Made by a program: the position numbers and the translations under genes. Below are positions 1 to 53,176 of a stretch of DNA of 53,176 nucleotides, in pieces. The first letter of the stretch is position 1; each line of letters starts with the position of its first letter. Below the pieces are notes generated by a model. The model was not told the DNA's origin, ran no database searches, and saw nothing but the letters and a program-made list of their open reading frames with translations. The DNA lies in the IMG/VR virus record IMGVR_UViG_3300049172_000079, positions 1 to 53,176 of that record; one strand, 5' to 3'. The DNA comes from a virus. Its lineage: Duplodnaviria > Caudoviricetes.

Positions 1-42
1 GGCGGAGTTCGTCGGGCATGGGGGCGCCGGGCTGGCGGGCGG

Positions 43-291
43 TCACGGGGTGGTGCCGTTGATGAGGCGGGCAACTGCGGTGGCGGTCTCCCACAGGGGG
101 TAGCCGGGCTCGTGCTCGCGGAAGGGGGCGAGCCAGGCGAGGGCGTTGGCGGTGGCTTCCAGCCAGTCGGCGACCGGGTCGGCGAGTCCGGCGAGGCGGC
201 CGGTGATCTCGGGCGCGACGTCGCGGAGGGTGTCGGCTGCCTGCTGGAGTTCAGCGGCCTGGGGCCAGGTGGTGCGGCGCTCGACGGTCAT
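43..291 (-). CDS. Hypothetical phage protein
   Basis: 82-aa ORF whose ATG overlaps the upstream TGA. Confidence 0.65.
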   Translation of the reverse strand: MTVERRTTWPQAAELQQAADTLRDVAPEITGRLAGLADPVADWLEATANALAWLAPFREHEPGYPLWETATAVARLINGTTP

Positions 292-1034
292 GCGGTCTCC
301 TCGATGATTTCGGCGTCGGTGATGTCCTCGGCCTGGCGGGCGAGGTAGCGGGCGGACGCTTCACGGATCCGCTGTTCCTCGGCGGCGCGCTGTTCCGGGG
401 TCTGCTGGGGTTCGCCGGCGGCGGCGCGGATACGGACGGCGTGCGGCTTGGTGAGCGGCTTGCCGAGGGGGTGCTTGCGGGTGGCGTGGGGGCCTTTGCA
501 GGGGTGGCCGAGTTCGGCGCGGCAGGCGGGGCACTGGATACCGAGGGGGCCGGAGCGGCGGACGGTGTCGATCAGTTCGACCTCGGCGTCGTCGCTGTCG
601 GGGACGGCGCGGTTGCCTTCCCAGCCGCGGGCCTCCAGCTCCTTCATGAACGCCTTGGTGGGGCCGCCTTCGAGCGCGAGCCGGCCGGTGGGGGCGGCGA
701 CCGCGCCGGAGGCGATGGCGCGGACTTGGCCGCGGTATCGGGCGAGGTACTCCTCGACGGTCTCGTCGCCGACGGGCTCGTACTGGAAGTTCTCCAGCCG
801 GGCGTTGCGGATCTTCGTGCGGAGCGTGCGGATGTGGTGCGGGAGGATCCACAGCCGCTCGTTCGGGTTCTGCGGGGCCGTCGTGTAGTAGGCGGCGACA
901 GCGTTCCGGGCGTCAGAGTCGAGGGGCACGTCGTGGAGGGCGGAGGCCCACGCGGTTGCGGCGGCGAGGGAGGGCTGCCGGTTGTCGAAGGCAGCTGCGT
1001 GGCCGAGGAGCTCGGCAGCCTCGTCGGGGTTCAT
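288..1034 (-). CDS. Replication-associated protein (helicase loader/inhibitor-like N-terminus, CxxC zinc-finger C-terminus)
   Basis: Start MNPDEAAELL, coupled to the upstream gene; CPAC...PC...H motif; lies just downstream of the initiator. Confidence 0.55.
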   Translation of the reverse strand: MNPDEAAELLGHAAAFDNRQPSLAAATAWASALHDVPLDSDARNAVAAYYTTAPQNPNERLWILPHHIRTLRTKIRNARLENFQYEPVGDETVEEYLARYRGQVRAIASGAVAAPTGRLALEGGPTKAFMKELEARGWEGNRAVPDSDDAEVELIDTVRRSGPLGIQCPACRAELGHPCKGPHATRKHPLGKPLTKPHAVRIRAAAGEPQQTPEQRAAEEQRIREASARYLARQAEDITDAEIIEETA

Positions 1035-1249
1035 CGGTCGTCCCCTGCGGGCTCGGCACCGCAATGGGGGCAGGTCTGGGCTTCGAGGTCGACGCAGACG
1101 ATGCAGTCGTGGCCGACGCCGTCGGACACCTCGGGTGTGTCGCTGACGTCGAAGCCGCAGAGGGCGGTGTCGGGGTCGCAGCAGAAAACGTGCGTGGTGT
1201 CGTTGTCGAAGCCGGTCGTCCCAGCGTCGGGGGCGAGGGCGGTGTTCAT
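1031..1249 (-). CDS. Small Cys-rich hypothetical protein
   Basis: HxxCC, CxxC, CxxC; overlaps both neighbours by 4 nt. Confidence 0.6.
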   Translation of the reverse strand: MNTALAPDAGTTGFDNDTTHVFCCDPDTALCGFDVSDTPEVSDGVGHDCIVCVDLEAQTCPHCGAEPAGDDR

Positions 1250-2043
1250 GCGGAGTCTCCTTGATCGCGGAGTTGGGCGGCGATGGCGGCCCAGCCGGCG
1301 ACCTTCGCGTCGGTGCCGGTGAGGGTCTGGCCGGAGGGGAGGGCGATGACGTTGCCGCTGGGCTTGCGGAGTTCGGCGAGGGCGAACTGGAGGGTGCCGC
1401 CGGTGACGGGTTTGGAGAGGTCACCGATGCGGGCGAGGGCTGCCCGGAGTTCGTCCGCCTGGATGCCGTTGGTGAGGGCGTCGGCGATCGCTCGGCGGAT
1501 GGTGTGCTTCCCCTGGGCGGTGCGCTGGCCGTAGGTGCCCCACCACTCGTCGAAGAGGTCGTCGGAGGGGGTGCGCTCGGCGCGGCGTGCGGGGAGGTTC
1601 CTCTGACGGTTCTCTGTTGGTTCGTTGAAGGGTTCGGGTGAACTTTGGACGGGGTTTCTGGTCTCAAAGTTCGGGGTTTCTGCTTCAAAGTTCGGGGTTT
1701 CGGGCGCAGAGTTCGGGGTTTCTGCGGTCGATTCCCCGTCGTTCTGACGGGGTTCCTCACCAGTAACCCCGTCAGATGTGCGGGGTTTCGGGACGATGCG
1801 GTACCGGTTCGAGCGGTGCCGGCCGCCGCCGTTCTCGACGTCCAGCTCCCCGAGCTCGGCGAGCGCGGCGATGGCCTTCTGGACCGCGCGGGGGCTGAGC
1901 TTCGTGCGTTCGGCAAGGTCATCAATGGACGGCCAGCAGTAGCCGTTGTCGTCGGCCCGGTCGGCCAGCGCGAGCATGACGAGCCGGGCCCCGTTGCGGG
2001 ACTCGGACCGGGACCACACCCAGTTGGTGACCTTGAAGCTCAC
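1246..2043 (-). CDS. Phage replication initiator with N-terminal winged HTH
   Basis: RLVMLALADRADDNGYCWPSIDDLAERTKLSPRAVQKAI...SNRY is typical of HTH_36-type initiators; gene contains internal repeats. Confidence 0.8.
   Translation of the reverse strand: MSFKVTNWVWSRSESRNGARLVMLALADRADDNGYCWPSIDDLAERTKLSPRAVQKAIAALAELGELDVENGGGRHRSNRYRIVPKPRTSDGVTGEEPRQNDGESTAETPNSAPETPNFEAETPNFETRNPVQSSPEPFNEPTENRQRNLPARRAERTPSDDLFDEWWGTYGQRTAQGKHTIRRAIADALTNGIQADELRAALARIGDLSKPVTGGTLQFALAELRKPSGNVIALPSGQTLTGTDAKVAGWAAIAAQLRDQGDSA
1664..1722. repeat. Three 21-bp-period direct repeats (core AGTTCGGGGTTTC), putative origin iterons
   Basis: Copies at 1664, 1685 and 1706; partial CGGGGTTTC copies near 1650 and 1781. 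Confidence 0.7.
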
Positions 2044-2123
2044 GGGATCTCATTTCGCGTTCGTGCTGGTCGGGGAGCCGGAGCGGGCGGCCGAGGCCGC
2101 CCTGGGCTACGGAGGTGTCCGGA

Positions 2124-2621
2124 TCATTCGCGTACGGGGAACTCCGGGGCCGGCGGCGGGACAGGGCCCGGGAACTGCTCGGGCGCCGCGAGTAGCGCGG
2201 CCAGTTCGCTGACGAGCTCGGGCGGCATGGCCCGGTGCAGCTCGGCAGCGATCGCCTTGGCGCCGTCGTCGAACTTGATCAGCGCTTGCTTGCGCGGCTT
2301 CAGGCCCTGCCGGTTGAAGCGCGGGCGCTCGGCGCGGATCGCCGCCGTCTCCGCCTTCAGCGCCTCCTCGTAGGAGTCGTAGAAGGAGACGGCCACGTAC
2401 TCCGCGACCGACCACCAGGCAGAGCTTCTGCGGTGGTCGGACCAGCGCAGGGCGCTGCCCGTCGACACACCGATGTACAGCGGCTGCTGATCTGCCGCGT
2501 AGAAGCGGTAGACGAAGGGGTCGACGAGCCAGTAGGTGCCTTGCTCCTCGCGCGTCATCAGGTCCCGCGTGGGTGCGTCGCGGTCGAGGGGTCTGACGGG
2601 GAAGTGCCGTGGTTCGTTCAC
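2124..2621 (-). CDS. GIY-YIG family nuclease
   Basis: VYRFY...LYIG...RW..H...E..AI..E.PRFN motif; GTG start 7 nt after a TATTCT -10-like box. Confidence 0.8.
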   Translation of the reverse strand: MNEPRHFPVRPLDRDAPTRDLMTREEQGTYWLVDPFVYRFYAADQQPLYIGVSTGSALRWSDHRRSSAWWSVAEYVAVSFYDSYEEALKAETAAIRAERPRFNRQGLKPRKQALIKFDDGAKAIAAELHRAMPPELVSELAALLAAPEQFPGPVPPPAPEFPVRE

Positions 2622-2703
2622 AAGAATGAGAATACCGTTCGCGATCGCGCTTCGCGACCCCGATCGGCGAACGCGTAGCGCGACCGTGACAAGCTGTGCC
2701 ACC

Positions 2704-2952
2704 ATGAGCGCCATGGACGACCTCGACATGGAGATTCAGGCCGCAGCGAAGAAGCGCGCGCGGGCCGAGCAGGCCTTCAACGCCGCTGACGTCGAGCTGC
2801 GGCAACTCCTGGTCAGAGGCCGAGCGGAGGGCAAGGGGCCGTCGCACATGGCGAAGCTGACGGGCTTCACCCGCGAGTGGGTCGCGAAGATCGCCCCGGA
2901 TCCCAAGCGGCAGCGCGACATCAACGCGGCCCGGAACATCGCCGAGTCCTGA
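2704..2952 (+). CDS. Small HTH DNA-binding protein
   Basis: GPSHMAKLTGFTREWVAKI helix-turn-helix; divergent from the GIY-YIG gene. Confidence 0.7.
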   Translation: MSAMDDLDMEIQAAAKKRARAEQAFNAADVELRQLLVRGRAEGKGPSHMAKLTGFTREWVAKIAPDPKRQRDINAARNIAES

Positions 2953-3015
2953 CACGGTCCCCTCCCCTCTGGTCTCCTGGCCCCGCACCGGTGTGCGGGG
3001 CCTTGTGCTGCGTGG

Positions 3016-3234
3016 TCAGCGGGTGTTGCGTCGAAGTGCGCTGCGGTCGTAGGTGCCGGGTCGGCGGATCGTGATGCGGGCCTTGATGAGCAGCACCCGT
3101 GTGCTCTCGTACGGCCGGCCGATCTCCCGGGCTATCTGCTGGATGGTGTGGCCGCTCGTGTAGAGGTCGATGGCCTGTTCGGTGAGGCGGCGGCGTTCTT
3201 CGCCCTTCAGGTGGGGGCGGCCTTTGTTGCTCAT
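3016..3234 (-). CDS. HTH DNA-binding protein
   Basis: LYTSGHTIQQIAREIGRPYESTRVLL. Confidence 0.75.
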   Translation of the reverse strand: MSNKGRPHLKGEERRRLTEQAIDLYTSGHTIQQIAREIGRPYESTRVLLIKARITIRRPGTYDRSALRRNTR

Positions 3235-3371
3235 CAGGCGCGCTTCCAGGTGACGGTGCCGCGCTCGACGTAGCCGGAGGCGCGGCTCTCACCGGTGGGG
3301 TCGTTCATCGTGTTCTCCTTGGGGTTGGCGCCCCGCCGGATTCCGCCCGGCGGGGCGCTGTTGGTGGGCGG

Positions 3372-3698
3372 TCAGCGGTAGTTGTGGATGAGCAGCCAGG
3401 CGGGCGCCGGGTGGTCGGTCAGGCCGAGGCGGACAGCGACGTAGTCCAGGGCTGCGTCCCAGTCGGCGAGCTCGGCGACCGACGCCATGTCGGCCGTGAT
3501 GCGGAGGACGGTGTTCTCCGGGATCTGGCGGAACCGGGTGCAGAGGATCGCCTTGTCCCGGTCGCCGACGACGGTGTAGCCGACGGCGTCGGGGGCGTCG
3601 TTACGTTCCTCGCCGAGTGCTCGGTCGAGCTGTCCGAGGTCGGTGTCGGCGGGGATTTCGAAGCCGTAGGCGAGGGTGGTCGAGTGGTAGAGGCCCAT
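3372..3698 (-). CDS. Hypothetical protein (paralog of 3790..4113)
   Basis: GGAG RBS; MGLYHSTTLAYGFEIP. Confidence 0.75.
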   Translation of the reverse strand: MGLYHSTTLAYGFEIPADTDLGQLDRALGEERNDAPDAVGYTVVGDRDKAILCTRFRQIPENTVLRITADMASVAELADWDAALDYVAVRLGLTDHPAPAWLLIHNYR

Positions 3699-3789
3699 GT
3701 CGTGTCTCCTGGTCAGTGGCCGATGAGTGCCGAGCAGGCGCGGCAGTGGCCGGCGTTCGGCGGGACAGGCGCGTTGCAGCGGGGGCAGG

Positions 3790-4113
3790 TCATGACAGGT
3801 CCGGTACGAGGAGCCATCCCGGCTCTGGGTGGTCGGCGTGCCCGAGCTTCTCGGCCGCCGCGTGCAGCGCCGTGTTCCAGGCGGTCACCTCGTACCGCTG
3901 GAATTGGTCGGGGGTGATGGTCTTGAACTCGCCGAGGTCGACCTCGTGGCACTCGGTGGTCAGGAACGTCATGTCGCGGTCGTAGTCACCGGCGTGGAGA
4001 TAGCCGACGCGATGCGCGTCGGACTGATTCGCGAGGGCGGCTTCGAGGGCCTCGCCGTCGGTGTCGGGGATCTGGAAGCCGTAGGCGAGGTACGTGGAGT
4101 GGTACATGCCCAT
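3790..4113 (-). CDS. Hypothetical protein (paralog of 3372..3698)
   Basis: MGMYHSTYLAYGFQIP; AAAGGA RBS. Confidence 0.75.
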   Translation of the reverse strand: MGMYHSTYLAYGFQIPDTDGEALEAALANQSDAHRVGYLHAGDYDRDMTFLTTECHEVDLGEFKTITPDQFQRYEVTAWNTALHAAAEKLGHADHPEPGWLLVPDLS

Positions 4114-4282
4114 CAGGTGGGTTCCTTTCGTGCGGCCCTCTGTGGGGCCGGGAGTCCGGGTGGTGGTTCGGGTAGGTCGCGGGCCCGCCACGGGGCGTGT
4201 GTGGAGCAGCGGGGCCCGCAGGGGTAGGGGCGGACGGGCCCGCCATGCGCCGCGGGGATGTCGCAGACGGGCCCCTCAGCGG

Positions 4283-4933
4283 TCATGAGGCGAGGTCGTC
4301 GACCGCGTACTGCTCCCGGGCCGCGGCCCGAGCGGCGGCCAGTTCCTCGGCCTGCTTCCGCTGGTACCGCTCCTCGTTGTCGGCGAGGTGCCGCGGGTTG
4401 ACGCACTCGGTGACCGGGCAGGCCGGCAGGCGGCGGACGATGCCGACCGCCTTGTGCCCGCGGTCGAGGAGGAACGACAGCTGCTTCGGCGTGTAGACGT
4501 GGCCGTCGAAGGAGAAGCTGCCGCTGTCGCCCTTCCAGCCGATGTGCCCGCCGGGCAGGTCGTGGGTGCGGTCTTCCCACAGGTCACGGATCGAGTTGAT
4601 CGGGTTGAGTTCCTGGCGCAGGGAGCTGAGGACGAGGTTCCGGACGCTGGCGAGCTTGTCGAAGGCCTCGGTGCGGTGCCTCTTGACGAGGGTGGTGCGC
4701 TGGCCTTCGGACAGGCCGCCCCACACGCCGTCGTCCTGGCGGGTGCGGAGGGCGAACTGGGCGCACTGGAACATGACGGGGCACGCAAAGCAGTAGCCCT
4801 TAGCGGCCTTGATGGCGTGGCCGTTCGTCGCGCTGGGGAACCAGCCCTCGGGGTCCTGCTCGCGGCAGGCTCCCTGGTCGCGCCAGTCCGCCTTACGCTT
4901 CGTCTCGGGAACGGATCCGGTGTGGTGGGTCAT
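4283..4933 (-). CDS. whiB: WhiB-family Fe-S regulator fused to a degenerate HNH-like domain
   Basis: WRDQGAC...WFP...CFACPVMFQC...GVWGG; C-terminal GHIGWKG...CPVTECVNPRHL. Confidence 0.88.
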   Translation of the reverse strand: MTHHTGSVPETKRKADWRDQGACREQDPEGWFPSATNGHAIKAAKGYCFACPVMFQCAQFALRTRQDDGVWGGLSEGQRTTLVKRHRTEAFDKLASVRNLVLSSLRQELNPINSIRDLWEDRTHDLPGGHIGWKGDSGSFSFDGHVYTPKQLSFLLDRGHKAVGIVRRLPACPVTECVNPRHLADNEERYQRKQAEELAAARAAAREQYAVDDLAS

Positions 4934-5817
4934 GCTGCTGCTCCGAAGATCGCGGTGTACTGGGTGCGCAGGGCCTCACGCATTGGCTGGTCCTCGACGT
5001 GCTCCGGGGCAACGCAGCTGACGTAGCCACAGCCCGGCAGGACGCGGCCGACCGGTTCGCGCTGGTTGGCGATGCGGAAGGCGAGCCGGCGGCCCATGTA
5101 GTTGTGGCCGCAGTACATGAACACCGGCGTGGTGCCGTCCCGCAGGGAGCCAGTCCATTCGAGGTGGCCGCCCGTGGTGGGCTTGGTGAACGTGCGCCAC
5201 TTCTGTTCGAGAGTCAGGGACGGCTTCCGCTTGCTCTTCGGCAGGCCAAGCTCGGAACGGATGCGGCTGACGCGTCGGGTGGCGGTGCTCAGGGCGCGGG
5301 CGATGTACCGGTCCGAGTGGCCCTCCTGAAGGAGGGCGATGATGTCCGCGCGGGACGGCCCGACTGAGCGGGGTGCCCGGTTCGGGAACGACCGCTTTCG
5401 TGCGCGGCGCATCACGGTGTCCTCGACGTGCGCCCCAGCGACGCAGCCCTCGGTGTCGCACCCGGGGTAGACGATGCCCTGAGGGTCGCGGCCGTGGTGG
5501 AGGCGGAACGCGACTCGGTACGCGGACTCCATGGAGCGGCAGTGCTTGATCATGGGTGCGTGGCCGCCGGTGCGGAGGCCGGTCCACTCGACGTGCCCGT
5601 CGGCGCGGGGGACCGCGTGCGCGCGGTAGGCGTCCTCGACGCTGGCGTAGGCGGGCGGCTGGCCCTGTCGTGGCGCGGGGAGGCCGAGCGTCTTGCGAAC
5701 GTTGCCGACGGTGGGCCTGCTGACGCCGAGTTGGCGGGCGATGGCGGACTCGGTCATGTCACCACGTCGCAGCAGCGCGGCGATCTCCTCACGGGACACG
5801 GGCAGCGGGCGGGGCAT
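4930..5817 (-). CDS. Protein with two tandem HTH plus degenerate HNH-like modules
   Basis: Two repeats of HTH followed by GHxEWTG...R.AF...V.PGC....CVA..HVED. Confidence 0.7.
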   Translation of the reverse strand: MPRPLPVSREEIAALLRRGDMTESAIARQLGVSRPTVGNVRKTLGLPAPRQGQPPAYASVEDAYRAHAVPRADGHVEWTGLRTGGHAPMIKHCRSMESAYRVAFRLHHGRDPQGIVYPGCDTEGCVAGAHVEDTVMRRARKRSFPNRAPRSVGPSRADIIALLQEGHSDRYIARALSTATRRVSRIRSELGLPKSKRKPSLTLEQKWRTFTKPTTGGHLEWTGSLRDGTTPVFMYCGHNYMGRRLAFRIANQREPVGRVLPGCGYVSCVAPEHVEDQPMREALRTQYTAIFGAAA

Positions 5818-6197
5818 CAGGCGGCCTCGCCCTCGTCGTCGACGGGGATGGTCGTCTGGATGTCGAGGGCGCGGGCGAGGAGCTGCGTGAACTGGGCGCC
5901 AGTCATGGTGACGTAGCCGTCCGCGGCCGAGCCCTTACCCTTCCGCTTGTGCCATACGACGCCGAGCCACGCGCCGTCATTCGTGCGCTCCAACTCGGTC
6001 TCGGCGATCCACTCCGCCAGGCGCGCCGTGGCGGTGTTCTTCGCCTCGATGACGACGCCGACCACGCCGGCGATGTCCCCGCGGTCCTTCGTCGATCCGG
6101 CGAGGCGCCGTTCGGCGAACGGCCAGCCCGCGGCCTTGAGGTGTTCGACGATGGCGCGCTCCCACGCGCTGCCCTTCGCCTTGTTGCGGTTGGTCAC
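5817..6197 (-). CDS. Holliday junction resolvase (PD-(D/E)XK, archaeal Hjc-like)
   Basis: NKAKGSAWER...DRGDI...IEAKN. Confidence 0.8.
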   Translation of the reverse strand: MTNRNKAKGSAWERAIVEHLKAAGWPFAERRLAGSTKDRGDIAGVVGVVIEAKNTATARLAEWIAETELERTNDGAWLGVVWHKRKGKGSAADGYVTMTGAQFTQLLARALDIQTTIPVDDEGEAA

Positions 6198-6430
6198 TGG
6201 TTTCCCCCGGGAACGGTGAGGTGGCCTTCTGTGCAGGTGTGGGCGCCGCCCGGGTGGAGGACGGCCGCGGTCTCCACGCCGCAGGTGGGGCAGTGGCGGA
6301 AGCCTTGGGTGGCGATCGCGCCGTACGGTGCGGGCGGGAACGTCGCCCCGCGGTGCTGGCCGGTGGGCCACACCAGTTGGGCGGCCCAGCGGAGCGGGCG
6401 GGGCAGGGCGAGAACCTGGGTACGGGTCAC
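6194..6430 (-). CDS. Small Zn-ribbon hypothetical protein
   Basis: CPTC...C..H; coupled to neighbours. Confidence 0.55.
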   Translation of the reverse strand: MTRTQVLALPRPLRWAAQLVWPTGQHRGATFPPAPYGAIATQGFRHCPTCGVETAAVLHPGGAHTCTEGHLTVPGGNQ

Positions 6431-6786
6431 GACGCCGCCCCCTCAACGGCGGCCTCGCGGAGCTCGCGGACCTCGCGGGTGAGCTGGACGTTGATGCCGA
6501 TCAGCTCCGACCGGTCCGCGTCCAGCGCACGGCGCGCCTTCTCCGACAGGTTCAGCTGCTGCCGCAGTCGAACCACCTCCGGCGACGGCGCCGGGTAGTT
6601 GAGCGGCGCGTCCGGCTTTGCGTCGCGGAGCTGCTCGATTGCGGCGAGCCGCTGGTCAGCGAGTTCCTGTGCAGCGTCACGCTGCTGCCAGAACTCGTCC
6701 TTCACCTGCTTCACGCGGCGGGTCTCGGCGCGCTCGGCGGCGAGGTCACGGTTGTAGCGGGCACGGGTAACGAACGGGAGTCTCAT
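6427..6786 (-). CDS. Coiled-coil hypothetical protein
   Basis: Start MRLPFVTR with GGAGG RBS; translationally coupled. Confidence 0.6.
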   Translation of the reverse strand: MRLPFVTRARYNRDLAAERAETRRVKQVKDEFWQQRDAAQELADQRLAAIEQLRDAKPDAPLNYPAPSPEVVRLRQQLNLSEKARRALDADRSELIGINVQLTREVRELREAAVEGAAS

Positions 6787-7538
6787 GCGGCACCTCCGGC
6801 GCGCTGGTGGGGAAGCAGGGGCCAATCACCGCGGACGTACTTGGCGCGGTCCTCTTTGCCTGGGGTGCGGCGGAAGTAGTCGGCGAGGGACTCCGCCTGC
6901 TCGCGCGCCCACTCGGTCTGCTGCTGGTGCAGGTCGTCGATCGACGCGGCGCCGATCTCGGCGTGGGGCGAGGCGATTCGCCACGCGACCCGGCATGCTG
7001 CGATCGCGTCCGCGGCGGCGTCGTGCGCGGCGTCGAGGGGCACCTGCCAGTGGCGGCACAGGTCGGTCAGCGTTCGCTTCCCGCGCCGGTAGGGGTCCAC
7101 GTGCTTGTCGAGGACGAACGGGTCGACCACCCGAAGGTCGTCGCCGACGGTCTCGGCGAGGGGCTGCACGCCGTGGCGGCGGGCCTCGCGGTCCAGCATG
7201 GTCAGGTCGTAGGCGGCGTTCATCGCGACGACCGGGATCCCGGACAGGACGACCGCGGTGAGTGCGGTGACGACCTCCTCGACGACCTCGCCGGCCGGGC
7301 GGCCCTCAGCGCGGGCGCGCTCCGTGGTGATGCCGTGCACCGCGCTGGCGGCCTCGGGGATTTCGATGCCCGGGTTGGCCATCCACGTGGCGGAGGCGGC
7401 GGGCGGTCCGCCGCCGCACTGGACGACGCACGCGGTGACGATCCGGTCTCGCTCGGGGTTGACGCCCGAGGTCTCCAGGTCGAAGCCGGCGAGGCGGCCC
7501 AAGTACCAGGGCGCCTGCTGGTCGGTCTGCTGGTTCAT
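6783..7538 (-). CDS. DnaQ-like (DEDDh) 3'-5' exonuclease
   Basis: FDLETSG, VHGI, NAAYD and AHDAAADA motifs. Confidence 0.9.
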   Translation of the reverse strand: MNQQTDQQAPWYLGRLAGFDLETSGVNPERDRIVTACVVQCGGGPPAASATWMANPGIEIPEAASAVHGITTERARAEGRPAGEVVEEVVTALTAVVLSGIPVVAMNAAYDLTMLDREARRHGVQPLAETVGDDLRVVDPFVLDKHVDPYRRGKRTLTDLCRHWQVPLDAAHDAAADAIAACRVAWRIASPHAEIGAASIDDLHQQQTEWAREQAESLADYFRRTPGKEDRAKYVRGDWPLLPHQRAGGAA

Positions 7539-7600
7539 GTGGTCTCCTGAGCGGGGCCGCCCCGCACTGCCCGCGGGGCGGCCGTCTGCTGGGTGCGGGC

Positions 7601-8236
7601 TTAGAACGGCGGGTCGGACGGGTCAGGGCCGAGGGTGAGTTCGGTGATCCGCTTCTCGATGTCGCCAGTGAGGTCGGCGCCCTCGTTCTTCAGGGCGAAG
7701 GCGATGGTGCGGGCGACGCTCTGGCCACTGCCGTCGCCGAGCAGGGCGCGGGCGAGACGGTCAGCTAGGACCAGGCGGACGGGCTCCGGGACCTCGGCGG
7801 TGACGTCCGGCGTGGGCGCCCACGGGTCGGCCTGGCGTACGGCGGACGCTGGAGCCTGGTACGCGGAGCGCGGGTCCCAGCCGGCTTCTTCGAGCCGATC
7901 GTCGACTAGGTCGTCCACGTTGCAGTGGGCTTCGTCGAGCGCCTTGGAGAGGTCGATCGCTGCCTGCCAGCGGTCCTTCTCTCGGCTGGCCAGACCGTCG
8001 GCGATGTGCGCGGCGACGAGAGTGCGGGTGTCGTTGAGGCGGCAGCGCAGGGAGTAGAGCGCCTCCCGCAGATCGGCGGTCCGGACGGCCTGCTCCTCGT
8101 TGCGGACGAGGGCGGCGTGGCCCTGCCCGATCCACGCGGAGACCTCGGCGATCCGCATGTCCGCGGGGACTTCGGTCAGGTGGCGGGCGGCGTTGGCGAG
8201 GTGCTTCTCGGCTTCGGCGCGGTGGTTGATGCTCAT
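7601..8236 (-). CDS. Hypothetical protein
   Basis: 211-aa coupled ORF with acidic ...DPPF tail. Confidence 0.65.
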   Translation of the reverse strand: MSINHRAEAEKHLANAARHLTEVPADMRIAEVSAWIGQGHAALVRNEEQAVRTADLREALYSLRCRLNDTRTLVAAHIADGLASREKDRWQAAIDLSKALDEAHCNVDDLVDDRLEEAGWDPRSAYQAPASAVRQADPWAPTPDVTAEVPEPVRLVLADRLARALLGDGSGQSVARTIAFALKNEGADLTGDIEKRITELTLGPDPSDPPF

Positions 8237-8991
8237 GCCTCACCACCGGGCTGCACGGTCTCGGGCCAGTCGGTGGAGCCTTCGACGGCTTCGGTGTCCC
8301 ACCGGCCGTCACCGGCGGCGGTGTCCTGCTCGCCGCTGTACGCCTCGGCGGCGGGCTGCTGCGGCACAGCCGGGGCCGGGGCGGTGAGGGCGGCCACCGA
8401 CAGCGGCGCCTTGACCGGCGCGATCTCCCCGTGGACGTAGCCGTCGACTTCCTCAGCCGCGTACGGCAGGCCGTGCAGGGCGTCCGACGCGATCAGCCGG
8501 CAGACCTCGCCGGTTGCGCGGGCCACCAGCATCGTCTTGGGCTGCTTCTTCCACTGGTCTTTGCCCATGAGGCCCATGCGCTGGGCTCGCGGGATGTCCC
8601 ACACGACCTGCTGCCACGACTCGGCGCCCTTCCGGCGGCCTCGCATGATGCAGTGGACGTCGTCGGACTCGACGAGCTCGATGTCGTGCCCCTGAGACTG
8701 GACGATCGCCCGCATGGCGTGCGCCCTCAGGGCGGGCTGCCCCTGGATGACGTCGATGGACTTGAGCGCGGTCATCGGCTGGAGGCCGAGTTCCTGCCCG
8801 GTGAGGATGGCGGCGGTGATCTCGTCGGGCTTGCCGCGGTATGCGCCGGCGAAGCTGGTGTTGGCGAGGGACTGGGCGACGAGGTTGGCCTGGCGGGCGG
8901 ACTCGACCCACTGCATGAGCTCGTTGGCGGGCTGCTGCGGGGTGGCGGTGGCGACGGCTTGTTCGTCGCGGTGGGCGATCTCAGTACTCAC
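8233..8991 (-). CDS. RecT-like single-strand annealing protein
   Basis: AAILTGQELGLQPM...IDVIQG.P...W...P..ML.ARA; directly downstream of the RecE-like gene. Confidence 0.7.
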   Translation of the reverse strand: MSTEIAHRDEQAVATATPQQPANELMQWVESARQANLVAQSLANTSFAGAYRGKPDEITAAILTGQELGLQPMTALKSIDVIQGQPALRAHAMRAIVQSQGHDIELVESDDVHCIMRGRRKGAESWQQVVWDIPRAQRMGLMGKDQWKKQPKTMLVARATGEVCRLIASDALHGLPYAAEEVDGYVHGEIAPVKAPLSVAALTAPAPAVPQQPAAEAYSGEQDTAAGDGRWDTEAVEGSTDWPETVQPGGEA

Positions 8992-9869
8992 AGGTATTCC
9001 TCGGCTTGTCGGAGGGTGTCCCAGGTCGGCATTCCGATCTGGGGGATTTCGGTGACGGGCCCGGTCCAGTCGGGCCAGTTGCCAGTGCGCTCGCACTCGG
9101 CGTAGATGCGCAGCGCCTTCTCGTTGCGGGCGCGGCCGATGTCGCGGTCCTGCTGCGCGAGCTCCCGCACGGTGATCAGGTACGGGGCGGTCTTCGACTG
9201 GAAGACGAAGATGAACCGGCACCCGTCCGGGGCGAGCCCCGCAGCCTCGATCCCGTCGGTGTAGAGGGCGTCCTGCTGGTGGTAGGAGTGGTCGCGGATC
9301 GCGCGGGACACGGCGTCGGGGCTGGCGTCCTTCGCCGTCTTGTAGTCGGCGGCAAGGGCCACGCCGGGCAGCTGCTTCAGCCAGTCCGGGCGGACGCGGC
9401 AGCGGACACCGGTTGCCGGGTCGGTCCAGAAGATCGACAGTTCCGCGCGGCCTGAGCCGGGGGCGAATAGCGGCCCCGCAATCGGGTGCTGGCGGATCGC
9501 CTCCGCCATCGCCTGCACCTGCTCGTGCTCCTTCGGGAGCAGCGGCACCAAGCCAGCGGCGTACGCGCCGTCACGCTGGACCTGGGCGTCCTTCTTCTTG
9601 TAGTCGGGGAAGTCGATGAGTTCGAAGTCGGAGCCTTCGCCGAGGACGAGCTTGTGCGCGGCGTGCCCGAGGTCGAACTCCCGCTTCGGCGCCCGCGGGT
9701 TGTCCCGGTCGTACTTGAACTGCGCGGGGCAGCCCGGCGCGAGCAGTGCGCGCAGCCCGGACGAGGAGATCGACGTCTTGTCGGCGTGGTACTGCTCGGC
9801 GGTGAGGTCGTCCCGGATGACCGGGCCGGCGGCCGGGGCCTGGACCCCGGCGTCGGTCGTGACGGTCAC
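8988..9869 (-). CDS. RecE-like PD-(D/E)XK exonuclease
   Basis: YHAD..ISSSG, GHAAH, ELSIFW, CRVRPD, DYKT, YHQQDALY. Confidence 0.85.
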   Translation of the reverse strand: MTVTTDAGVQAPAAGPVIRDDLTAEQYHADKTSISSSGLRALLAPGCPAQFKYDRDNPRAPKREFDLGHAAHKLVLGEGSDFELIDFPDYKKKDAQVQRDGAYAAGLVPLLPKEHEQVQAMAEAIRQHPIAGPLFAPGSGRAELSIFWTDPATGVRCRVRPDWLKQLPGVALAADYKTAKDASPDAVSRAIRDHSYHQQDALYTDGIEAAGLAPDGCRFIFVFQSKTAPYLITVRELAQQDRDIGRARNEKALRIYAECERTGNWPDWTGPVTEIPQIGMPTWDTLRQAEEYL

Positions 9870-10093
9870 GGGGTCTCCTCGGTGGTCGGGTAGTCGAAGG
9901 CGGGGGTGGTGGCGTCGGGGTCGGCGTCGTAGAGGAGGTGCCGGTACTCGGCTGCCTCGCCCGCCGTGGCGTGTCCGGTGGGCCAGTCGGGGTGCTCGAC
10001 CAGCCAGTGCGCGCGGTCGAGGCGCTCGGCGAGCCGCTCCTTCGCGGCCTGGCCCTGCTGCCGGACGACGAGGTCGTGCATGCGCTCGCTCAC
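9866..10093 (-). CDS. Hypothetical protein
   Basis: Coupled 75-aa ORF. Confidence 0.55.
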   Translation of the reverse strand: MSERMHDLVVRQQGQAAKERLAERLDRAHWLVEHPDWPTGHATAGEAAEYRHLLYDADPDATTPAFDYPTTEETP

Positions 10094-10824
10094 CGGCCCT
10101 CACCCCGCTCGGCGGCGTCGGCCGCCTTCTTACGCAGGTAGTAGGCGGCGGCCCGCATGCGGTGGCATGCCTTGCACACGCGTTGCCCGCTCTTGGGCAC
10201 CACGTAGAGGTTGTCGCCAGCCAGTTCGTGTCCCCGTCGGCAGTGCGTCTGCGTTTGCGCGCGGTCAGCGGGACGGCCGAGGTACTGCTGATCTGCTTGT
10301 GATGGGGATGCGTCCCGGTAGCCGTGTCTTGCCAGACGCGCTTGGATGCCGTTGTGTCGTACCCCGAGAACCTGGGCGATGTGGTAGACGGTCACGCCCT
10401 GCTCGGTCAGCGAGTGCAGCAAGGCGGTGAACTCTTCGCTGACGCGCCGCTCCGGGGCGTCAGCGGGCGTGGCGCCGTTCACTGTTGCTGCGGTCTGCTG
10501 CATCTCACGCAGGCGTTCGGCCAGCTCGTCGTGGATCAGGAGTCGGCGCCGCGCGGGTGCCTTCGGCTCCGGCTGCGGCTTGCGAGGGGGCAGGGGGACG
10601 TCGGGAATCCGCGTAACAACGTGCGCCTCTGCTCGGGCCGCCGCCTGTTCCACGGCCTGACGGCTCACACCGAGAGCGTTCGCCAGGGCCTGATAGGTCC
10701 AGCCGTTCAGCTTCGCGATGACGAGCGTCGCGGGGTAGCGGGAATCGCGGTCTTCTCGGAGCTTCCGCAGGTGCGCTGCGAATGCTTCGGGAACCTGCTG
10801 CCCCTTCCAGATGTGGCTGCTCAT
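10090..10824 (-). CDS. Two-HTH DNA-binding protein with C-terminal Zn finger
   Basis: WTYQALANALGVSRQAV; VTVYHIAQVLGV; THCRRGH...RVCKAC. Confidence 0.7.
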   Translation of the reverse strand: MSSHIWKGQQVPEAFAAHLRKLREDRDSRYPATLVIAKLNGWTYQALANALGVSRQAVEQAAARAEAHVVTRIPDVPLPPRKPQPEPKAPARRRLLIHDELAERLREMQQTAATVNGATPADAPERRVSEEFTALLHSLTEQGVTVYHIAQVLGVRHNGIQARLARHGYRDASPSQADQQYLGRPADRAQTQTHCRRGHELAGDNLYVVPKSGQRVCKACHRMRAAAYYLRKKAADAAERGEGR

Positions 10825-11195
10825 GCCGTCCTCCGCTCCTGCGCCGGGACGGGGCGGGGCGCAGTGAGTTCGGCGGTGGCGTCGCGCATCTGCCGGAGCC
10901 CGGTGGCGTACACCTCGATCCGGCCGTCGCCCGCGTACTGCTCCAGCAGCGTCTGCATCCGCGTGTCGAACTCGTGCCTCGCGTGGGAGTCGCGGCCTTG
11001 GTGTTGTGCCGACAGGGCCAGTTGGTGCATGTCGGCGAACTCCTCGCCGAAGCCCTCCGGGTCCTCCGCCGCCGACTGGAACAGCTCGACGAACACGGCG
11101 CGGATGAGGAACGTCGAGATGTCGATGTCGACGCCGTTGTCGGTGGGGCGGAGGGTGACGGGGATCGGTGCGTCGATCCGGTAGTTCTGGTTCAT
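10821..11195 (-). CDS. Hypothetical protein
   Basis: Start MNQNYRID with GGGAG RBS; coupled. Confidence 0.6.
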   Translation of the reverse strand: MNQNYRIDAPIPVTLRPTDNGVDIDISTFLIRAVFVELFQSAAEDPEGFGEEFADMHQLALSAQHQGRDSHARHEFDTRMQTLLEQYAGDGRIEVYATGLRQMRDATAELTAPRPVPAQERRTA

Positions 11196-11422
11196 CGGGT
11201 GCTCCCGGTCTTGCGGTGGCGGCCCTGCGGCCGAGAAGAGGCGAGGTGGCCCGTACGGGCCCAATGCGGGACGCGCTGCGGGGCGGTGGGCTTCGCGCGC
11301 GGCTCGGGCTGCGGCTCGGTGGTCAGCTGCCACAGGAACTGGCCGATCCAGAACGCGGCGTACGCGAGGCCCAGGTAGATGACGGCGTGGAGCGTGCACC
11401 AGCCCCACAGCACGTGACCCAT
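11192..11422 (-). CDS. Small membrane protein
   Basis: N-terminal hydrophobic segment; coupled. Confidence 0.5.
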   Translation of the reverse strand: MGHVLWGWCTLHAVIYLGLAYAAFWIGQFLWQLTTEPQPEPRAKPTAPQRVPHWARTGHLASSRPQGRHRKTGSTR

Positions 11423-11889
11423 CACGGGGTGGCGCCCGGTTGAGGCAAGTCCCGGCCGAGTCGGTAGTCGTGATGCAGCGGCGAGACGTAAGCGTCCTCG
11501 CGGAGGGCTTGCGTCGGCGCGAACGTCCGCGTCAACGCATCCGGCATCTCCAGCACGTCCCGCATGTCCGCGAGCGCGTGCACGTACCCGTTCCGGTATT
11601 CCCGGTGGATCGAGTCGACCTTCAACTTCTCCGGCAGCCGCATGCTCTCCAGCCCCGCGAGCTGCCCCCGAAGCCGCGCGTTCGCCTCGTGCTCCCGCTT
11701 CAGCTCCGCCACCGACTCCTCGGCAACCCGCACCGCATCCGCCGACACCGACGCCATATCCGCCGCCGTCTCCGGCGTCATCAACAACCCCGCCGACTCC
11801 AACGCCAACGCAATCCCCGCCGGCGTCCGGTTCTGCGTCAACGCCGCGAGGATCACGCCCGCTGCGCTGTTCACGCGCTTCGTGTTCAT
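11422..11889 (-). CDS. Hypothetical phage protein
   Basis: MNTKRVNSAAGVI...SPLHHDYRLGRDLP. Confidence 0.6.
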   Translation of the reverse strand: MNTKRVNSAAGVILAALTQNRTPAGIALALESAGLLMTPETAADMASVSADAVRVAEESVAELKREHEANARLRGQLAGLESMRLPEKLKVDSIHREYRNGYVHALADMRDVLEMPDALTRTFAPTQALREDAYVSPLHHDYRLGRDLPQPGATP

Positions 11890-12086
11890 GCCGCCACCGC
11901 CTGCGGGGCGAACTCGGCGTGCACCTGCGCGATCGCAGCCAGGTACTGCTCTCGCTGCCACGGCTTCCACGCCTGCCAGTCCGGACCGAAGTAGTCCAGG
12001 AACTCCTGGTCCACCGCAGCGAGCGCCTGCTCCTCCACGTCCTCCGCACGCACCATCTCCGGCACGCTGATCGCGACCGCGTTCAC
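11886..12086 (-). CDS. Hypothetical protein
   Basis: GTG start; coupled. Confidence 0.55.
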   Translation of the reverse strand: MNAVAISVPEMVRAEDVEEQALAAVDQEFLDYFGPDWQAWKPWQREQYLAAIAQVHAEFAPQAVAA

Positions 12087-12397
12087 AGCGCCACCGCCAC
12101 AGCGCGCACCGGGACCGACACGACAACCTCGACCGGAACGTCCCGCCAAACCGACGACAACACGTGCTGCCGCACCCGCCCGTCGCCGCTCTCGTACTCC
12201 CCGCCGGCACGGATGCTGCCGCCCACGAACTTCGCGCAGTCGGCGAGGACGCGCATGCCGCCTTCGTGGATGTAGCCGACGAGAGTCGGGGCGGTCCGGC
12301 TGACCGTCCAGCTCATGTGCTCGGACAGTCCGGGGTGCTCCGCGAGGAGCTGCACCAGCGCGGTCGCCGCGCTGAGCTGAGTAGAGTTACTGGCCAT
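12083..12397 (-). CDS. Hypothetical protein
   Basis: GGAGAGG RBS before MASNS. Confidence 0.6.
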   Translation of the reverse strand: MASNSTQLSAATALVQLLAEHPGLSEHMSWTVSRTAPTLVGYIHEGGMRVLADCAKFVGGSIRAGGEYESGDGRVRQHVLSSVWRDVPVEVVVSVPVRAVAVAL

Positions 12398-12490
12398 CGG
12401 TGGCCTCTCCTTCATCTGGTTCGTAGGGGCGCCGTACGGAGGGCTGCTCGGGCCGGCAAGTCAGAGCGGCCCTTCGGCGCGTTCAAGGGG

Positions 12491-12604
12491 TCAGGCGCCC
12501 AGTGGGCGGTTGCGGCGGCACTTCCGGCACGCCATCCGGACCGGCGGGTTGCGGTGGTCGCAGGTCGGGCAGACCCAGCCGAGCAGTGCCCGCAGCCGGT
12601 GCAT
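12491..12604 (-). CDS. 37-aa zinc-finger peptide
   Basis: WVCPTC...N.....AC..C (RanBP2-like spacing); coupled to the xis stop. Confidence 0.45.
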   Translation of the reverse strand: MHRLRALLGWVCPTCDHRNPPVRMACRKCRRNRPLGA

Positions 12605-12810
12605 CAGGCGGCGTCCAGCAGCCGCACCAGCGACGCGGTGACCACGCGCTGCCGGGTGCCGAGCGGGACGAGCTTCACCGGCGACTCGCCACGGATGATC
12701 AGCTGGCGAAGGTGCTCCTTCGACACGCCGAGCGCGGTCGCGGCCTGCGGGACGCTGACTGTCGCCGGCCACTTCTTGACGTCGTCGAGGGTGGGGACGG
12801 TGGCTGCCAT
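12604..12810 (-). CDS. xis: Excisionase-like HTH protein
   Basis: WPATVSVPQAATALGVSK...GESPVK.V.LG.R.RV.TASL; second gene of the early operon. Confidence 0.7.
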   Translation of the reverse strand: MAATVPTLDDVKKWPATVSVPQAATALGVSKEHLRQLIIRGESPVKLVPLGTRQRVVTASLVRLLDAA

Positions 12811-13043
12811 CAGCGGGCCCCCGTCGTGGTGTCCAGCTCGGGCGGGCGGAGGTCTTCGACCTCGCAGTTGAGGGTGTTGGCGAACCGCCTGAGGACGCGG
12901 GGGGAGGCTCCACGCAGGCCCCGCTCCAACACCGACATATGCGAGGGGGAGATGCCTGCGGCTTTGGCCAGTTCGGCCTGGTTGAGGCCTGCTTCGATGC
13001 GGCGTCGCCTGAGTCTCTGGGGGTCTTGGAGAGGTGGTGACAT
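12810..13043 (-). CDS. Cro-like XRE HTH regulator
   Basis: LRRRRIEAGLNQAELAKAAGISPSHMSVLERG; divergent from the repressor. Confidence 0.85.
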   Translation of the reverse strand: MSPPLQDPQRLRRRRIEAGLNQAELAKAAGISPSHMSVLERGLRGASPRVLRRFANTLNCEVEDLRPPELDTTTGAR

Positions 13044-13049
13044 GCCTCA

Positions 13050-13210
13050 AGAGTAGCGAGAAGTAGAAGCAAGTCAAGGCCGTAGTTGAAGGAAGTAGAA
13101 CTCTGTTTGTGAAGGACTTGTGTGGTGGGGTTCTCGACTTGGGGCAGGCCCTGGAACCTGGGACAGTTGACTGAAGTTGACAAAAGTCCACAGGAGTAGG
13201 AGGAAGTAAT
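13050..13210. promoter_or_regulatory. Lysis/lysogeny switch: leftward promoter plus four AGTWG-N3-GAAGTW operator-like direct repeats
   Basis: Repeats at 13052, 13084, 13165 and 13195; minus-strand TTGACT-N16-TACTCT ending 6 nt before the cro ATG. Confidence 0.65.
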
Positions 13211-13727
13211 GGCGCCCGAGCACGGCACCCCCCAGCCGCCGCCCGAGGCAGACCTCATCCGCCTCGCACGGCAAGCGCGCGGCATGAGCCCAGAGGAAGC
13301 TGCGGACCGGACCCCAATCCGGATCAAGGGCTTCCGCTGGCGGCAGATTGAGAACGGCTACAAGGGCAAGCCCGGCACCTCGGACGAGGTGAAAGGCCCG
13401 GACAAGACCATCGCCCACATGGCGCACACCGTTGGCGTCACCTCCGCCCGGCTCGCCGAGTACCGCCCCAAGGCGGCGGCGATCCTGCGTGAGATCGAGC
13501 TGCAGCAAGTGGAGCGGTCCGACTCCCTCCCGGACCCGCTGGGCAACCTGACCTCGGATCGGCAGCGCATCATCCTCGACATGATCGCGGAGCTACCGCC
13601 CGCAGACCGTGCGCCCGCGTTGCGGCGTCTCGCCGAGCGCGTGGAGGGAGGCGAGTTGGACACCCCGGAGCAGGCGTCGGCGCCGCCAGTTCGCGGTGTT
13701 GACCAGCGGCATCCGCGCACTGGATAG
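13209..13727 (+). CDS. Immunity repressor (XRE-like HTH)
   Basis: LIRLARQARGMSPEEAA...RWRQIENG; divergent from cro and co-oriented with int. Confidence 0.7.
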   Translation: MAPEHGTPQPPPEADLIRLARQARGMSPEEAADRTPIRIKGFRWRQIENGYKGKPGTSDEVKGPDKTIAHMAHTVGVTSARLAEYRPKAAAILREIELQQVERSDSLPDPLGNLTSDRQRIILDMIAELPPADRAPALRRLAERVEGGELDTPEQASAPPVRGVDQRHPRTG

Positions 13728-13869
13728 GGATAACGTCGGATAGTAACGTTTCAGCCACGATCCGCGTTTACGGTCGTGACTCAGGGCAACTCGGGGGGCA
13801 CCGTGTGTACCCCGCACATTCACGCCGACATGTACGGAGACCGAGACCCACCGTGTACAGGGGACGAGA

Positions 13870-14760
13870 ATGAGCTGGATCGTTCTCGCGGCTGGGCTCG
13901 GCGTCGCTAACTTCATCGCGGTTGTGCTGCTCTTCCGGCGGCTGAGGCGTGACCTCGGTCGGCAGCTGCGCGACATGCGTGCCGAGCGCAACAGCGAACT
14001 GATACTGCACGCCCTGCGGGACGTGCCCGAACAACGAGAGCAGGCGGCTCAGGTCGCCAACGGAAGCGGAGGGACCGAACCGTCACCCGGCGGCCCGCAA
14101 CCGGTCCGACGCAAGCGGCACCTGGGGCTGTTCATCGGGGGCGGTGTCGCGGCACTCGCCGCAACGCTCAGCCACGCATTGCGGGAAGCCTGGCAAACCC
14201 AGCGATGGCAGCTGATAGGAACCGCGGCGGGGGTGGCCGCAGCCGCCGCGACCACCGTGCTCCTTCTGGCTTATCAGCCGTGGGAGGACGGTGACAGCCA
14301 CGCCCCGCCATCCTCCGCACCGACGGCGGAGCCGCCTGTCACCCGCCCACCCGGCTACACCCAGCCGCCGCCCGACAGCACGCGGCCCAGCGAGCCGACG
14401 TCCAGTGCCAGCCCGCCACCATCGCGGAGCGGGCCGGAGCCGAACGGCAGCGCCACGCCCAGCGAGTCCGCGTCTACGCGACCGCCGGCAACCACATCGC
14501 GGGTGCCCAGCGTCGAGTCTTCCGGACGGTCGTCGGTGCCACCGCCGCCACCAGACAGGCAGTCGCCACCAGACAGGGTGCCGCCACCAGGCGGCGAGCC
14601 GCCGTCCACGGCGCCCGAGCCGCCACCCGCAACGCCCACCACGCCACCGCCAACAGGCAAGCAGCCACCACCGCCACACGCCCCAGCCCACTGCGCCAGC
14701 CTCACCGTTCCGCCTGTGCTCAGCATCGGGTTGTGCATCCTCGGCCGGGGCGCTGGCTGA
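13870..14760 (+). CDS. Membrane protein with Pro/Ser/Thr-rich C-terminus
   Basis: Three hydrophobic segments, a long P/S/T tract and a terminal C-x10-C. Confidence 0.65.
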   Translation: MSWIVLAAGLGVANFIAVVLLFRRLRRDLGRQLRDMRAERNSELILHALRDVPEQREQAAQVANGSGGTEPSPGGPQPVRRKRHLGLFIGGGVAALAATLSHALREAWQTQRWQLIGTAAGVAAAAATTVLLLAYQPWEDGDSHAPPSSAPTAEPPVTRPPGYTQPPPDSTRPSEPTSSASPPPSRSGPEPNGSATPSESASTRPPATTSRVPSVESSGRSSVPPPPPDRQSPPDRVPPPGGEPPSTAPEPPPATPTTPPPTGKQPPPPHAPAHCASLTVPPVLSIGLCILGRGAG

Positions 14761-14776
14761 AACAGAGAGGGGAACA

Positions 14777-16018
14777 GTGGCAGAGATCAAGAAGGTCGTG
14801 CTGGGTAGCGGCAAGGTCCGCTACCGCACGGTCATCGACATTGGCCATGAGCCGAAGAAGGACAAGGTCACCGGTGAGGTGATCACCAACCCGGTGACCG
14901 GTAAGCCGGTGATGAAGCGCCTTCAGCTCACCATCACCAAGGACAAGAAGAAGGATGTAGAGGCTGAAGTCGCCCGCATCCGCGGGCAGATGGCCGCTGG
15001 GACGTACATCGCCAAGAGTGACATCACCGTGGCGGAGTGGCTGGATGAGTGGCTTCGGATGAAGGCCAGGGACATCGAAGCGACATCCATTCACGGCTAC
15101 CGGAAGTCGCTGGTCCACATCTACAGCATGCTGGGGCACGTCCGCCTCCAGGAGCTGAGCGAGGACATGGTGCAGGACTGCGTCGACCGCATGGTGACGC
15201 AGGGGAGGCGCAGAAGCGGCACGCCAGGCACAAGGCTGGCGGTGAGCACTGTTCAGCACGCCATCGACCGGTTCAGGCAGGCCCTGGCCCGGGCGGTCAC
15301 GCGGAAGCTGATCCCGGAGAACCCCGCGAAGTTCGTGCGGGTCTCCCTCGTCGACCGGAAGGCGGACAAGCGGGAGCGGCGGCGTGAGAAGCCGTGGACC
15401 GTGGCCGAAGTGCAGCTGTTCATCAAGGGCATCCAGGACGACCGGCTACACGCCCCGCTCCTGATGAGCCTGATGGGCCTGCGGCCGGCCGAGGTCTGCG
15501 GGCTGCGGTGGACTGACGTCGACCTCACGCTCGGCACCCTTGAGACGGCCATCACTCGCACGATGGTTTCCAACAAGACGGTGGTGGAGAAGGACGCCAA
15601 GACGGAAGCCGGTGAGCGCGTCCTGCCGCTGCCTCAGGGGGTATGGGAGGCGCTGCGGAGGTTCAAGGCCCGGCAGGCCGCCGAGAAGCTGGCGGCCGGC
15701 GAGGCCTACACCGACAGTGGCCTCGTGGTCGTGGACGAGCTCGGGGTGCCGGTGAACACTCGGCAGTTGCGTGAGCAGCACGCGTATCGGTTGATGGCCG
15801 ACCTGGGTCTACGCAAGGTGCGCCTGTACGACGCCCGGCACTCGTGTCTGACGTACCTCGCGAACAAGGGGGTGTTGGATCACATCTTGGCGGCGTGGGC
15901 CGGGCATACGAATGCGGGCTTCACGAAGAAGAAGTACGTCCACCCGGATGTTGAGGATCTGCGTTCGGCTGCTGCGGTGTGGGATGGCTTCCACGGTGGC
16001 GAGACGGCGCGGTCGTGA
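14777..16018 (+). CDS. int: Tyrosine integrase
   Basis: GLRPAE, KT, RLYDARH, WAGH, KKY catalytic motifs; N-terminal TVAEWLDEWL. Confidence 0.95.
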   Translation: MAEIKKVVLGSGKVRYRTVIDIGHEPKKDKVTGEVITNPVTGKPVMKRLQLTITKDKKKDVEAEVARIRGQMAAGTYIAKSDITVAEWLDEWLRMKARDIEATSIHGYRKSLVHIYSMLGHVRLQELSEDMVQDCVDRMVTQGRRRSGTPGTRLAVSTVQHAIDRFRQALARAVTRKLIPENPAKFVRVSLVDRKADKRERRREKPWTVAEVQLFIKGIQDDRLHAPLLMSLMGLRPAEVCGLRWTDVDLTLGTLETAITRTMVSNKTVVEKDAKTEAGERVLPLPQGVWEALRRFKARQAAEKLAAGEAYTDSGLVVVDELGVPVNTRQLREQHAYRLMADLGLRKVRLYDARHSCLTYLANKGVLDHILAAWAGHTNAGFTKKKYVHPDVEDLRSAAAVWDGFHGGETARS

Positions 16019-16214
16019 GAGATTGTGAGATGTAACCGGCTTCGGGGTGCCCTATATGGGCTCTGACCTGGGCTGCACGGTTCGGTCGTAGAACCATGTG
16101 CCGACTCTAGCGGGCGGCAACTGTGACAACGAGTGCCCGGTCCACCAATGGCGCCACCCGTTTGGCGGCCCCCGGCAGCCGTCTCACACCCAGCGTGTGA
16201 GATGTGTGTGAGAC
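16014..16214. other. Putative attP with GTGAGA arm-type sites flanking a core region
   Basis: GTGAGA twice at 16015-16029; GTCTCACAC, GTGTGAGAT and GTGTGAGAC at 16181-16214; immediately after the int stop. Confidence 0.6.
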
Positions 16215-16238
16215 GGCTACCCGCCGGAGCATGAGGGA

Positions 16239-16278
16239 GGCCCCGTCCCTCCGCCACCTTCGGCGGAGGGACGGGGCC
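16239..16278. terminator. Perfect 17-bp stem-loop
   Basis: GGCCCCGTCCCTCCGCC-ACCTTC-GGCGGAGGGACGGGGCC. Confidence 0.65.
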
Positions 16279-16500
16279 CGTGGAGCCCGTCTCGTCGTCG
16301 TCTTCCGGATCGTCTCCGAGACGGGCCGACCCGCCCCAGTCGCAGCTTCCGGACCGCGACAGGGCGGGAGCTTGTGAGCACCGGCAGAGATCAGCCTGGC
16401 CGCGTCAAGTGAATGGCGCATTTCTGTCGTGTGCCCATGATCGCTAGATTTACCCACCCAGGTAAAGACCTACCGGCCAAGATCATCTACTTGTGGTCGG

Positions 16501-16734
16501 GTGCCACTCGACCCCATGCCCGACTGGGTGCCAGAGCGCCGCCGGGAAATCGGGGAACGCATCCGCACCAACCGCCGCCACGCCGGCCTCTCCCAGCTTC
16601 AGTTAGGTGAACGCGTCGGCCGCGACCACAAGACGATCCACCGGTACGAGACCGCGCAGCGCGCCCCGTCCCTCACCGACCTGCTCCTCATCGCCGACGT
16701 CCTCGGCGTCCCGCTCGCCGACCTCGTGAGGTGA
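16501..16734 (+). CDS. Small XRE HTH regulator with a TTA codon
   Basis: IRTNRRHAGLSQLQLGERVGRDHKTIHRYE; in-frame TTA at 16603-16605. Confidence 0.85.
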   Translation: MPLDPMPDWVPERRREIGERIRTNRRHAGLSQLQLGERVGRDHKTIHRYETAQRAPSLTDLLLIADVLGVPLADLVR

Positions 16735-16756
16735 GGAGGAGGCGCCGCCCGTCGAC

Positions 16757-17875
16757 TCACCAGCGGATCGTCTGCCCCTCCGGGGTGACGGTGACGATGA
16801 ACTCCTCCAGCGCCGGTGCGCCGGCCTTCACCCAACGGCCGAACTGCTCCTCCACGGCGTCCCACAGAGGCTCCGGTCCGCCCTGCCGGACGAGCCACCG
16901 GCCGCTGTCCTGGTACACCGCGGCCCATGAGCCGGTGTCGACGTCGACCAGGACGTCCTCTGTGTGCCCGTCCCGCTGCATCGTCAGGCGCTGGGCGCCT
17001 GGCACGGCGAACTGCACGACGAACCGGGAGGTCCAGTTGTTCAGCACCTCGGCCCCGGTCTGGGTCTCGCGTTCCTTGCCGGCGTCGAGGTCGGGAAGTA
17101 GGCCGAGCGGCGGCGGCATGTGTGGGCGGGCGAGCATGAAGGACACGGCCCCGCCCAGCAGCGGCCCGGACGCTGTGCCGTCCTGGTGGACTGTGAGGCG
17201 TGCGAGTTCGGATGATCCGAGCCATCCGCCGACCGTCGCCAGGATCAGGCCGCCCGGCCGGGTCTGCTCGACCCACGCCATGGGCACCGTGCGCACGCCG
17301 CAGGTCGCGATGACCCGGTCGTAGGGGGCGCCCGCGCCGTGGCCGAGGAGGCCGTCGCCTGTGACGAGCGTCGGATACGTGCCGAGGTGGCCGAGGGCCG
17401 CCCGGGCCCGCGATGCGACCCAGGCGTCGTACTCGATCGAGGTGACGCACTCGTCACCGAGCCGCGCGCAGAGCAGGGCAGTCGAGTAGCCGGTGCCGGT
17501 GCCGATCTCCAGCACCTTGTGCCCGTCTTCGGCCTGGAGGTCCTCGAGCATGCGCAGCACGAGGGAGGGCAGGGTGCTGGAGCTGGTCGGCTCGCGCGTG
17601 ATCCGGCCGCGCAGGTCCTCGGGCACGATCGTGCCGGCGATCTGGGTCACCAGTGACTCGTCGGTGTAGCAGCCTTCCAGCCAGTCCGGGTCATCTTCCC
17701 GGATGGGCTGCCACGCGGTGAAGTCCGTGCCGACCGCCCGCCGGAAGTACCCGCCGCGTAGGAACTCGTGCCGGGGGACGGTTTCGGCGGCGTGCTTCCA
17801 CGGCGCCGTGCGCAGGCTGCCGCTGGCGGTCATCTTGTCGAGGAGCTGCCTGTGGAGCTGTTCTTGATCGGTCAC
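16757..17875 (-). CDS. tgmC: ATP-grasp peptide system methyltransferase (PIMT-like, aspartimide-forming)
   Basis: VPRHEF, SSSTLPS, VLEIGTGTGY, GDG..G, PYDRVIATC; coupled to the ATP-grasp gene. Confidence 0.9.
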   Translation of the reverse strand: MTDQEQLHRQLLDKMTASGSLRTAPWKHAAETVPRHEFLRGGYFRRAVGTDFTAWQPIREDDPDWLEGCYTDESLVTQIAGTIVPEDLRGRITREPTSSSTLPSLVLRMLEDLQAEDGHKVLEIGTGTGYSTALLCARLGDECVTSIEYDAWVASRARAALGHLGTYPTLVTGDGLLGHGAGAPYDRVIATCGVRTVPMAWVEQTRPGGLILATVGGWLGSSELARLTVHQDGTASGPLLGGAVSFMLARPHMPPPLGLLPDLDAGKERETQTGAEVLNNWTSRFVVQFAVPGAQRLTMQRDGHTEDVLVDVDTGSWAAVYQDSGRWLVRQGGPEPLWDAVEEQFGRWVKAGAPALEEFIVTVTPEGQTIRW

Positions 17876-18819
17876 GGTGTCCTCTCCAGAAGGTCGGCCA
17901 GGGCCGCGCACATGGGCAGGCCGGTCTCGTCCTCCAGCCAGTGCCACTGGCCGGAGGGGTTGCACTCCAGGAACCACCATCGGCCGTCCTCGCCGAGGGC
18001 AAAGTCGAAAGCCCCGAAAACGAGCTTGAAGCGGTTCATGTAGCGGTGGAGCGCCGGCCGGATTCCGGGCGGCGCCTCGACGGGTGTGTAGGTCAGGCGG
18101 CTGTAGTCGATGCGCCAGTCGAGGAGGCCGGAGTCGATGCGGACGCAGAACACTTCGCTGCCGATGACGGTCACCCGCACGTCGGCGACCTTCGGGACGC
18201 GCTGCTGGAACAGATGCGCCGTACCGGCCACCGCGTCGTCGATGTCCGCCTCGGACACCTCGGCGACCTTCACGGCGGACGAGACGCCGTCGACTCGGTA
18301 CACCGGGTTGCTCAGTGGCTTGTAGATGACCGAGCCGTGCGCCTTGATGAACTCGCGGGCAGCGTCGGGACTGGACGTGATGAGGGTGGGCGGCAGCAGG
18401 AACCCGGCACCAGCGGCCGCGGCCAGGCCGGACGGCTTGAATTCCGCGTCGCCGATGCGGTGCGGGTGGTTGACGTAGAGGCAGTCGGGCAGCGAGGCCA
18501 GGACCCCGCCGAGCCCGTACCGGGCCTGGGTGAGGGCGAACCGGGCGTCCTGCTCGTCGAGGTGCGGGAACGCGAAGCCGGTCGGCCGGCGGTAGTACAG
18601 GGCGCGCACGTTCGCGAGGTCCGCGGTGCGGGAGGGCGTGAGGAGACGGCCCTGTAGGCCGTGCTCGGTGATCTCGGCCTCAACCGACAGTGATGCGGGG
18701 AAGTCCCCCGGGTCGAGCCGCACGACCGGGACGCCCCGGCCGTGCAGCTCGCTGATCACCACGTCGGCGGTGGGGTCGTGCAGGCTGGTGACGACCAACA
18801 CCGGACGCGGATCAGTCAC
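17872..18819 (-). CDS. tgmB: ATP-grasp ribosomal peptide maturase (graspetide ligase)
   Basis: DPTADVV, YYRRP, AEFKP, PPTLITS, IYKP, FQQRVPK..DVRVTVIG, DWR, FGAFDF, FLECNPSGQW. Confidence 0.93.
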   Translation of the reverse strand: MTDPRPVLVVTSLHDPTADVVISELHGRGVPVVRLDPGDFPASLSVEAEITEHGLQGRLLTPSRTADLANVRALYYRRPTGFAFPHLDEQDARFALTQARYGLGGVLASLPDCLYVNHPHRIGDAEFKPSGLAAAAGAGFLLPPTLITSSPDAAREFIKAHGSVIYKPLSNPVYRVDGVSSAVKVAEVSEADIDDAVAGTAHLFQQRVPKVADVRVTVIGSEVFCVRIDSGLLDWRIDYSRLTYTPVEAPPGIRPALHRYMNRFKLVFGAFDFALGEDGRWWFLECNPSGQWHWLEDETGLPMCAALADLLERTP

Positions 18820-19103
18820 TGGTCGCTGTCGCTCCCGCTATCGGTGTCCCCGCCGCCCTGGCCGTCCGGGCTGGTGCCCGTCGACGGGCTCGTGCCGGTG
18901 GATGTGCCGTGCTTGCCCATCTCCAGCACCTGGCCGGCGCCGTCGTAGAACACGGCGGTCTGCGTGGCCGGGTCCAGCTCGGCCCGGGCGGCGGGCGCCA
19001 TGGTCGGGTAGGGGGCCATGCGGCCGAGACCCCACGGGCGGGCGGTGACGAGGCCCTGCGGGATGGCCGGGCTGGTCGGCATGCGATCGGAGTGGGCGAA
19101 CAT
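18816..19103 (-). CDS. tgmA: Graspetide precursor peptide
   Basis: AAGGAG RBS; leader RPWG and LDPATQT; core GTSTGTSPSTGTSPDGQGGGDTDSGSDSDQ. Confidence 0.9.
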   Translation of the reverse strand: MFAHSDRMPTSPAIPQGLVTARPWGLGRMAPYPTMAPAARAELDPATQTAVFYDGAGQVLEMGKHGTSTGTSPSTGTSPDGQGGGDTDSGSDSDQ

Positions 19104-19197
19104 ACCTCTCCTTCATGTCGTCGTGGTGGAGCGTGTAGACCCGCCCCGGGCCGGACCGTCCAAGGTGAGCGGCCCGAGGCGGGAGTCTTGGGGCAGG

Positions 19198-19359
19198 TCA
19201 GGTGCTGCGGCGTGCCTGCCGGTACTCCGCGGTCAGTCGGTCTCTGGTCTTGCAGGGGAGGTTGCGGTTCGCGCCCTGGGCGTCGATTGCCCGGCAGGTC
19301 GGGCAGGTCAGGCAGTGGTCCCACAGGGCGGCATGCTCGGGCGTCTCGGTGAGGATCAT
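19198..19359 (-). CDS. Small Cys/His-rich protein
   Basis: HCLTCPTC...C; coupled to the upstream gene. Confidence 0.55.
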   Translation of the reverse strand: MILTETPEHAALWDHCLTCPTCRAIDAQGANRNLPCKTRDRLTAEYRQARRST

Positions 19360-19694
19360 CGGTGCACCTCCAGCGCGAGGCGGCGCAGGGCGTGCCGGGT
19401 GTCGCACAGGATGGGGTTGTCGACGCACTGCTCGCAGGTGTTGGCGTGCGCGCCGTATGTGCGAAGCGCCGCAGCGCGGACGCAGTCAGGGCATCCGCGG
19501 GGAAAGAGGGTCACCCCGCCAGGCCCGGGCCGCTCACCGAGGTCGACAGCTGTCTCGATGGTGAGCCGAGTCTGGCACCACACGCAGGCCGCCCCGCGGG
19601 CCTGTAACGCCGACAGGCCGGGCGACTTGGGGAGGGGCAGCAGGCCTGGTGCGTCGACATCAGCGCTGCTGCTGGTGCGTGTCTCCCCTGGCAC
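19356..19694 (-). CDS. Cys-rich hypothetical protein with a TTA codon
   Basis: GGAGG RBS before GTG; CVWC, CPDC, H..TC..C; TTA at 19607-19605. Confidence 0.65.
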   Translation of the reverse strand: MPGETRTSSSADVDAPGLLPLPKSPGLSALQARGAACVWCQTRLTIETAVDLGERPGPGGVTLFPRGCPDCVRAAALRTYGAHANTCEQCVDNPILCDTRHALRRLALEVHR

Positions 19695-19760
19695 GAGGGC
19701 CTCCACGGTCGCGGTGATCCGTCTCACACCAACGACCGTAGGAGCGGGCAACAGGCGAAA

Positions 19761-19780
19761 CGCTCACAGATCTGTGAGCG
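19761..19780. promoter_or_regulatory. Perfect 20-bp palindrome CGCTCACAGATCTGTGAGCG (putative operator)
   Basis: Exact palindrome plus an extra TGTGAGCG half-site at 19781; upstream of a minus-strand TACGGT -10-like box (19735-19740). Confidence 0.7.
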
Positions 19781-19792
19781 TGTGAGCGTCAG

Positions 19793-20977
19793 CTACAGGC
19801 CGACCCAAGCCGCCATGTGGTTCAGCGTGTCCGGCGTCCTCCGTGCCAGGTGCACCAGCCCGCTGATCGTCTCTCGGGCACCCGGGTGGTACCGGGTCTG
19901 TTCCGGCGCCGCGTGCCGGGCATCAACCAACGACCGCAACGCCGCCTCGGTGTACCCGGTCTCCATCTCCGTGCGGGCCCGGTCGATGAAGAAGTGCGCG
20001 CGCCTGCTGGCAGCAAGCGACGGCGGAAGGTTGATCTTGCGGGCCTGCTTCAGCGCCGCGTCGTAGTGCCGCATCTCCACAGCCGCCGACATCCGGTGCA
20101 GCGCCACGTTGGTCGGCCCGAACGACAGCCAGTGGACGCCGGAGGCGTCACCGATCCTCTTCGCGATCTGCCGGGCTTCCGAGATGTGGCTGACGACGGT
20201 GCTCGTCTGCCGGGCCCGGGCCGCGATGACGGAGGCGCCGAGATGCAGTTGCCCGGTCACTGCGCAGGCTTCACGGGTCTGCTCGGCCTGCGCGACGGTG
20301 GTGTGCCCGGACGTGATGAGACGCTGGCCGATTCCGTACTCGCCCTCCCGGAAGTACACCAACGCCCGCATGTACTGGCGGACCGCTGCGATACATGGGT
20401 CCGAGGCCCGCTCGGCAGCCCAGCCCATACGGTCCAACGCGACGGCGGCGAGGTCGTAGTAGCCGAGCTTCACGCTGATGTCGTGCGCGGTTCGGTACGT
20501 CGAGGCGAGCGCCTGCCACAGCCTCGTCGATGGAGTGTCCCAGGCCGTGTGAGTCAGCTCGGCGATCACCCCCGGGAGCGCGCGGGCGGCGTTACGCAGG
20601 TGGGTGGCGCGCACCTCTGCGCACAGCTTGTCGGCTGCGGCGATGAGCTCGGCCGCCGGCCGCACGCTCAGTTCCGGATTCACTCCAAGGTCGTACAGAT
20701 CAAGGGCTTCGCGGATGGGGCGTACCAGCTCGGCGAGCCGGTCGCGCTGCAATTCGGTCACGTAGGGCTGTCCCGTCAGGACGGTGACGTCGACCTTGAG
20801 GGCGTGCGCGACGGCGGCGATGAAGTCGGCGGTCGCGGGCCGGGCTCCGCACTCCACTTGGTTGAGCAGGCTGTACGAGTAGGGGAGGCGGTCGGCGAGC
20901 TCGCGTTGTGTGAGCCTGGCCAGTCTGCGTTGTTCCCTGATGCGGGTACCCGTGTGGTCGTCGTCGAGGTTGGGCAT
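19793..20977 (-). CDS. XRE-family regulator with large helical C-terminal domain
   Basis: GTRIREQRRLARLTQRELA...LLNQVECG; C-terminal FGPTNV..H and APEQTRYHP; GAGGAG RBS. Confidence 0.88.
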   Translation of the reverse strand: MPNLDDDHTGTRIREQRRLARLTQRELADRLPYSYSLLNQVECGARPATADFIAAVAHALKVDVTVLTGQPYVTELQRDRLAELVRPIREALDLYDLGVNPELSVRPAAELIAAADKLCAEVRATHLRNAARALPGVIAELTHTAWDTPSTRLWQALASTYRTAHDISVKLGYYDLAAVALDRMGWAAERASDPCIAAVRQYMRALVYFREGEYGIGQRLITSGHTTVAQAEQTREACAVTGQLHLGASVIAARARQTSTVVSHISEARQIAKRIGDASGVHWLSFGPTNVALHRMSAAVEMRHYDAALKQARKINLPPSLAASRRAHFFIDRARTEMETGYTEAALRSLVDARHAAPEQTRYHPGARETISGLVHLARRTPDTLNHMAAWVGL

Positions 20978-21096
20978 ACTGGTCTCCTCGTTCCTTGCAG
21001 CCACTTGGAACGGTACCCGTGCTCAGGCGCGCGGGGCAGGCGTCCGCCCCCGACTCCTTCCGGAGCGGGGGCGGTTGCATGTGATCGGATGGCGCC

Positions 21097-21642
21097 ATGA
21101 CCTCTCGTGTGCTGTACCTCTTTGGTTCCGCGGCCCCTCCTGTCTTCGACATTGCGTCCGTGATTGAGGACGCGCAGCGGCGCGGCTTCGACGTGTGTCT
21201 CGGTCTCACCCCGACCGCGAACCGCTGGCTCGGCGGCACGCTCCCCGAGCTGGAGCGCCTTACCGGGCATCCGGTGCGGTCCGAGTACAAGCTGCCCGGT
21301 GAGCCCGACGTGTGGCCCAAGGCCGACGTCATCTTGGTGGCGCCGGCCACCTTCAACACGGTGAACGCGTGGGCGCTCGGGCTGACGCACGACTTCGTTG
21401 TCGGTGTCGTCGCGGAAGGGGTCGGCAAGGGCATCCCGATGGTGGCGATGCCGTGCGTGAACGCGGCGTACGTGCAGCATCGGCAGTTCGAGCGGAGCGT
21501 GGGCGAGCTGCGGGAGATGGGCGTGGAGGTGCTTTACGGAGAGGGCGGCTTCGTGCCGAACCAGCCGGGCCAAGGCCAGCCGAAGGAGTACCCGTGGCGT
21601 CTCGCGCTTGATGCGGTCGAGCGGGTTGTGGCGGGCCCGTAG
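21097..21642 (+). CDS. HFCD-family flavoprotein
   Basis: LFGSAA, TPTA, DVILVAPATFNTVN, PCVN. Confidence 0.85.
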   Translation: MTSRVLYLFGSAAPPVFDIASVIEDAQRRGFDVCLGLTPTANRWLGGTLPELERLTGHPVRSEYKLPGEPDVWPKADVILVAPATFNTVNAWALGLTHDFVVGVVAEGVGKGIPMVAMPCVNAAYVQHRQFERSVGELREMGVEVLYGEGGFVPNQPGQGQPKEYPWRLALDAVERVVAGP

Positions 21643-21651
21643 TCTTGATCC

Positions 21652-21843
21652 ATGTCCCCCGATTCCGTGACCGCTGGTTCCGTGCGGTCTGCTGACGACC
21701 TGAACCGGGCGATCCGCGCGTTGTGGCTGGGCCCGGGCGGGCATCCCGCGGTTCGGCTCGATGACGAGCGGCGGGAGGAGTACGCGCGGTTGTGCGCCGA
21801 GCTCCGGGCCGTTGAACGCGGGGATGTCACCACCGCGGCATGA
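21652..21843 (+). CDS. Small hypothetical protein
   Basis: TAGTCT-N6-ATG leaderless start; RSADDLNRAIRALW. Confidence 0.6.
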   Translation: MSPDSVTAGSVRSADDLNRAIRALWLGPGGHPAVRLDDERREEYARLCAELRAVERGDVTTAA

Positions 21844-22092
21844 CGGAGGGCCGTTGCCCGTCGGCTCCGGCCCTCCTATCCACTAGCCGCGTTCGCGAGC
21901 CAAACGGTGGACACGTCCGGCGCACGGGCGTCTCAGGCCAGGCGGCTACCACCAGCATGGCAGAGGGCCCCGCTCGCCGTAGCGAACGAGGCCCTCACGC
22001 GCGGCCGTCCCGGTACAGTGAGCGGGCGCCCGGGTCCTTGGTGGGTCCCCAAGCGAACGCCCCCGGGGTGGTGCCCGGGGGCGCCTTGCTGC

Positions 22093-22299
22093 TCAGCCGA
22101 GGATGTGCGCGAGGTACCAGACCCCAAACCCGGTCCAGGCCACGGCGAACGCGATCGCCCCCGCCTTGGTGTGCACCCGGAACCAGCGGCGGGTCGACTC
22201 GCTGAGCGTGTCGCCCTCCCGTGCGTTGCGGAGCGCGTACACCTCGAACCCGGCACCCGCCAGGATCAGGCCGCCCCACACCGCGTCCCCGGCGTTCAC
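22093..22299 (-). CDS. Small two-TM membrane protein (lysis region)
   Basis: Two hydrophobic segments; coupled. Confidence 0.6.
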   Translation of the reverse strand: MNAGDAVWGGLILAGAGFEVYALRNAREGDTLSESTRRWFRVHTKAGAIAFAVAWTGFGVWYLAHILG

Positions 22300-22547
22300 C
22301 GGCCTGCCGCCTGCCAGAGGGCGACACCCAGCGAGCCCATGGCCGTCAGCACCGCCACGGCGGGCAGCGGCCACCGGTTCTTCTCGATCGCGTCGAGCCG
22401 CGCCTCGTGATCGTCCAGCTTCTTGTCCGTCTGCTCGCCGCGCTGCACGAGTAGAGCGAGCTGCCCATCCACCCTGATGAACCCCGACTCGCAGGTCCCC
22501 CTCAGCCGCTCCAACTCCAGCGCGACAGACGTCTCCGGCGGCGTCAC
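22296..22547 (-). CDS. Coiled-coil protein with C-terminal TM (lysis accessory)
   Basis: Coupled to the holin; ...EARLDAIEKNRWP then a TM segment. Confidence 0.65.
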   Translation of the reverse strand: MTPPETSVALELERLRGTCESGFIRVDGQLALLVQRGEQTDKKLDDHEARLDAIEKNRWPLPAVAVLTAMGSLGVALWQAAGR

Positions 22548-22783
22548 TCCCGCACCGCCGTGTCACCGCCGTCGGTCCGCAGCCACGACGGCAGCAGCCC
22601 CTGTACCGACGGCAGCGCCATCACCCGGGCGAACCCGCCAGCCACCGCCAGCGCACCCGCCACCCACGGCAGGGCCTCCGGCACCCCGGACGCGGACACG
22701 ATCCCCGGCAGCGCCACGGCGGTACCGACCGCGGTCTGGAGCACCGTGCGTGCTACGCGCTTCGATTCATCCTTCATGGTCAT
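22544..22783 (-). CDS. Holin
   Basis: KRVARTVLQT, two TM segments, LLPSWLR; directly after the endolysin. Confidence 0.7.
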   Translation of the reverse strand: MTMKDESKRVARTVLQTAVGTAVALPGIVSASGVPEALPWVAGALAVAGGFARVMALPSVQGLLPSWLRTDGGDTAVRE

Positions 22784-23505
22784 CCCTTCTCCAGCGCAGT
22801 CACGCGCTTCTCCAGCGAGGACAGACGGTCCTCGACACTCGGTACCGGCGTCGGCTTCGGAGCCAGCGGCTTGGGCGCCGGCGGCTTCACCACGCCCGGC
22901 GACCACGACGCGGCGTGCTTCAGCCGCTCGGCGACACGGCTGCGCAGCTTGCCCATGTCCACACCCGCCGGATCCGGCTTGCCCGGCTGCCACTCCTTGT
23001 GGGCGATGACCGACTCGGCATGCCATCCGTGGGCGCGGCAGAGCGCGGCCGAGACCCGCACCATCGCCTCGACCTGGGCCGCTGGCCAGTCCTGCCCGCC
23101 ACCCGTGTTGATGGCTTCGAAGCCGTAGAAGTGCCGGTTGCCGTCGGTGTTCGCCTCGTTGTCGACGGGCAGCTTGGTCTCCGCCACGACAGCGTCGAGG
23201 ACGTCGTCATCCCCGCTCCCGGCGTGGTTGGCGCGGCCGTAGCCGACGAGATGCACGGTGCCGGAGCGGTCGATGACGCCGTGGCACAGCGGGCCGGGCA
23301 GTCCGGAGTAGCCCTTACGGCACAGCTCGACCATGCCCTTCTCCGTGGAGTACGGGCCGGTGTGATGCTGCATGATGCCGTTCACCGGGCCCCACGGCCC
23401 TTTGCTGTTTCGGTTGTGGGTCTCCCAGGCGCCAACCTCAAAGACCTTCACGCCCTCAGCGCGAAGGGCGGCGGCGAACCGGGCAGCCGTCAGTGGTGTG
23501 GCCAT
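22780..23505 (-). CDS. Endolysin, N-acetylmuramoyl-L-alanine amidase (Amidase_2)
   Basis: GIMQHHT, LPGPLCH, GRANHAG, FYGFE, IAHKEW...KPDP. Confidence 0.92.
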   Translation of the reverse strand: MATPLTAARFAAALRAEGVKVFEVGAWETHNRNSKGPWGPVNGIMQHHTGPYSTEKGMVELCRKGYSGLPGPLCHGVIDRSGTVHLVGYGRANHAGSGDDDVLDAVVAETKLPVDNEANTDGNRHFYGFEAINTGGGQDWPAAQVEAMVRVSAALCRAHGWHAESVIAHKEWQPGKPDPAGVDMGKLRSRVAERLKHAASWSPGVVKPPAPKPLAPKPTPVPSVEDRLSSLEKRVTALEKG

Positions 23506-23508
23506 GGC

Positions 23509-23778
23509 CTACTCTCCCGTCTCTGTGATCTGCCGTTGCACGGTCGTCGTCTGCTCGAACCGCAGGTCCAGCGACCAGCCGTCCGCCTTCAGCGCGTCGT
23601 GCAGGACGCCGTACCAGCTGAGGAGGTCCTCGTCCGTGGGCGTCGGCCCCTCCACGATCACCGACGCCTGCAACGACATCTGCGCCGAACCCCCCGGGAT
23701 CCCCTTCTGGGCCGTGATCAGCAGCGGCGTGCGGTGCGAGAACACGGCCGGTGTCGGATCTGTCCACTTCAAGGCCAT
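23509..23778 (-). CDS. Hypothetical protein
   Basis: 89-aa ORF with RBS between tail and lysis genes. Confidence 0.6.
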   Translation of the reverse strand: MALKWTDPTPAVFSHRTPLLITAQKGIPGGSAQMSLQASVIVEGPTPTDEDLLSWYGVLHDALKADGWSLDLRFEQTTTVQRQITETGE

Positions 23779-23791
23779 CGTGTGCCCCCTT

Positions 23792-24331
23792 CTATGCGAG
23801 TCGTCGGATGTGCATGGAGGAACCGGCCCCCACGCGGGTGGCGGTGGCGTTGGACGTGAACTGCGCCCACATCAGGGCGAGCGTCCCGGCTGTGCTGCTG
23901 GTTGTGACGATGCCCTCTTCGATCGCCAGGGCCTGGTTGGTGGCGGAGGCGCGGGTGCCGTACCGGACTGTCGTGCCGAAGCCGTGGACGCCCGAGCGGT
24001 GGTAGCCGCCGTTCGCGGCCTGCGCCGTCGCGACGCCGGATGAGGCGAGCTCGTACGCGGCGCCGTTCGCGGACCGGTTCCCAGTGGAGCCGGTGGGGAC
24101 CGCCCACTGCGTTTGGAACTGCGGGGTCTCGGTCGCGGCGAAGTGGATGTACATGGTGACGTGGTAGACGGCGTTCGCCTCCAACGTCGCCGTCAAGTCG
24201 GTGTCGTTGGCGAGGGTCGTCGTGGACGCCCGGTCCTCGTTGGTGTTCTTCACGATGACGTCGGGCAGCATCGCTTGCAGCAGCGTGCCGGTGAGGCGCT
24301 GGCCCGCGTAGATCGACGGGTAACGAGACAC
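23792..24331 (-). CDS. Minor tail / tail-tip protein
   Basis: YAGQRLTGTLL N-terminus; beta-rich; follows the large tail gene. Confidence 0.65.
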   Translation of the reverse strand: MSRYPSIYAGQRLTGTLLQAMLPDVIVKNTNEDRASTTTLANDTDLTATLEANAVYHVTMYIHFAATETPQFQTQWAVPTGSTGNRSANGAAYELASSGVATAQAANGGYHRSGVHGFGTTVRYGTRASATNQALAIEEGIVTTSSTAGTLALMWAQFTSNATATRVGAGSSMHIRRLA

Positions 24332-24340
24332 GCGAGCCTC

Positions 24341-27300
24341 CTACAGGGATGTGTATGCGGGGTGGGCCAGCGCCACCGCGGCGCCGGAAGAGTGGGTCTT
24401 GGAGATGCCGTTCATGGAGCGGACGACGGTCATGGTCTGCGGATTGATCAACTCGAAGTTCTGGAAGCGCATGCTCAACCCGGCGTTGGTGTTGCCGGTG
24501 TTCCGGAAGCTGCGGGTGCCAATGTTCGCGGCTGCGGTCAGGTCGGTGTCGGTGACGGAGATCCGCCACACGTCCGGCTCCTGGTCCGTCGTCCGCCAGA
24601 TCTTCGTGCGGATCGTCGACCCGAACGCCTGCAACCTCACCCGCACATAGGACCCGGCGACGTGGGTGATCGGCGTGGTGTACGTGCCTAGCTGCGTCTC
24701 AACGCCCGCCACCCGCTTCCGCAGAGTGATCGCGATGGTGTTCGACGTGGTGAAGTCGACCCGCGCCGAGTAGTGGTTGTTGTTGTCGGCGGCGCGGACG
24801 ATCGGCCCCGTGAACAGGCTCGCCCCGGTAGCGAGCGCCGACACCGCACAGTCGACGACCAGGTCGACGTCCGCCGACGGCGCCGGCTGCAGCGTGAGGT
24901 GCGCGATGCCCGTGGACGGCTGCGCGACCGAGCCGACGTTCGGGGCGGTGCTGTAGTCCGCGGCCGTGCCCACCACCGTCCAGGCGCCGCCGGACTCCGC
25001 CGTACCCCAGCCCGCCGCCGTCGTCCGGTCGAAGGTGTCGTAGACGGCCGGGGTGCAGGCGTCGACGCGCATGGTCTCGCCGCCCACCCGCACCTCGAAC
25101 GGGAACTCCTGCGGCAGCTCCGTCGAGATGGTGGGTCGGAGGGTGACCATGTCCGACCAGAGGATCTCGTCCGGCGTGGGGAAGTCGGGCACGGTCGGTG
25201 AGCCGTTTCCGAACGCGGCACCGGCCGGGGCGGTAGCGGTGGTCTCGAACCACGTCCACTCGTCAGCGACGAGCGCCTGCCCGTTCGCCGAGGTGGAAAG
25301 GTAGTTGCCGCCCGCGTCGAACCAGTTCAGGTTGAGGTCCACGCTGCGGGTGGTCTCGGACATCTGCCAGCCGGACAGGGTGTAGTCGCGGCCCTCGGTG
25401 ACGGGCACCATCGTGGCGCCCACGTTGGGGAACTCGGCGACGCCATCCGGGGTGAGCTTGAGCGACCACTCGCCACCGAAGGGCGCGTTACCCGGGGTTG
25501 GGCCGCGCTCGGCGGTGCAGCCGTTGCCCGTCCAGCCGGTCAGGTCGACCTCGAAGTCGTAGTTCGTGATGAGCGACGGCGCCGCCTGGACCCACACGGG
25601 GCCCGTCGTGGTCCGTACGCCGACCGCCGTCTCGGACGTGGTGAGGTCCTCGACGAGGACACTGCCGTCGGTGTCCACTCGGTCGTACACGCCGTCCGAG
25701 CCGAGCGCCTCCACTGCCACATGCCATGGCCCGTACGGCGTCGCGTTGAAGTCGATCGTCCACGTGAACTGGTCGAACACCTCGCTGTACCCCTGGACCA
25801 TGAGCTCGATCAGGTCCGGCGGCAGCCAGGACGGCGGGTTGGCGATGTCCATGCGGTCGCCGATGTCCACGCTGGTCGCGGCCTCGATCATGTGCGGGGC
25901 CGCCGCCAGATTCACCCGCACCACCGGGTAGCGGGTCTCATCCCACGTGCCGAGGTGCAGCAGCCAGCCGGCGTGCTCGCCGGTCTGCGCGTCCGTGTAC
26001 AGGCTGCGGGTCTGCGAGTCGTCGTAGCGGCCGACGCCGTTCGGCGGGGCCTGCGTCGACAGCGCCCCCGTGTCCAAGGTCCGGCGCGTCGACGAGCCGC
26101 CCGTGCGTTGCACGGTCCGGTCGTTGCGCACGGATTGGTCGTCGTCGACCGGGTCCAGCGGCGTGACGAGGCCGTCGTCGCCCGTGTAGTCCAACGTCAT
26201 GGCCGGGGCCTGGTTGTACATGCTGGGCCGATCCCGGAACCGGAATGCCGGGTACCAGTCGCGGGATTCGTGGAGGATGCCCTCGTCGGCGTCCGCCGCC
26301 TCCCGCATCAGATCGAGGATCGCCGACAGGCCCTGCGCGCCCATCTGCTCCTCGCTGATCGACGCGGCGAAGCAAGGCGTCAACTCCTCCACGCCAAGCC
26401 GGTACAGACGCTCTGACGTGACCTCACCGGCCCACGCGACCATCGCGCCGATCGTGTCCGCGAACGCCGAGTTGCTGCTGGCCACAGTGACATGACCAAG
26501 CGCCGTGCCGTTCAGCAGGCCGCTGAACCCGAGCCGCGCTTCGGTGGCCGCCCCGATCGTGTTCGCCGCCAAGGTCGTGGCGACGCCGCCGCTGACGATC
26601 TCCTCCAGGCTCGACTCGTCGACGTAGAACACGAACAGCGTCGCGTCCACATCGGCGCCGTCCTGCGTCAGCTCAACACCGATCTGGACGTTCTTCCCGT
26701 TGATCGCGACCGGGTCAAACCCCGTCGCGATGATCTGCGTACCGTCCGAGTCGTACGCCCGCAGGTCCAAGTCCCCAGCCGTGTTGATCCACACCGCCCA
26801 GCTGCGCGCCGTCCCCGTCGTGACGATCGTGAACAGCCTGTCCGTGCCCGTCACACCAGCCGCAGGGACCGCAGCGAAGAACCGCGTGAAGACGTAGTTG
26901 GTCGCCGTGTACGGGGCCACCGCCACCCGTGTCGTCCCGAACGAGAACGTCGGCAGCGGAGCAGACGCCGCCCAGCCCGAGTACGCCGCCGGAGCCACCC
27001 CACCCGACGACGGGATCACCATGGCGGGCTGACCGTCCAGGCCAGACGCGAAGCGAGTAGCGCCGCTCTCGTCCTCCATGGGCCAGTAGGAGACGATCCC
27101 CGTACGGCCGGCGTTGGTGAACTCGCGGAACATCGGAGACCGCGCCGGGCTGGCGCCTTGGGAGAGGCGCCGCATGATGCCGGATGCTTCGACGTTGCAG
27201 ACGACGTCGTGCTTGGTCTCCCAGCGGGTCGACCAGGACGAGACTTCGCCGACGAATCGGGTCCGCCGGTTGGTGATCTGGCTGTTGCCGCTCATGGTCC

Positions 27301-28183
27301 AGGTGCGGCCCACCGAGTCTGCGAACGAGGCTGCGGCGACGGTCTGGGCGGTGAAGTCCGGGTTCGCCACCACGGTGCCGTTGATGCCGTTGCGGATCTC
27401 GGCGGCGTGGGCGCGGCCGAGCGGCAGCGTGAACGTGAAGCCGGTGGCATTGCCGATCCGCAAGTTCGCCGTGCTGTTGAAGACGCTGGTGGTGCCGGAC
27501 TGGACGACCGGGTCCCCGAGCTGCACCCACGGCCCGTCGAGCGTCGCCGCGGTGTAGAACGTGACCGTGTTGCCCGACGCGCCGTTGTTGACGTCCAGGG
27601 TCACCCGCAGCGCCATGCGGCCGTTCGGCCCCGGGATGGTCGGCGCGATCGTCGACGACGCCGACAGACTGTTGGTGCCGTCCGCCGACCACTCGAAATA
27701 CACCCGGCCCAGCCGCGTCCCCAGGAACCACGACTTCTGCCCGGTGAACCCGAATTTGCCGATCAACTCGACGGTGGCGCCGGAGAAGACGGGCGGGATC
27801 CAGTTCGCCAGCGACGCATCAACACGCACGTCCAGGTCGCCAGTGATGTCCAGGGCGGCCGCATCCGGCGTCTCGGCGTAGTCCAGCGTGCTGGTGCCCG
27901 GCAGGTCGAGGTACGTCTCACCGGTCATCACCGAGACGCGTACCGGGGTGTTCCGGCCGGTCTGCCCGTAGTACGCGCCGGCCGGGTTGCGGGGGGTGAA
28001 CGCGCCGTCGTTGTTGTCGAGGGTGAACGAGCAGCTGGAGGTGTCGACCTGCTGCCCCCAGTCCGAGCGTCCGCGCCGGATACGGATCTGCTGCTCAGCC
28101 CGCACCCGCGTCGTCACATCGGTCCACGTCGAGCCGAGCCGCAACTCCGCCTTGATCGGCAGAGGGGTCTCCGGGAACGTCAT
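24341..28183 (-). CDS. Large multidomain minor tail protein with lectin/CBM-like inserts
   Basis: WTDVT...I.RGR...FTLDN.DG.FTP hub-like start, YWPMED, CBM-like NYDFE..LTGW; follows the tape measure gene. Confidence 0.85.
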   Translation of the reverse strand: MTFPETPLPIKAELRLGSTWTDVTTRVRAEQQIRIRRGRSDWGQQVDTSSCSFTLDNNDGAFTPRNPAGAYYGQTGRNTPVRVSVMTGETYLDLPGTSTLDYAETPDAAALDITGDLDVRVDASLANWIPPVFSGATVELIGKFGFTGQKSWFLGTRLGRVYFEWSADGTNSLSASSTIAPTIPGPNGRMALRVTLDVNNGASGNTVTFYTAATLDGPWVQLGDPVVQSGTTSVFNSTANLRIGNATGFTFTLPLGRAHAAEIRNGINGTVVANPDFTAQTVAAASFADSVGRTWTMSGNSQITNRRTRFVGEVSSWSTRWETKHDVVCNVEASGIMRRLSQGASPARSPMFREFTNAGRTGIVSYWPMEDESGATRFASGLDGQPAMVIPSSGGVAPAAYSGWAASAPLPTFSFGTTRVAVAPYTATNYVFTRFFAAVPAAGVTGTDRLFTIVTTGTARSWAVWINTAGDLDLRAYDSDGTQIIATGFDPVAINGKNVQIGVELTQDGADVDATLFVFYVDESSLEEIVSGGVATTLAANTIGAATEARLGFSGLLNGTALGHVTVASSNSAFADTIGAMVAWAGEVTSERLYRLGVEELTPCFAASISEEQMGAQGLSAILDLMREAADADEGILHESRDWYPAFRFRDRPSMYNQAPAMTLDYTGDDGLVTPLDPVDDDQSVRNDRTVQRTGGSSTRRTLDTGALSTQAPPNGVGRYDDSQTRSLYTDAQTGEHAGWLLHLGTWDETRYPVVRVNLAAAPHMIEAATSVDIGDRMDIANPPSWLPPDLIELMVQGYSEVFDQFTWTIDFNATPYGPWHVAVEALGSDGVYDRVDTDGSVLVEDLTTSETAVGVRTTTGPVWVQAAPSLITNYDFEVDLTGWTGNGCTAERGPTPGNAPFGGEWSLKLTPDGVAEFPNVGATMVPVTEGRDYTLSGWQMSETTRSVDLNLNWFDAGGNYLSTSANGQALVADEWTWFETTATAPAGAAFGNGSPTVPDFPTPDEILWSDMVTLRPTISTELPQEFPFEVRVGGETMRVDACTPAVYDTFDRTTAAGWGTAESGGAWTVVGTAADYSTAPNVGSVAQPSTGIAHLTLQPAPSADVDLVVDCAVSALATGASLFTGPIVRAADNNNHYSARVDFTTSNTIAITLRKRVAGVETQLGTYTTPITHVAGSYVRVRLQAFGSTIRTKIWRTTDQEPDVWRISVTDTDLTAAANIGTRSFRNTGNTNAGLSMRFQNFELINPQTMTVVRSMNGISKTHSSGAAVALAHPAYTSL

Positions 28184-31100
28184 CAGCCAGCCCCCTGCCC
28201 CAGCGACCGCTGAACGCTGCCGCCCCGGTTCGCGATCTCCTTACGCAGCGGGTCGAAGATCTGCTGCGCCACGACACGGCCGTCCAGGGTGATCGTCTGG
28301 TGCACGACGATCGGCTGCGCCCCGCCTCCGGCCGGCATGGGCGCGTACCGTGCGCCGCCGCCGCGCTGGGGGGTGTTGAGCATGGAGGACCAGGCGCCCT
28401 GCTGCATCATGCGGCGGGTGTCCGGCCCGGAGTACACCCGGCTGCCGAACGGCAGCCTGACGAGCTCGGGCTCGTGCTCGCCGACCATGGTCCACGAGCC
28501 GCGGGCCCCGCCCGATGCGGCGCCGATGATGCCGCCCGCGGCTTTCATCCCGAAGCCCTTCTCGACCATCTTCTCCATCGCCGACGCGAGCTTGTCCATG
28601 GACGAGGTGAGCTTCGACTGCTGGCGGGCGAGCTTGTCGACCAGCTTGTCCTGCATCGCGATCGCCGTCTTGTACACCGCATCCGACGTCGTCTTGCCCG
28701 CCGACGTCGCCGAGCTGTTGATCTGCGACTGCAGCGAGTTCATCGACTTGATCTCCGACGACGACGCGTTCAACAGCGCACCCGCCGTCTCCAGGCCGCC
28801 GCCGTCGATGCCGGCCTCAGCGATCTGCTGCAGCAGCTTCGGGTCGAGACCCTTCTTCTTCAGGTCGGCGAGCGCTGTCGAGAAGCTGGTGGCTTTGTCG
28901 CGGGAGGCGGTGAGGCCGCCCATGACCGAGGCGACGGTGACGGGGCCGTCGCCCTGCCGCTTGGTGATGTTCGCCGAAGAGAGGATGCCGGACTTCACCG
29001 AGTCGGCGAGGGACGCGGCGGCCTGCTTCAGCGAGTCGAGCTTGCTCCGTGCGGTCTCAAGGCTCTTGTTCACCGACGTGAGTTGCTTCTCGTAGGTGAG
29101 GAGCTTCTTGCCGGTGGAGTCGAGTGCCTTGAGGAGGTTCTTCTCGGTGCTGCCGTGCGTGGCGGCCCGGATCTTGGACGCCCACTGGTTCAGGTTGTCG
29201 ATCAGCGACCGCATGCTGTCCGGGTTGCCGAGCTCGGACCGGAACTCGGAGCGCTGGTGCCCAGCGAACTGCCCAAACCGGCTGATCGTCAGATCACCGC
29301 GGGCGTCCTTCCGGGCCTGCGCCTCCGCCTTGGACACCTTGCCGCCCCGCGCGAACGCGGCGACCTTGAGGGTGCCGCGGTTGACGGCGTCCATGAACCC
29401 TTCGCCGTACCGGCGCACGCTCGCCGCGCGGATCACGTACTCGCCAGCGGAGAGCATCGCCGGGATGCTGTCCGACGTTTCGCTCCCCGGCCCCACCACG
29501 CGGCCGCCGTCGGGTGAGCCGCCGCCCGCGAGGCGGATCGGGCCACCCTGCGCCCGGAAGCGCGGCTGGTTCTGCGACTCCACCACGCGCTGGTACACGT
29601 TGATGTACGCAGTGCCGACGACGTTGCCGCTGATCGCGCGCACAGCTGCGTCGAAGAAGCTGCGGTTTGCGCCGATCCCGACCTTCTTACCCGGGAGCTT
29701 CGTGCCGTTGACATTCTTCGCCGTGCCGAAGAACTGGCGCGCGTCGGCCGTGATGCTGGCCTCGGCCTTCTTCCTGTCGTACGCGTCCAGCTGGGAGCGG
29801 GCGTCCCGCAGCGCGGCCTCAGCCTCCGACTTGTCCGCGGACAGCTTCGCCTTCCGCTCCCGCGTGAGGTTCTTGTCGTTCAGCTTCTCCTTGATGCTGC
29901 TGAGGTTCGCCTCTGCCTGCTTGACGTCGAGCGTGAGCTTCGCCCTGCCCAACTTGTCGTTGGCCGTGGTGGCGAACTCGCCGATCTTCCCGTTGACCCC
30001 GTCGAGGGTCTCCTTCGCGCCCGTGGCCCACTCGTCGAACCGCTCGTTCGACGCCTTCAGCGCCTCGCCGATACCGGGGATGTTCCCGAACGCCATCGCC
30101 AGACCGGAGATGACGAGGTCGGCGGAATCGATCGCCGTCTTCGCCATCAGGGTGAAGCCGGAGCTGAGCAGCGGCAGCCACTGGATGCCGGTGTTCACCA
30201 TGTCGATGATCGTCTGGCCGACCATGACGAACGCCCCGCGGATCTGGGTCTCGTGCTCCTGCACCCAGTTCGACAGGCCCCGGAAGCCCTCGCCCAGGGT
30301 GGACACGTCAACGCCGGAGACTGCGAGCAGGGACTCGACGAGGGCGCCGCCGAGGACGCTCGCAAGATCACCGGCCACCTCGAAGCCGATCCGGCCGACC
30401 TCGTTGAACGACCTGAACACGTCGGCGAGGATGTGCATGGTGGGCTCGACGCCCTCCAGCGCCCCCTCAAAGACCGTCGCGAAGCCTTCGAGAGCCAGAC
30501 CCGCCCCACGGAAGGCTTCGCCGAGCAGCGGCCCGAACGTCTCAGTGAAGGCGCCCGCGATCTTCCCCAACGACGGCAGCAAGCTGTCGTTGATCATCGA
30601 CGCCAAGCCGCCGAGCAACTCCGACGAGCCGCCGATGCCCTGCTCCAGCCCGTCGAACATGCCTGGCAGGCCGGTGTCGAGGAAGCCGCCCAGGAGGCTG
30701 TCCCACGCGTCCAGGGCGGGCTGCGACTTGGCACCGAACTCCAGGAACGCCTGCGTGAACGAGCCGATCGACCCGGCGAAGTCCTCGAACCACGCGCTGC
30801 CCATCTTGACGTTGGTCAGCAGCGCCGACTGGAACGCTGGGCTGTCGGCGAAGCGGCTGGCCTTCTCCGTGATCCGGCCGAAGGTGTCCGCCCCGGTCTC
30901 GATGACCGGGGTCAGGTCCTTCATCGCCCCCTTGAGGGACTTGACGGCCTTCTCCGTGTGCGGGGCGACGGCCTTCTCGGCGACCTTCCGCCAGTCCTCG
31001 AACGCCGGCTTGAGCTCCTTCGCCTTCGCCTTGAGGTCGTCGAGCGCCAGCGCCCCACCACCGACGACGGCCGTCATCCCGAACAGCATCGGCGACAGCG

Positions 31101-31362
31101 CGCCGATCGTCGGCAGCAACGTCGTACCCAGAGCCGCCGCAGCGGCGATCGCCTTCCCCCGCAACCCCATACCGCCACCGAGGGACTGGCCGGCGTCCGA
31201 GGCCGCGTTGGAGACGTTGCCGAGCTGCCCGCCGACGATGCGCAGCGAGCCGCCCATCTGGTTGGCCTGCCGTTGCAGCTGGTTGAGGTTGCGGTGGACG
31301 GAGTGGAAGCCCGGTCCGGTGAGGTCCCGGACGTGAACGGTGATTGTGACGTCGTCAGCCAC
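28183..31362 (-). CDS. Tape measure protein
   Basis: 1059 aa, Ala/Gly-rich helical; GPGSETSDSIPAMLSAGEYV and VGEHEPEL motifs; follows the chaperones. Confidence 0.9.
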   Translation of the reverse strand: MADDVTITVHVRDLTGPGFHSVHRNLNQLQRQANQMGGSLRIVGGQLGNVSNAASDAGQSLGGGMGLRGKAIAAAAALGTTLLPTIGALSPMLFGMTAVVGGGALALDDLKAKAKELKPAFEDWRKVAEKAVAPHTEKAVKSLKGAMKDLTPVIETGADTFGRITEKASRFADSPAFQSALLTNVKMGSAWFEDFAGSIGSFTQAFLEFGAKSQPALDAWDSLLGGFLDTGLPGMFDGLEQGIGGSSELLGGLASMINDSLLPSLGKIAGAFTETFGPLLGEAFRGAGLALEGFATVFEGALEGVEPTMHILADVFRSFNEVGRIGFEVAGDLASVLGGALVESLLAVSGVDVSTLGEGFRGLSNWVQEHETQIRGAFVMVGQTIIDMVNTGIQWLPLLSSGFTLMAKTAIDSADLVISGLAMAFGNIPGIGEALKASNERFDEWATGAKETLDGVNGKIGEFATTANDKLGRAKLTLDVKQAEANLSSIKEKLNDKNLTRERKAKLSADKSEAEAALRDARSQLDAYDRKKAEASITADARQFFGTAKNVNGTKLPGKKVGIGANRSFFDAAVRAISGNVVGTAYINVYQRVVESQNQPRFRAQGGPIRLAGGGSPDGGRVVGPGSETSDSIPAMLSAGEYVIRAASVRRYGEGFMDAVNRGTLKVAAFARGGKVSKAEAQARKDARGDLTISRFGQFAGHQRSEFRSELGNPDSMRSLIDNLNQWASKIRAATHGSTEKNLLKALDSTGKKLLTYEKQLTSVNKSLETARSKLDSLKQAAASLADSVKSGILSSANITKRQGDGPVTVASVMGGLTASRDKATSFSTALADLKKKGLDPKLLQQIAEAGIDGGGLETAGALLNASSSEIKSMNSLQSQINSSATSAGKTTSDAVYKTAIAMQDKLVDKLARQQSKLTSSMDKLASAMEKMVEKGFGMKAAGGIIGAASGGARGSWTMVGEHEPELVRLPFGSRVYSGPDTRRMMQQGAWSSMLNTPQRGGGARYAPMPAGGGAQPIVVHQTITLDGRVVAQQIFDPLRKEIANRGGSVQRSLGQGAG

Positions 31363-31597
31363 CCGGGGCCCCTTCCTCGATCGGTGTGTCAGGTGTGCCG
31401 AGCCGCTCGATGTTGACGAGGCGGAGCAGCTCGGTGTCTTCCTCCAGCAAGGAGGTCAGCGTGTAGCCCGGGAACCGTTCCAGGAGCCCGAGCAGGTGCC
31501 GGGCGCGGGTCAGCTCGCCAGGCTCTCCGACAGTGCTTCCATCGGGATGGACTCCACCGGGGACGGCTCGCCAGAGGGCGAGCTCTGCGGCAAAGGG
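31355..31597 (-). CDS. Tail assembly chaperone, -1 frameshift extension
   Basis: Open -1 frame from the slippery site to the tape measure start. Confidence 0.7.
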   Translation of the reverse strand, partial: PFAAELALWRAVPGGVHPDGSTVGEPGELTRARHLLGLLERFPGYTLTSLLEEDTELLRLVNIERLGTPDTPIEEGAPGG

Positions 31598-31902
31598 TCC
31601 GCATCGTGGACCCCCACGATCGACTGGAGCCAGGCGGTCTTCAGCGCGGTCACGAGGCTCGTGTCGACCTGCCGGAGACCCTCCGGCGTGGCCGGGATGG
31701 GCTGGTCGTCTTCGTCCGTGAGGTTCCAGGAGACGAGCCGCGCGCCGAACTCGGCGAGGGCGTTGTCCTCGTCGCTCTCGATGATGGCTTCCCACTCGCC
31801 GAGGGACATGCGGCGGGCGCGTGCTTCGGCGCCGTGGTGCTCGTGCCCCTCGGCGAAGACGATCCGCACCGCGCGGGGTGTGCCCTTGTAGCCCATGGTC
31901 AT
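31510..31902 (-). CDS. Tail assembly chaperone
   Basis: LVSWNLTDEDDQPIPATPEG; AAGGAG RBS; position before the tape measure gene. Confidence 0.8.
   Translation of the reverse strand: MTMGYKGTPRAVRIVFAEGHEHHGAEARARRMSLGEWEAIIESDEDNALAEFGARLVSWNLTDEDDQPIPATPEGLRQVDTSLVTALKTAWLQSIVGVHDADPLPQSSPSGEPSPVESIPMEALSESLAS
31591..31597 (-). other. -1 ribosomal slippery heptamer C CCT TTG
   Basis: X XXY YYZ in the correct phase. Confidence 0.7.
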
Positions 31903-31927
31903 AGCTCCTTTGAGGCGAACGAGCAGG

Positions 31928-32335
31928 TCAGGCCCATGTGGGCACGACGCCATCAGCAAGGGATCCGGGGGCACTCCACGTGAGTTCGCCGCTGTCGGAG
32001 CGGGAGAGCTGGTAGTCGGAGAACAGCATCTCCATGGGGAGCGTGACGCCGTTGATGGTGTTCGTGCAGGTCCGCGCCACCGAGGTGGAGGGCACGGTCT
32101 TGAAGACGTCGTGCTGCCGGTTCGCTGCCGGGTTGTGCACGCCGTTGTAGGTGACGGACCCGTCAGCGAGCAGCAGGAGCCGCTCGTTCGCGGACTTGTC
32201 GACGCCGGTGACGTCCTGAACGCCGCGGGGCGTGGACATCTGCCAGTTGGTGATGTCGTTGCGGATGTCGCGCGGCGTACCGCTCGCGTCGTCCACAGAG
32301 AGTGTCGTTTGTCCCAATCCGGTGCTCTTGGCCAT
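31928..32335 (-). CDS. Major tail (tube) protein
   Basis: MAKSTGLG...DVTGVDKSANERLLLLADG; position before the chaperone. Confidence 0.7.
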   Translation of the reverse strand: MAKSTGLGQTTLSVDDASGTPRDIRNDITNWQMSTPRGVQDVTGVDKSANERLLLLADGSVTYNGVHNPAANRQHDVFKTVPSTSVARTCTNTINGVTLPMEMLFSDYQLSRSDSGELTWSAPGSLADGVVPTWA

Positions 32336-32341
32336 AGCTGG

Positions 32342-32815
32342 TCACCCCTTCTTCTGCTCGTCGGCGAGCCTCTGCTGGTGCTCGGCGAAGTCCTCAACCC
32401 AGTTCTCCGGCCGCTGGTGCAGCCGAGCTTTCGTGCCGCGCGGGTTACCGCGGTGGTCCCCATCGCGCACGAGAAACAGCGGCGGCCGGCCGAGCGGCGC
32501 CCGGTGCGTGGCCGCCTTGAAACACGGCTGACCCGCGTCGAACACCAGCCACGTCTCGCCCTCGGCGACGCGCTGCTCGCGGTACCGGTACGGCACCTGG
32601 CGGCCGTTGACCGCGACCCGCGCGGTCTTGGCCGTGTGCAGCAGGTCCGGTGTGAGGTTCTCGACTCGGACCTGCCAGCCGTTCAAGTAGTGCTCGCATC
32701 CGACCTCGGCGCACGTGGCCTGCCGCATGTGCGTGGAGATCGGGGACACCATGGCGTACGTCTTATAGGCGTGCGCGGGCATCAGCGGGTCGATGCGGAA
32801 GAGCTGTGCGGTCAT
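32342..32815 (-). CDS. Tail-region hypothetical protein
   Basis: 157 aa; C-x4-C...C...H. Confidence 0.65.
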   Translation of the reverse strand: MTAQLFRIDPLMPAHAYKTYAMVSPISTHMRQATCAEVGCEHYLNGWQVRVENLTPDLLHTAKTARVAVNGRQVPYRYREQRVAEGETWLVFDAGQPCFKAATHRAPLGRPPLFLVRDGDHRGNPRGTKARLHQRPENWVEDFAEHQQRLADEQKKG

Positions 32816-33567
32816 CAGAAGGTCACCTCCTCAACCTCGTTCTTGATGAAGTTCACGGCGAACGACAGGGTGGTGAAGCCGCCGGTGGTCTCGGTGATGA
32901 CGCGGACGTAGCGGCGGATCGTGTCCGTGTTGGCGATCGAAATCCGTTCCGACGTCGGCCCGGCCGTGATCTCCGTGAAGGCCAGCCCGGTGACGTCGGC
33001 GAACGTGGCGTTGTCCGCGCTGTCTTGGATCTTCACCGTCGCGTCCGTGCCGTCGAACGCGAACACCTGCAGGTACGCCTGGCCGCCGAAGTCGGCAGAC
33101 GCCGCCGTGTCGATGCCCGTGCCGTCGGTGGCCTCCGTGTCGGTACGAACCCCAGCGGTGAGCTGCCGTCCCCACTCGATGCCGTACCCGTTCGCCTGCG
33201 CCGAGACGGTGAAGGTGATCATGCCGTCGTCACCACGCTGCGGGTCGTAGCCCACCTGCTTACCCACCAGCGACGCCGCCGGAGCCCCAAGCGTCGTGCC
33301 GCGGCAGTAGGTGAAGATCACGTCTGTGCGCGGCAGCGCAGATAGCTTCTCGTGGGTCTGGTCGACATCCGGGTCGGTGTTGAAGAACGTCGTCATCTCG
33401 AAAGCACCGTCGCGGAGACCGCCCTTGCGCTCGTAAGCGCTCTTGTCGATGCCGGTCATGTTGAGCAGTGCGGGGCCGCCACCGATGCGGCCGAGCTGCT
33501 GAATGTCGCCGGAGGCGTTGAACCCTGCGATGTGCAGGCCGTCTCCGAGCCCGGATTCCTTGGCCAC
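32815..33567 (-). CDS. Tail-tube paralog with C-terminal beta domain
   Basis: MAKESGLG...MTGIDKSAYERKGGLRDG resembles 31928..32335. Confidence 0.65.
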   Translation of the reverse strand: MAKESGLGDGLHIAGFNASGDIQQLGRIGGGPALLNMTGIDKSAYERKGGLRDGAFEMTTFFNTDPDVDQTHEKLSALPRTDVIFTYCRGTTLGAPAASLVGKQVGYDPQRGDDGMITFTVSAQANGYGIEWGRQLTAGVRTDTEATDGTGIDTAASADFGGQAYLQVFAFDGTDATVKIQDSADNATFADVTGLAFTEITAGPTSERISIANTDTIRRYVRVITETTGGFTTLSFAVNFIKNEVEEVTF

Positions 33568-34025
33568 TACGCCTCCTGGTCCCAGAGATCGTTCACGATG
33601 AGCGGAAGAGTGATCGTCATAACCCGGTACTCCGCCCCGCCCTCGGAGAGGTAGCCGGCGCGAGCCGACAGGGGGTCGCCGTAGGCGCCGAGGAGGTCGA
33701 CCTGGCGGACGAGGCCGCCGAGGGTGAAGTCGCCGGAGTAGGCGGCCATGAGCCAGTCGAGGGCTTCCATGAGGGCCGGGTCGATGGTGTCCGGCTCCTG
33801 CTGCCAGAGGGGCGTGTACAGGCGCACGTACAGGGCGAGCCGGGTCGACGTGGAGTTCAGCCCCGAGCCGCCGCGTGCGGGGCCGATCTGCTCGACCCAC
33901 ATCGCGCAGGTGATGCCGCTGGGGGGCGGGGATTTCGGTTCGTGGCCGTTGACCGCTGCGAAGAACCCCGATGCCAGGGCGTGTGATTCGGCTGCGCTGA
34001 ACACTGTGCGGATGTCGAGGGCCAT
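33567..34025 (-). CDS. Tail terminator-like protein
   Basis: Size and position; V.GHEPKS.P and DFTLGG motifs. Confidence 0.65.
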   Translation of the reverse strand: MALDIRTVFSAAESHALASGFFAAVNGHEPKSPPPSGITCAMWVEQIGPARGGSGLNSTSTRLALYVRLYTPLWQQEPDTIDPALMEALDWLMAAYSGDFTLGGLVRQVDLLGAYGDPLSARAGYLSEGGAEYRVMTITLPLIVNDLWDQEA

Positions 34026-34026
34026 G

Positions 34027-34425
34027 TCAGATCAGCCCCCTTGACCGGTACCGGGCCAGGAGCTCGCGGGCGATCTGCGGGGCCTTACGGTCCAGCAGCG
34101 GCCGGGTGCGGCGGAACGTCGCGTAGCCGGGGAACCTGGTCACGGGGCTGTTCCTGCTCCCGGTGCCTTCCAACCAGGGCCCGTAGACCACTCGACCGTC
34201 GTGGACCTTGTAGCTGTCGCCCGCCCTGTCCACGCTGATCTTCGACTGGTAGTAGCCCGTCGGGTGGCGCAGCACCTGCCGCAGACGCTGGTGCACCAAC
34301 CGCTCACCCTCACGCGCCACCTGGTACTCGACGTCGTCCGAGTAGTCGTGCAGCGCGCGGCCCGCCCTGCCGGACGCCCACGGGCCGGAGGCGGAGGAGT
34401 TGACGCGAACATCGAAGCCGGGCAT
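34027..34425 (-). CDS. HK97 gp10-like neck protein
   Basis: TGYYQSKI...YGPWLEG.G. Confidence 0.65.
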   Translation of the reverse strand: MPGFDVRVNSSASGPWASGRAGRALHDYSDDVEYQVAREGERLVHQRLRQVLRHPTGYYQSKISVDRAGDSYKVHDGRVVYGPWLEGTGSRNSPVTRFPGYATFRRTRPLLDRKAPQIARELLARYRSRGLI

Positions 34426-34426
34426 C

Positions 34427-35500
34427 TCAGACCCCCCTGTGTCGGGCCTTGCGGCCGTGCGCGTTGTAGACCTGCTCCCGCAGCGACGGGAGGTCGCGGG
34501 CTACCAGGCCTTGGTCGTTGCTGGAGAGGCCCCCACTGGCGCGCTTGGTGCGGACGTATGCGGCCTGCTCGTTGGTCATCCGGTTGAGGGCCTCGGCGAT
34601 GGTGAGGTCACGGACGAGGCCGGGCGGGTCCCAGCGCACCACGCTGCTCGCGTCGGTGTGCGTTGCCGCGGTGGTGCCGAGCGCGCCGCGGGTCACGGTG
34701 AGGGTGCGGGGGGCGTAGATGGTGGCGCCGGTCGTGTGTGCGGCGAGGACACTGCCGCCGTCCGACCGTTCGACGATGAGGCTGGTTCCGGCGATGTCGA
34801 CGATCAGCATGCGCTCGGCGCCGACGAGGATCGTCTCGTCGACCGCGAAGCCGGACGTGTCGGCGACGGTGACGGTGACGGCGTTCTTCTGCACGGCCAG
34901 GTCCGCGGCGAGGGTTTGCCCGGTGCTGGCCATGGCCCGGCCGGTGACGAGCATCCGCTCGGAGTCGACGCGGAGGACGGAGCCGACGCCGAGTTCGGCG
35001 GACGCCGCGCCGGTCACTGTGACGGTGGTGGCGCTGGTCGACGCCACGGCGGCCGCGAGGGCGCCGACGGTGGTCTCTGCGAGGGGGCAGCCTGCCCACA
35101 GCCCGGTCATGCCGACGTCGCGCTGGTGCGTGCTGCCACCGCCGAGCGCCGCGCTGCTGCCCAGGTTGATCTCGACCCGGTTGTATGGGGGCCCGGATCG
35201 GTTCGGCTCCAGCAGGACGTCGGCCGGGTTGATGGCGATCCCACCGGAGGTGATGGAGGTGAGGGAGATGAGCTCCGAGTCGTCCAGCCAGATACGCCAG
35301 GACGGCCGGTACTGCGAGTCCGGCCAGTTGAAGTACCGGGTGGCTACCGTCGGGTAGAACACGCGGTGGCACAGGCCATCGATGTCACGGCTTGCGGACT
35401 GGAGGGCGCGGTCGATCTGCCGTGCGCTCTTCACCGATGGCTGCGCGTCGATCGCACGCATCACGTCCTCACGCGTCGCGTACACCGGGGGCTGGGTCAT
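34427..35500 (-). CDS. Head-to-tail adaptor with beta-rich insertions
   Basis: YATREDV...ASRDIDGLCHRVFYP N-terminus and helical C-terminus. Confidence 0.7.
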   Translation of the reverse strand: MTQPPVYATREDVMRAIDAQPSVKSARQIDRALQSASRDIDGLCHRVFYPTVATRYFNWPDSQYRPSWRIWLDDSELISLTSITSGGIAINPADVLLEPNRSGPPYNRVEINLGSSAALGGGSTHQRDVGMTGLWAGCPLAETTVGALAAAVASTSATTVTVTGAASAELGVGSVLRVDSERMLVTGRAMASTGQTLAADLAVQKNAVTVTVADTSGFAVDETILVGAERMLIVDIAGTSLIVERSDGGSVLAAHTTGATIYAPRTLTVTRGALGTTAATHTDASSVVRWDPPGLVRDLTIAEALNRMTNEQAAYVRTKRASGGLSSNDQGLVARDLPSLREQVYNAHGRKARHRGV

Positions 35501-35536
35501 CTCTCGTCACCTCCTCTCAGGTCTCGTACGGGCAGG

Positions 35537-35773
35537 TCAGACGCGGGGCGGCCACGTCCAGCAGTGCAGGTGGCCCGACTCGCGGTCGTCGAGGGTCTCG
35601 ACGAAGACGACCGACGTCCGCCACTCGGTGACGTTTCCGTCGGGCAGGACGTGGACGTTGACGGTGGTGTCGTTCCAGACGCGCGTGATGACGGCTGGGG
35701 CGACGTCGGCGCCGTTGTTCTTGGCGGGGTCCATCGGGACGTGGACGACGCGGCCTACGCTCGGTTTCTGCAT
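35537..35773 (-). CDS. Small phage protein
   Basis: PSVGRVVH...PAVITRV...VN..V..DG...WTWPPRV. Confidence 0.65.
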   Translation of the reverse strand: MQKPSVGRVVHVPMDPAKNNGADVAPAVITRVWNDTTVNVHVLPDGNVTEWRTSVVFVETLDDRESGHLHCWTWPPRV

Positions 35774-35774
35774 G

Positions 35775-36185
35775 TCACGGCCTTCCGTGGATGGAGAAGC
35801 TGACCCCGCCGAAGCTGGGGGTGGTGCCGCCGACTTCCCAGCGGATCCGGCCCACGTTGGTCAGGGTGTAGCCGTTGCTGATCTGGCCGTACGTGTAGCC
35901 CGACGTGCTCAGCAGCGCCCCACCGATCGACGTCGCCGCGGACGTCTGCACCCACGTCGTGCCGGTCGCGTCGAGGACGTCGAAGAACACGGCGAGCGTG
36001 GGGTCAGTGCCGGTCGGCGCGTCGGCGGTCGTCACGATCAAGAGACCGTTGCTGATGCGGGAGATGTCGATCGGCCCCGTCAGCCCGGTCGTGGCGTTCG
36101 TCGTCCCGGCCGCCACGTGGTTCGTCGAACTGTCCAAGGTCAACCCGGCGGCCTTGAACAGCTCGTTGTTCCGGTAGGCGCCCAC
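35775..36185 (-). CDS. Putative virion decoration (jelly-roll) protein
   Basis: Beta-rich; GTDPTL.V...RIRW.VGGTTPSF. Confidence 0.55.
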   Translation of the reverse strand: MGAYRNNELFKAAGLTLDSSTNHVAAGTTNATTGLTGPIDISRISNGLLIVTTADAPTGTDPTLAVFFDVLDATGTTWVQTSAATSIGGALLSTSGYTYGQISNGYTLTNVGRIRWEVGGTTPSFGGVSFSIHGRP

Positions 36186-36586
36186 TACTCGCCCGCCTCG
36201 TCAGAGGCAGAGCCGGTCTCCGACGTACCGTCCTCCTGGCCTCCAGCCATCGGACGGGCAGTAGAGGTCTCCGTCCGGGCCTTGCCGGAGCGGCTCCCCG
36301 TCGTTCGGGCACGCTTGGGGCGGGGCTTCTCGCTCGGCTCGGGCGAGCTCTGCTCCTTCTCGGAGGGTGTCGATGAGCTGGTAGAAGCTGATGCCTCCTC
36401 ACTCCCTTCAACGACAGCGCCTGCTGCCTGCTCGCCGGTGGCCGCGTTCGACGGCCCGCCGTGCACGGTGATCTTCGCCATGTCCTGCGCTCCGTCCTCT
36501 ACGTGGTCCCGAGATCCGCACCAGGGGCACCGGGGCAGACCCACCGCGAAGCGGGTCGTGCACCCGGTGCAGTACCTGAGCGCCAT
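36185..36586 (-). CDS. Hypothetical protein (Zn ribbon plus low-complexity tail)
   Basis: CTGC...CPWC; coupled. Confidence 0.55.
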   Translation of the reverse strand: MALRYCTGCTTRFAVGLPRCPWCGSRDHVEDGAQDMAKITVHGGPSNAATGEQAAGAVVEGSEEASASTSSSTPSEKEQSSPEPSEKPRPKRARTTGSRSGKARTETSTARPMAGGQEDGTSETGSASDEAGE

Positions 36587-37104
36587 CAGGACAGCGGAGC
36601 CACGAGCTTGGCCGGGGCCCGCTCGACCATCAGGTCACGGAGCAGGTAGACGACGGCGCCGAGCTGCGCGTTGGTGCCGACGTCGGCGACGTCGAGGCTG
36701 ATGTAGTCGTAGCCGTCCGACAGGGAGCGGCCGTCGACCTCGATCGCGATGATCTGCTGCTCCTCCGCCGAGGTGCCCGCTCCGCCGGGGTCGGCGATCG
36801 TCGCGGCGACGGCCTGGGTCTTCTTCACCCACTGCTCGTCGCCGTCGAGGGTCGCCTCGGCCTTGAGGTAGTAGTGGTCGATGCACGCCAGGTTCGCGGT
36901 CGTGCCGGCCGAAGCGGCGGTGTGCTGCTTCAGCGTGATCGTCGGGTCGTCACCGGCGGTGCCGGCGGCCTTGATGACGAGGATCGTGCAGCCGCCCGCG
37001 TTCCTGAGGGAGACGCGCTTGCCGGTGACGGCTGCGGCGGAGAGGTCGACGGGTGCGGCGCCGATGCTGACGTCGAAGAGTCGGCCGAGTGCTTCCATGG
37101 CCAT
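36586..37104 (-). CDS. Putative capsid cement/decoration protein
   Basis: Directly after the major capsid gene; beta-rich. Confidence 0.6.
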   Translation of the reverse strand: MAMEALGRLFDVSIGAAPVDLSAAAVTGKRVSLRNAGGCTILVIKAAGTAGDDPTITLKQHTAASAGTTANLACIDHYYLKAEATLDGDEQWVKKTQAVAATIADPGGAGTSAEEQQIIAIEVDGRSLSDGYDYISLDVADVGTNAQLGAVVYLLRDLMVERAPAKLVAPLS

Positions 37105-37149
37105 GGAGGTGTGTCCTTCCTGGGGTTGGGAGAGTTCCTGACCGGGGGG

Positions 37150-38511
37150 TCAGGAGGTCTCGGCCTTCAGCTCGACGAACGGGCTGAGCGTGTTGCCGCC
37201 GTTCTGCGGGGTGATCGCGGACTTCAGCCAGGGGCGGCCGTCGACGCGCTGGATGATGCGGAACGTCGTCTTGTCCGAGCCGAACTGGTAGTCGGTGGAC
37301 GAGTCGGCGGTCATGGTCTGGCGGTCACCGACGAGGTAGTAGCCCAGGTCGGTGAAGGCGAGGTCGCCGCGGGCGCCGAGGGTGCCGCCCTTCTCGCTGA
37401 TGATCAGCGGCCGTCCGAAGAGGGTCATCGGGTGCGGGGACGCGGCGTTGACGACGAACACGCTGTTGCCGCCGGTGCCGACCGACATGGCCATCTGGAG
37501 GAGCTGCGGCAGCGCGTCGGGGGCGCAGGTCCACACGGCGCGGGACAGGCTGGAGGGCAGCATGCGGGCGTACATGTTGACGACGTCCGCGTAGTTGATC
37601 TCGTTCGAGGTCGCACGCGGCACGGCGATCGCGGCGTCGTTCTGCGCGCCCCGGAAGCCCATCGGCTCGCCCACACCGGTGCCGGTCATGAACTTGGCGT
37701 CCTCTTCGAACGCCAGGGCCTGCGGCCACAGCCGCTCCAGCAGCCCCATGAACGAGATGATGGAGTCCTGGAGGAGCTCGTTCGGAACGGCGGAGAGGCC
37801 GGTCAGCTTCTTCGCGTCCAGCTCGATCCGCCCGAACGTCGGGTTCGAGTCGGTGAGCGCCGCGCCCTCCTCACCCCAGTAGGTGACCATGCCACCGAAC
37901 ACCGAGCCGCTGTTGGTCGTGGAGTCGATCATCGGGAACGGCACCCGGGCCGAGTCCATCGGGATGACCGTCGCCAGCGGGCGTACGATCGCCATCTCCA
38001 GCGCGATCTCCAGCAGCTGGCTGCGGAGCACTTCCGGCACCAGGAACCCACCATCGGCCGGCGACACCGACGAGGCGGCGTTGCGGAGCTCAGCGAGCTT
38101 GGCCCCGTCGGCGCGGGTGTTCTTGTGCCAGATGTTCCGCACGTAGTCGATGCCGTCCGCGAACAGCTTGTCGACGACGGCACCCGGGGCGGCCGCGTTG
38201 TGCGCAGTGCCCTGCCGGTGCGAGGTGAGCATGTTCGCCCGGCCGGCGCGGCCGTTCTGCGGGTCGAGGTTGAGGCGCTTGACCTGGCTGGTGTCCTGGT
38301 CGTGCGTGCGGAGGAAGTCAGCGAGCTGCTTCTGGGTCTCCTCGGCGACGAGCCGGTTCAGGTCGGTGCCGTCGCCCTGCTGCTTCTCGCTGTAGGCGGT
38401 GATGAAGTCCGCCAGCGCCTTGGGCGTCTCGACGACGTCCTTGGCCTTGGCCGGGTCCGCGAGCATCTCCGCCAGCTCGTCGGCGTTGCGCGGGATGGTG
38501 GGTGTTGCCAC
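37150..38511 (-). CDS. Major capsid protein (HK97 fold)
   Basis: DGGFLVPE, WGEEG, L.AKKL, SNELL.DS-like, F.TGTG.GEP.G, LFGRP, R.DG. Confidence 0.93.
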   Translation of the reverse strand: MATPTIPRNADELAEMLADPAKAKDVVETPKALADFITAYSEKQQGDGTDLNRLVAEETQKQLADFLRTHDQDTSQVKRLNLDPQNGRAGRANMLTSHRQGTAHNAAAPGAVVDKLFADGIDYVRNIWHKNTRADGAKLAELRNAASSVSPADGGFLVPEVLRSQLLEIALEMAIVRPLATVIPMDSARVPFPMIDSTTNSGSVFGGMVTYWGEEGAALTDSNPTFGRIELDAKKLTGLSAVPNELLQDSIISFMGLLERLWPQALAFEEDAKFMTGTGVGEPMGFRGAQNDAAIAVPRATSNEINYADVVNMYARMLPSSLSRAVWTCAPDALPQLLQMAMSVGTGGNSVFVVNAASPHPMTLFGRPLIISEKGGTLGARGDLAFTDLGYYLVGDRQTMTADSSTDYQFGSDKTTFRIIQRVDGRPWLKSAITPQNGGNTLSPFVELKAETS

Positions 38512-38522
38512 TGGTGCCTCCT

Positions 38523-39590
38523 TCAGGCTTCCGTCGCCGCGCTGGACGACGCCGTGGTGGTGGTGAGGTTGGAGACCAGCACCGACCACGCGTCGGGCTC
38601 GTCCTGGGTGAGGTGGGCGGTGAGCGCCGCCCACGCGTCTACGGGTTCAGCGGGCGCCTCCGGCTCCGGCTTGGTGGCCGGGTCGGGGGCGGGTTCGACG
38701 GGCGTCGTCTCAGCGACCGGCTCGACCGGCGCGGTGGCCTCGACGGGCGGGGCAGCGTCGCGCAGTGCGGCTTCCTTGCGGAGCACGGCGAGGATCTGCT
38801 CACCGACGGCGTCACCGATGTTGAAGGTGAGCGTCACTGACTCCGGCTGCTCGCTCTCGGCCTTCGGCTGCTCGTGGTGGGGGCCGGTGTAGCCGTAGGC
38901 GGCGAGGTCCCAGGCGCGGGCCATTTCCGGCTCGGGCTCCTCGTCGGGCTCGGTCGGCGTGCCTGCCTTCGGTGCCTGGACGGCTTCGTCAGCGAGACCG
39001 TTCTCGACCGCGTCCTCGGGGAGGTACCAGGTCTCGGCCTTCATCCGCTCGCGCCACTGCTCGCGGGTGCCGCCAGCCCTCTGAGCGTAGGCGTCCGCGA
39101 TGTTGTCCGAGATCAGGTCGAGGAGTTCGCCCATCTCGTCCATGTCGGAGGCGTTGCCCATGCAGAGGCCGGACGCGTCGTGGATCATCATCATCGAGTT
39201 GGGGGCCATCTCGATGCGGTCCCCGGCCATGGCGATGACGGAGGCGATCGACGCGGCGACCGCGTCCACCTGCACCGTGACGCTGGCCGGATGGGCGCGC
39301 AGCGCGTTGGCGATGGCGATGCCCTCGAACACGCTGCCGCCGGGCGAGTTGATCCGGACCCGCATCTTCGGCGACGTGATGCCCTTGAGTTCGGCGATCA
39401 GGTCGTCGGCTGTGTTGCCGAACCATCCGCCGATCTCGTCGTACAGCATCACCTCGGCCTCGTCTGCGTCGGCCGCGTTGCTGATGCGGTACCAGGAGCG
39501 GGCCTCGATGCCGAGGGTCTCGCGCTGCTTGTCTGCCTGCTCGCGCTGACGGGCGACGAGGCGGGCGACGTTGGTTGGCAGGGTGATCAT
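38523..39590 (-). CDS. ClpP-type prohead protease
   Basis: INSPGGSVFEG, AASIAS, MMIH, ETW, GLAD. Confidence 0.92.
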   Translation of the reverse strand: MITLPTNVARLVARQREQADKQRETLGIEARSWYRISNAADADEAEVMLYDEIGGWFGNTADDLIAELKGITSPKMRVRINSPGGSVFEGIAIANALRAHPASVTVQVDAVAASIASVIAMAGDRIEMAPNSMMMIHDASGLCMGNASDMDEMGELLDLISDNIADAYAQRAGGTREQWRERMKAETWYLPEDAVENGLADEAVQAPKAGTPTEPDEEPEPEMARAWDLAAYGYTGPHHEQPKAESEQPESVTLTFNIGDAVGEQILAVLRKEAALRDAAPPVEATAPVEPVAETTPVEPAPDPATKPEPEAPAEPVDAWAALTAHLTQDEPDAWSVLVSNLTTTTASSSAATEA

Positions 39591-41278
39591 TCGTCGTCCT
39601 CCGTCTTGCGTCGCTTGACCACGCGGCAGCGGCACTCGTTGCCGAACTCAGCGCCGACGCACTTCACGTAGCCGGAGCCGCCCGGGTAGTCCTTGTAGGC
39701 GGCGGCACGGTTGCGGTACAGCTGGCCGTCGTTGTCGCGGCACGGCTCGCAGGTGTTGTCGTCGATGACCGCGACGGCCTTCCACCGCTGCGCCGCCTCG
39801 ATGTCCTCGCCGGTGAGCCCGGCCACCGTCTCGGCCCACACGTCGGTCGGCTCGTCTTCCACCGGCTCGCCCTCTGCTGGCCCAGCCTCAGGCTTGGCCA
39901 GGGCGCGGCCACGGCGCGCGAGCTGCGCAGGCGGCGGCACGTTCAAGTCCAGGTTCGCGCCGGCCCGGTTGAGGATGTCGCGGGCTTCTTCCCAGGTGAT
40001 GCACACGTCGACGCCGAGGTAGATCGACTGGATCATGTCGCCGAGCTCGCGCGGGCTGATGCTGCCGTCCCCGCCCTGTGCTGCGGCGGTCTCCATCTCG
40101 GGCAGGCCGACGGCGGAGAGGATGCCCTCGGGTGCCCACATGCCCGTCTCGGCGAGCGCTTTCGCGGCGTTCGCCCGGGCGGTGAGCGTGGCGGCTTCGG
40201 TCTCGGGGTCTGGGGGGACGGGGTCGCAGTAGTCGAACTCCAGGCCGTGCGCGGTCGCGCCGAACATGGGCAGGAGCTCGAAGTTGAGGGCCGCCTTGAT
40301 GCGCTCCAGCCGGGGGATGGTCTGCTGCTCCGCGAACCACGCCTTCGCCGCCAGGGCGCTCGCGCGGTTGATGTCTTCGAAGTCGCCGATGGCGGACTTG
40401 CTGATGCCGTACGCCTCGCGGACCCGGTCGGCGGTGGCGCCGCGCAGCTCCACGAACTGCATGTCCCGCTGGCTGATGGTGCGGTCGATCCACTTGCCGT
40501 GTTCCAGGATCGCCACGCGGTGCGCGTTGCCGACGCCGCGGTGCTGCTCGTTCCAGCGTTCCCGCAGCTCGTCGAACTGCGGGTCACTGAGGGGGCTGGG
40601 GACCTCGATGATGCCGCCCGGCTGCGCGCTGTTGACGAAGAACGCCCGCGACCACTCCGCCGCGTACCGGGAGGTGTCCAGGTCCGGGAGGATCGACAGC
40701 ACCGGCGACAACCCGCGGTACGGGTCGAGCGGGTTCGGCCGGCGCAGCTGGATGACCTCGTCGAGTTCGAGGGGTATCTGCTCCCCGTCGGGCGACGTGT
40801 ACACGTAGCCCTTGAGGAACTTCTCGGGGTCGGGGACCGGGGTGATGCGGTCAGGGCGGACGGGCCACATCTCCAGCGGGATGTTCACGCCGGGATGGCG
40901 GGCGATGACCCACCAGGACTCGCCGGTGAGGTCGTAGTGCTGCGTGGAGGACTCGACGAACTCCTGCCGCGGCATGAACTTGTTCGGGGCGTTCCACAGG
41001 TCGAGGGCCGCGTGGGAGGTGACCTCGTCGCGGTCCTCGTCCCGGCCGGACTTGGCCTTGCGGTACAGCTTCCAGTCGACGAGCGCGGTGGCGTTGCTGG
41101 TGCGGTCGACGATCGCGAAGAGCGTGCCGACGGCGGACATGGCGCGCATCTGGCCTTCGGCGGTACGGCTGCTGCCGAAGATGCCGTAGCTCTGCGCGCG
41201 ACTCGCGAAGGGGACGGGCGTGTTGGTGGCCGTGCGGGCGACTGCGTTGGAGAGCGCGCCGAGGAGGGTTCTGGCCAC
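39587..41278 (-). CDS. Portal protein with C-terminal MuF-like domain
   Basis: PNKFM, YRGLSP, FF.NSAQPGG, DMQFVE; C-terminal DDNTC..C...NECRC. Confidence 0.92.
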   Translation of the reverse strand: MARTLLGALSNAVARTATNTPVPFASRAQSYGIFGSSRTAEGQMRAMSAVGTLFAIVDRTSNATALVDWKLYRKAKSGRDEDRDEVTSHAALDLWNAPNKFMPRQEFVESSTQHYDLTGESWWVIARHPGVNIPLEMWPVRPDRITPVPDPEKFLKGYVYTSPDGEQIPLELDEVIQLRRPNPLDPYRGLSPVLSILPDLDTSRYAAEWSRAFFVNSAQPGGIIEVPSPLSDPQFDELRERWNEQHRGVGNAHRVAILEHGKWIDRTISQRDMQFVELRGATADRVREAYGISKSAIGDFEDINRASALAAKAWFAEQQTIPRLERIKAALNFELLPMFGATAHGLEFDYCDPVPPDPETEAATLTARANAAKALAETGMWAPEGILSAVGLPEMETAAAQGGDGSISPRELGDMIQSIYLGVDVCITWEEARDILNRAGANLDLNVPPPAQLARRGRALAKPEAGPAEGEPVEDEPTDVWAETVAGLTGEDIEAAQRWKAVAVIDDNTCEPCRDNDGQLYRNRAAAYKDYPGGSGYVKCVGAEFGNECRCRVVKRRKTEDDE

Positions 41279-41294
41279 CTACCCCTCCTCTCAC

Positions 41295-41495
41295 CTACCT
41301 GTCGCCGAAGTGCACCCGGTTCATGACCAGGCACCCGAGTCCGGCTGCGACGAGACCAGCGATCAGGTGCCACACCATGGCGGCACTCGACAACAGAATG
41401 ATCCCAGTCATGTCAAGCAGGATCGGCATACTCCTATTCAGAACCTGCCTCCACCTGCGCATGCGCTCCTTGTGGCGGGTCTTCATGCTGGTCAC
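41295..41495 (-). CDS. Small membrane protein
   Basis: Two hydrophobic segments; GAGGAG RBS. Confidence 0.6.
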   Translation of the reverse strand: MTSMKTRHKERMRRWRQVLNRSMPILLDMTGIILLSSAAMVWHLIAGLVAAGLGCLVMNRVHFGDR

Positions 41496-41540
41496 GGGCG
41501 TCTCGTCTCCTCGATGGCGGCTTGTAGGGTCAAGACAGTC

Positions 41541-42854
41541 TCACAGCCAACGCACCCGAGGACGACCACCCAGGTCACGCGCGGCGACCATGTACCGGGC
41601 CGCATCGCAGCTGTGGTCATTCGCCTTCACCGGCTCCTCTTTCAACCCGGTCTGGTTGCCGGGCTTGACGGCCCACACGTAGCCGGACACTTCCTCGGCG
41701 AGGCCGATCGGGAGGGACTGCGCGTCCATCTCGGCATCGCGCTCCAGCAGCGCGTCCCGGAAGACGAACAGCCGCGGCCGGCCGTCAGGCTGCTCCTTGA
41801 GGCGTGCGCCGAACGCCTGGATCCCATCCGACACGGACTTGTGGGCGGCCTGCGTGCCCATACCCAGCTTCCGCTCCAGCGTGGCCCGGTCTTCGGCGTC
41901 GTGGTCGGTGATGATGGCGCGGGGCCGCGGCTGGTCCTTCAGGAGCCGGTCGCGGATCACGTTGGCGTGGTCCTCGACGAGCATCCGGGTGCGCACCCAC
42001 TCGCGGATCAGGTACAGCCGGCCGTCCGGGTCCTCGGCCCAGAGCTGCGCCACGAAGGGGTTTGTGAAGCCGAAGTCGACGCAGATCCAGCGGGGCCACT
42101 CCTCCGGCACGTCGAACGGCTCGATGACGTGGACGGGTTCCGACCAGCCCTCGTAGACGAGGCCTTCGGCGGCGGCCCAGATGCCGTCTCGGAAGCGCAA
42201 CCTGCGGACGCCGGTGAGGGCGTCGAGCTTGGCCATGTAGTCGATGCCGCGCTCGGTCAGGGTGCCGTCGGCGTTGACGTAGAGGGGATTGTCGCGGTGC
42301 AGGGAGTGCAGCATGCGCATGGTGCCGTCTTCACACCGCTGCTTGATCCAGTGCTTCGGATGGTCCGGGTTGCACGCGAGGATGATCTGCCGGTACGTGT
42401 CTGCGTTCCCGCGGAGCCGGGTGATCAGCGTCTCCAGGGCCTTGAGGCTGATCTGCGTGGCCTCGTCGATGTAGATCCGGGAGAACTCGGTACTGAGGAA
42501 TTTTTCGGGCCGGTCGAGGCCGCCGACGAGGATCTCAGCGCCGTTCGCGAACTGGTACGCCGCCGGCTTCCTAGGGCTTCCGCCGAACCACTTCACGACG
42601 CCCTCGGCGAGCGCAACGGGTGCGACCTGCTGCTCGAACGTCACCAGCGTGGAGCCGGTGAGCGAGGCGTGGGTCTGGCGGACGATCAGGGAGCGGCAGT
42701 TCGGCACCATCAGGCTCGTGTAGAACGCCTTCTGCAGCATCGCCAGGGACTTGCCGGTACCAGCCGGGCCGGCGATGCAGATCTCTTGGTCCCTGGCTGC
42801 GAGGAGGGTCTTGGCGCCGCCGCGCGGTTCGTACCGCACGACCGTCGCGGTCAC
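41541..42854 (-). CDS. terL: Terminase large subunit
   Basis: GPAGTGKS (Walker A), IYIDEA (Walker B), CVDFGF, NDHSCDAARY. Confidence 0.95.
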   Translation of the reverse strand: MTATVVRYEPRGGAKTLLAARDQEICIAGPAGTGKSLAMLQKAFYTSLMVPNCRSLIVRQTHASLTGSTLVTFEQQVAPVALAEGVVKWFGGSPRKPAAYQFANGAEILVGGLDRPEKFLSTEFSRIYIDEATQISLKALETLITRLRGNADTYRQIILACNPDHPKHWIKQRCEDGTMRMLHSLHRDNPLYVNADGTLTERGIDYMAKLDALTGVRRLRFRDGIWAAAEGLVYEGWSEPVHVIEPFDVPEEWPRWICVDFGFTNPFVAQLWAEDPDGRLYLIREWVRTRMLVEDHANVIRDRLLKDQPRPRAIITDHDAEDRATLERKLGMGTQAAHKSVSDGIQAFGARLKEQPDGRPRLFVFRDALLERDAEMDAQSLPIGLAEEVSGYVWAVKPGNQTGLKEEPVKANDHSCDAARYMVAARDLGGRPRVRWL

Positions 42855-43411
42855 ACGAGATCCTGCGGGTCAACACCCACCAGCTCGTACTTCACGCCGC
42901 CGGAGTGCTCGACCTTCGCCGGCTGGTCCAGACCCAGCAGCTTGCGCCTGCTCTCGTCGTTCTTCCGCCGCTGCTCGTCGATCTTGAGTAGGCGGTCGAT
43001 CGCCGCGAGGACGGGGGCGTCGTCGAGGATCGGTTCCCCGTCCAGGCGCACGACTTGCCCGTTGGACACGGTGACGTGATGCCGCTCCAGCACCTCACGC
43101 GCGGCCGTCTCCAGGTCGTTGAGGCGCACGAGCTCGGCGTCAAGGCGCTCCAACATCAGCGTGCGGAGGTTGTCGGCCGGCTCCTGGAGGGTCTCCTTCA
43201 GGGTGTTCTGGACGGCGTTGTAGGCGGTGTGGACGTCGATGTCGAAGTGTTCGGCGATGCGCCGGTAGGACCAGCCTTTGGCTTTGAGGTCGCAGGCTTC
43301 GGCGTTGCGGCGGGCGGTGTCGATGCTGCGGACGAACTTGCCGCGGTTGTTGCGGCCTTGGGCTTCGGCGCGTTCGCGTTGGGCGTCGGGGTCTCCTCCG
43401 CTGGTGGCCAC
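42851..43411 (-). CDS. Terminase small subunit (HTH)
   Basis: GWSYRRIAEHF...RRKLLGLDQP; coupled to terL. Confidence 0.8.
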   Translation of the reverse strand: MATSGGDPDAQRERAEAQGRNNRGKFVRSIDTARRNAEACDLKAKGWSYRRIAEHFDIDVHTAYNAVQNTLKETLQEPADNLRTLMLERLDAELVRLNDLETAAREVLERHHVTVSNGQVVRLDGEPILDDAPVLAAIDRLLKIDEQRRKNDESRRKLLGLDQPAKVEHSGGVKYELVGVDPQDLV

Positions 43412-43579
43412 GGCTGGTGCCCCCTTTGCTGGTGTGGTTACTGGTTGGCGTGCTTTGATGGTAACGATGCGTGCAACCGGGGTGGCGGCTCTGACGGCGG
43501 CGCGCATGACGGAGGCCCGTCTCCCCGCACTGGGCGTAGCGGGTTGAGACGGGCCTTCGACGTGCGAGGGGTCAGGCGG

Positions 43580-44050
43580 TCAGCCCTCCCAACCGCGGGC
43601 GACGTCCAGGGCGCGCTGCAGCGCGGACGCGAGCGGCAGGCGCTGCGCCTCCGGCAACACCACATCCACGGTGACCTGCTGCCCCGGACCATGGACCTCC
43701 GTGACGCCCACGAGCACCCCGCCGGTGCCCACAGCCACAAGGAGGGCCCCCGCAGGCAGGGCGGTGTCAGCCCACCACGTCCGCTCGTTGAGCGCCTGGA
43801 TCAGGGCGGGTAGTGCGGCTGTGGTGACGCCGACCTCCGCGACACCGCGGCTGTCCGGGCCGGTGATCCCGAACTCGTAGAGGCCGGACGCGTCGGGGCG
43901 GGTGATGCGGATCAACACCTCGGCGCAGCCGGGATCCTCGCGGAGCCCGGCGGGGATGACGCGGAGCGTGGTGCCCGCGTGGTCCGTCCAGTCCCAGGGC
44001 TGGGGGGTGAGTTCGGCGATGACGTTGTTGAGGGCGTCACGGAAGTCCAC
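43580..44050 (-). CDS. Hypothetical protein
   Basis: AAGGA RBS before GTG. Confidence 0.6.
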   Translation of the reverse strand: MDFRDALNNVIAELTPQPWDWTDHAGTTLRVIPAGLREDPGCAEVLIRITRPDASGLYEFGITGPDSRGVAEVGVTTAALPALIQALNERTWWADTALPAGALLVAVGTGGVLVGVTEVHGPGQQVTVDVVLPEAQRLPLASALQRALDVARGWEG

Positions 44051-44108
44051 GGCGGGTTCCTTTCGGTGGCGGTGGGTTGAGCGTATGGCGGGGGCCAAGC
44101 GGCGAGAG

Positions 44109-44414
44109 TCAGTTGGCGGGCTGCAGCAGATGGTCAATCTCGGCAACGAGCTGCACGTAGTGCGGGCCAGGCAGATCCAGTACCTCCCCCACGCCCTGTG
44201 GCGCGCCCGGCGGCCGAATCTCCCACCGCACGCCCTCCGTAGCCGGCCACACGTACAGGCGGTCCCCGCGCTTCGCCGCAGCCTGCTGCCCGGTCGCCTC
44301 AATCGGGATACGGACTTCGATGTAGTCCGACGTGGCGGTCGCGGCCCAGCCGAGGCGGGCGAGGTGGTTGGTGACCCGGGCGGTGAACCTCGGGTCCAGG
44401 GCGAGGACGGTCAC
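44109..44414 (-). CDS. Hypothetical protein
   Basis: GTG start coupled to the upstream small ORF. Confidence 0.5.
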   Translation of the reverse strand: MTVLALDPRFTARVTNHLARLGWAATATSDYIEVRIPIEATGQQAAAKRGDRLYVWPATEGVRWEIRPPGAPQGVGEVLDLPGPHYVQLVAEIDHLLQPAN

Positions 44415-44641
44415 TTGAGGGCTCCGTGTTCGCGGGCGGTGGTGAGGTGGTCGCGGATGGCGGCCATGGCGTCGTCGGTGGTGAGCCGGCCGGACGTCCA
44501 GGACGCCCAGACGGTGTTGATGTCGGCGAGGGCCTGCTGTGCGGCCTCGGTAGGGGTGGGGTCGTCCACGGGTTCTCCTTATGCGGCGAGGGCGTCGGCG
44601 AGGAGGTCGATGCGGGCGGCGATGGGCAGGTCGACGGGGGG

Positions 44642-44974
44642 TCAGGCGGCGAGGAGCATGCGTGCGGCGAGCTGGTGGTAGCAGCGGGAGCCCTTGATGC
44701 CGGCGGGGCACGAGCAGGCGGTGGGGGCGGTCTTGTAGGTCTCGGTGCCGTCCGAGCTGACGGCGATGAACACCACGCTGCGGAGGGGGACGATGGCGCC
44801 GTCCTCGATGAGCTCGCGGGCGGAGGCCACCTGGTGGGGCTTGTAGTCGGCGAGGTCGACGGCCGAGCGGCGGACCTTGGCGCGGCACTTGGGGCCGTAG
44901 CCGTCGGGCGAGGGGTTGCGGAGGGTGCGGCCGCAGCGGAGGCAGTTGGTGTGGGTGGTGGCTGCGGCGTTCAT
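44642..44974 (-). CDS. Double zinc-finger protein (CxxCGR..GYGPxC plus SWIM)
   Basis: CLRCGRTL...GYGPKC; CSC...CYH. Confidence 0.75.
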   Translation of the reverse strand: MNAAATTHTNCLRCGRTLRNPSPDGYGPKCRAKVRRSAVDLADYKPHQVASARELIEDGAIVPLRSVVFIAVSSDGTETYKTAPTACSCPAGIKGSRCYHQLAARMLLAA

Positions 44975-45004
44975 GTGGTCCCCCTCGTTCGTGGCGATGA
45001 CTAC

Positions 45005-45080
45005 ACAGTAGGCCTACCCAGTCCTCATGTCAACTGAGTTGGCCCATTGAGTTCGCCTACCGAGATGGCATACTGAGTCC
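45005..45080. promoter_or_regulatory. Divergent promoters with palindrome CAACTGAGTTG
   Basis: Minus strand TTGACA-N17-TACTGT; plus strand CATACT-N6-ATG; palindrome at 45031-45041. Confidence 0.65.
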
Positions 45081-45299
45081 ATGGCAGACACCGACGAGCA
45101 GAAGATCGCCGAAATCCGGAAGCTCACCGAACGCATGGCCGCCGACAAGGCCCGCATCTTCGAACTGATCCCGCAGGTCTTCCCCGAGAAGCGCGGCGAG
45201 CCGCCCGTACGCGGGCGCCTCAACGAGGTTGTGGCGGCGTCCGGGTTCACCCGCGAGTACGTCGCCCGCATCCGAGACGGGAAGGTGAAGCCGTCATGA
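45081..45299 (+). CDS. Small HTH protein (related to 2704..2952)
   Basis: LNEVVAASGFTREYVARI. Confidence 0.7.
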   Translation: MADTDEQKIAEIRKLTERMAADKARIFELIPQVFPEKRGEPPVRGRLNEVVAASGFTREYVARIRDGKVKPS

Positions 45300-45556
45300 G
45301 GAGCGCTGAAGAGATCCGTGCGCTGCGGAACGAGTTGGAGGACAACATCTTCGAACGCGGCTGGGACGCTTCTGTAGAAGCCGCCTCGCAGGCCCTGGCA
45401 TGGGTCCTCGGCAGCGACATCGAGGGAAACATCCGCCAGTACACGTTCCGTCCGGACGCCGAGCGGCGCCGTGAGTGGATCGCTCGTGGCGGCGACCCGA
45501 AGGACTGGCCGATCGAGCCGGAGCGCCCGGTGAGCAGCGAGGAGAAGACCGCGTGA
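45296..45556 (+). CDS. Hypothetical protein
   Basis: Coupled 86-aa ORF. Confidence 0.6.
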   Translation: MRSAEEIRALRNELEDNIFERGWDASVEAASQALAWVLGSDIEGNIRQYTFRPDAERRREWIARGGDPKDWPIEPERPVSSEEKTA

Positions 45557-45897
45557 CCGCCGGAATGATCGACTGCGCAGTGTTCACACCCGAGGACGAT
45601 GACGACACGGCGGCGGCCTGCAGCGCCTGCGGTCATCCGGCTTGCGAGGTATGCGGGGAGAAGCACGCCGTGTACGGCGGGACCGTCTGCGCCGGGTGCA
45701 TCGACCTACTCGACGATGATGACCAAGCGCACGAGCGAGAACTAACTGATGCCGCCCGGATCGGTTTTGAACAGGCTGGCGGCAGGGCAGGGCTGGCCCG
45801 CAACTGGGATCAGTGGATGGCCGAAGGAGACACGACCGGCAAACGGGCAGTCGAGGGCGTAGGCCCGGTGCGTCCGGGCGAGGAGCCCACCACATGA
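45553..45897 (+). CDS. Cys-rich hypothetical protein
   Basis: Three CxxC; coupled. Confidence 0.5.
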   Translation: MTAGMIDCAVFTPEDDDDTAAACSACGHPACEVCGEKHAVYGGTVCAGCIDLLDDDDQAHERELTDAARIGFEQAGGRAGLARNWDQWMAEGDTTGKRAVEGVGPVRPGEEPTT

Positions 45898-46148
45898 TCG
45901 AACCTGTGTATCGCGTCCGATGCGACGGTTCCGGTGAGGAGTGGGTGGCGGCGCCAGAGAGCCTCCCGCCTCCTGCGAAGGTTATGCACTTCGTCACCGT
46001 CGCTACATACGAGCGGGCGGCCAGGTTTGCCACGGAGGCGGATGCCGTACAGGGAGCCGTGAGCGCAGGCTGGCGGCCGACGGCGGATTGGCAGAAGTGG
46101 CTATGCCCCTCGTGCTACTTCATACAGGAGAAGCAGCCCACCGCATGA
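45894..46148 (+). CDS. Hypothetical protein
   Basis: GAGGAG RBS; CD...AGW...CPSC. Confidence 0.5.
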   Translation: MIEPVYRVRCDGSGEEWVAAPESLPPPAKVMHFVTVATYERAARFATEADAVQGAVSAGWRPTADWQKWLCPSCYFIQEKQPTA

Positions 46149-46190
46149 CGACGGCCCCGCCCAATCCGGGCGGGGCCGCTGCGTGTCCGT

Positions 46191-46574
46191 CTACGGCTCC
46201 GGCGTGATCTCCGCCGTCAACTCCTCGGTCACCTGGTCGATCGCCGCTTGCAGCTCGTCGTCCGACAGGCCGCCGCACGCGTTGTACCCGGGCGTGGCGT
46301 CGATCTCCTCCGAGTCGTCCAGCAACTCGGCCTTGATCCACGTCCGGCACTCCGGCGACACACTCACCGACGGGGAAGCCTCCGGCGCGGATGCGGCCAC
46401 GCTCGGGGTGGAGGTGGGCCCCGCGCTGGCCCTGCCGCTGCCGTCGTCGCGGGACTGCGCCACATACACGCCCGTCCCGACAATCGCGACGATCAACGCG
46501 GCAGCCGACCCGATGATGACCGCGTTCGTGCGGCTCCTCCGGGGCGGCGGGTAGTTCGGTGGCGGCTGGTGCAT
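46191..46574 (-). CDS. Single-TM membrane protein
   Basis: Pro-rich start, TM segment, S/P linker, two Cys. Confidence 0.6.
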   Translation of the reverse strand: MHQPPPNYPPPRRSRTNAVIIGSAAALIVAIVGTGVYVAQSRDDGSGRASAGPTSTPSVAASAPEASPSVSVSPECRTWIKAELLDDSEEIDATPGYNACGGLSDDELQAAIDQVTEELTAEITPEP

Positions 46575-46712
46575 GGTCCCCCCAGGTGGTGTGTGTGCTG
46601 GGGTGAATGATGCGCCCGCGTGAACGAGTCGTGAAGGCGCTGTTCCTGTTCTGTGACCCGAATCCACCCGAACCGGTAGCCGTCCCCTGCCGGTAACAGC
46701 CACACTGCGGGC

Positions 46713-46886
46713 ATGGACGACGTGGTGTACATGGTGCGCGGCGGCACGCGAGACATCTGCCAGCGCGAGCTCGACCGGCTCTGCGAACTCCTCGACGCCC
46801 GCCCGACGATGCGCCCCTCCGACAGCACCGGACGCGGCTGGGTAGCCCGCGCCGTCCCCGCCCGCCAGCCCGAGCCGGCCGAGTAG
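46713..46886 (+). CDS. Small hypothetical protein (57 aa)
   Basis: CACACT-N6-ATG; followed by a stem-loop at ~46898-46935. Confidence 0.5.
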   Translation: MDDVVYMVRGGTRDICQRELDRLCELLDARPTMRPSDSTGRGWVARAVPARQPEPAE

Positions 46887-46972
46887 GGCATACGAAAGCC
46901 CCGCCGACCCCTGGGGGGGGATGGGTCGGCGGGGCGTGCGCGGTGCGTCGCGTTCTCAGTGTTGCAGCGCTG

Positions 46973-47122
46973 TCAACTCGCCCTCGGGCCCTGCTGCGGG
47001 GTGCCGGGGACGGGCTTCTCCTCCGGCTTCACCCAGCCGCCGCGCGACCCTTGATAGTCCGTCTCGTGGCCCTGCAGCCGAGGGTCGTCCGGCTTGATGG
47101 GCTTCTTGAATCCGAGTGCCAT
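46973..47122 (-). CDS. 49-aa hypothetical protein
   Basis: MALGFKKP...; last gene of the membrane operon. Confidence 0.45.
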   Translation of the reverse strand: MALGFKKPIKPDDPRLQGHETDYQGSRGGWVKPEEKPVPGTPQQGPRAS

Positions 47123-47207
47123 GATGGCGGTCCTGTCTCTTCGTTGGGATGGGGACCGGGGCGTGGCCGCGCTCTTCTTGGCGGATGGGAGCGGCCCGCC
47201 CCGGGGT

Positions 47208-47855
47208 CTACTTCGCGGCCTTCAGCCAGCGCACGAGGGTGCGGTGGGGGCGCTCCTCGTCGGGCACCGTCTCGAAGCCACGGCTGTTGTTGTTGTCGTT
47301 GTTGTTGCTGGTCAACGACCCCTCTTGGGCGGTCTCCTCGCCGGGGGAGGGGAGCGGCGGGAAGTCGCTGCTCTTCACGCCCGGGGAGACGGCCACCCGC
47401 CGGCCCTTCATCCGCACCCCTCCAGAGGTGGGGATGTCGGCCGCGGCGAGGGCCTCCCGTACGGCCTCGGTGGAGGCCTTCAGGTGGTCGGCGAGGGCGG
47501 TGGTGTGGGCGTGCGGTGCGCCCACCTCGTGGAGGGCCTGGACCAGCTGCTCGCGGGTGATCCCGCCGGGGGCCTGGGCGGGCTGCTCGGGGGTCTCGTC
47601 GGCGGCCTCGGCGGGCGCCGTCGGGGCGGTCGGGTCGGGCAGGCGCAGGCCGGTCACGACCGCGGTGACGAGCCACCCGACGGCGAGCAGCACGGCGATG
47701 CGGGTGGTCCAGGGCAGTCCCTTGGCGAACCCGGCGAGGAAGAGCACGAGCACGAGCTTCCCGAACGCGCCTGCTGCTCCCCCGCCTGCCAACCAGCCAG
47801 CGATGGCGGTGCAGATGCGGGAGGAGCCGGTCCACACGGCGATCCAGACGCGCAT
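47208..47855 (-). CDS. Membrane protein with HTH-like C-terminal part
   Basis: TM segments, then AHTTALADHL...VREAL...GVR...VSPGV; Asn run. Confidence 0.65.
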   Translation of the reverse strand: MRVWIAVWTGSSRICTAIAGWLAGGGAAGAFGKLVLVLFLAGFAKGLPWTTRIAVLLAVGWLVTAVVTGLRLPDPTAPTAPAEAADETPEQPAQAPGGITREQLVQALHEVGAPHAHTTALADHLKASTEAVREALAAADIPTSGGVRMKGRRVAVSPGVKSSDFPPLPSPGEETAQEGSLTSNNNDNNNSRGFETVPDEERPHRTLVRWLKAAK

Positions 47856-47856
47856 G

Positions 47857-48306
47857 TCAGCCGCCCACCATCATCAGGACAGCGGCAGCGAACTGGACGG
47901 GTGCGGCCCACACGGAGCCGTCTCCGGCGGCGGGCCACACGAATGAGGCGATCATCCCGACGGCAGCGGCGGACGCCGGGTTCAGCGGCGCGGCGATCAT
48001 GATGATCAGCAGGAGCAGCGCGACCGCTCCGATCCCCACGTCGCCAAACGGCCCGTCACCTGAGCCGACGCCGAGCCCGGTCAATCCCTGCTCGGTAATG
48101 CGCCCGGGGTCGGCCCAGATCTTCCCGGCCGCTACGTAGGCGGTGCCGGCTAGGAACGCGGTGATGAGGGAGCCTCGCACCTCGAACTTGATCTTTCCCT
48201 TGCCCATGACGCCGAACACGAGGAGCGCGGTCGCGCAGATGGCGATGCCACCGTTGCCGAGCACGCCGAACACGGCGCCCGAGGTGGTGGGTGCTGCGAG
48301 GTACAC
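47857..48306 (-). CDS. Multi-TM membrane protein
   Basis: About 4-5 hydrophobic Gly-rich segments; AGGAG RBS. Confidence 0.7.
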   Translation of the reverse strand: MYLAAPTTSGAVFGVLGNGGIAICATALLVFGVMGKGKIKFEVRGSLITAFLAGTAYVAAGKIWADPGRITEQGLTGLGVGSGDGPFGDVGIGAVALLLLIIMIAAPLNPASAAAVGMIASFVWPAAGDGSVWAAPVQFAAAVLMMVGG

Positions 48307-48314
48307 GGGGGCTC

Positions 48315-48869
48315 CTAGAACAGGGCGTTGGGCGCGTGGAGCGCGGTGGCGAGGAGAGCGGTGGACATGGGGATGCGCAGGGCCCACAGGACGGGCGGAC
48401 GGGTACGGGTGGGCAGGATGCGGACGTACCGCTCCCCTACGACCTCGGCGGCGAACCAGCCGAACCCGGCGAGCGCGAGGCCGGCCGCGGAGCCGCCGGG
48501 GCCGAGGGTGTCGAGGAACTCGGCCATCGCGTCGTAGAGGCCGAACGTCCAACCGACGCCGGCAGCGGCGCCGTGGACGAGGAGCCAGCGGCGGGCGCGG
48601 GCTTGGCGGTCCTGGGCGCGGGTGTCGACGGGCTGCGGCGCCGGTGGGGGTGGCGGGGTGAAGGTGATGTGCCAGCCGGGCGGTGGCTCACTCCCCTCGC
48701 TGGGCTGATCGCCGGCTGCTGGTTCTTTGCCGACGGACCACCAGTGGGGTTCCTCGTCCGGGGCGGTCATCGGTGTCCTTCGCGGGTCGTGGGTGTGGCC
48801 GAAGGGGCGGACGTGGCGGGCGCGGAGGAACGCGCGGGCGCGCAGCTCGTCCCCGCCCACCGCGCTCAT
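48315..48869 (-). CDS. Membrane protein
   Basis: Pro-rich N-terminus and three TM segments; coupled. Confidence 0.65.
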   Translation of the reverse strand: MSAVGGDELRARAFLRARHVRPFGHTHDPRRTPMTAPDEEPHWWSVGKEPAAGDQPSEGSEPPPGWHITFTPPPPPAPQPVDTRAQDRQARARRWLLVHGAAAGVGWTFGLYDAMAEFLDTLGPGGSAAGLALAGFGWFAAEVVGERYVRILPTRTRPPVLWALRIPMSTALLATALHAPNALF

Positions 48870-49822
48870 GAGGCGGTGCGCTCGATGCGGGTGCGTGTCC
48901 GGCGGACGGTGTCGGCGGACACGGTCTGTCCGTGGATCTTGCGGACGTAGGACAGGACGGCGTCCTTGTCCGTGATGCCGGACGCGAGGGCTGTCCGGAT
49001 GGTGTCCGCGACGGTCTGTCCGGGCGGGGCGATCGGACGGACGGGGCGGACGGGGCGGCGCGTTGACCTGCTGTCCGTCGTGTCCGGACGGCTGTCCGTG
49101 TCCTCGTCGAGGACGTCGCGGATGGTGTCCGTGTCCGTGTCGATTCCGGCGGCGGACAGGTGGTCGACGATGTCCTCCGGGGTGGCGTCCGGGAAGGTGT
49201 CCGCGGCGGCGCGGACAGCGGAGCGGACGGTGGCCGTGCCCCGCTTGTCCGGGCGGCTGTCCGTGTCCGGCGGGGTGATCTGGTGTCCGGTCTGGACGGG
49301 GTCGAGGAGGTCGAGGCGGACACCGACCGCACGGCGCAGCGTCGTCCAGGAGCGGCCCGGGTACATGACCCAGCCGAGCGCGGGGATGTGCGGGAGCCGT
49401 TCGGCGACGAGGCCGCGGGCGGAGCGCTGCTCGTCGCGGACGTCACGCCGGTGGAGTTCGAAGAGGAGCTCCACCCCGGCTGAGAGGGAGGCGAATCCGG
49501 CGGCGGCGGGCATGCCGCCGATGTCGTGGCCGTGGTTCCAGTTGAGGAGTCCGGCGACGGACACGAAGGCGAGGAGCGCGGCGCGGGCGAGGCCTGCGGG
49601 GGTGCCGCGTTCGACGGCGCGGCGGGCGTAGGTGGCGCAGATGAGTCCGGCCGCGTCGAACATGATGGAGAGGGGCCAGGCGAGCCACTCGTCCATGCCC
49701 CAGTCCATGAGCTGCCCGGAGAGGGACCAGGCGGCGGCGGCGAGGAGCATGCCGAGGACGAGCGCCCAGGCGGCGCGGATGGGCTGGGAGAGTCTGCGGC
49801 CGGTGGCGCGCGTCGTGTTCAC
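48866..49822 (-). CDS. DUF2637/Spd-like four-TM protein with C-terminal helical (DNA-binding-like) repeats
   Basis: Four TMs with PLSIMFDAAG and LNWNH; LPHIP.LGW..YP..SW; GAGGAG RBS. Confidence 0.7.
   Translation of the reverse strand: MNTTRATGRRLSQPIRAAWALVLGMLLAAAAWSLSGQLMDWGMDEWLAWPLSIMFDAAGLICATYARRAVERGTPAGLARAALLAFVSVAGLLNWNHGHDIGGMPAAAGFASLSAGVELLFELHRRDVRDEQRSARGLVAERLPHIPALGWVMYPGRSWTTLRRAVGVRLDLLDPVQTGHQITPPDTDSRPDKRGTATVRSAVRAAADTFPDATPEDIVDHLSAAGIDTDTDTIRDVLDEDTDSRPDTTDSRSTRRPVRPVRPIAPPGQTVADTIRTALASGITDKDAVLSYVRKIHGQTVSADTVRRTRTRIERTAS
48896..49322. repeat. Dispersed array of 20 TGTCCG/CGGACA hexamers
   Basis: 16 TGTCCG and 4 CGGACA counted on the + strand. Confidence 0.85.
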
Positions 49823-49869
49823 GGTGCTCCTCCGGGAGCGGGTCGGCGGTGGCGGGGTGTGGCGGCGGC

Positions 49870-50205
49870 TCAGCGCAGGGCGCACTCGTCTTGCAGCAGC
49901 TCGACCATCAGCGGCCAGTCCAGAGAGTCGTCGCCGCTGGCGCCGTTGCGCATGTGGGCGGCGGCTTGCTGCGGCGTGAGGAGGGTGACGGAGTCGCAGT
50001 ACGTCTGCCGCTCGGCTTCCGTGGCGATGGCCCAGGTGATCTCGAACGTTTGCCGGGTGTGGCCGGCGAGGTCGTCGGGGGTGAGGCTGGGCTCGGGCTG
50101 GACTGCAACTGTGTCGGTGGGGTCGGGCGTTTGCTGGTCGCTGTTGCAGGCGGTGAGCGCCAGGCAAGCGGCGGCGAGGAGCGGGAGGATGTGGCGGAGT
50201 CTCAT
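49870..50205 (-). CDS. Lipoprotein
   Basis: Signal peptide with LTAC lipobox. Confidence 0.75.
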   Translation of the reverse strand: MRLRHILPLLAAACLALTACNSDQQTPDPTDTVAVQPEPSLTPDDLAGHTRQTFEITWAIATEAERQTYCDSVTLLTPQQAAAHMRNGASGDDSLDWPLMVELLQDECALR

Positions 50206-50287
50206 GCGTGGGTCTCATCTCGGTGTTGGGGCCGCCCCGCGCGGCCGTGGGGGAACGGAATCGCGCGGGGACGGCGATCGGGGGTGG

Positions 50288-50482
50288 TTACCAGTTGGTG
50301 CGGCGGTCGCCGCGCTTGTCGCGGGCGCGGTCCTGCTGCTCCCAGGCTTCGGCGGCGGCTCCGGCTTCCCGGGCGCCGCGGGTCTTGGAGCGGCGGAAGC
50401 GGCTCGCGGAACCGGTGACGGACACGCCGGCGGCCGGGTAGCTGCGGCTGCTGGTCTGTTGGCGGCGGGAGAAGAGGCCCAT
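50288..50482 (-). CDS. Small basic protein
   Basis: MGLFSRR...; GGGGAG RBS; coupled. Confidence 0.6.
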   Translation of the reverse strand: MGLFSRRQQTSSRSYPAAGVSVTGSASRFRRSKTRGAREAGAAAEAWEQQDRARDKRGDRRTNW

Positions 50483-50655
50483 CAGCGGTGCTCCCCTTGG
50501 TCCTGCCAGCCGAGGCGGTCGCGGATGTCGGCGGCTTGGGCGTAGTCCTGTTGCGCCAGCTCGACGGTGGCGGGTTCGGCGAGGATCCGGTTCGGTTGCG
50601 GCGCGAGGGTGCTGGGGGTGGGCGGTTGTTGTTGCGTCTGGGTACGCTGCTCCAC
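50482..50655 (-). CDS. Small hypothetical protein, first gene of the membrane operon
   Basis: AGGAGAG RBS before GTG. Confidence 0.5.
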   Translation of the reverse strand: MEQRTQTQQQPPTPSTLAPQPNRILAEPATVELAQQDYAQAADIRDRLGWQDQGEHR

Positions 50656-50738
50656 GGTCTCTCCTGGTCACGTCAGGGGATGGCTGGCCCCGACGGGAGG
50701 TGCAACTCCCGTCGGGGCGTACTTGTTGGTGCCGTTCC

Positions 50739-50774
50739 AGAGTGCACGTTCTGCTTTACAACGTCAAGCAGAAC
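50739..50774. promoter_or_regulatory. Leftward promoter overlapped by inverted repeat GTTCTGCTT-N9-AAGCAGAAC
   Basis: Minus strand TTGACG-N17-CACTCT; perfect 9-bp arms at 50748-50756 and 50766-50774. Confidence 0.65.
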
Positions 50775-50789
50775 AGGGAGGATGTTGCC

Positions 50790-51332
50790 GTGCCCAAGAG
50801 CCCTGAATCAGAGGGGAGCCCGCGCTTGATGACAGTCACCGAGATCGCGGCGGAGCACGGGGTCAGCCGTCAGACGATCCACACGTATCGGCGGACGGGC
50901 ATCTTCCCTTCCCCTGTTGAGGGCGAGGGCAGTACGCGGCCACGGTTCCGTGAGGACGAGGTGGACGCGTTCTTCGAGGCGAACCCCAAGCAGCCGCGCA
51001 AGAAGCGCAGGCCCCAGCCCGACCAGCAAGGAGAGCCAGTGACCACCACGACCGATCCGCGTATCGCGATCCTGTCCAGCCTGAACGACCCCCCGTACAA
51101 CGAGAGGGCGGAGAAGCGCTGCGTGCCGTGGGACGACGCGGTGAAGATGCTCGACGCCTATCGGGCCGCCGTCGTCGCCGAGGTGGTCGACGCGTTGACG
51201 GCGAAGGGGGCGGAGTTGTCGGAGCTGGCGGAGGAGGAGATGCGGCCGAGTCTGGAGGAGCGGGCGCAGACGTGGTACGAGGCCGCTGAGGTGGCGGAGA
51301 AGCTGAAGCAGGCGAAGGCGGAGGAGGGCTGA
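50790..51332 (+). CDS. AlpA/excisionase-like HTH regulator with C-terminal extension
   Basis: LMTVTEIAAEHGVSRQTIHTYRR.G.FP.P. Confidence 0.75.
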   Translation: MPKSPESEGSPRLMTVTEIAAEHGVSRQTIHTYRRTGIFPSPVEGEGSTRPRFREDEVDAFFEANPKQPRKKRRPQPDQQGEPVTTTTDPRIAILSSLNDPPYNERAEKRCVPWDDAVKMLDAYRAAVVAEVVDALTAKGAELSELAEEEMRPSLEERAQTWYEAAEVAEKLKQAKAEEG

Positions 51333-51595
51333 TGGCCCGTCTCGATGCCAGGCCCGCGCTGAACGTCCACTACGCGACCGATCCCCGCATCCGGCATCTC
51401 GCCGAGGCTGTGTGGCGGTTGCGGACGGGTGGCACCCGGATGGACTGGCTGATGCTCGGCAAGGACAACCCGGAGGCGCTCATCGGGGAGGCGCGTGAGT
51501 GGGTGCGCGCGGCGGTCGCTGCCGGGCTCATGGAGCCGCCTCGGGATGATCCGGGTTGGAAGACGGCGGCACACCGCGCCGCTGAGGAGGAGTAG
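51332..51595 (+). CDS. Hypothetical protein
   Basis: Coupled; GGAGG RBS. Confidence 0.6.
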   Translation: MARLDARPALNVHYATDPRIRHLAEAVWRLRTGGTRMDWLMLGKDNPEALIGEAREWVRAAVAAGLMEPPRDDPGWKTAAHRAAEEE

Positions 51596-51803
51596 TCGTG
51601 GTGAATCTCGTGCAGTGGCTCAGGCGCCCCTGACCCGTACGTAGCTGCGCCCCGGCCGTCGTGACCCGGTCGGGGCGTTTCGCTGTGCAAGCACCGCCCG
51701 AGACGCCAGAGCAGGGACGGGAACGGGCGGCACGATCAGCGTCGCACGCCCGTCAAGCTGCTCCCGGGATGCCGCTGTCACACCCCTGCGGCAGGCTGAC
51801 CCC

Positions 51804-52010
51804 ATGCGTACGGTGATCGTGTTCCCGCCCGATGAGCAGGGCGGCCGGCGCGTCCGCTCCGGCAGCGAGATCCTCGGCCGGGCGACCAGCCTCCGGGATG
51901 TCGTGGAGTTCCTGCGGCGCGCCGGCCTGGACGAGGTGGACGAGGCCTATGTGCGGCGCACGGCGCTGGTCGAGTGGCGGGGTGGCGGGCCGGACGTGTG
52001 GGAGCACTGA
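51804..52010 (+). CDS. Small hypothetical protein
   Basis: CAGGCT-N6-ATG; GGRRV...ILG.A...EFLRRAGL...EWRGGGPDVW. Confidence 0.65.
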   Translation: MRTVIVFPPDEQGGRRVRSGSEILGRATSLRDVVEFLRRAGLDEVDEAYVRRTALVEWRGGGPDVWEH

Positions 52011-52300
52011 CGGCGGTCTTCCGCTCCGGCCGGGTGTGGGCGTACGGTCGTGGTCTCCCCGTCGGGGAGTGCCCTTGGAGGCGCTCGGCCCGCCAGTCCG
52101 CAGGGGTGCGGGACGGCGGGCCATGTGCTGTCCGGGCATGCGAGAGCCCTCCCTACGCGCGGCAGGGAGGGCTTCGTGGTCTCCGGGCCGGGCTGCTCAC
52201 CACATGCGGCAGGCGCGCCACAGCATCTCTGCCGCCCAGGAGCAGCGGTGTCCGGCGAGCCAGCAGCCGAGGCGGTCGAGCTGGCGGGTGAGGCGGAGCA

Positions 52301-52726
52301 TCACGGTTGCGCCTTCCAGTTGGGGCCGCGTAGGGCGGGCGGGACGCTGCTCGTGGGCTGGGCGCTGAGGAGCCGGACGATCGCACTGAGGTTCGTGACG
52401 CGCGGCTCAGGGCGTTCGCCTTCCTGCGGCCGGTCGAGGGTGGCGAGGATCTCGTCGGTGATGCCGTGCGCATAGGCGAGGTCGAGGAGTTCGGGGCAGT
52501 CGTTGAGGTTCTCGGTGACGGGGTAGTCGTACTCGCTTTCGGTGCCGCAGCCGTGGCACATGGCGGCCTCAGCCCAGTAGGCGTCGGGGTTGAGCCGGTG
52601 TCGGGCGAGGATGCGCCGGTCTGCCTCGCAGCGGCGGAGCGCGTTGGTGGGGTTGAGGATGTGGTCGAGGGCGTACTCCTCGGCCGCGTCGATCTGTTGG
52701 GTGATCCAGCCGTGCAAGTCAGGCAC
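52301..52726 (-). CDS. DUF6221-like phage protein
   Basis: LRRCEADRRILARH...C..C...CPELLDLA. Confidence 0.6.
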   Translation of the reverse strand: MPDLHGWITQQIDAAEEYALDHILNPTNALRRCEADRRILARHRLNPDAYWAEAAMCHGCGTESEYDYPVTENLNDCPELLDLAYAHGITDEILATLDRPQEGERPEPRVTNLSAIVRLLSAQPTSSVPPALRGPNWKAQP

Positions 52727-53147
52727 CGGGGGTCTCCTTGTGCTTCCAGTCGGCCATGCCGCAGCGGGCGCAGAGGCCGCTGTCCTCGGGCTTGGTGGGC
52801 GGCTGGTAGGCGGCGCATACCGTGCCGTCGGTCGTTCGGGTCGCTGCCGGGCCGGACGCGGGCTCGACGAGGGCGTCGAGGACGGCTTGCCGGGCGCGGT
52901 CCCAGCCCATCTGCACGCCTCTGCTGCGGTCCCCGAGGATGGGCATGTCGTAGGGCGGGAGGGCGGCGCGGACGCGGGTGATGGCGGCCTCGGCCTGCTC
53001 GGCGCGTCCCGCGTACGACCCGGCTGCGGCGTTGGCGCTGTCGGCTTCGGCGTAGCAGCGGGCGGTGTACTCGGCCTGTTCCAGCCGCTCGTACAGGGCG
53101 TCGAGTTGGTCGCTGGTGAGGTCGTCCAGCTTGATGCGGTCGGTCAC
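52719..53147 (-). CDS. Hypothetical phage protein
   Basis: LDDLTSDQLDALY...RAEQAEAAITRVRA. Confidence 0.6.
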   Translation of the reverse strand: MTDRIKLDDLTSDQLDALYERLEQAEYTARCYAEADSANAAAGSYAGRAEQAEAAITRVRAALPPYDMPILGDRSRGVQMGWDRARQAVLDALVEPASGPAATRTTDGTVCAAYQPPTKPEDSGLCARCGMADWKHKETPGA

Positions 53148-53176
53148 TGCTGCTCCTGGTCGGGCAGGTTGAGGTC

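Follow-up and report, generated by a model that had tools for sequence, protein, structure and literature searches.

Graspimiditides, the aspartimidylated graspetides of 'group 13', are peptides such as amycolimiditide, albusimiditide, SsfA and fuscimiditide, and each is encoded by a precursor gene together with an ATP-grasp ligase and a C-terminally extended PIMT homologue. This three-gene layout defines the family, and a bioinformatic survey lists 1,083 biosynthetic gene clusters (BGCs) that have it (10.1101/2023.06.21.545981, section 5). The same section describes the precursors as having Thr/Ser donors, a loop with a conserved Asp-Xaa and Asp/Glu acceptors, and the survey's authors suggest that host proteases and transporters serve these pathways (10.1101/2023.06.21.545981). 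Over a thousand clusters have been found and the chemistry is well understood; the main open problem, as put in a 2026 review, is the link to biological function (PMC13001092). The word 'phage' does not occur in 10.1101/2023.06.21.545981, PMC13001092, PMC8939145 or PMC10787088, and the literature searched yielded no link between graspimiditides and phages.

The window analysed here, of 53,176 nucleotides, is a whole IMG/VR virus record that is labelled 'linear', comes from a metagenome-type collection and is rated 100% by CheckV. The three genes at 16757-19103 very probably form a functional graspimiditide set, carried as moron cargo by a complete temperate siphophage of Streptomyces, at the end nearest attP. 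All three, intact as an earlier note on this DNA had read them, are open reading frames (ORFs) of the minus strand with no internal stop, and all exceed the cut-offs of TIGR04186, TIGR04187 and TIGR04188, the curated NCBIfam families of the graspetide-methyltransferase trio. The precursor (18816-19103, 95 residues), whose ATG at 19103 is preceded by the Shine-Dalgarno sequence AAGGAGAGG, scores 90.8 bits against TIGR04186 and 67.2 bits against PF14408 (cut-off 25 for both). The ligase, or graspetide synthetase (17872-18819, 315 residues), matches TIGR04187 (SAV_5884) over its full length (residues 6-312; 432.6 bits, cut-off 350), carries the MvdD pre-ATP-grasp domain PF21068 (42.4 bits, cut-off 27) and has 9bou_A as its nearest solved structure (E 1.3e-48), with microviridin-type ligases next. 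The PIMT-like O-methyltransferase (16757-17875, 372 residues from the GTG at 17875) reaches 448.9 bits against TIGR04188 (cut-off 380) and 84.9 bits against the Pfam family PF01135 PCMT (cut-off 20.3). The longest ORF for this enzyme begins at 17980, and in it the PCMT domain occupies residues 129-268 and is followed by about 140 more. The translation shows the SAM-binding motif GTGTG and, near the C-terminus, WVKAGAP, which conforms to the WxxxGxP motif named for graspimiditide methyltransferases (PMC13001092). The GTG at 17875 rather than 17980 is likely to be the true start, since it overlaps the ligase stop as GTGA; an equivalent overlap joins the ligase GTG at 18819 to the stop of the precursor, so that the translational coupling proposed in the earlier note is borne out along the whole trio.

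The precursor contains no Cys. Its leader has the motifs PWGxxRMxPYP and TQT and its core the pattern HxTSTxTxxxTxTxxDGxxxxDxDxxxDxDQ, motifs shared by at least 90% of the 83 precursors in an alignment in which the Asp-Gly is likewise conserved. The conserved His, the Thr/Ser donors, the loop with its Asp-Gly and the Asp acceptors of the core agree with the published features, and the assignment to the fuscimiditide/amycolimiditide type, now named graspimiditides, fits; judged by its sequence, the encoded peptide is an ordinary member of that family. By extension from its characterised members, the conserved leader would be recognised by the ligase, which would form four Thr-to-Asp side-chain esters in register (T13-D22, T11-D24, T7-D28 and T5-D30, numbered from the conserved His, a register predicted from equal spacing alone) and so produce a stem-loop. 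The PIMT-like enzyme would then methylate the loop Asp of D16-G17, and this Asp would cyclise to the aspartimide.

The phage genome and its attachment site

The cluster is flanked on one side by head, tail and lysis genes and on the other by the integrase and by recombination and replication genes. Genes for the terminase, portal, protease, major head protein, tape measure and endolysin lie at 22780-42854, and those for RecT, an exonuclease, a WhiB-like protein and a replication initiator at 288-9869. The tyrosine integrase (14777-16018, plus strand) matches PF00589 (51 bits) and PF14659, and the lysis module (22093-23505, minus strand) consists of three small holin-like ORFs and an endolysin at 22780-23505 (phrog_880, E 2.4e-61; phrog_5225). 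Several HTH proteins are encoded, at 16501-16734, 19793-21004 and 50742-51332, and none of them stands out as the immunity repressor. A complete record with an integrase, virion and lysis modules and an attP agrees with the temperate lifestyle assumed in the earlier note. When 24 kb of the window was compared with GenBank phages by Megablast, about 1% was covered, in the endolysin region only, and by this comparison the phage is one without a close cultured relative among them.

The attP core, at 16093-16123 between integrase and cluster, has a 33-base match of 94% to an intergenic site in a Streptomyces genome (G267). In another genome (G170), contig C14 has a left flank that resembles G267 and a right flank that resembles the window, and thus presents a B-O-P' hybrid; a second junction in the same genome (contig C913) diverges beyond 16102, with a partner flank that does not correspond to the attB flank of G267. 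No tRNA that might serve as attB was found in the window or at the attB loci, and Rfam gave nothing at the attB loci. The cluster is therefore placed between attP and the lysis genes, which is the cargo position that had been claimed for it. A contig of 2092 bases from run X1 matches 14774-16865 with 0 differences, and thereby joins the integrase, attP, the small HTH gene and the end of the methyltransferase; it is an independent assembly, possibly of the same sample, as X1 may be the source. Misassembly at the island borders had been named as a way in which the claim could fail, and it is the left border that this contig upholds.

Three GC-rich hairpins (21845-21876, 21963-21996 and 22058-22083), inverted repeats with arms of 10-15 nt, separate the end of the late/lysis operon from the island and may be terminators. 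A terminator scan gave 2 sites against 1.7 expected, which is uninformative, and a sigma-70 promoter scan of 15900-23600 gave 0 sites, as expected from the GC content. Given the place of attP, the cluster would come to lie at the very end of the prophage after integration, with the hairpins between it and the late operon; position and hairpins suggest that lysogens would most likely express the cluster, as a conversion trait. None of the sequencing runs listed for this sequence is an RNA run.

Possible role of the peptide and distribution of the cluster

Searches of the island with Pfam and NCBIfam found no exporter, protease or immunity gene. The earlier note had concluded from this that the product may act inside the lysogen, a step that is not supported, because a three-gene layout lacking such genes is normal for the graspimiditide family and their absence is silent on an intracellular role. 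Our leading guess, offered tentatively, is that the peptide may shield the lysogen from attack by other phages. The analogy is with those lanthipeptide clusters of Streptomyces that contain a PIMT and act against phages. With more reserve still, graspimiditides at large might be intracellular anti-phage (superinfection-exclusion) peptides, their cassette traded among temperate Streptomyces phages and left behind in chromosomes as a portable defence; if true, this would be the first biological role for the aspartimide modification, parallel to that of the lanthipeptides.

It is rather unlikely that the product is extracellular, helping the lysogen to compete as a protease inhibitor or antibiotic that is released when the phage lyses its host or with the help of the host's own transporters and proteases. 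Such a role would be in keeping with a survey in which most prophage BGCs are bacteriocins (10.1101/2020.10.01.322628), with the action of microviridin-type graspetides as serine protease inhibitors and with the trimming of a related cross-linked precursor by spent medium of S. albus J1074 (both 10.1101/2023.06.21.545981), and the cluster does lie just downstream of the lysis genes and in the same direction. It is, however, set off from the late operon by the hairpins, neither an immunity nor an export gene accompanies it, and aspartimidylated RiPPs are described in the 2026 review as without connection yet to biological function (PMC13001092).

The defence proposed for the lysogen has also to be seen against the distribution of the cluster, which recurs in seven other IMG/VR contigs (L002-L007 and L104), two isolate-genome proviruses among them. 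L104, in which the trio is present and the context unclear, was added by a scan of IMG/VR with a 14-sequence alignment; L105 was left out of the count, having a ligase only (51% identical) and no methyltransferase or precursor homologue. The end of contig L007 cuts inside the ligase, the ligase frame of L003 is interrupted by a stop at codon 105, and the trio is intact in five of the six full-length IMG/VR relatives. One of the seven contigs is a provirus (G003) with 9 of the 55 window proteins in common; its trio is 86-90% identical, all else stays at or below 47%, and it has the cluster (239-2582) and the integrase (52567-53352) at opposite ends. The order lysis, regulator, cluster, integrase is repeated in L003 and L005 from IMG/VR and in the bacterial prophages L073 and L075, and in the latter two as well as in prophage L010 tail and/or lysis genes lie just upstream of the cluster. 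None of the 50,697 GenBank phage records holds a close ligase homologue, the best reaching 33% and 27% and both being non-Streptomyces.

Among bacterial genomes, tblastn located all three genes in 75 of 80 loci, some precursors having been missed by the ORF caller (54/86 loci). An integrase, lysis or tail marker lies within 10 kb of 8 of the 80 nearest bacterial copies and is absent from 72, and the full tail/lysis context is present in only three; the figure of eight is a lower bound, because the probes were proteins of these phages only, applied to 10 kb each side. By this census, of a kind that the earlier note had proposed as a check, phage carriage is a minority state of the cluster. Near-identical cassettes occupy two ordinary chromosomal contexts (L008/L009/L011 and L012/L026/L034/L042), neither of which has a phage gene within 10 kb. 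The phage copies are nested among a larger set of Streptomyces copies, and the phage-slot cassette occurs in two distant clades, in a tree of 79 rows from which L025, L037, L042, L057, L059 and L084 (partial) and L007 and L062 (one gene only) were dropped; as a quick LG+G4 tree with a midpoint root, it does not fix whether transfer ran from phage to chromosome or the other way. Values of dS are 0.20-0.41 for the cluster against 0.75-0.79 for a tail gene. The cassette very probably moves between unrelated temperate phages and chromosomal sites, and purifying selection keeps it.

The nested tree position, the two phage-free chromosomal contexts and the premature stop in L003 could also be read as marks of a neutral or selfish passenger, a small mobile cassette from Streptomyces chromosomes that sits in a cargo slot with no benefit to phage or lysogen. 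This is unlikely, since dN/dS across the phage copies is 0.14-0.38 in 15 of 15 comparisons, most full-length relatives retain an intact trio, and the same slot is kept in backbones that are otherwise nearly unshared and in both of the distant clades. Were the cassette neutral, the finding would amount only to a well-documented example of a moron.

Neighbouring genes of the island

In treating the trio as the cargo cluster, the earlier note was right as to the trio itself and too narrow as to the size of the island, as the trio is accompanied in some relatives by a pair of small Cys-rich ORFs, by genes for an XRE regulator and a flavoprotein, and by a small HTH gene. The last of these (16501-16734, plus strand) encodes an XRE-type HTH protein of 77 residues (PF13560, 53.9 bits), is convergent on the methyltransferase and is the final gene before attP; it has the same position in L002, L003, L004 and L010, with 42-92% identity. 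The shorter Cys-rich ORF (19198-19359, minus strand; 53 residues from the ATG at 19359) contains CxxCxxC, is coupled to the ORF upstream by an ATGA overlap and has cluster-adjacent homologues in L002, L003, L017 and L026 (79-89%). The other (19356-19751, minus strand; about 123-131 residues) has such homologues in L002, L003, L004, L006, L008, L011, L017 and L026 (47-88%). Neither belongs to a family found by Pfam, NCBIfam or PADLOC. They were considered and rejected as precursors of the cysimiditide type, whose hallmark is two CXXCXGXG motifs flanking the modified Asp (10.1101/2024.10.02.616296); the ORF at 19198-19359 has its CxxCxxC and one distant Cys and no CXXCXGXG.

The flavoprotein (21097-21642, plus strand; 181 residues) is HFCD/CoaC-like (PF02441, 31.3 bits), is divergent from the XRE gene and is followed by a 63-residue ORF at 21652-21843; its homologues accompany the cluster in L004, in L007 and at 10 of the 80 bacterial loci. 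It was set aside as a precursor-tailoring enzyme, because RiPP-pathway HFCD enzymes modify a Cys at the C-terminus and this precursor contains no Cys. The pairing of flavoprotein and XRE gene recurs beside the cluster.

The XRE-family regulator itself (19793-21004, minus strand; 403 residues) has an N-terminal HTH (PF13560, 32.9 bits), and tblastn places homologues next to the cluster, on its upstream side, in 6 of 6 IMG/VR and 26 of 80 bacterial loci. This recurrence, the TPR repeats of a related neighbour family and the histidine-kinase-like ATPase genes that are the upstream neighbour in 18 loci would suit a peptide signal read by the adjacent regulator, tuning lysis-lysogeny or host development in an arbitrium-like or WhiJ-like manner. 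We regard such a signal as quite improbable. Arbitrium systems consist of an HTH-TPR receptor and a gene for a short secreted signalling peptide. Pfam and NCBIfam detect in the window's regulator an HTH only, and neither a TPR nor a peptide-binding domain; genes for an export route are lacking; and the regulators are 24-45% identical at most loci against 60-90% for the trio, so regulator and trio are not tightly co-evolving. XRE regulators of this kind are, moreover, very numerous in Streptomyces genomes. It is barely credible that the cluster reached a viral contig through a faulty join with host DNA, or that a host island was miscalled as viral. The 'linear' metagenome-type record and the depth of the cluster region in runs X2-X4, far above that of the flanks and therefore a sign of many non-phage copies in soil, might point to such an artefact; against it stand the phage genes on either side, the adjacent attP, the 0-difference contig and the same arrangement in the seven other viral contigs, with their two isolate-genome proviruses, and in prophage L010.

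Comparison with known biosynthetic systems

The ligase shares its fold with the microviridin-type enzymes (MdnB/MdnC, MvdC/MvdD), matching TIGR04185/04184 at E 1e-42 to 1e-41 and the structures 5ig9 and 7m4s at E 1e-31 to 1e-33, but it falls far below the cut-offs of those families (146 against 425 bits; 142 against 475 bits). The present cluster has one ligase instead of two, a core without a lactam-forming Lys, a methyltransferase, and no GNAT or ABC transporter.

The cluster is a small one for a ribosomal peptide, borne by a temperate phage as accessory cargo, and in this it resembles the prophage-encoded BGCs with which phages have been said to weaponize their bacteria. In the main text of that survey these are mainly bacteriocins, the Streptomyces entry is only a type 3 PKS on phage ZL12, and 'ATP-grasp' and 'microviridin' do not occur (10.1101/2020.10.01.322628). 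An ester-cross-linked RiPP class would join a short list of actinophage biosynthetic clusters.

Closest in the activity suggested for it are the anti-phage class I lanthipeptides of Actinobacteria ('lanthiphages' or lanthivirins, such as coi of S. coelicolor), which are likewise Streptomyces RiPPs with a PF01135-type O-methyltransferase and no dedicated protease. Class I lanthipeptide BGCs with PF01135 protect Streptomyces against phages and turn up on prophages and plasmids at a higher frequency than do other lanthipeptide clusters (10.1101/2024.06.26.600839); they are reported to work intracellularly (10.1101/2024.06.26.600839; 10.64898/2026.08.26.747419). The two systems differ in that ATP-grasp esters are predicted here and LanB/LanC thioethers are formed there, and neither precursors nor core enzymes are homologous; the analogy rests on one shared accessory enzyme family. 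Compared with PADLOC, the island proteins gave only a generic methyltransferase-domain match to mad2 (47.8 bits) and HTH-domain matches.

The phage cargo slot, exchange between unrelated backbones and purifying selection together make phage-host or phage-phage conflict, or the fitness of the lysogen, worth examining, and the presence of the same set in otherwise unrelated phages offers a concrete route to testing what graspimiditides do. With the described graspimiditides the cluster shares the gene content, the NCBIfam families above cut-off, the WxxxGxP motif, an actinomycete host and the succession of conserved His, Thr/Ser donor stretch, Asp-Gly loop and Asp acceptor stretch. The cluster 1a motif described for albusimiditide is longer than the core found here (10.1101/2023.06.21.545981). 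Unlike those clusters, which reside in chromosomes, the present one is carried by a temperate phage and lies beside its attP.

The phage, its graspimiditide genes and the predicted peptide

The earlier reading of an intact trio is confirmed by Pfam and by NCBIfam, where all cut-offs are exceeded, and the three co-directional minus-strand ORFs contain no internal stops. They encode a precursor of 95 aa (18816-19103; PF14408, 67.2 bits; TIGR04186, 90.8 bits, cut-off 25), an ATP-grasp ligase of 315 aa (17872-18819; PF21068, 42.4 bits; TIGR04187, 432.6 bits, cut-off 350) and a PIMT-like methyltransferase of 372 aa (16757-17875; PF01135, 84.9 bits; TIGR04188, 448.9 bits, cut-off 380). A Shine-Dalgarno sequence lies 5' of the precursor ATG, and GTGA overlaps couple the precursor stop to the ligase GTG and the ligase stop to the methyltransferase GTG; because of the latter overlap, the methyltransferase ORF in its longest form (start at 17980) probably includes 35 codons too many. 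The closest solved structure to the ligase is 9bou_A (E 1.3e-48), with microviridin-type ligases next. [quoted passage not shown]

In an alignment of 83 precursors, comprising that of the window and relatives from the fetched loci, the features kept in at least 90% of the rows are the leader motifs PWGxxRMxPYP and TQT and, in the core, a His, a Thr/Ser-rich donor stretch, Pro-Asp-Gly, a Gly-rich loop and a C-terminal DxDxxxDxDQ. These core features match those described for graspimiditides (10.1101/2023.06.21.545981). In numbering that starts from the His, the spacing of the Thr donors (T5, T7, T11, T13) mirrors that of the Asp acceptors (D22, D24, D28, D30), with steps of 2, 4 and 2; on this basis and by the published 'equal spacing' rule four esters would form a stem, and the predicted aspartimide site, D16-G17, would lie in the loop. 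Such ester and aspartimide chemistry is what the phage-borne precursor would be expected to undergo, and the peptide is chemically an ordinary member of the graspimiditide family.

The carrier, with about 70% G+C, makes up an entire IMG/VR virus record (53,176 bases), where it is classed as linear, and has a CheckV completeness of 100%. Genes for terminase, portal, head protease, major head protein, head-tail adaptor, tape measure, a 1280-aa tail protein, endolysin and holin-like proteins fill the minus strand between 42854 and 22093; an exonuclease, RecT, a DnaQ-like exonuclease, HNH/WhiB-like proteins and a replication initiator occupy 9869 down to 288; and a tyrosine integrase is encoded on the plus strand at 14777-16018. 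The right arm has few assignable genes, an excisionase-like protein among them. Megablast against 50,697 GenBank phage records returned nothing beyond a short endolysin match to Streptomyces phages. The C-terminal domain (residues 1021-1279) of the 1280-aa tail protein (24341-28183) matches phrog_24476, annotated as a phosphodiesterase, and this protein may be a depolymerase of a cell-wall polymer. An ORF at 13870-14760, directly 5' of the integrase and overlapping the long reading of the integrase ORF, has a product with a membrane helix at its N terminus and then a long stretch rich in Pro, Ser and Thr; it could be another surface protein expressed by the prophage.

The island and the attachment site

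The interval from the holin-like genes to the precursor holds, on the plus strand, a 63-aa ORF and a gene for an HFCD-like flavoprotein, as well as a gene for a 403-aa XRE regulator; no transporter, protease or recognisable immunity protein was found among the island ORFs there. Two Cys-rich ORFs (19198-19751), coupled by an ATGA overlap, are directly upstream of the precursor; they have no family match in Pfam or NCBIfam, and the pair is 47-89% conserved beside the cluster in the nearest relatives, both phage-borne and chromosomal. Three GC-rich hairpins that separate the island from the late operon, and a further one immediately 5' of the precursor, are putative terminators. PADLOC gave nothing on the island beyond generic domain matches. 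The divergent pair of HFCD/CoaC-like flavoprotein and XRE regulator (19793-21843) recurs beside the trio in phage contigs (L004, L007) and bacterial loci (L037, L050-L056, L059, L062, L064, L087), the flavoprotein adjoining the cluster in 10 of 80 bacterial loci; the precursor contains no Cys by which its presence there might be explained.

The earlier note had placed the cluster between attP and the lysis genes, and this is correct, because the attP core can be mapped to 16093-16123, between the integrase and a small HTH gene. When the 482-base gap between these two genes was compared with 301 Streptomyces genomes, one genome (G267) gave a 33-base, 94% match at an intergenic site with no tRNA and no Rfam match, and a second (G170) gave a split match. 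In contig C14 of G170 the sequence is G267-like to the left of the core common to the alignments and window-like to its right, as judged by alignment the B-O-P' junction to be expected where a relative has integrated. The other G170 junction, in contig C913 (L106, locus ~565-720), follows the integrase-side arm of the window to 16102 and then continues into sequence unlike the other G267 flank; this site may hold a second element or have been rearranged. Related-phage contigs from soil runs X3 and X4 likewise end at 16102. In a lysogen, a 77-aa HTH gene is all that separates the cluster from host DNA. In run X1, where 92% of the sampled words occur and which is possibly the source sample of the window, a 2092-base contig agrees with 14774-16865 at every base. 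It links the integrase, through attP and the HTH gene, to the end of the methyltransferase gene, and all 30 depth bins across 13500-24500 are covered in that run.

Occurrence and probable exchange of the cassette in viruses and bacteria

The cluster recurs in unrelated phages. A ligase scan of IMG/VR yielded six contigs with ligases 71-93% identical, and two more came from a scan with an alignment of 14 sequences: L104 (83%), which has the trio, and L105. The latter (IMGVR_UViG_3300005614_000038, 139.8 kb), whose ligase is 51% identical to that of the window and in which no methyltransferase or precursor homologue was detectable, probably represents another type of graspetide on a 'viral' contig of very large size and is excluded from the count of carriers. 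Identity to the window in four contigs (L002, L003, L004, L006) is 84-94% for the trio, as against 34-47% for the neighbouring large tail protein. Two contigs are proviruses of isolate genomes, rated 100% complete. By tblastn the first (G003) matches 9 of 55 window proteins, the trio at 86-90% and all others at 47% or less, and its cluster (239-2582) lies distant from its integrase (52567-53352), the layout expected after integration through an attP between the two; the second (G004) matches 7 of 55, the trio at 44-71%, with the cluster flanked by a tail spike upstream and an integrase downstream. The L003 ligase (10001-10948) has an in-frame TGA at codon 105 beside an apparently intact precursor and methyltransferase, reflecting either a decaying copy or a sequencing error, and the cluster of L007 is incomplete, being cut by the contig end. 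The best ligase matches from GenBank phages come from an unannotated human-faecal 'Bacteriophage sp.' (MT835913.1, 8836-9777; 33%) and then from Leptospira phage LE1 (KF114876.1, 59114-60061; 27%); both are MvdD-like, with 97-98% of the query aligned, which suggests that graspetide-type ligases may occur in quite different phages.

In a scan of species-representative genomes, the best 80 of 109 bacterial relatives are 62-91% identical and belong nearly all to Streptomyces, with a few in Kitasatospora, Streptacidiphilus and Actinomadura; all three genes were found by tblastn in 75 of these 80 loci. The flanks show no overall synteny across loci, the commonest neighbour families at 86 loci being the XRE regulator (26), an unknown 171-aa protein (18), a histidine-kinase-like ATPase (18) and the flavoprotein (10). 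Phage or integrase markers lie within 10 kb at 8 of the 80 (L010, L028, L054, L069, L073, L075, L077, L084), a lower bound since the probes were proteins of these phages only. At L010, L073 and L075 the cluster is directly preceded by tail and/or lysis genes, and at L073 and L075 an integrase is also present downstream. The genome behind L010, like the one behind G003, is that of an isolate and represents a lysogen of a close relative. Chromosomal cassettes with trios 79-91% identical occupy two ordinary sites with no phage genes in reach, one between a methyltransferase gene and a LysR gene (L008, L009, L011) and one amid DoxX, VTT, PAP2 and ketopantoate-reductase genes (L012, L026, L034, L042). 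In soil runs X2-X4 the summed contig depth over 16800-19000 is tens to hundreds of times that of the flanking phage genes (146-453 versus 0-20 in X2), so that close homologues of the cassette are far commoner in soil than this phage.

When ligase and methyltransferase were combined in a quick maximum-likelihood tree of 79 rows (eight loci, being partial, were left out), the window grouped in a clade of 14 rows (support 96) that also holds four further IMG/VR copies, the L010 prophage and the chromosomal islets of both sites; provirus L005 and prophages L073 and L075 fall in the other half. At least two distant lineages of the cluster thus include phage-borne copies, the direction of transfer not being fixed by a tree rooted at the midpoint. 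Pairwise comparison of the window with L002, L003, L004, L006 and L010 gave dN/dS of 0.14-0.38 in 15 of 15 comparisons, covering all three genes, and the cassette is under purifying selection. Its dS is 0.20-0.41 against 0.75-0.79 for the tail gene, and the cassette is thus younger in these genomes than the divergence of their tail genes; this fits horizontal exchange among phages.

Novelty and possible function

The new aspect seems to be the carrier rather than the peptide. In the article texts, the word 'phage' does not occur in the graspimiditide survey (10.1101/2023.06.21.545981), the 2026 aspartimide review (PMC13001092) or the graspetide phylogenomics and pamtide papers (PMC8939145, PMC10787088), nor do 'ATP-grasp' and 'microviridin' in a survey of prophage biosynthetic gene clusters (10.1101/2020.10.01.322628), and searches combining graspetide and phage terms gave nothing on point; in the literature searched, carriage of graspimiditides by temperate Streptomyces phages is unreported. 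As an exchanged and selected cargo of these phages, the cassette offers a useful clue to the function of aspartimidylated graspetides.

Of the interpretation in the earlier note, the identity of the trio, its carriage by a phage and its place near attP stand, but the intracellular role that it argued from the missing exporter and protease does not follow. Three-gene clusters define the whole family in the graspimiditide survey, whose authors propose that host proteases and transporters serve them (10.1101/2023.06.21.545981), and the missing genes are therefore uninformative on the site of action. We infer that the cluster is expressed from the prophage. An extracellular competitive or inhibitory role of the peptide is unlikely; that the cluster is a neutral passenger is less likely still, and that the peptide is a signal is very improbable.

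Defence of the lysogen by the cluster is the leading, if tentative, possibility, argued by analogy. The best external lead for the function of the phage-borne trio is provided by actinobacterial class I lanthipeptide clusters with a PF01135 domain, which are reported to protect against phage through intracellular action on phage transcription and to be commoner on prophages and plasmids (10.1101/2024.06.26.600839; see also 10.64898/2026.08.26.747419).

Follow-up and report, generated by a model that had tools for sequence, protein, structure and literature searches.

A hexamer array embedded in the gene of a DUF2637 membrane protein of a temperate Streptomyces phage, a candidate one-gene DNA tether

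The stretch of DNA analyzed here (the window, 53,176 nt in full) represents the complete 53-kb genome of a temperate Streptomyces phage, in which a gene at 48866..49822 on the minus strand encodes a 318-aa DUF2637 membrane protein ending in two HTH-like bundles. The GTG start at 49822 makes the product equal in length to the annotated gp82 of phage Kromp, to which it is about 85% identical, and among the 6 of 52 window ORFs having any match in Kromp this gene is the best one (85.5%). The protein matches Pfam PF10935 (DUF2637; E 1.9e-6, aa 26-168) with 28.3 bits, above the curated gathering cut-off of 22.8 bits, as well as phrog_10376 over its full length (2.8e-93); the NCBIfam search returned no family for it. 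Together with the four transmembrane helices predicted for the DUF2637 core (aa 13-135, 49418..49786, minus strand; helices 13-40, 45-71, 76-102 and 104-135 in the AlphaFold2 model), a region showing no enrichment of the motif described below, the Pfam match upholds the DUF2637-like membrane anchor proposed in an earlier note on this sequence. Downstream and co-oriented lie three genes for small predicted membrane proteins of 184, 150 and 215 aa (47208..48869, minus strand), for which tblastn against 32 related loci gave 0, 0 and 3 matches, respectively, and upstream, likewise co-oriented, lies a gene for a 111-aa lipoprotein-like protein (49870..50205, minus strand; phrog_22340, 1.1e-4) that is present in one of the 32, so that no flanking gene is conserved with the array across these loci. 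An Rfam search of 48000-50800 yielded no structured RNA match at E <= 1, and a promoter scan of 46000-51000 yielded no sigma-70-like sites.

The C-terminal part of the protein is predicted to consist of two three-helix, HTH-like bundles, each preceded by a disordered linker. Linker 1 (aa 173-195, 49238..49306, minus strand; pLDDT < 50 over aa 173-184) is D/T/S/P-rich, its DNA holding several motif copies (PDTDSRPDK), and is followed by bundle 1 (aa 196-244, 49091..49237, minus strand; helices 196-209, 215-224 and 231-244; pLDDT about 85), after which the motif-dense linker 2 (aa 245-270: DTDSRPDTTDSRSTRRPVRPVRP; 49013..49090, minus strand; pLDDT < 50 over aa 245-259) leads to bundle 2 (aa 271-317, 48872..49012, minus strand; helices 271-280, 286-297 and 303-317; pLDDT 88-92), the last helix of which is basic (SADTVRRTRTRIE). 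T274 and R276 are invariant in a 14-sequence alignment (A1), and, of these, R276 alone is invariant in a 38-sequence one (A2). The two winged-helix-like repeats claimed earlier survive in part: two helical C-terminal domains are indeed predicted, but no beta wing is predicted in either bundle, and BLASTP of bundle 1 against bundle 2 produced no alignment. Sequence matches to HTH_Tnp_Tc3_2 (PF01498) are sub-threshold for the window protein (aa 205-240, E 0.097) and stronger for two homologs (E 6.2e-5 for L025 and 4.3e-4 for P0146), both of which still fall below the 31.5-bit cut-off. The fold-match lists contain mostly DNA-binding HTH domains, the best Z of 7.2 lying below the level regarded as meaningful for the tool; Foldseek against the PDB with the full model found nothing at E <= 0.001 (matches at E 1.5 or more), listing the bipartite HTH domains of Pax6, SETMAR and Mos1 at a weak E of 2-4.5. 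A family-profile sequence search of solved structures gave nothing below E 0.09, and an ESM Atlas search with the tail reached a best score of 0.76, solely with clusters bearing no names. Taken at the level of these models, the C-terminal tail looks DNA-binding.

Embedded in the 3' half of this gene, at 48896..49322, is an array of 20 CGGACA/TGTCCG hexamers (29 sites when counted as CGGACR), a direct word search recovering every one of the 20 reported earlier: TGTCCG on the plus strand, i.e., in the sense of the gene, at 48896, 48927, 48967, 48992, 49003, 49017, 49072, 49081, 49093, 49126, 49132, 49198, 49246, 49258, 49264 and 49284, and CGGACA on the plus strand (TGTCCG on the minus strand), antisense to the gene, at 48916, 49153, 49212 and 49317. 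These 20 sites occupy 427 bp with an irregular spacing of 6 to 55 bp, and a 21st site of the gene lies at 49558. The number of such hexamers in the whole window is unexceptional (63 vs 51.9 +/- 6.5 in shuffled sequences, 5 of 100 shuffles reaching 63), the anomaly being their clustering: the remaining 52.7 kb holds 43 sites, which would predict about 0.35 per 427 bp, and sliding 400-bp windows contain a maximum of 18 hexamers at the array and at best 3 elsewhere, making this the sole such cluster in the 53-kb genome. The codon map agrees with the earlier claim that all three codon phases and both orientations are used, as 11 sites read xCG-GAC-Axx (x-D-T/S/K), 3 read xxC-GGA-CAx, 2 read CGG-ACA and 4 are antisense.

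Codon-shuffled controls, named beforehand in the earlier note as a possible refutation, place the enrichment beyond what amino-acid composition yields. Synonymous resampling with phage codon usage gave 4.49 +/- 1.68 hexamers (maximum 12) and permutation of the gene's own synonymous codons gave 5.97 (maximum 13), with 0 of 5000 replicates reaching 20 in either case; the N-terminal half of the gene holds 1 hexamer vs 0.59 expected. Peptide contexts eligible for the hexamer are realized in 20 of 28 instances in the array vs 31 of 321 in 49 other ORFs (Fisher p 6.6e-13), and the phase-specific rates of those other ORFs would give 4.47 hexamers. The difference extends to the less favored phases (CGG-ACA contexts used 2/4 in the array vs 1/72 in the other ORFs, xxC-GGA-CAx contexts 3/3 vs 1/61), the rare codons GGA and ACA being recruited to spell the word. 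Enrichment over codon expectation is seen for sense (16 vs 4.0) and antisense sites (4 vs 0.47), and enrichment in both orientations is the pattern expected of a double-stranded DNA site. The peptide sequence thus explains about 4.5 of the 20 sites, and selection acts on the array DNA over and above the protein sequence, as had been claimed.

The motif can be refined to CGGACR, frequently followed by G or C: besides CGGACA (20 vs 4.5 expected), CGGACAG (8 vs 0.63) and CGGACG (9 vs 3.6) are in excess, CGGACC and CGGACT are absent vs about 3 expected, and CGACA is depleted (2 vs 5.9); fourfold-degenerate sites are slightly more conserved within motifs (0.78 vs 0.70). Six base pairs make a short site for a protein to recognize specifically. 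Sites built on GACAC, which we take to be a WhiA-type motif, are not favored (GACAC 13 vs 8.8 expected, while GGACAG, which lacks GACAC, occurs 9 times vs 0.85). Nor is a polar, Chi- or KOPS-like motif, as the 16:4 strand bias fits the coding baseline of 4.0:0.47 and both strands are enriched. A terminase recognition site was rejected, the small-terminase gene being about 5.4 kb away and terminase genes not being conserved with the array (TerS at 4 of 32 related loci).

Among relatives, the array persists as its sites turn over. In an unbiased best-hexamer synonymous-codon test, a word with the GGACA core outdid all nulls in 22 of the 25 same-tail genes, the remaining three having no significant in-gene array, and the same test on 5' halves was positive in 1 of 33, with an unrelated word. 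GGACA-core arrays persist down to 49% identity at shifting positions, hexamer sites occupying 61 different aligned positions over 25 sequences; a Yinghuangia gene at that identity has 10 CGGACA vs 1.3 expected, mostly at other positions. Two relatives carry the copies outside the gene, one having 8-9 of them in non-coding DNA directly upstream in place of the in-gene array (L021) and the other having 8 copies 2.7 kb upstream (L017); judging by these two loci, the array is tied to the gene and not to its coding region. Of the three same-tail genes with no significant in-gene array, one (L030) has none within +/-5 kb either.

Whether different arrays follow the C-terminal domain was a check proposed in the earlier note, and across tail classes they do. 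A second membrane-protein family has the same kind of tail and arrays of GGACAG, TCCGGA, CGGATC or CGGTGC: L039, whose likeness to the window protein is confined to the tail (aa 202-317, 38% identical), carries GGACAG 12 times vs 1.5 expected, and other tail clades carry TCCGGA (8-11 vs about 1), CGGATC (12-15 vs 1-2) or CGGTGC (12 vs 2.0). A gene with a different, single-HTH tail (L023) has CGCATC 7 times vs 0.7, and none of 7 relatives with an unrelated tail has an array. When the last 60 aa were clustered by single linkage, the HTH tails all fell together in a single group, in which 38 of 46 genes have a significant array and 8 do not; finer classes were therefore taken from a tail tree, itself short and poorly resolved (61 columns, 24 of 43 forks open). 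On this tree, motif labels change 4 times vs 13-16 in the 10 shuffles listed or, counting the "none" group, 11 times vs a shuffled mean of 21.6, a value as low being reached in 0 of 200 shuffles, although such clustering is not proof of co-evolution, because kin share labels. The second family is present in 39 of the 401 Streptomyces genomes searched, with arrays of at least three kinds. One relative from this family (L071) has as its direct neighbors a serine recombinase and a HerA/FtsK-like ATPase, the whole looking like an integrative and conjugative element, and other relatives of this family are located on small actinobacterial plasmids. A CGGA core is read as common to all motif classes.

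The explanation we favor, with a probability of roughly one half, is that the 3' half of the gene holds a cis-acting array of candidate protein-binding sites, of which the encoded protein would be the most likely binder, the two forming a membrane tether. That the protein binds its own array is suggested by their co-occurrence and by there being no other conserved partner gene; DNA binding by the tail, insertion into the membrane and the biological role are likewise presumed. In this picture, the DUF2637 domain with its four helices would be embedded in the cytoplasmic membrane, the flexible tail would display the two HTH-like bundles, and a single short CGGACR word would be recognized by each of them; with one bundle per word, a dense and irregular array could be bound by many bundles together, via avidity. 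The phage genome encoding it would thereby be fastened to the membrane by a single-gene module, the protein and its site being inseparable by recombination in mosaic phages because the sites lie inside the gene. Such a tether might serve in organizing replication or packaging at the membrane or in moving or retaining phage DNA within hyphae, as has been proposed for Spd proteins. The centromere claimed in the earlier note fares worse, a plasmid-type one being unlikely given the tyrosine integrase of the phage and a search for ParA-like ATPases that came back empty (no ParA-type AAA_31 match in the window, and neither a ParA-type nor an actin-like ParM family in Pfam/PHROG scans of its ORFs), whereas a clt-like or tether function may reasonably be proposed by analogy. 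Read in this way, the locus is best described as a one-gene protein-plus-site module that would tie phage DNA to the membrane, much like TraB-clt or SpdA-sps.

As far as the cited passages describe them, the TraB/TraA-clt systems (pSVH1, pWTY27, pJV1) likewise combine, in mobile elements of Streptomyces, a protein anchored in the membrane with a repeat array that lies at, or overlaps, the 3' end of the gene encoding it, the short repeats there being bound by membrane-anchored TraA/TraB (PMC3583192). The repeats are 7-9 bp long, are read by a C-terminal HTH and vary by element, e.g., four TGACACC in pWTY27, nine 9-bp repeats in pJV1 and 8-bp repeats read by the TraB winged HTH in pSVH1 (PMC3583192, PMC4170104); in the DUF2637 gene, the 20 hexamers all fall within the last 430 bp. 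Unlike these systems, the phage array belongs to a tailed temperate phage and consists of about 20 wholly coding copies of a 6-bp word (4-9 copies, mostly non-coding, for clt in the same passages), and no FtsK/SpoIIIE (TraB-type) motor domain was found in the DUF2637 protein or in a six-frame search of the whole phage, a search that recovered the domain in 12 of 14 reference genomes. No homology of the phage tail HTH to the TraB HTH was detected by the structure sequence search or the fold search. According to the portions of PMC4170104 drawn upon here, SpdA2 of pIJ101 binds palindromes inside its own gene, where they impose the peptide motif SRDD/E on SpdA, SpdA2-sps affects plasmid maintenance, and the sites lie upstream instead in pSVH1 and pEN2701, as they do in L021. 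The SpdA proteins described there, however, are small and soluble (117-163 aa) with an N-terminal DNA-binding region, in contrast to a 318-aa protein with an N-terminal membrane domain, and their sps comprise 1-3 copies of one conserved 12-bp palindrome, CGTCACGTGACG (PMC4170104), which has no match in the window with up to 2 mismatches; no sequence relation between SpdA and the window protein was seen. SpdB2 (pSVH1, intramycelial spreading) was compared by its published description, which has it binding non-specifically and mentions no site array (PMC4447253). A tblastn search of a plasmid collection with the window protein gave just one weak DUF2637 match.

Comparable arrangements are known from phages as well. 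In prophage CGP3 of Corynebacterium glutamicum, 24 short alpS repeats are bound by the phage adaptor AlpA in a system that places phage DNA, for the most part at the membrane, and on which efficient replication depends (PMC4446434), although, from what is presented in the pertinent sections, that system has two components plus AlpC, an actin-like filament, its repeats are those of a promoter region and not of a coding region, and the adaptor is not a membrane protein. The phi29 p16.7 protein is, like the proposed tether, an integral membrane phage protein that binds phage DNA and brings replication to the membrane, but it contacts the terminal protein and displaced strands, with no specific site array described in the sections consulted (PMC4974454); no sequence match of the window protein to solved structures was found.

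That a different protein reads the array, the gene being merely its host, is unlikely, yet it is the alternative that survives best. The array could be a clt-like site whose reader is a TraB translocase encoded by an integrative element or plasmid resident in the cell, in which case this FtsK-type enzyme would pump phage DNA between hyphal compartments, or the reader could be a host DNA-binding protein. Clt loci are, in the passages relied upon, short-repeat arrays adjoining or overlapping the 3' ends of tra genes (PMC3583192, PMC4170104), the second-family relative with its HerA/FtsK-like neighbor and those on small plasmids place such genes in fitting company, and the shared CGGA core would suit a host factor of loose specificity. 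FtsK_SpoIIIE is, however, missing from the six frames of the phage and from the prophage contexts examined, the at least three motif classes among homologs inside one host genus speak against one common host factor, no other gene accompanies the array, and the motif goes with the C-terminal domain of its own gene in both N-terminal families.

Slightly less probable still is a membrane-anchored or cleaved transcription regulator for which the array would be an autoregulatory operator or roadblock of its own operon, possibly within a lysis-lysogeny switch. The gene annotated as the immunity repressor of Kromp is flanked by two operator-like palindromes built from the same half-site, TGTCCGCGAACGCGGACA immediately upstream and TGTCCGTGTCCGCGGACA at the 3' end of the gene; they mean that the word may be read by a regulator or that the protein may itself be one, and the L021 array spans a divergent promoter region. 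Against this, at least 20 sites over 430 bp of coding sequence far exceed the needs of an operator, the window's own regulatory regions have no comparable palindromes, and the window contains no homolog of the repressor of Kromp, so the operators may belong to that repressor.

A phage replication origin is very improbable. Lambdoid phages as a rule place iterons inside the initiator's own gene, lambda ori sitting in linker-coding DNA, and the array resembles this in being embedded in the gene of its presumed binder and partly in linker-coding DNA; the window, however, has a separate O-like initiator gene at 1246-2043 (phrog "replication initiation O-like", 5.5e-26) with its own 21-bp iterons inside it at 1652-1792, the GC skew does not turn at the array, the DUF2637 protein lacks an initiator domain and matches no replication family, and the array is irregular and of mixed orientation rather than made of phased iterons, so the origin was rejected. 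Equally improbable, and largely refuted by the codon controls, is the absence of any DNA-level function, the words then arising as a side effect of a low-complexity tail rich in D/T/S/R/P, of internal duplication and of local habits of codon use: eligible peptide contexts have about 7 times the density found elsewhere (28 per 159 codons vs 321 per 12,673), DTDT runs give tandem copies, and a 32-nt stretch in linker 2 duplicates one in linker 1, 165 nt apart (repeat families D4, D7), part of the copy number thus deriving from an old internal duplication, but rare-codon recruitment, the antisense excess, conservation of fourfold-degenerate sites in the motifs, the non-coding L021 array and the like behavior of tail classes with other words all stand against it, as does the small share of sites attributable to the peptide.

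If the membrane-anchored protein does bind the array in its own gene, the phage may exemplify something broader, although this extension is put forward tentatively, being rather less probable than the tether itself: DUF2637-type membrane proteins with C-terminal HTH tails could be widespread, undescribed one-gene DNA tethers of actinobacterial phages, integrative elements and small plasmids, each with an array in or upstream of its own gene. Their specificity classes (CGGACR, TCCGGA/CGGATCC, CGGTGC, CGCATC) could serve as incompatibility-like identity tags, and element DNA would be attached to the membrane or to septal cross-walls with no FtsK motor, which might allow a plasmid-like positioning or spread of Streptomyces phage DNA in hyphae.

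DUF2637 is an uncharacterized family common in actinophages and actinobacterial mobile elements, and a full-text literature search for the name DUF2637 returned nothing on its function; the locus offers a testable candidate for one, with a protein and its cognate DNA sites fused in a single gene. Were the binding true, the gene would offer a clean example from nature of a protein linker whose sequence has been remodeled by selection at the DNA level, and its kin would be a source of short orthogonal protein-site pairs. It would also reveal by what means a tailed phage anchors its genome, or moves it, inside a mycelial host, an idea that has been raised, without evidence, in the Streptomyces conjugation literature (PMC4447253).

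The hexamer array in the 3' half of the DUF2637 gene (48866-49822, minus strand) is real, strongly non-random, conserved, and extends over a wider family of genes. All of the hexamer coordinates listed in an earlier note proved correct, with the plus strand of 48896-49322 carrying 16 TGTCCG and 4 CGGACA, and a 21st copy is found at 49558. The hexamer total in the 53,176-base window, a complete virus genome record with a G+C content of 69.7%, is unremarkable (63 observed vs. 51.9 +/- 6.5 in shuffles), 43 copies being spread over the remaining 52.7 kb; it is the clustering that is extreme, with 18 copies in one 400-bp window at the locus and no more than 3 per 400-bp window elsewhere. In the sense of the gene the word reads CGGACA, and it occurs in the phases xCG-GAC-Axx (x-Asp-Thr/Ser/Lys; 11 copies), xxC-GGA-CAx (3 copies) and CGG-ACA (2 copies), the other 4 copies being antisense. 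Sense and antisense hexamers both exceed their coding baselines, and enrichment in both orientations fits a double-stranded DNA site, no polar signal being needed.

Three concordant controls leave the array standing. Synonymous resampling with the phage codon usage gave 4.49 +/- 1.68 copies (maximum of 12; 0 of 5000 resamples reached 20), permuting the synonymous codons of the gene itself gave 5.97 (maximum of 13), and a control that retains the codon-context bias of the phage, by scoring the fraction of word-capable peptide contexts actually encoding the word, gave 4.47, such contexts being used in 20 of 28 cases in the half-gene vs. 31 of 321 in 49 other ORFs (Fisher p 6.6e-13). Even rare codons are recruited, as ACA completes the word in 2 of 4 contexts here vs. 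1 of 72 elsewhere, and GGA in 3 of 3 vs. 1 of 61. CGACA, following a codon that ends in C, is depleted (2 vs. 5.9 expected), a purine follows CGGAC in 29 of 29 pentamers, and the most over-represented extension is CGGACAG (8 vs. 0.63 expected). Word-compatible peptide contexts are themselves ~7 times denser here than in the rest of the proteome, and the linker peptides (PDTDSRPD, DTDSRPDTTDSRS) were probably shaped by a DNA requirement. The core idea of the earlier note, in which a membrane-anchored protein would bind an array inside its own gene, passes the codon-shuffle test proposed with it; binding and any function are inferred.

Between 17 and 27 copies are found in close homologs (79-91% identity) from phage Kromp, Streptomyces prophages and five IMG/VR contigs. 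An unbiased test ranked all hexamers by z-score against synonymous resamples and compared the best with the highest of 150 nulls. CGGACA or GGACAG, which share the GGACA core, came out on top in 22 of the 25 genes having the window-type tail; of 33 5' halves a single one scored, by a narrow margin and for a word unrelated to these. Individual sites turn over, 61 distinct aligned positions being used across 25 sequences, and a Yinghuangia homolog (49% identity) has 10 copies vs. 1.3 expected at positions that are mostly its own; conservation at fourfold-degenerate sites is modestly higher in the motifs (0.78) than in the rest of the C-terminal half (0.70) or the N-terminal half (0.72). The exceptions are a locus with 8-9 copies in the 400 bp that directly precede the gene, some of them in non-coding sequence (L021), one with 8 copies in 105 bp lying 2.7 kb upstream plus a weak in-gene array (L017), and one with no array within 5 kb of the gene (L030). 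Unexplained hexamer clusters of other words (GGTAGA/TCTACC 6-7 times, AGCTAC 9 times, ACCTAG 6 times) were also seen 2.7-3 kb downstream of the DUF2637 gene, between it and the terminase region, at loci L001 (~8671), L013 (~7968) and L032 (~7782), and also at L027 (~3577) and L030 (~3).

The window protein matches Pfam DUF2637 above threshold over aa 26-168 and PHROG 10376 (function unknown) along its full length. An AlphaFold2 model, built with 38 homologs as input, has four long helices forming a predicted membrane domain (aa 13-135), a helix at aa 148-173, a disordered linker, a three-helix bundle (aa 196-244, pLDDT about 85), a second disordered linker (aa 245-270) and a second three-helix bundle (aa 271-317, pLDDT 88-92). 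As the model lacks a beta wing, the description of these repeats as winged-helix-like in the earlier note is not supported. BLASTP similarity between the two bundles was not found, and the two linkers are connected by DNA repeats 165 nt apart. Fold-search matches, all of them short of the level that the tools take as meaningful (Z <=7.2 or Foldseek E >=1.5), were mostly to HTH domains that bind DNA, namely the N-terminal domains of Fur/Zur and ArgR, the paired domains of Pax, the bipartite ones of Mos1 and SETMAR, and the WhiA C-terminal HTH. Matches to the Tc3-transposase HTH, below threshold, are seen repeatedly among family members.

Searching the tail profile against 1.84 billion representative proteins gave 67 matches, mostly of 310-395 aa with the domain C-terminal, many of which form a second family with a different, distantly DUF2637-like N-terminal membrane domain, found in 39 of the 401 Streptomyces genomes searched. 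NCBI records name three of its members (P0136, P0146, P0174) "protein transporter Sec31", a label that seems misapplied to bacterial membrane proteins carrying an HTH tail. One second-family protein (L039) aligns to the window protein in the tail only (38% identity, E 3e-16), and its gene has 12 GGACAG vs. 1.5 expected. Other second-family tail clades have different words in the same part of the gene and in all three codon phases: TCCGGA (8-11 copies vs. about 1 expected), CGGATC, mostly as CGGATCCG palindromes (12-15 vs. 1-2), and CGGTGC (12 vs. 2.0). A homolog from the N-terminal family of the window having a different, single-HTH tail (L023) carries 7 CGCATC/GATGCG within 150 bp (5537-5686) vs. 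0.7 expected (maximum of 3 in 3000 resamples), using rare GAT, GGT and CGT codons, and is a case of a separate word for a separate tail. Seven homologs with an unrelated tail have no array. The check put forward in the earlier note, whether homologs have different arrays covarying with the C-terminal domain, thus gave a positive result. A significant array is present in the last 480 nt of 41 of the 62 genes left once L007 and L008 had been removed as duplicates of L003 and L004, and in 38 of 46 in the HTH cluster (22 GGACA-type, 9 TCCGGA and 7 CGGATC). When the three motif labels are mapped on a tree of the last 60 residues, which is short and weakly resolved, 4 changes suffice vs. 13-16 in the 10 label shuffles shown; counting the "none" group as well gives 11 vs. 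21.6 on average after shuffling, and 0 of 200 shuffles went that low. Such clustering could arise from kinship alone, and the domain combinations, with a tail shared across N-terminal families, are the stronger argument. In L071 (8006-10131 and flanks), a second-family gene with a CGGATC array directly follows a HerA/FtsK-like ATPase, and an AAA_25/DUF3854 primase-helicase-like gene and a serine recombinase are close by; rather than a prophage, this seems to be an integrative and conjugative element.

That several motif classes occur within one host genus speaks against a single host factor as the reader of the array, and the neighbouring genes are not kept with the DUF2637 gene, the commonest neighbour being present in 10 of 32 loci. 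The simplest account would be that the array is read by the gene's own tail. FtsK/SpoIIIE and ParA-like genes were looked for in the phage genome and not found. The centromere-like aspect of the original proposal is not upheld. The window and Kromp share tblastn matches for 6 of 52 ORFs, the DUF2637 gene being by far the best (85.5%), and megablast of 46000-53176 against Kromp aligns this gene and its immediate edges only; an island of 88% nucleotide identity between phages otherwise sharing almost nothing suggests, from sequence comparison, a recent horizontal exchange of this gene alone.

The phage itself has a minus-strand structural module running from terminase (43.5 kb) to endolysin (22.8 kb), a tyrosine integrase (14291-16018), a minus-strand lambda-O-like replication initiator (1246-2043), and WhiB-like, exonuclease and HNH genes; given the integrase, the module layout, and relatives that are Streptomyces phages and prophages, it is a temperate Streptomyces siphovirus-type phage. 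Within the initiator gene, four to five 21-bp-spaced repeats (GTTCGGGGTTTCTGC-like; 1652-1792) are probably the phage origin, which would give this genome another example of sites lying within the gene of their likely binder. Genes for a flavoprotein, an MvdD-type ATP-grasp protein and a PCMT-type O-methyltransferase (16757-18819 and 21097-21642) cluster beside the integrase, in what looks like a small moron for peptide modification of the graspetide-like kind. Within the tape-measure gene, 29832-29843 is a perfect 12-bp palindrome (TGTCCGCGGACA); outside the array only one other such pair occurs, TGTCCGnnnCGGACA (18243-18257).

Among known systems, those that come nearest are TraB/TraA-clt and SpdA2-sps, both from Streptomyces plasmids (PMC3583192, PMC4170104). 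In each, short repeats within or next to the gene of a mobile-element protein are bound by that protein, as they would be by the window protein; TraB/TraA also shares the membrane anchoring (predicted here), and SpdA the upstream displacement of the sites in some elements. The window locus, however, lacks the motor domain of the former and the sps palindrome of the latter, its protein is from another family, and its array has a far higher copy number and lies wholly within coding sequence, and it therefore belongs to neither family, though it may work like them. No description of such arrays was found in open full-text literature on DUF2637, or on SpdB2 and phages, and among the papers listed for DUF2637 none is on its function.

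A protein anchored by its membrane domain might read one 6-7 bp word with each HTH bundle, and two flexibly linked bundles taking one word each would accommodate sites in mixed orientations and at uneven distances (6-55 bp), many weak contacts summing on the dense array. Lying within the gene, the sites stay linked to the protein in genomes that are highly mosaic. The placement would also bias the protein toward acting in cis, on whichever genome is undergoing transcription and translation at the membrane. The role could be one of regulation, to which Kromp (L033) lends some weight, since the shared half-site forms two operator-like palindromes around its annotated immunity repressor gene. Of these, TGTCCGCGAACGCGGACA and TGTCCGTGTCCGCGGACA (30440-30457 and 30721-30738), one lies just upstream of repressor gene 38, the other at the 3' end of that gene, in a region with 9 hexamer copies within 510 bp. 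As for membrane tethering of the phage DNA, it could, by analogy with phi29 p16.7 and CGP3 AlpAC (PMC4974454, PMC4446434), serve replication or packaging at the membrane, or else it could serve retention or spread in hyphae, as has been proposed for the Spd proteins and for homologs of them in actinophages (PMC4447253).
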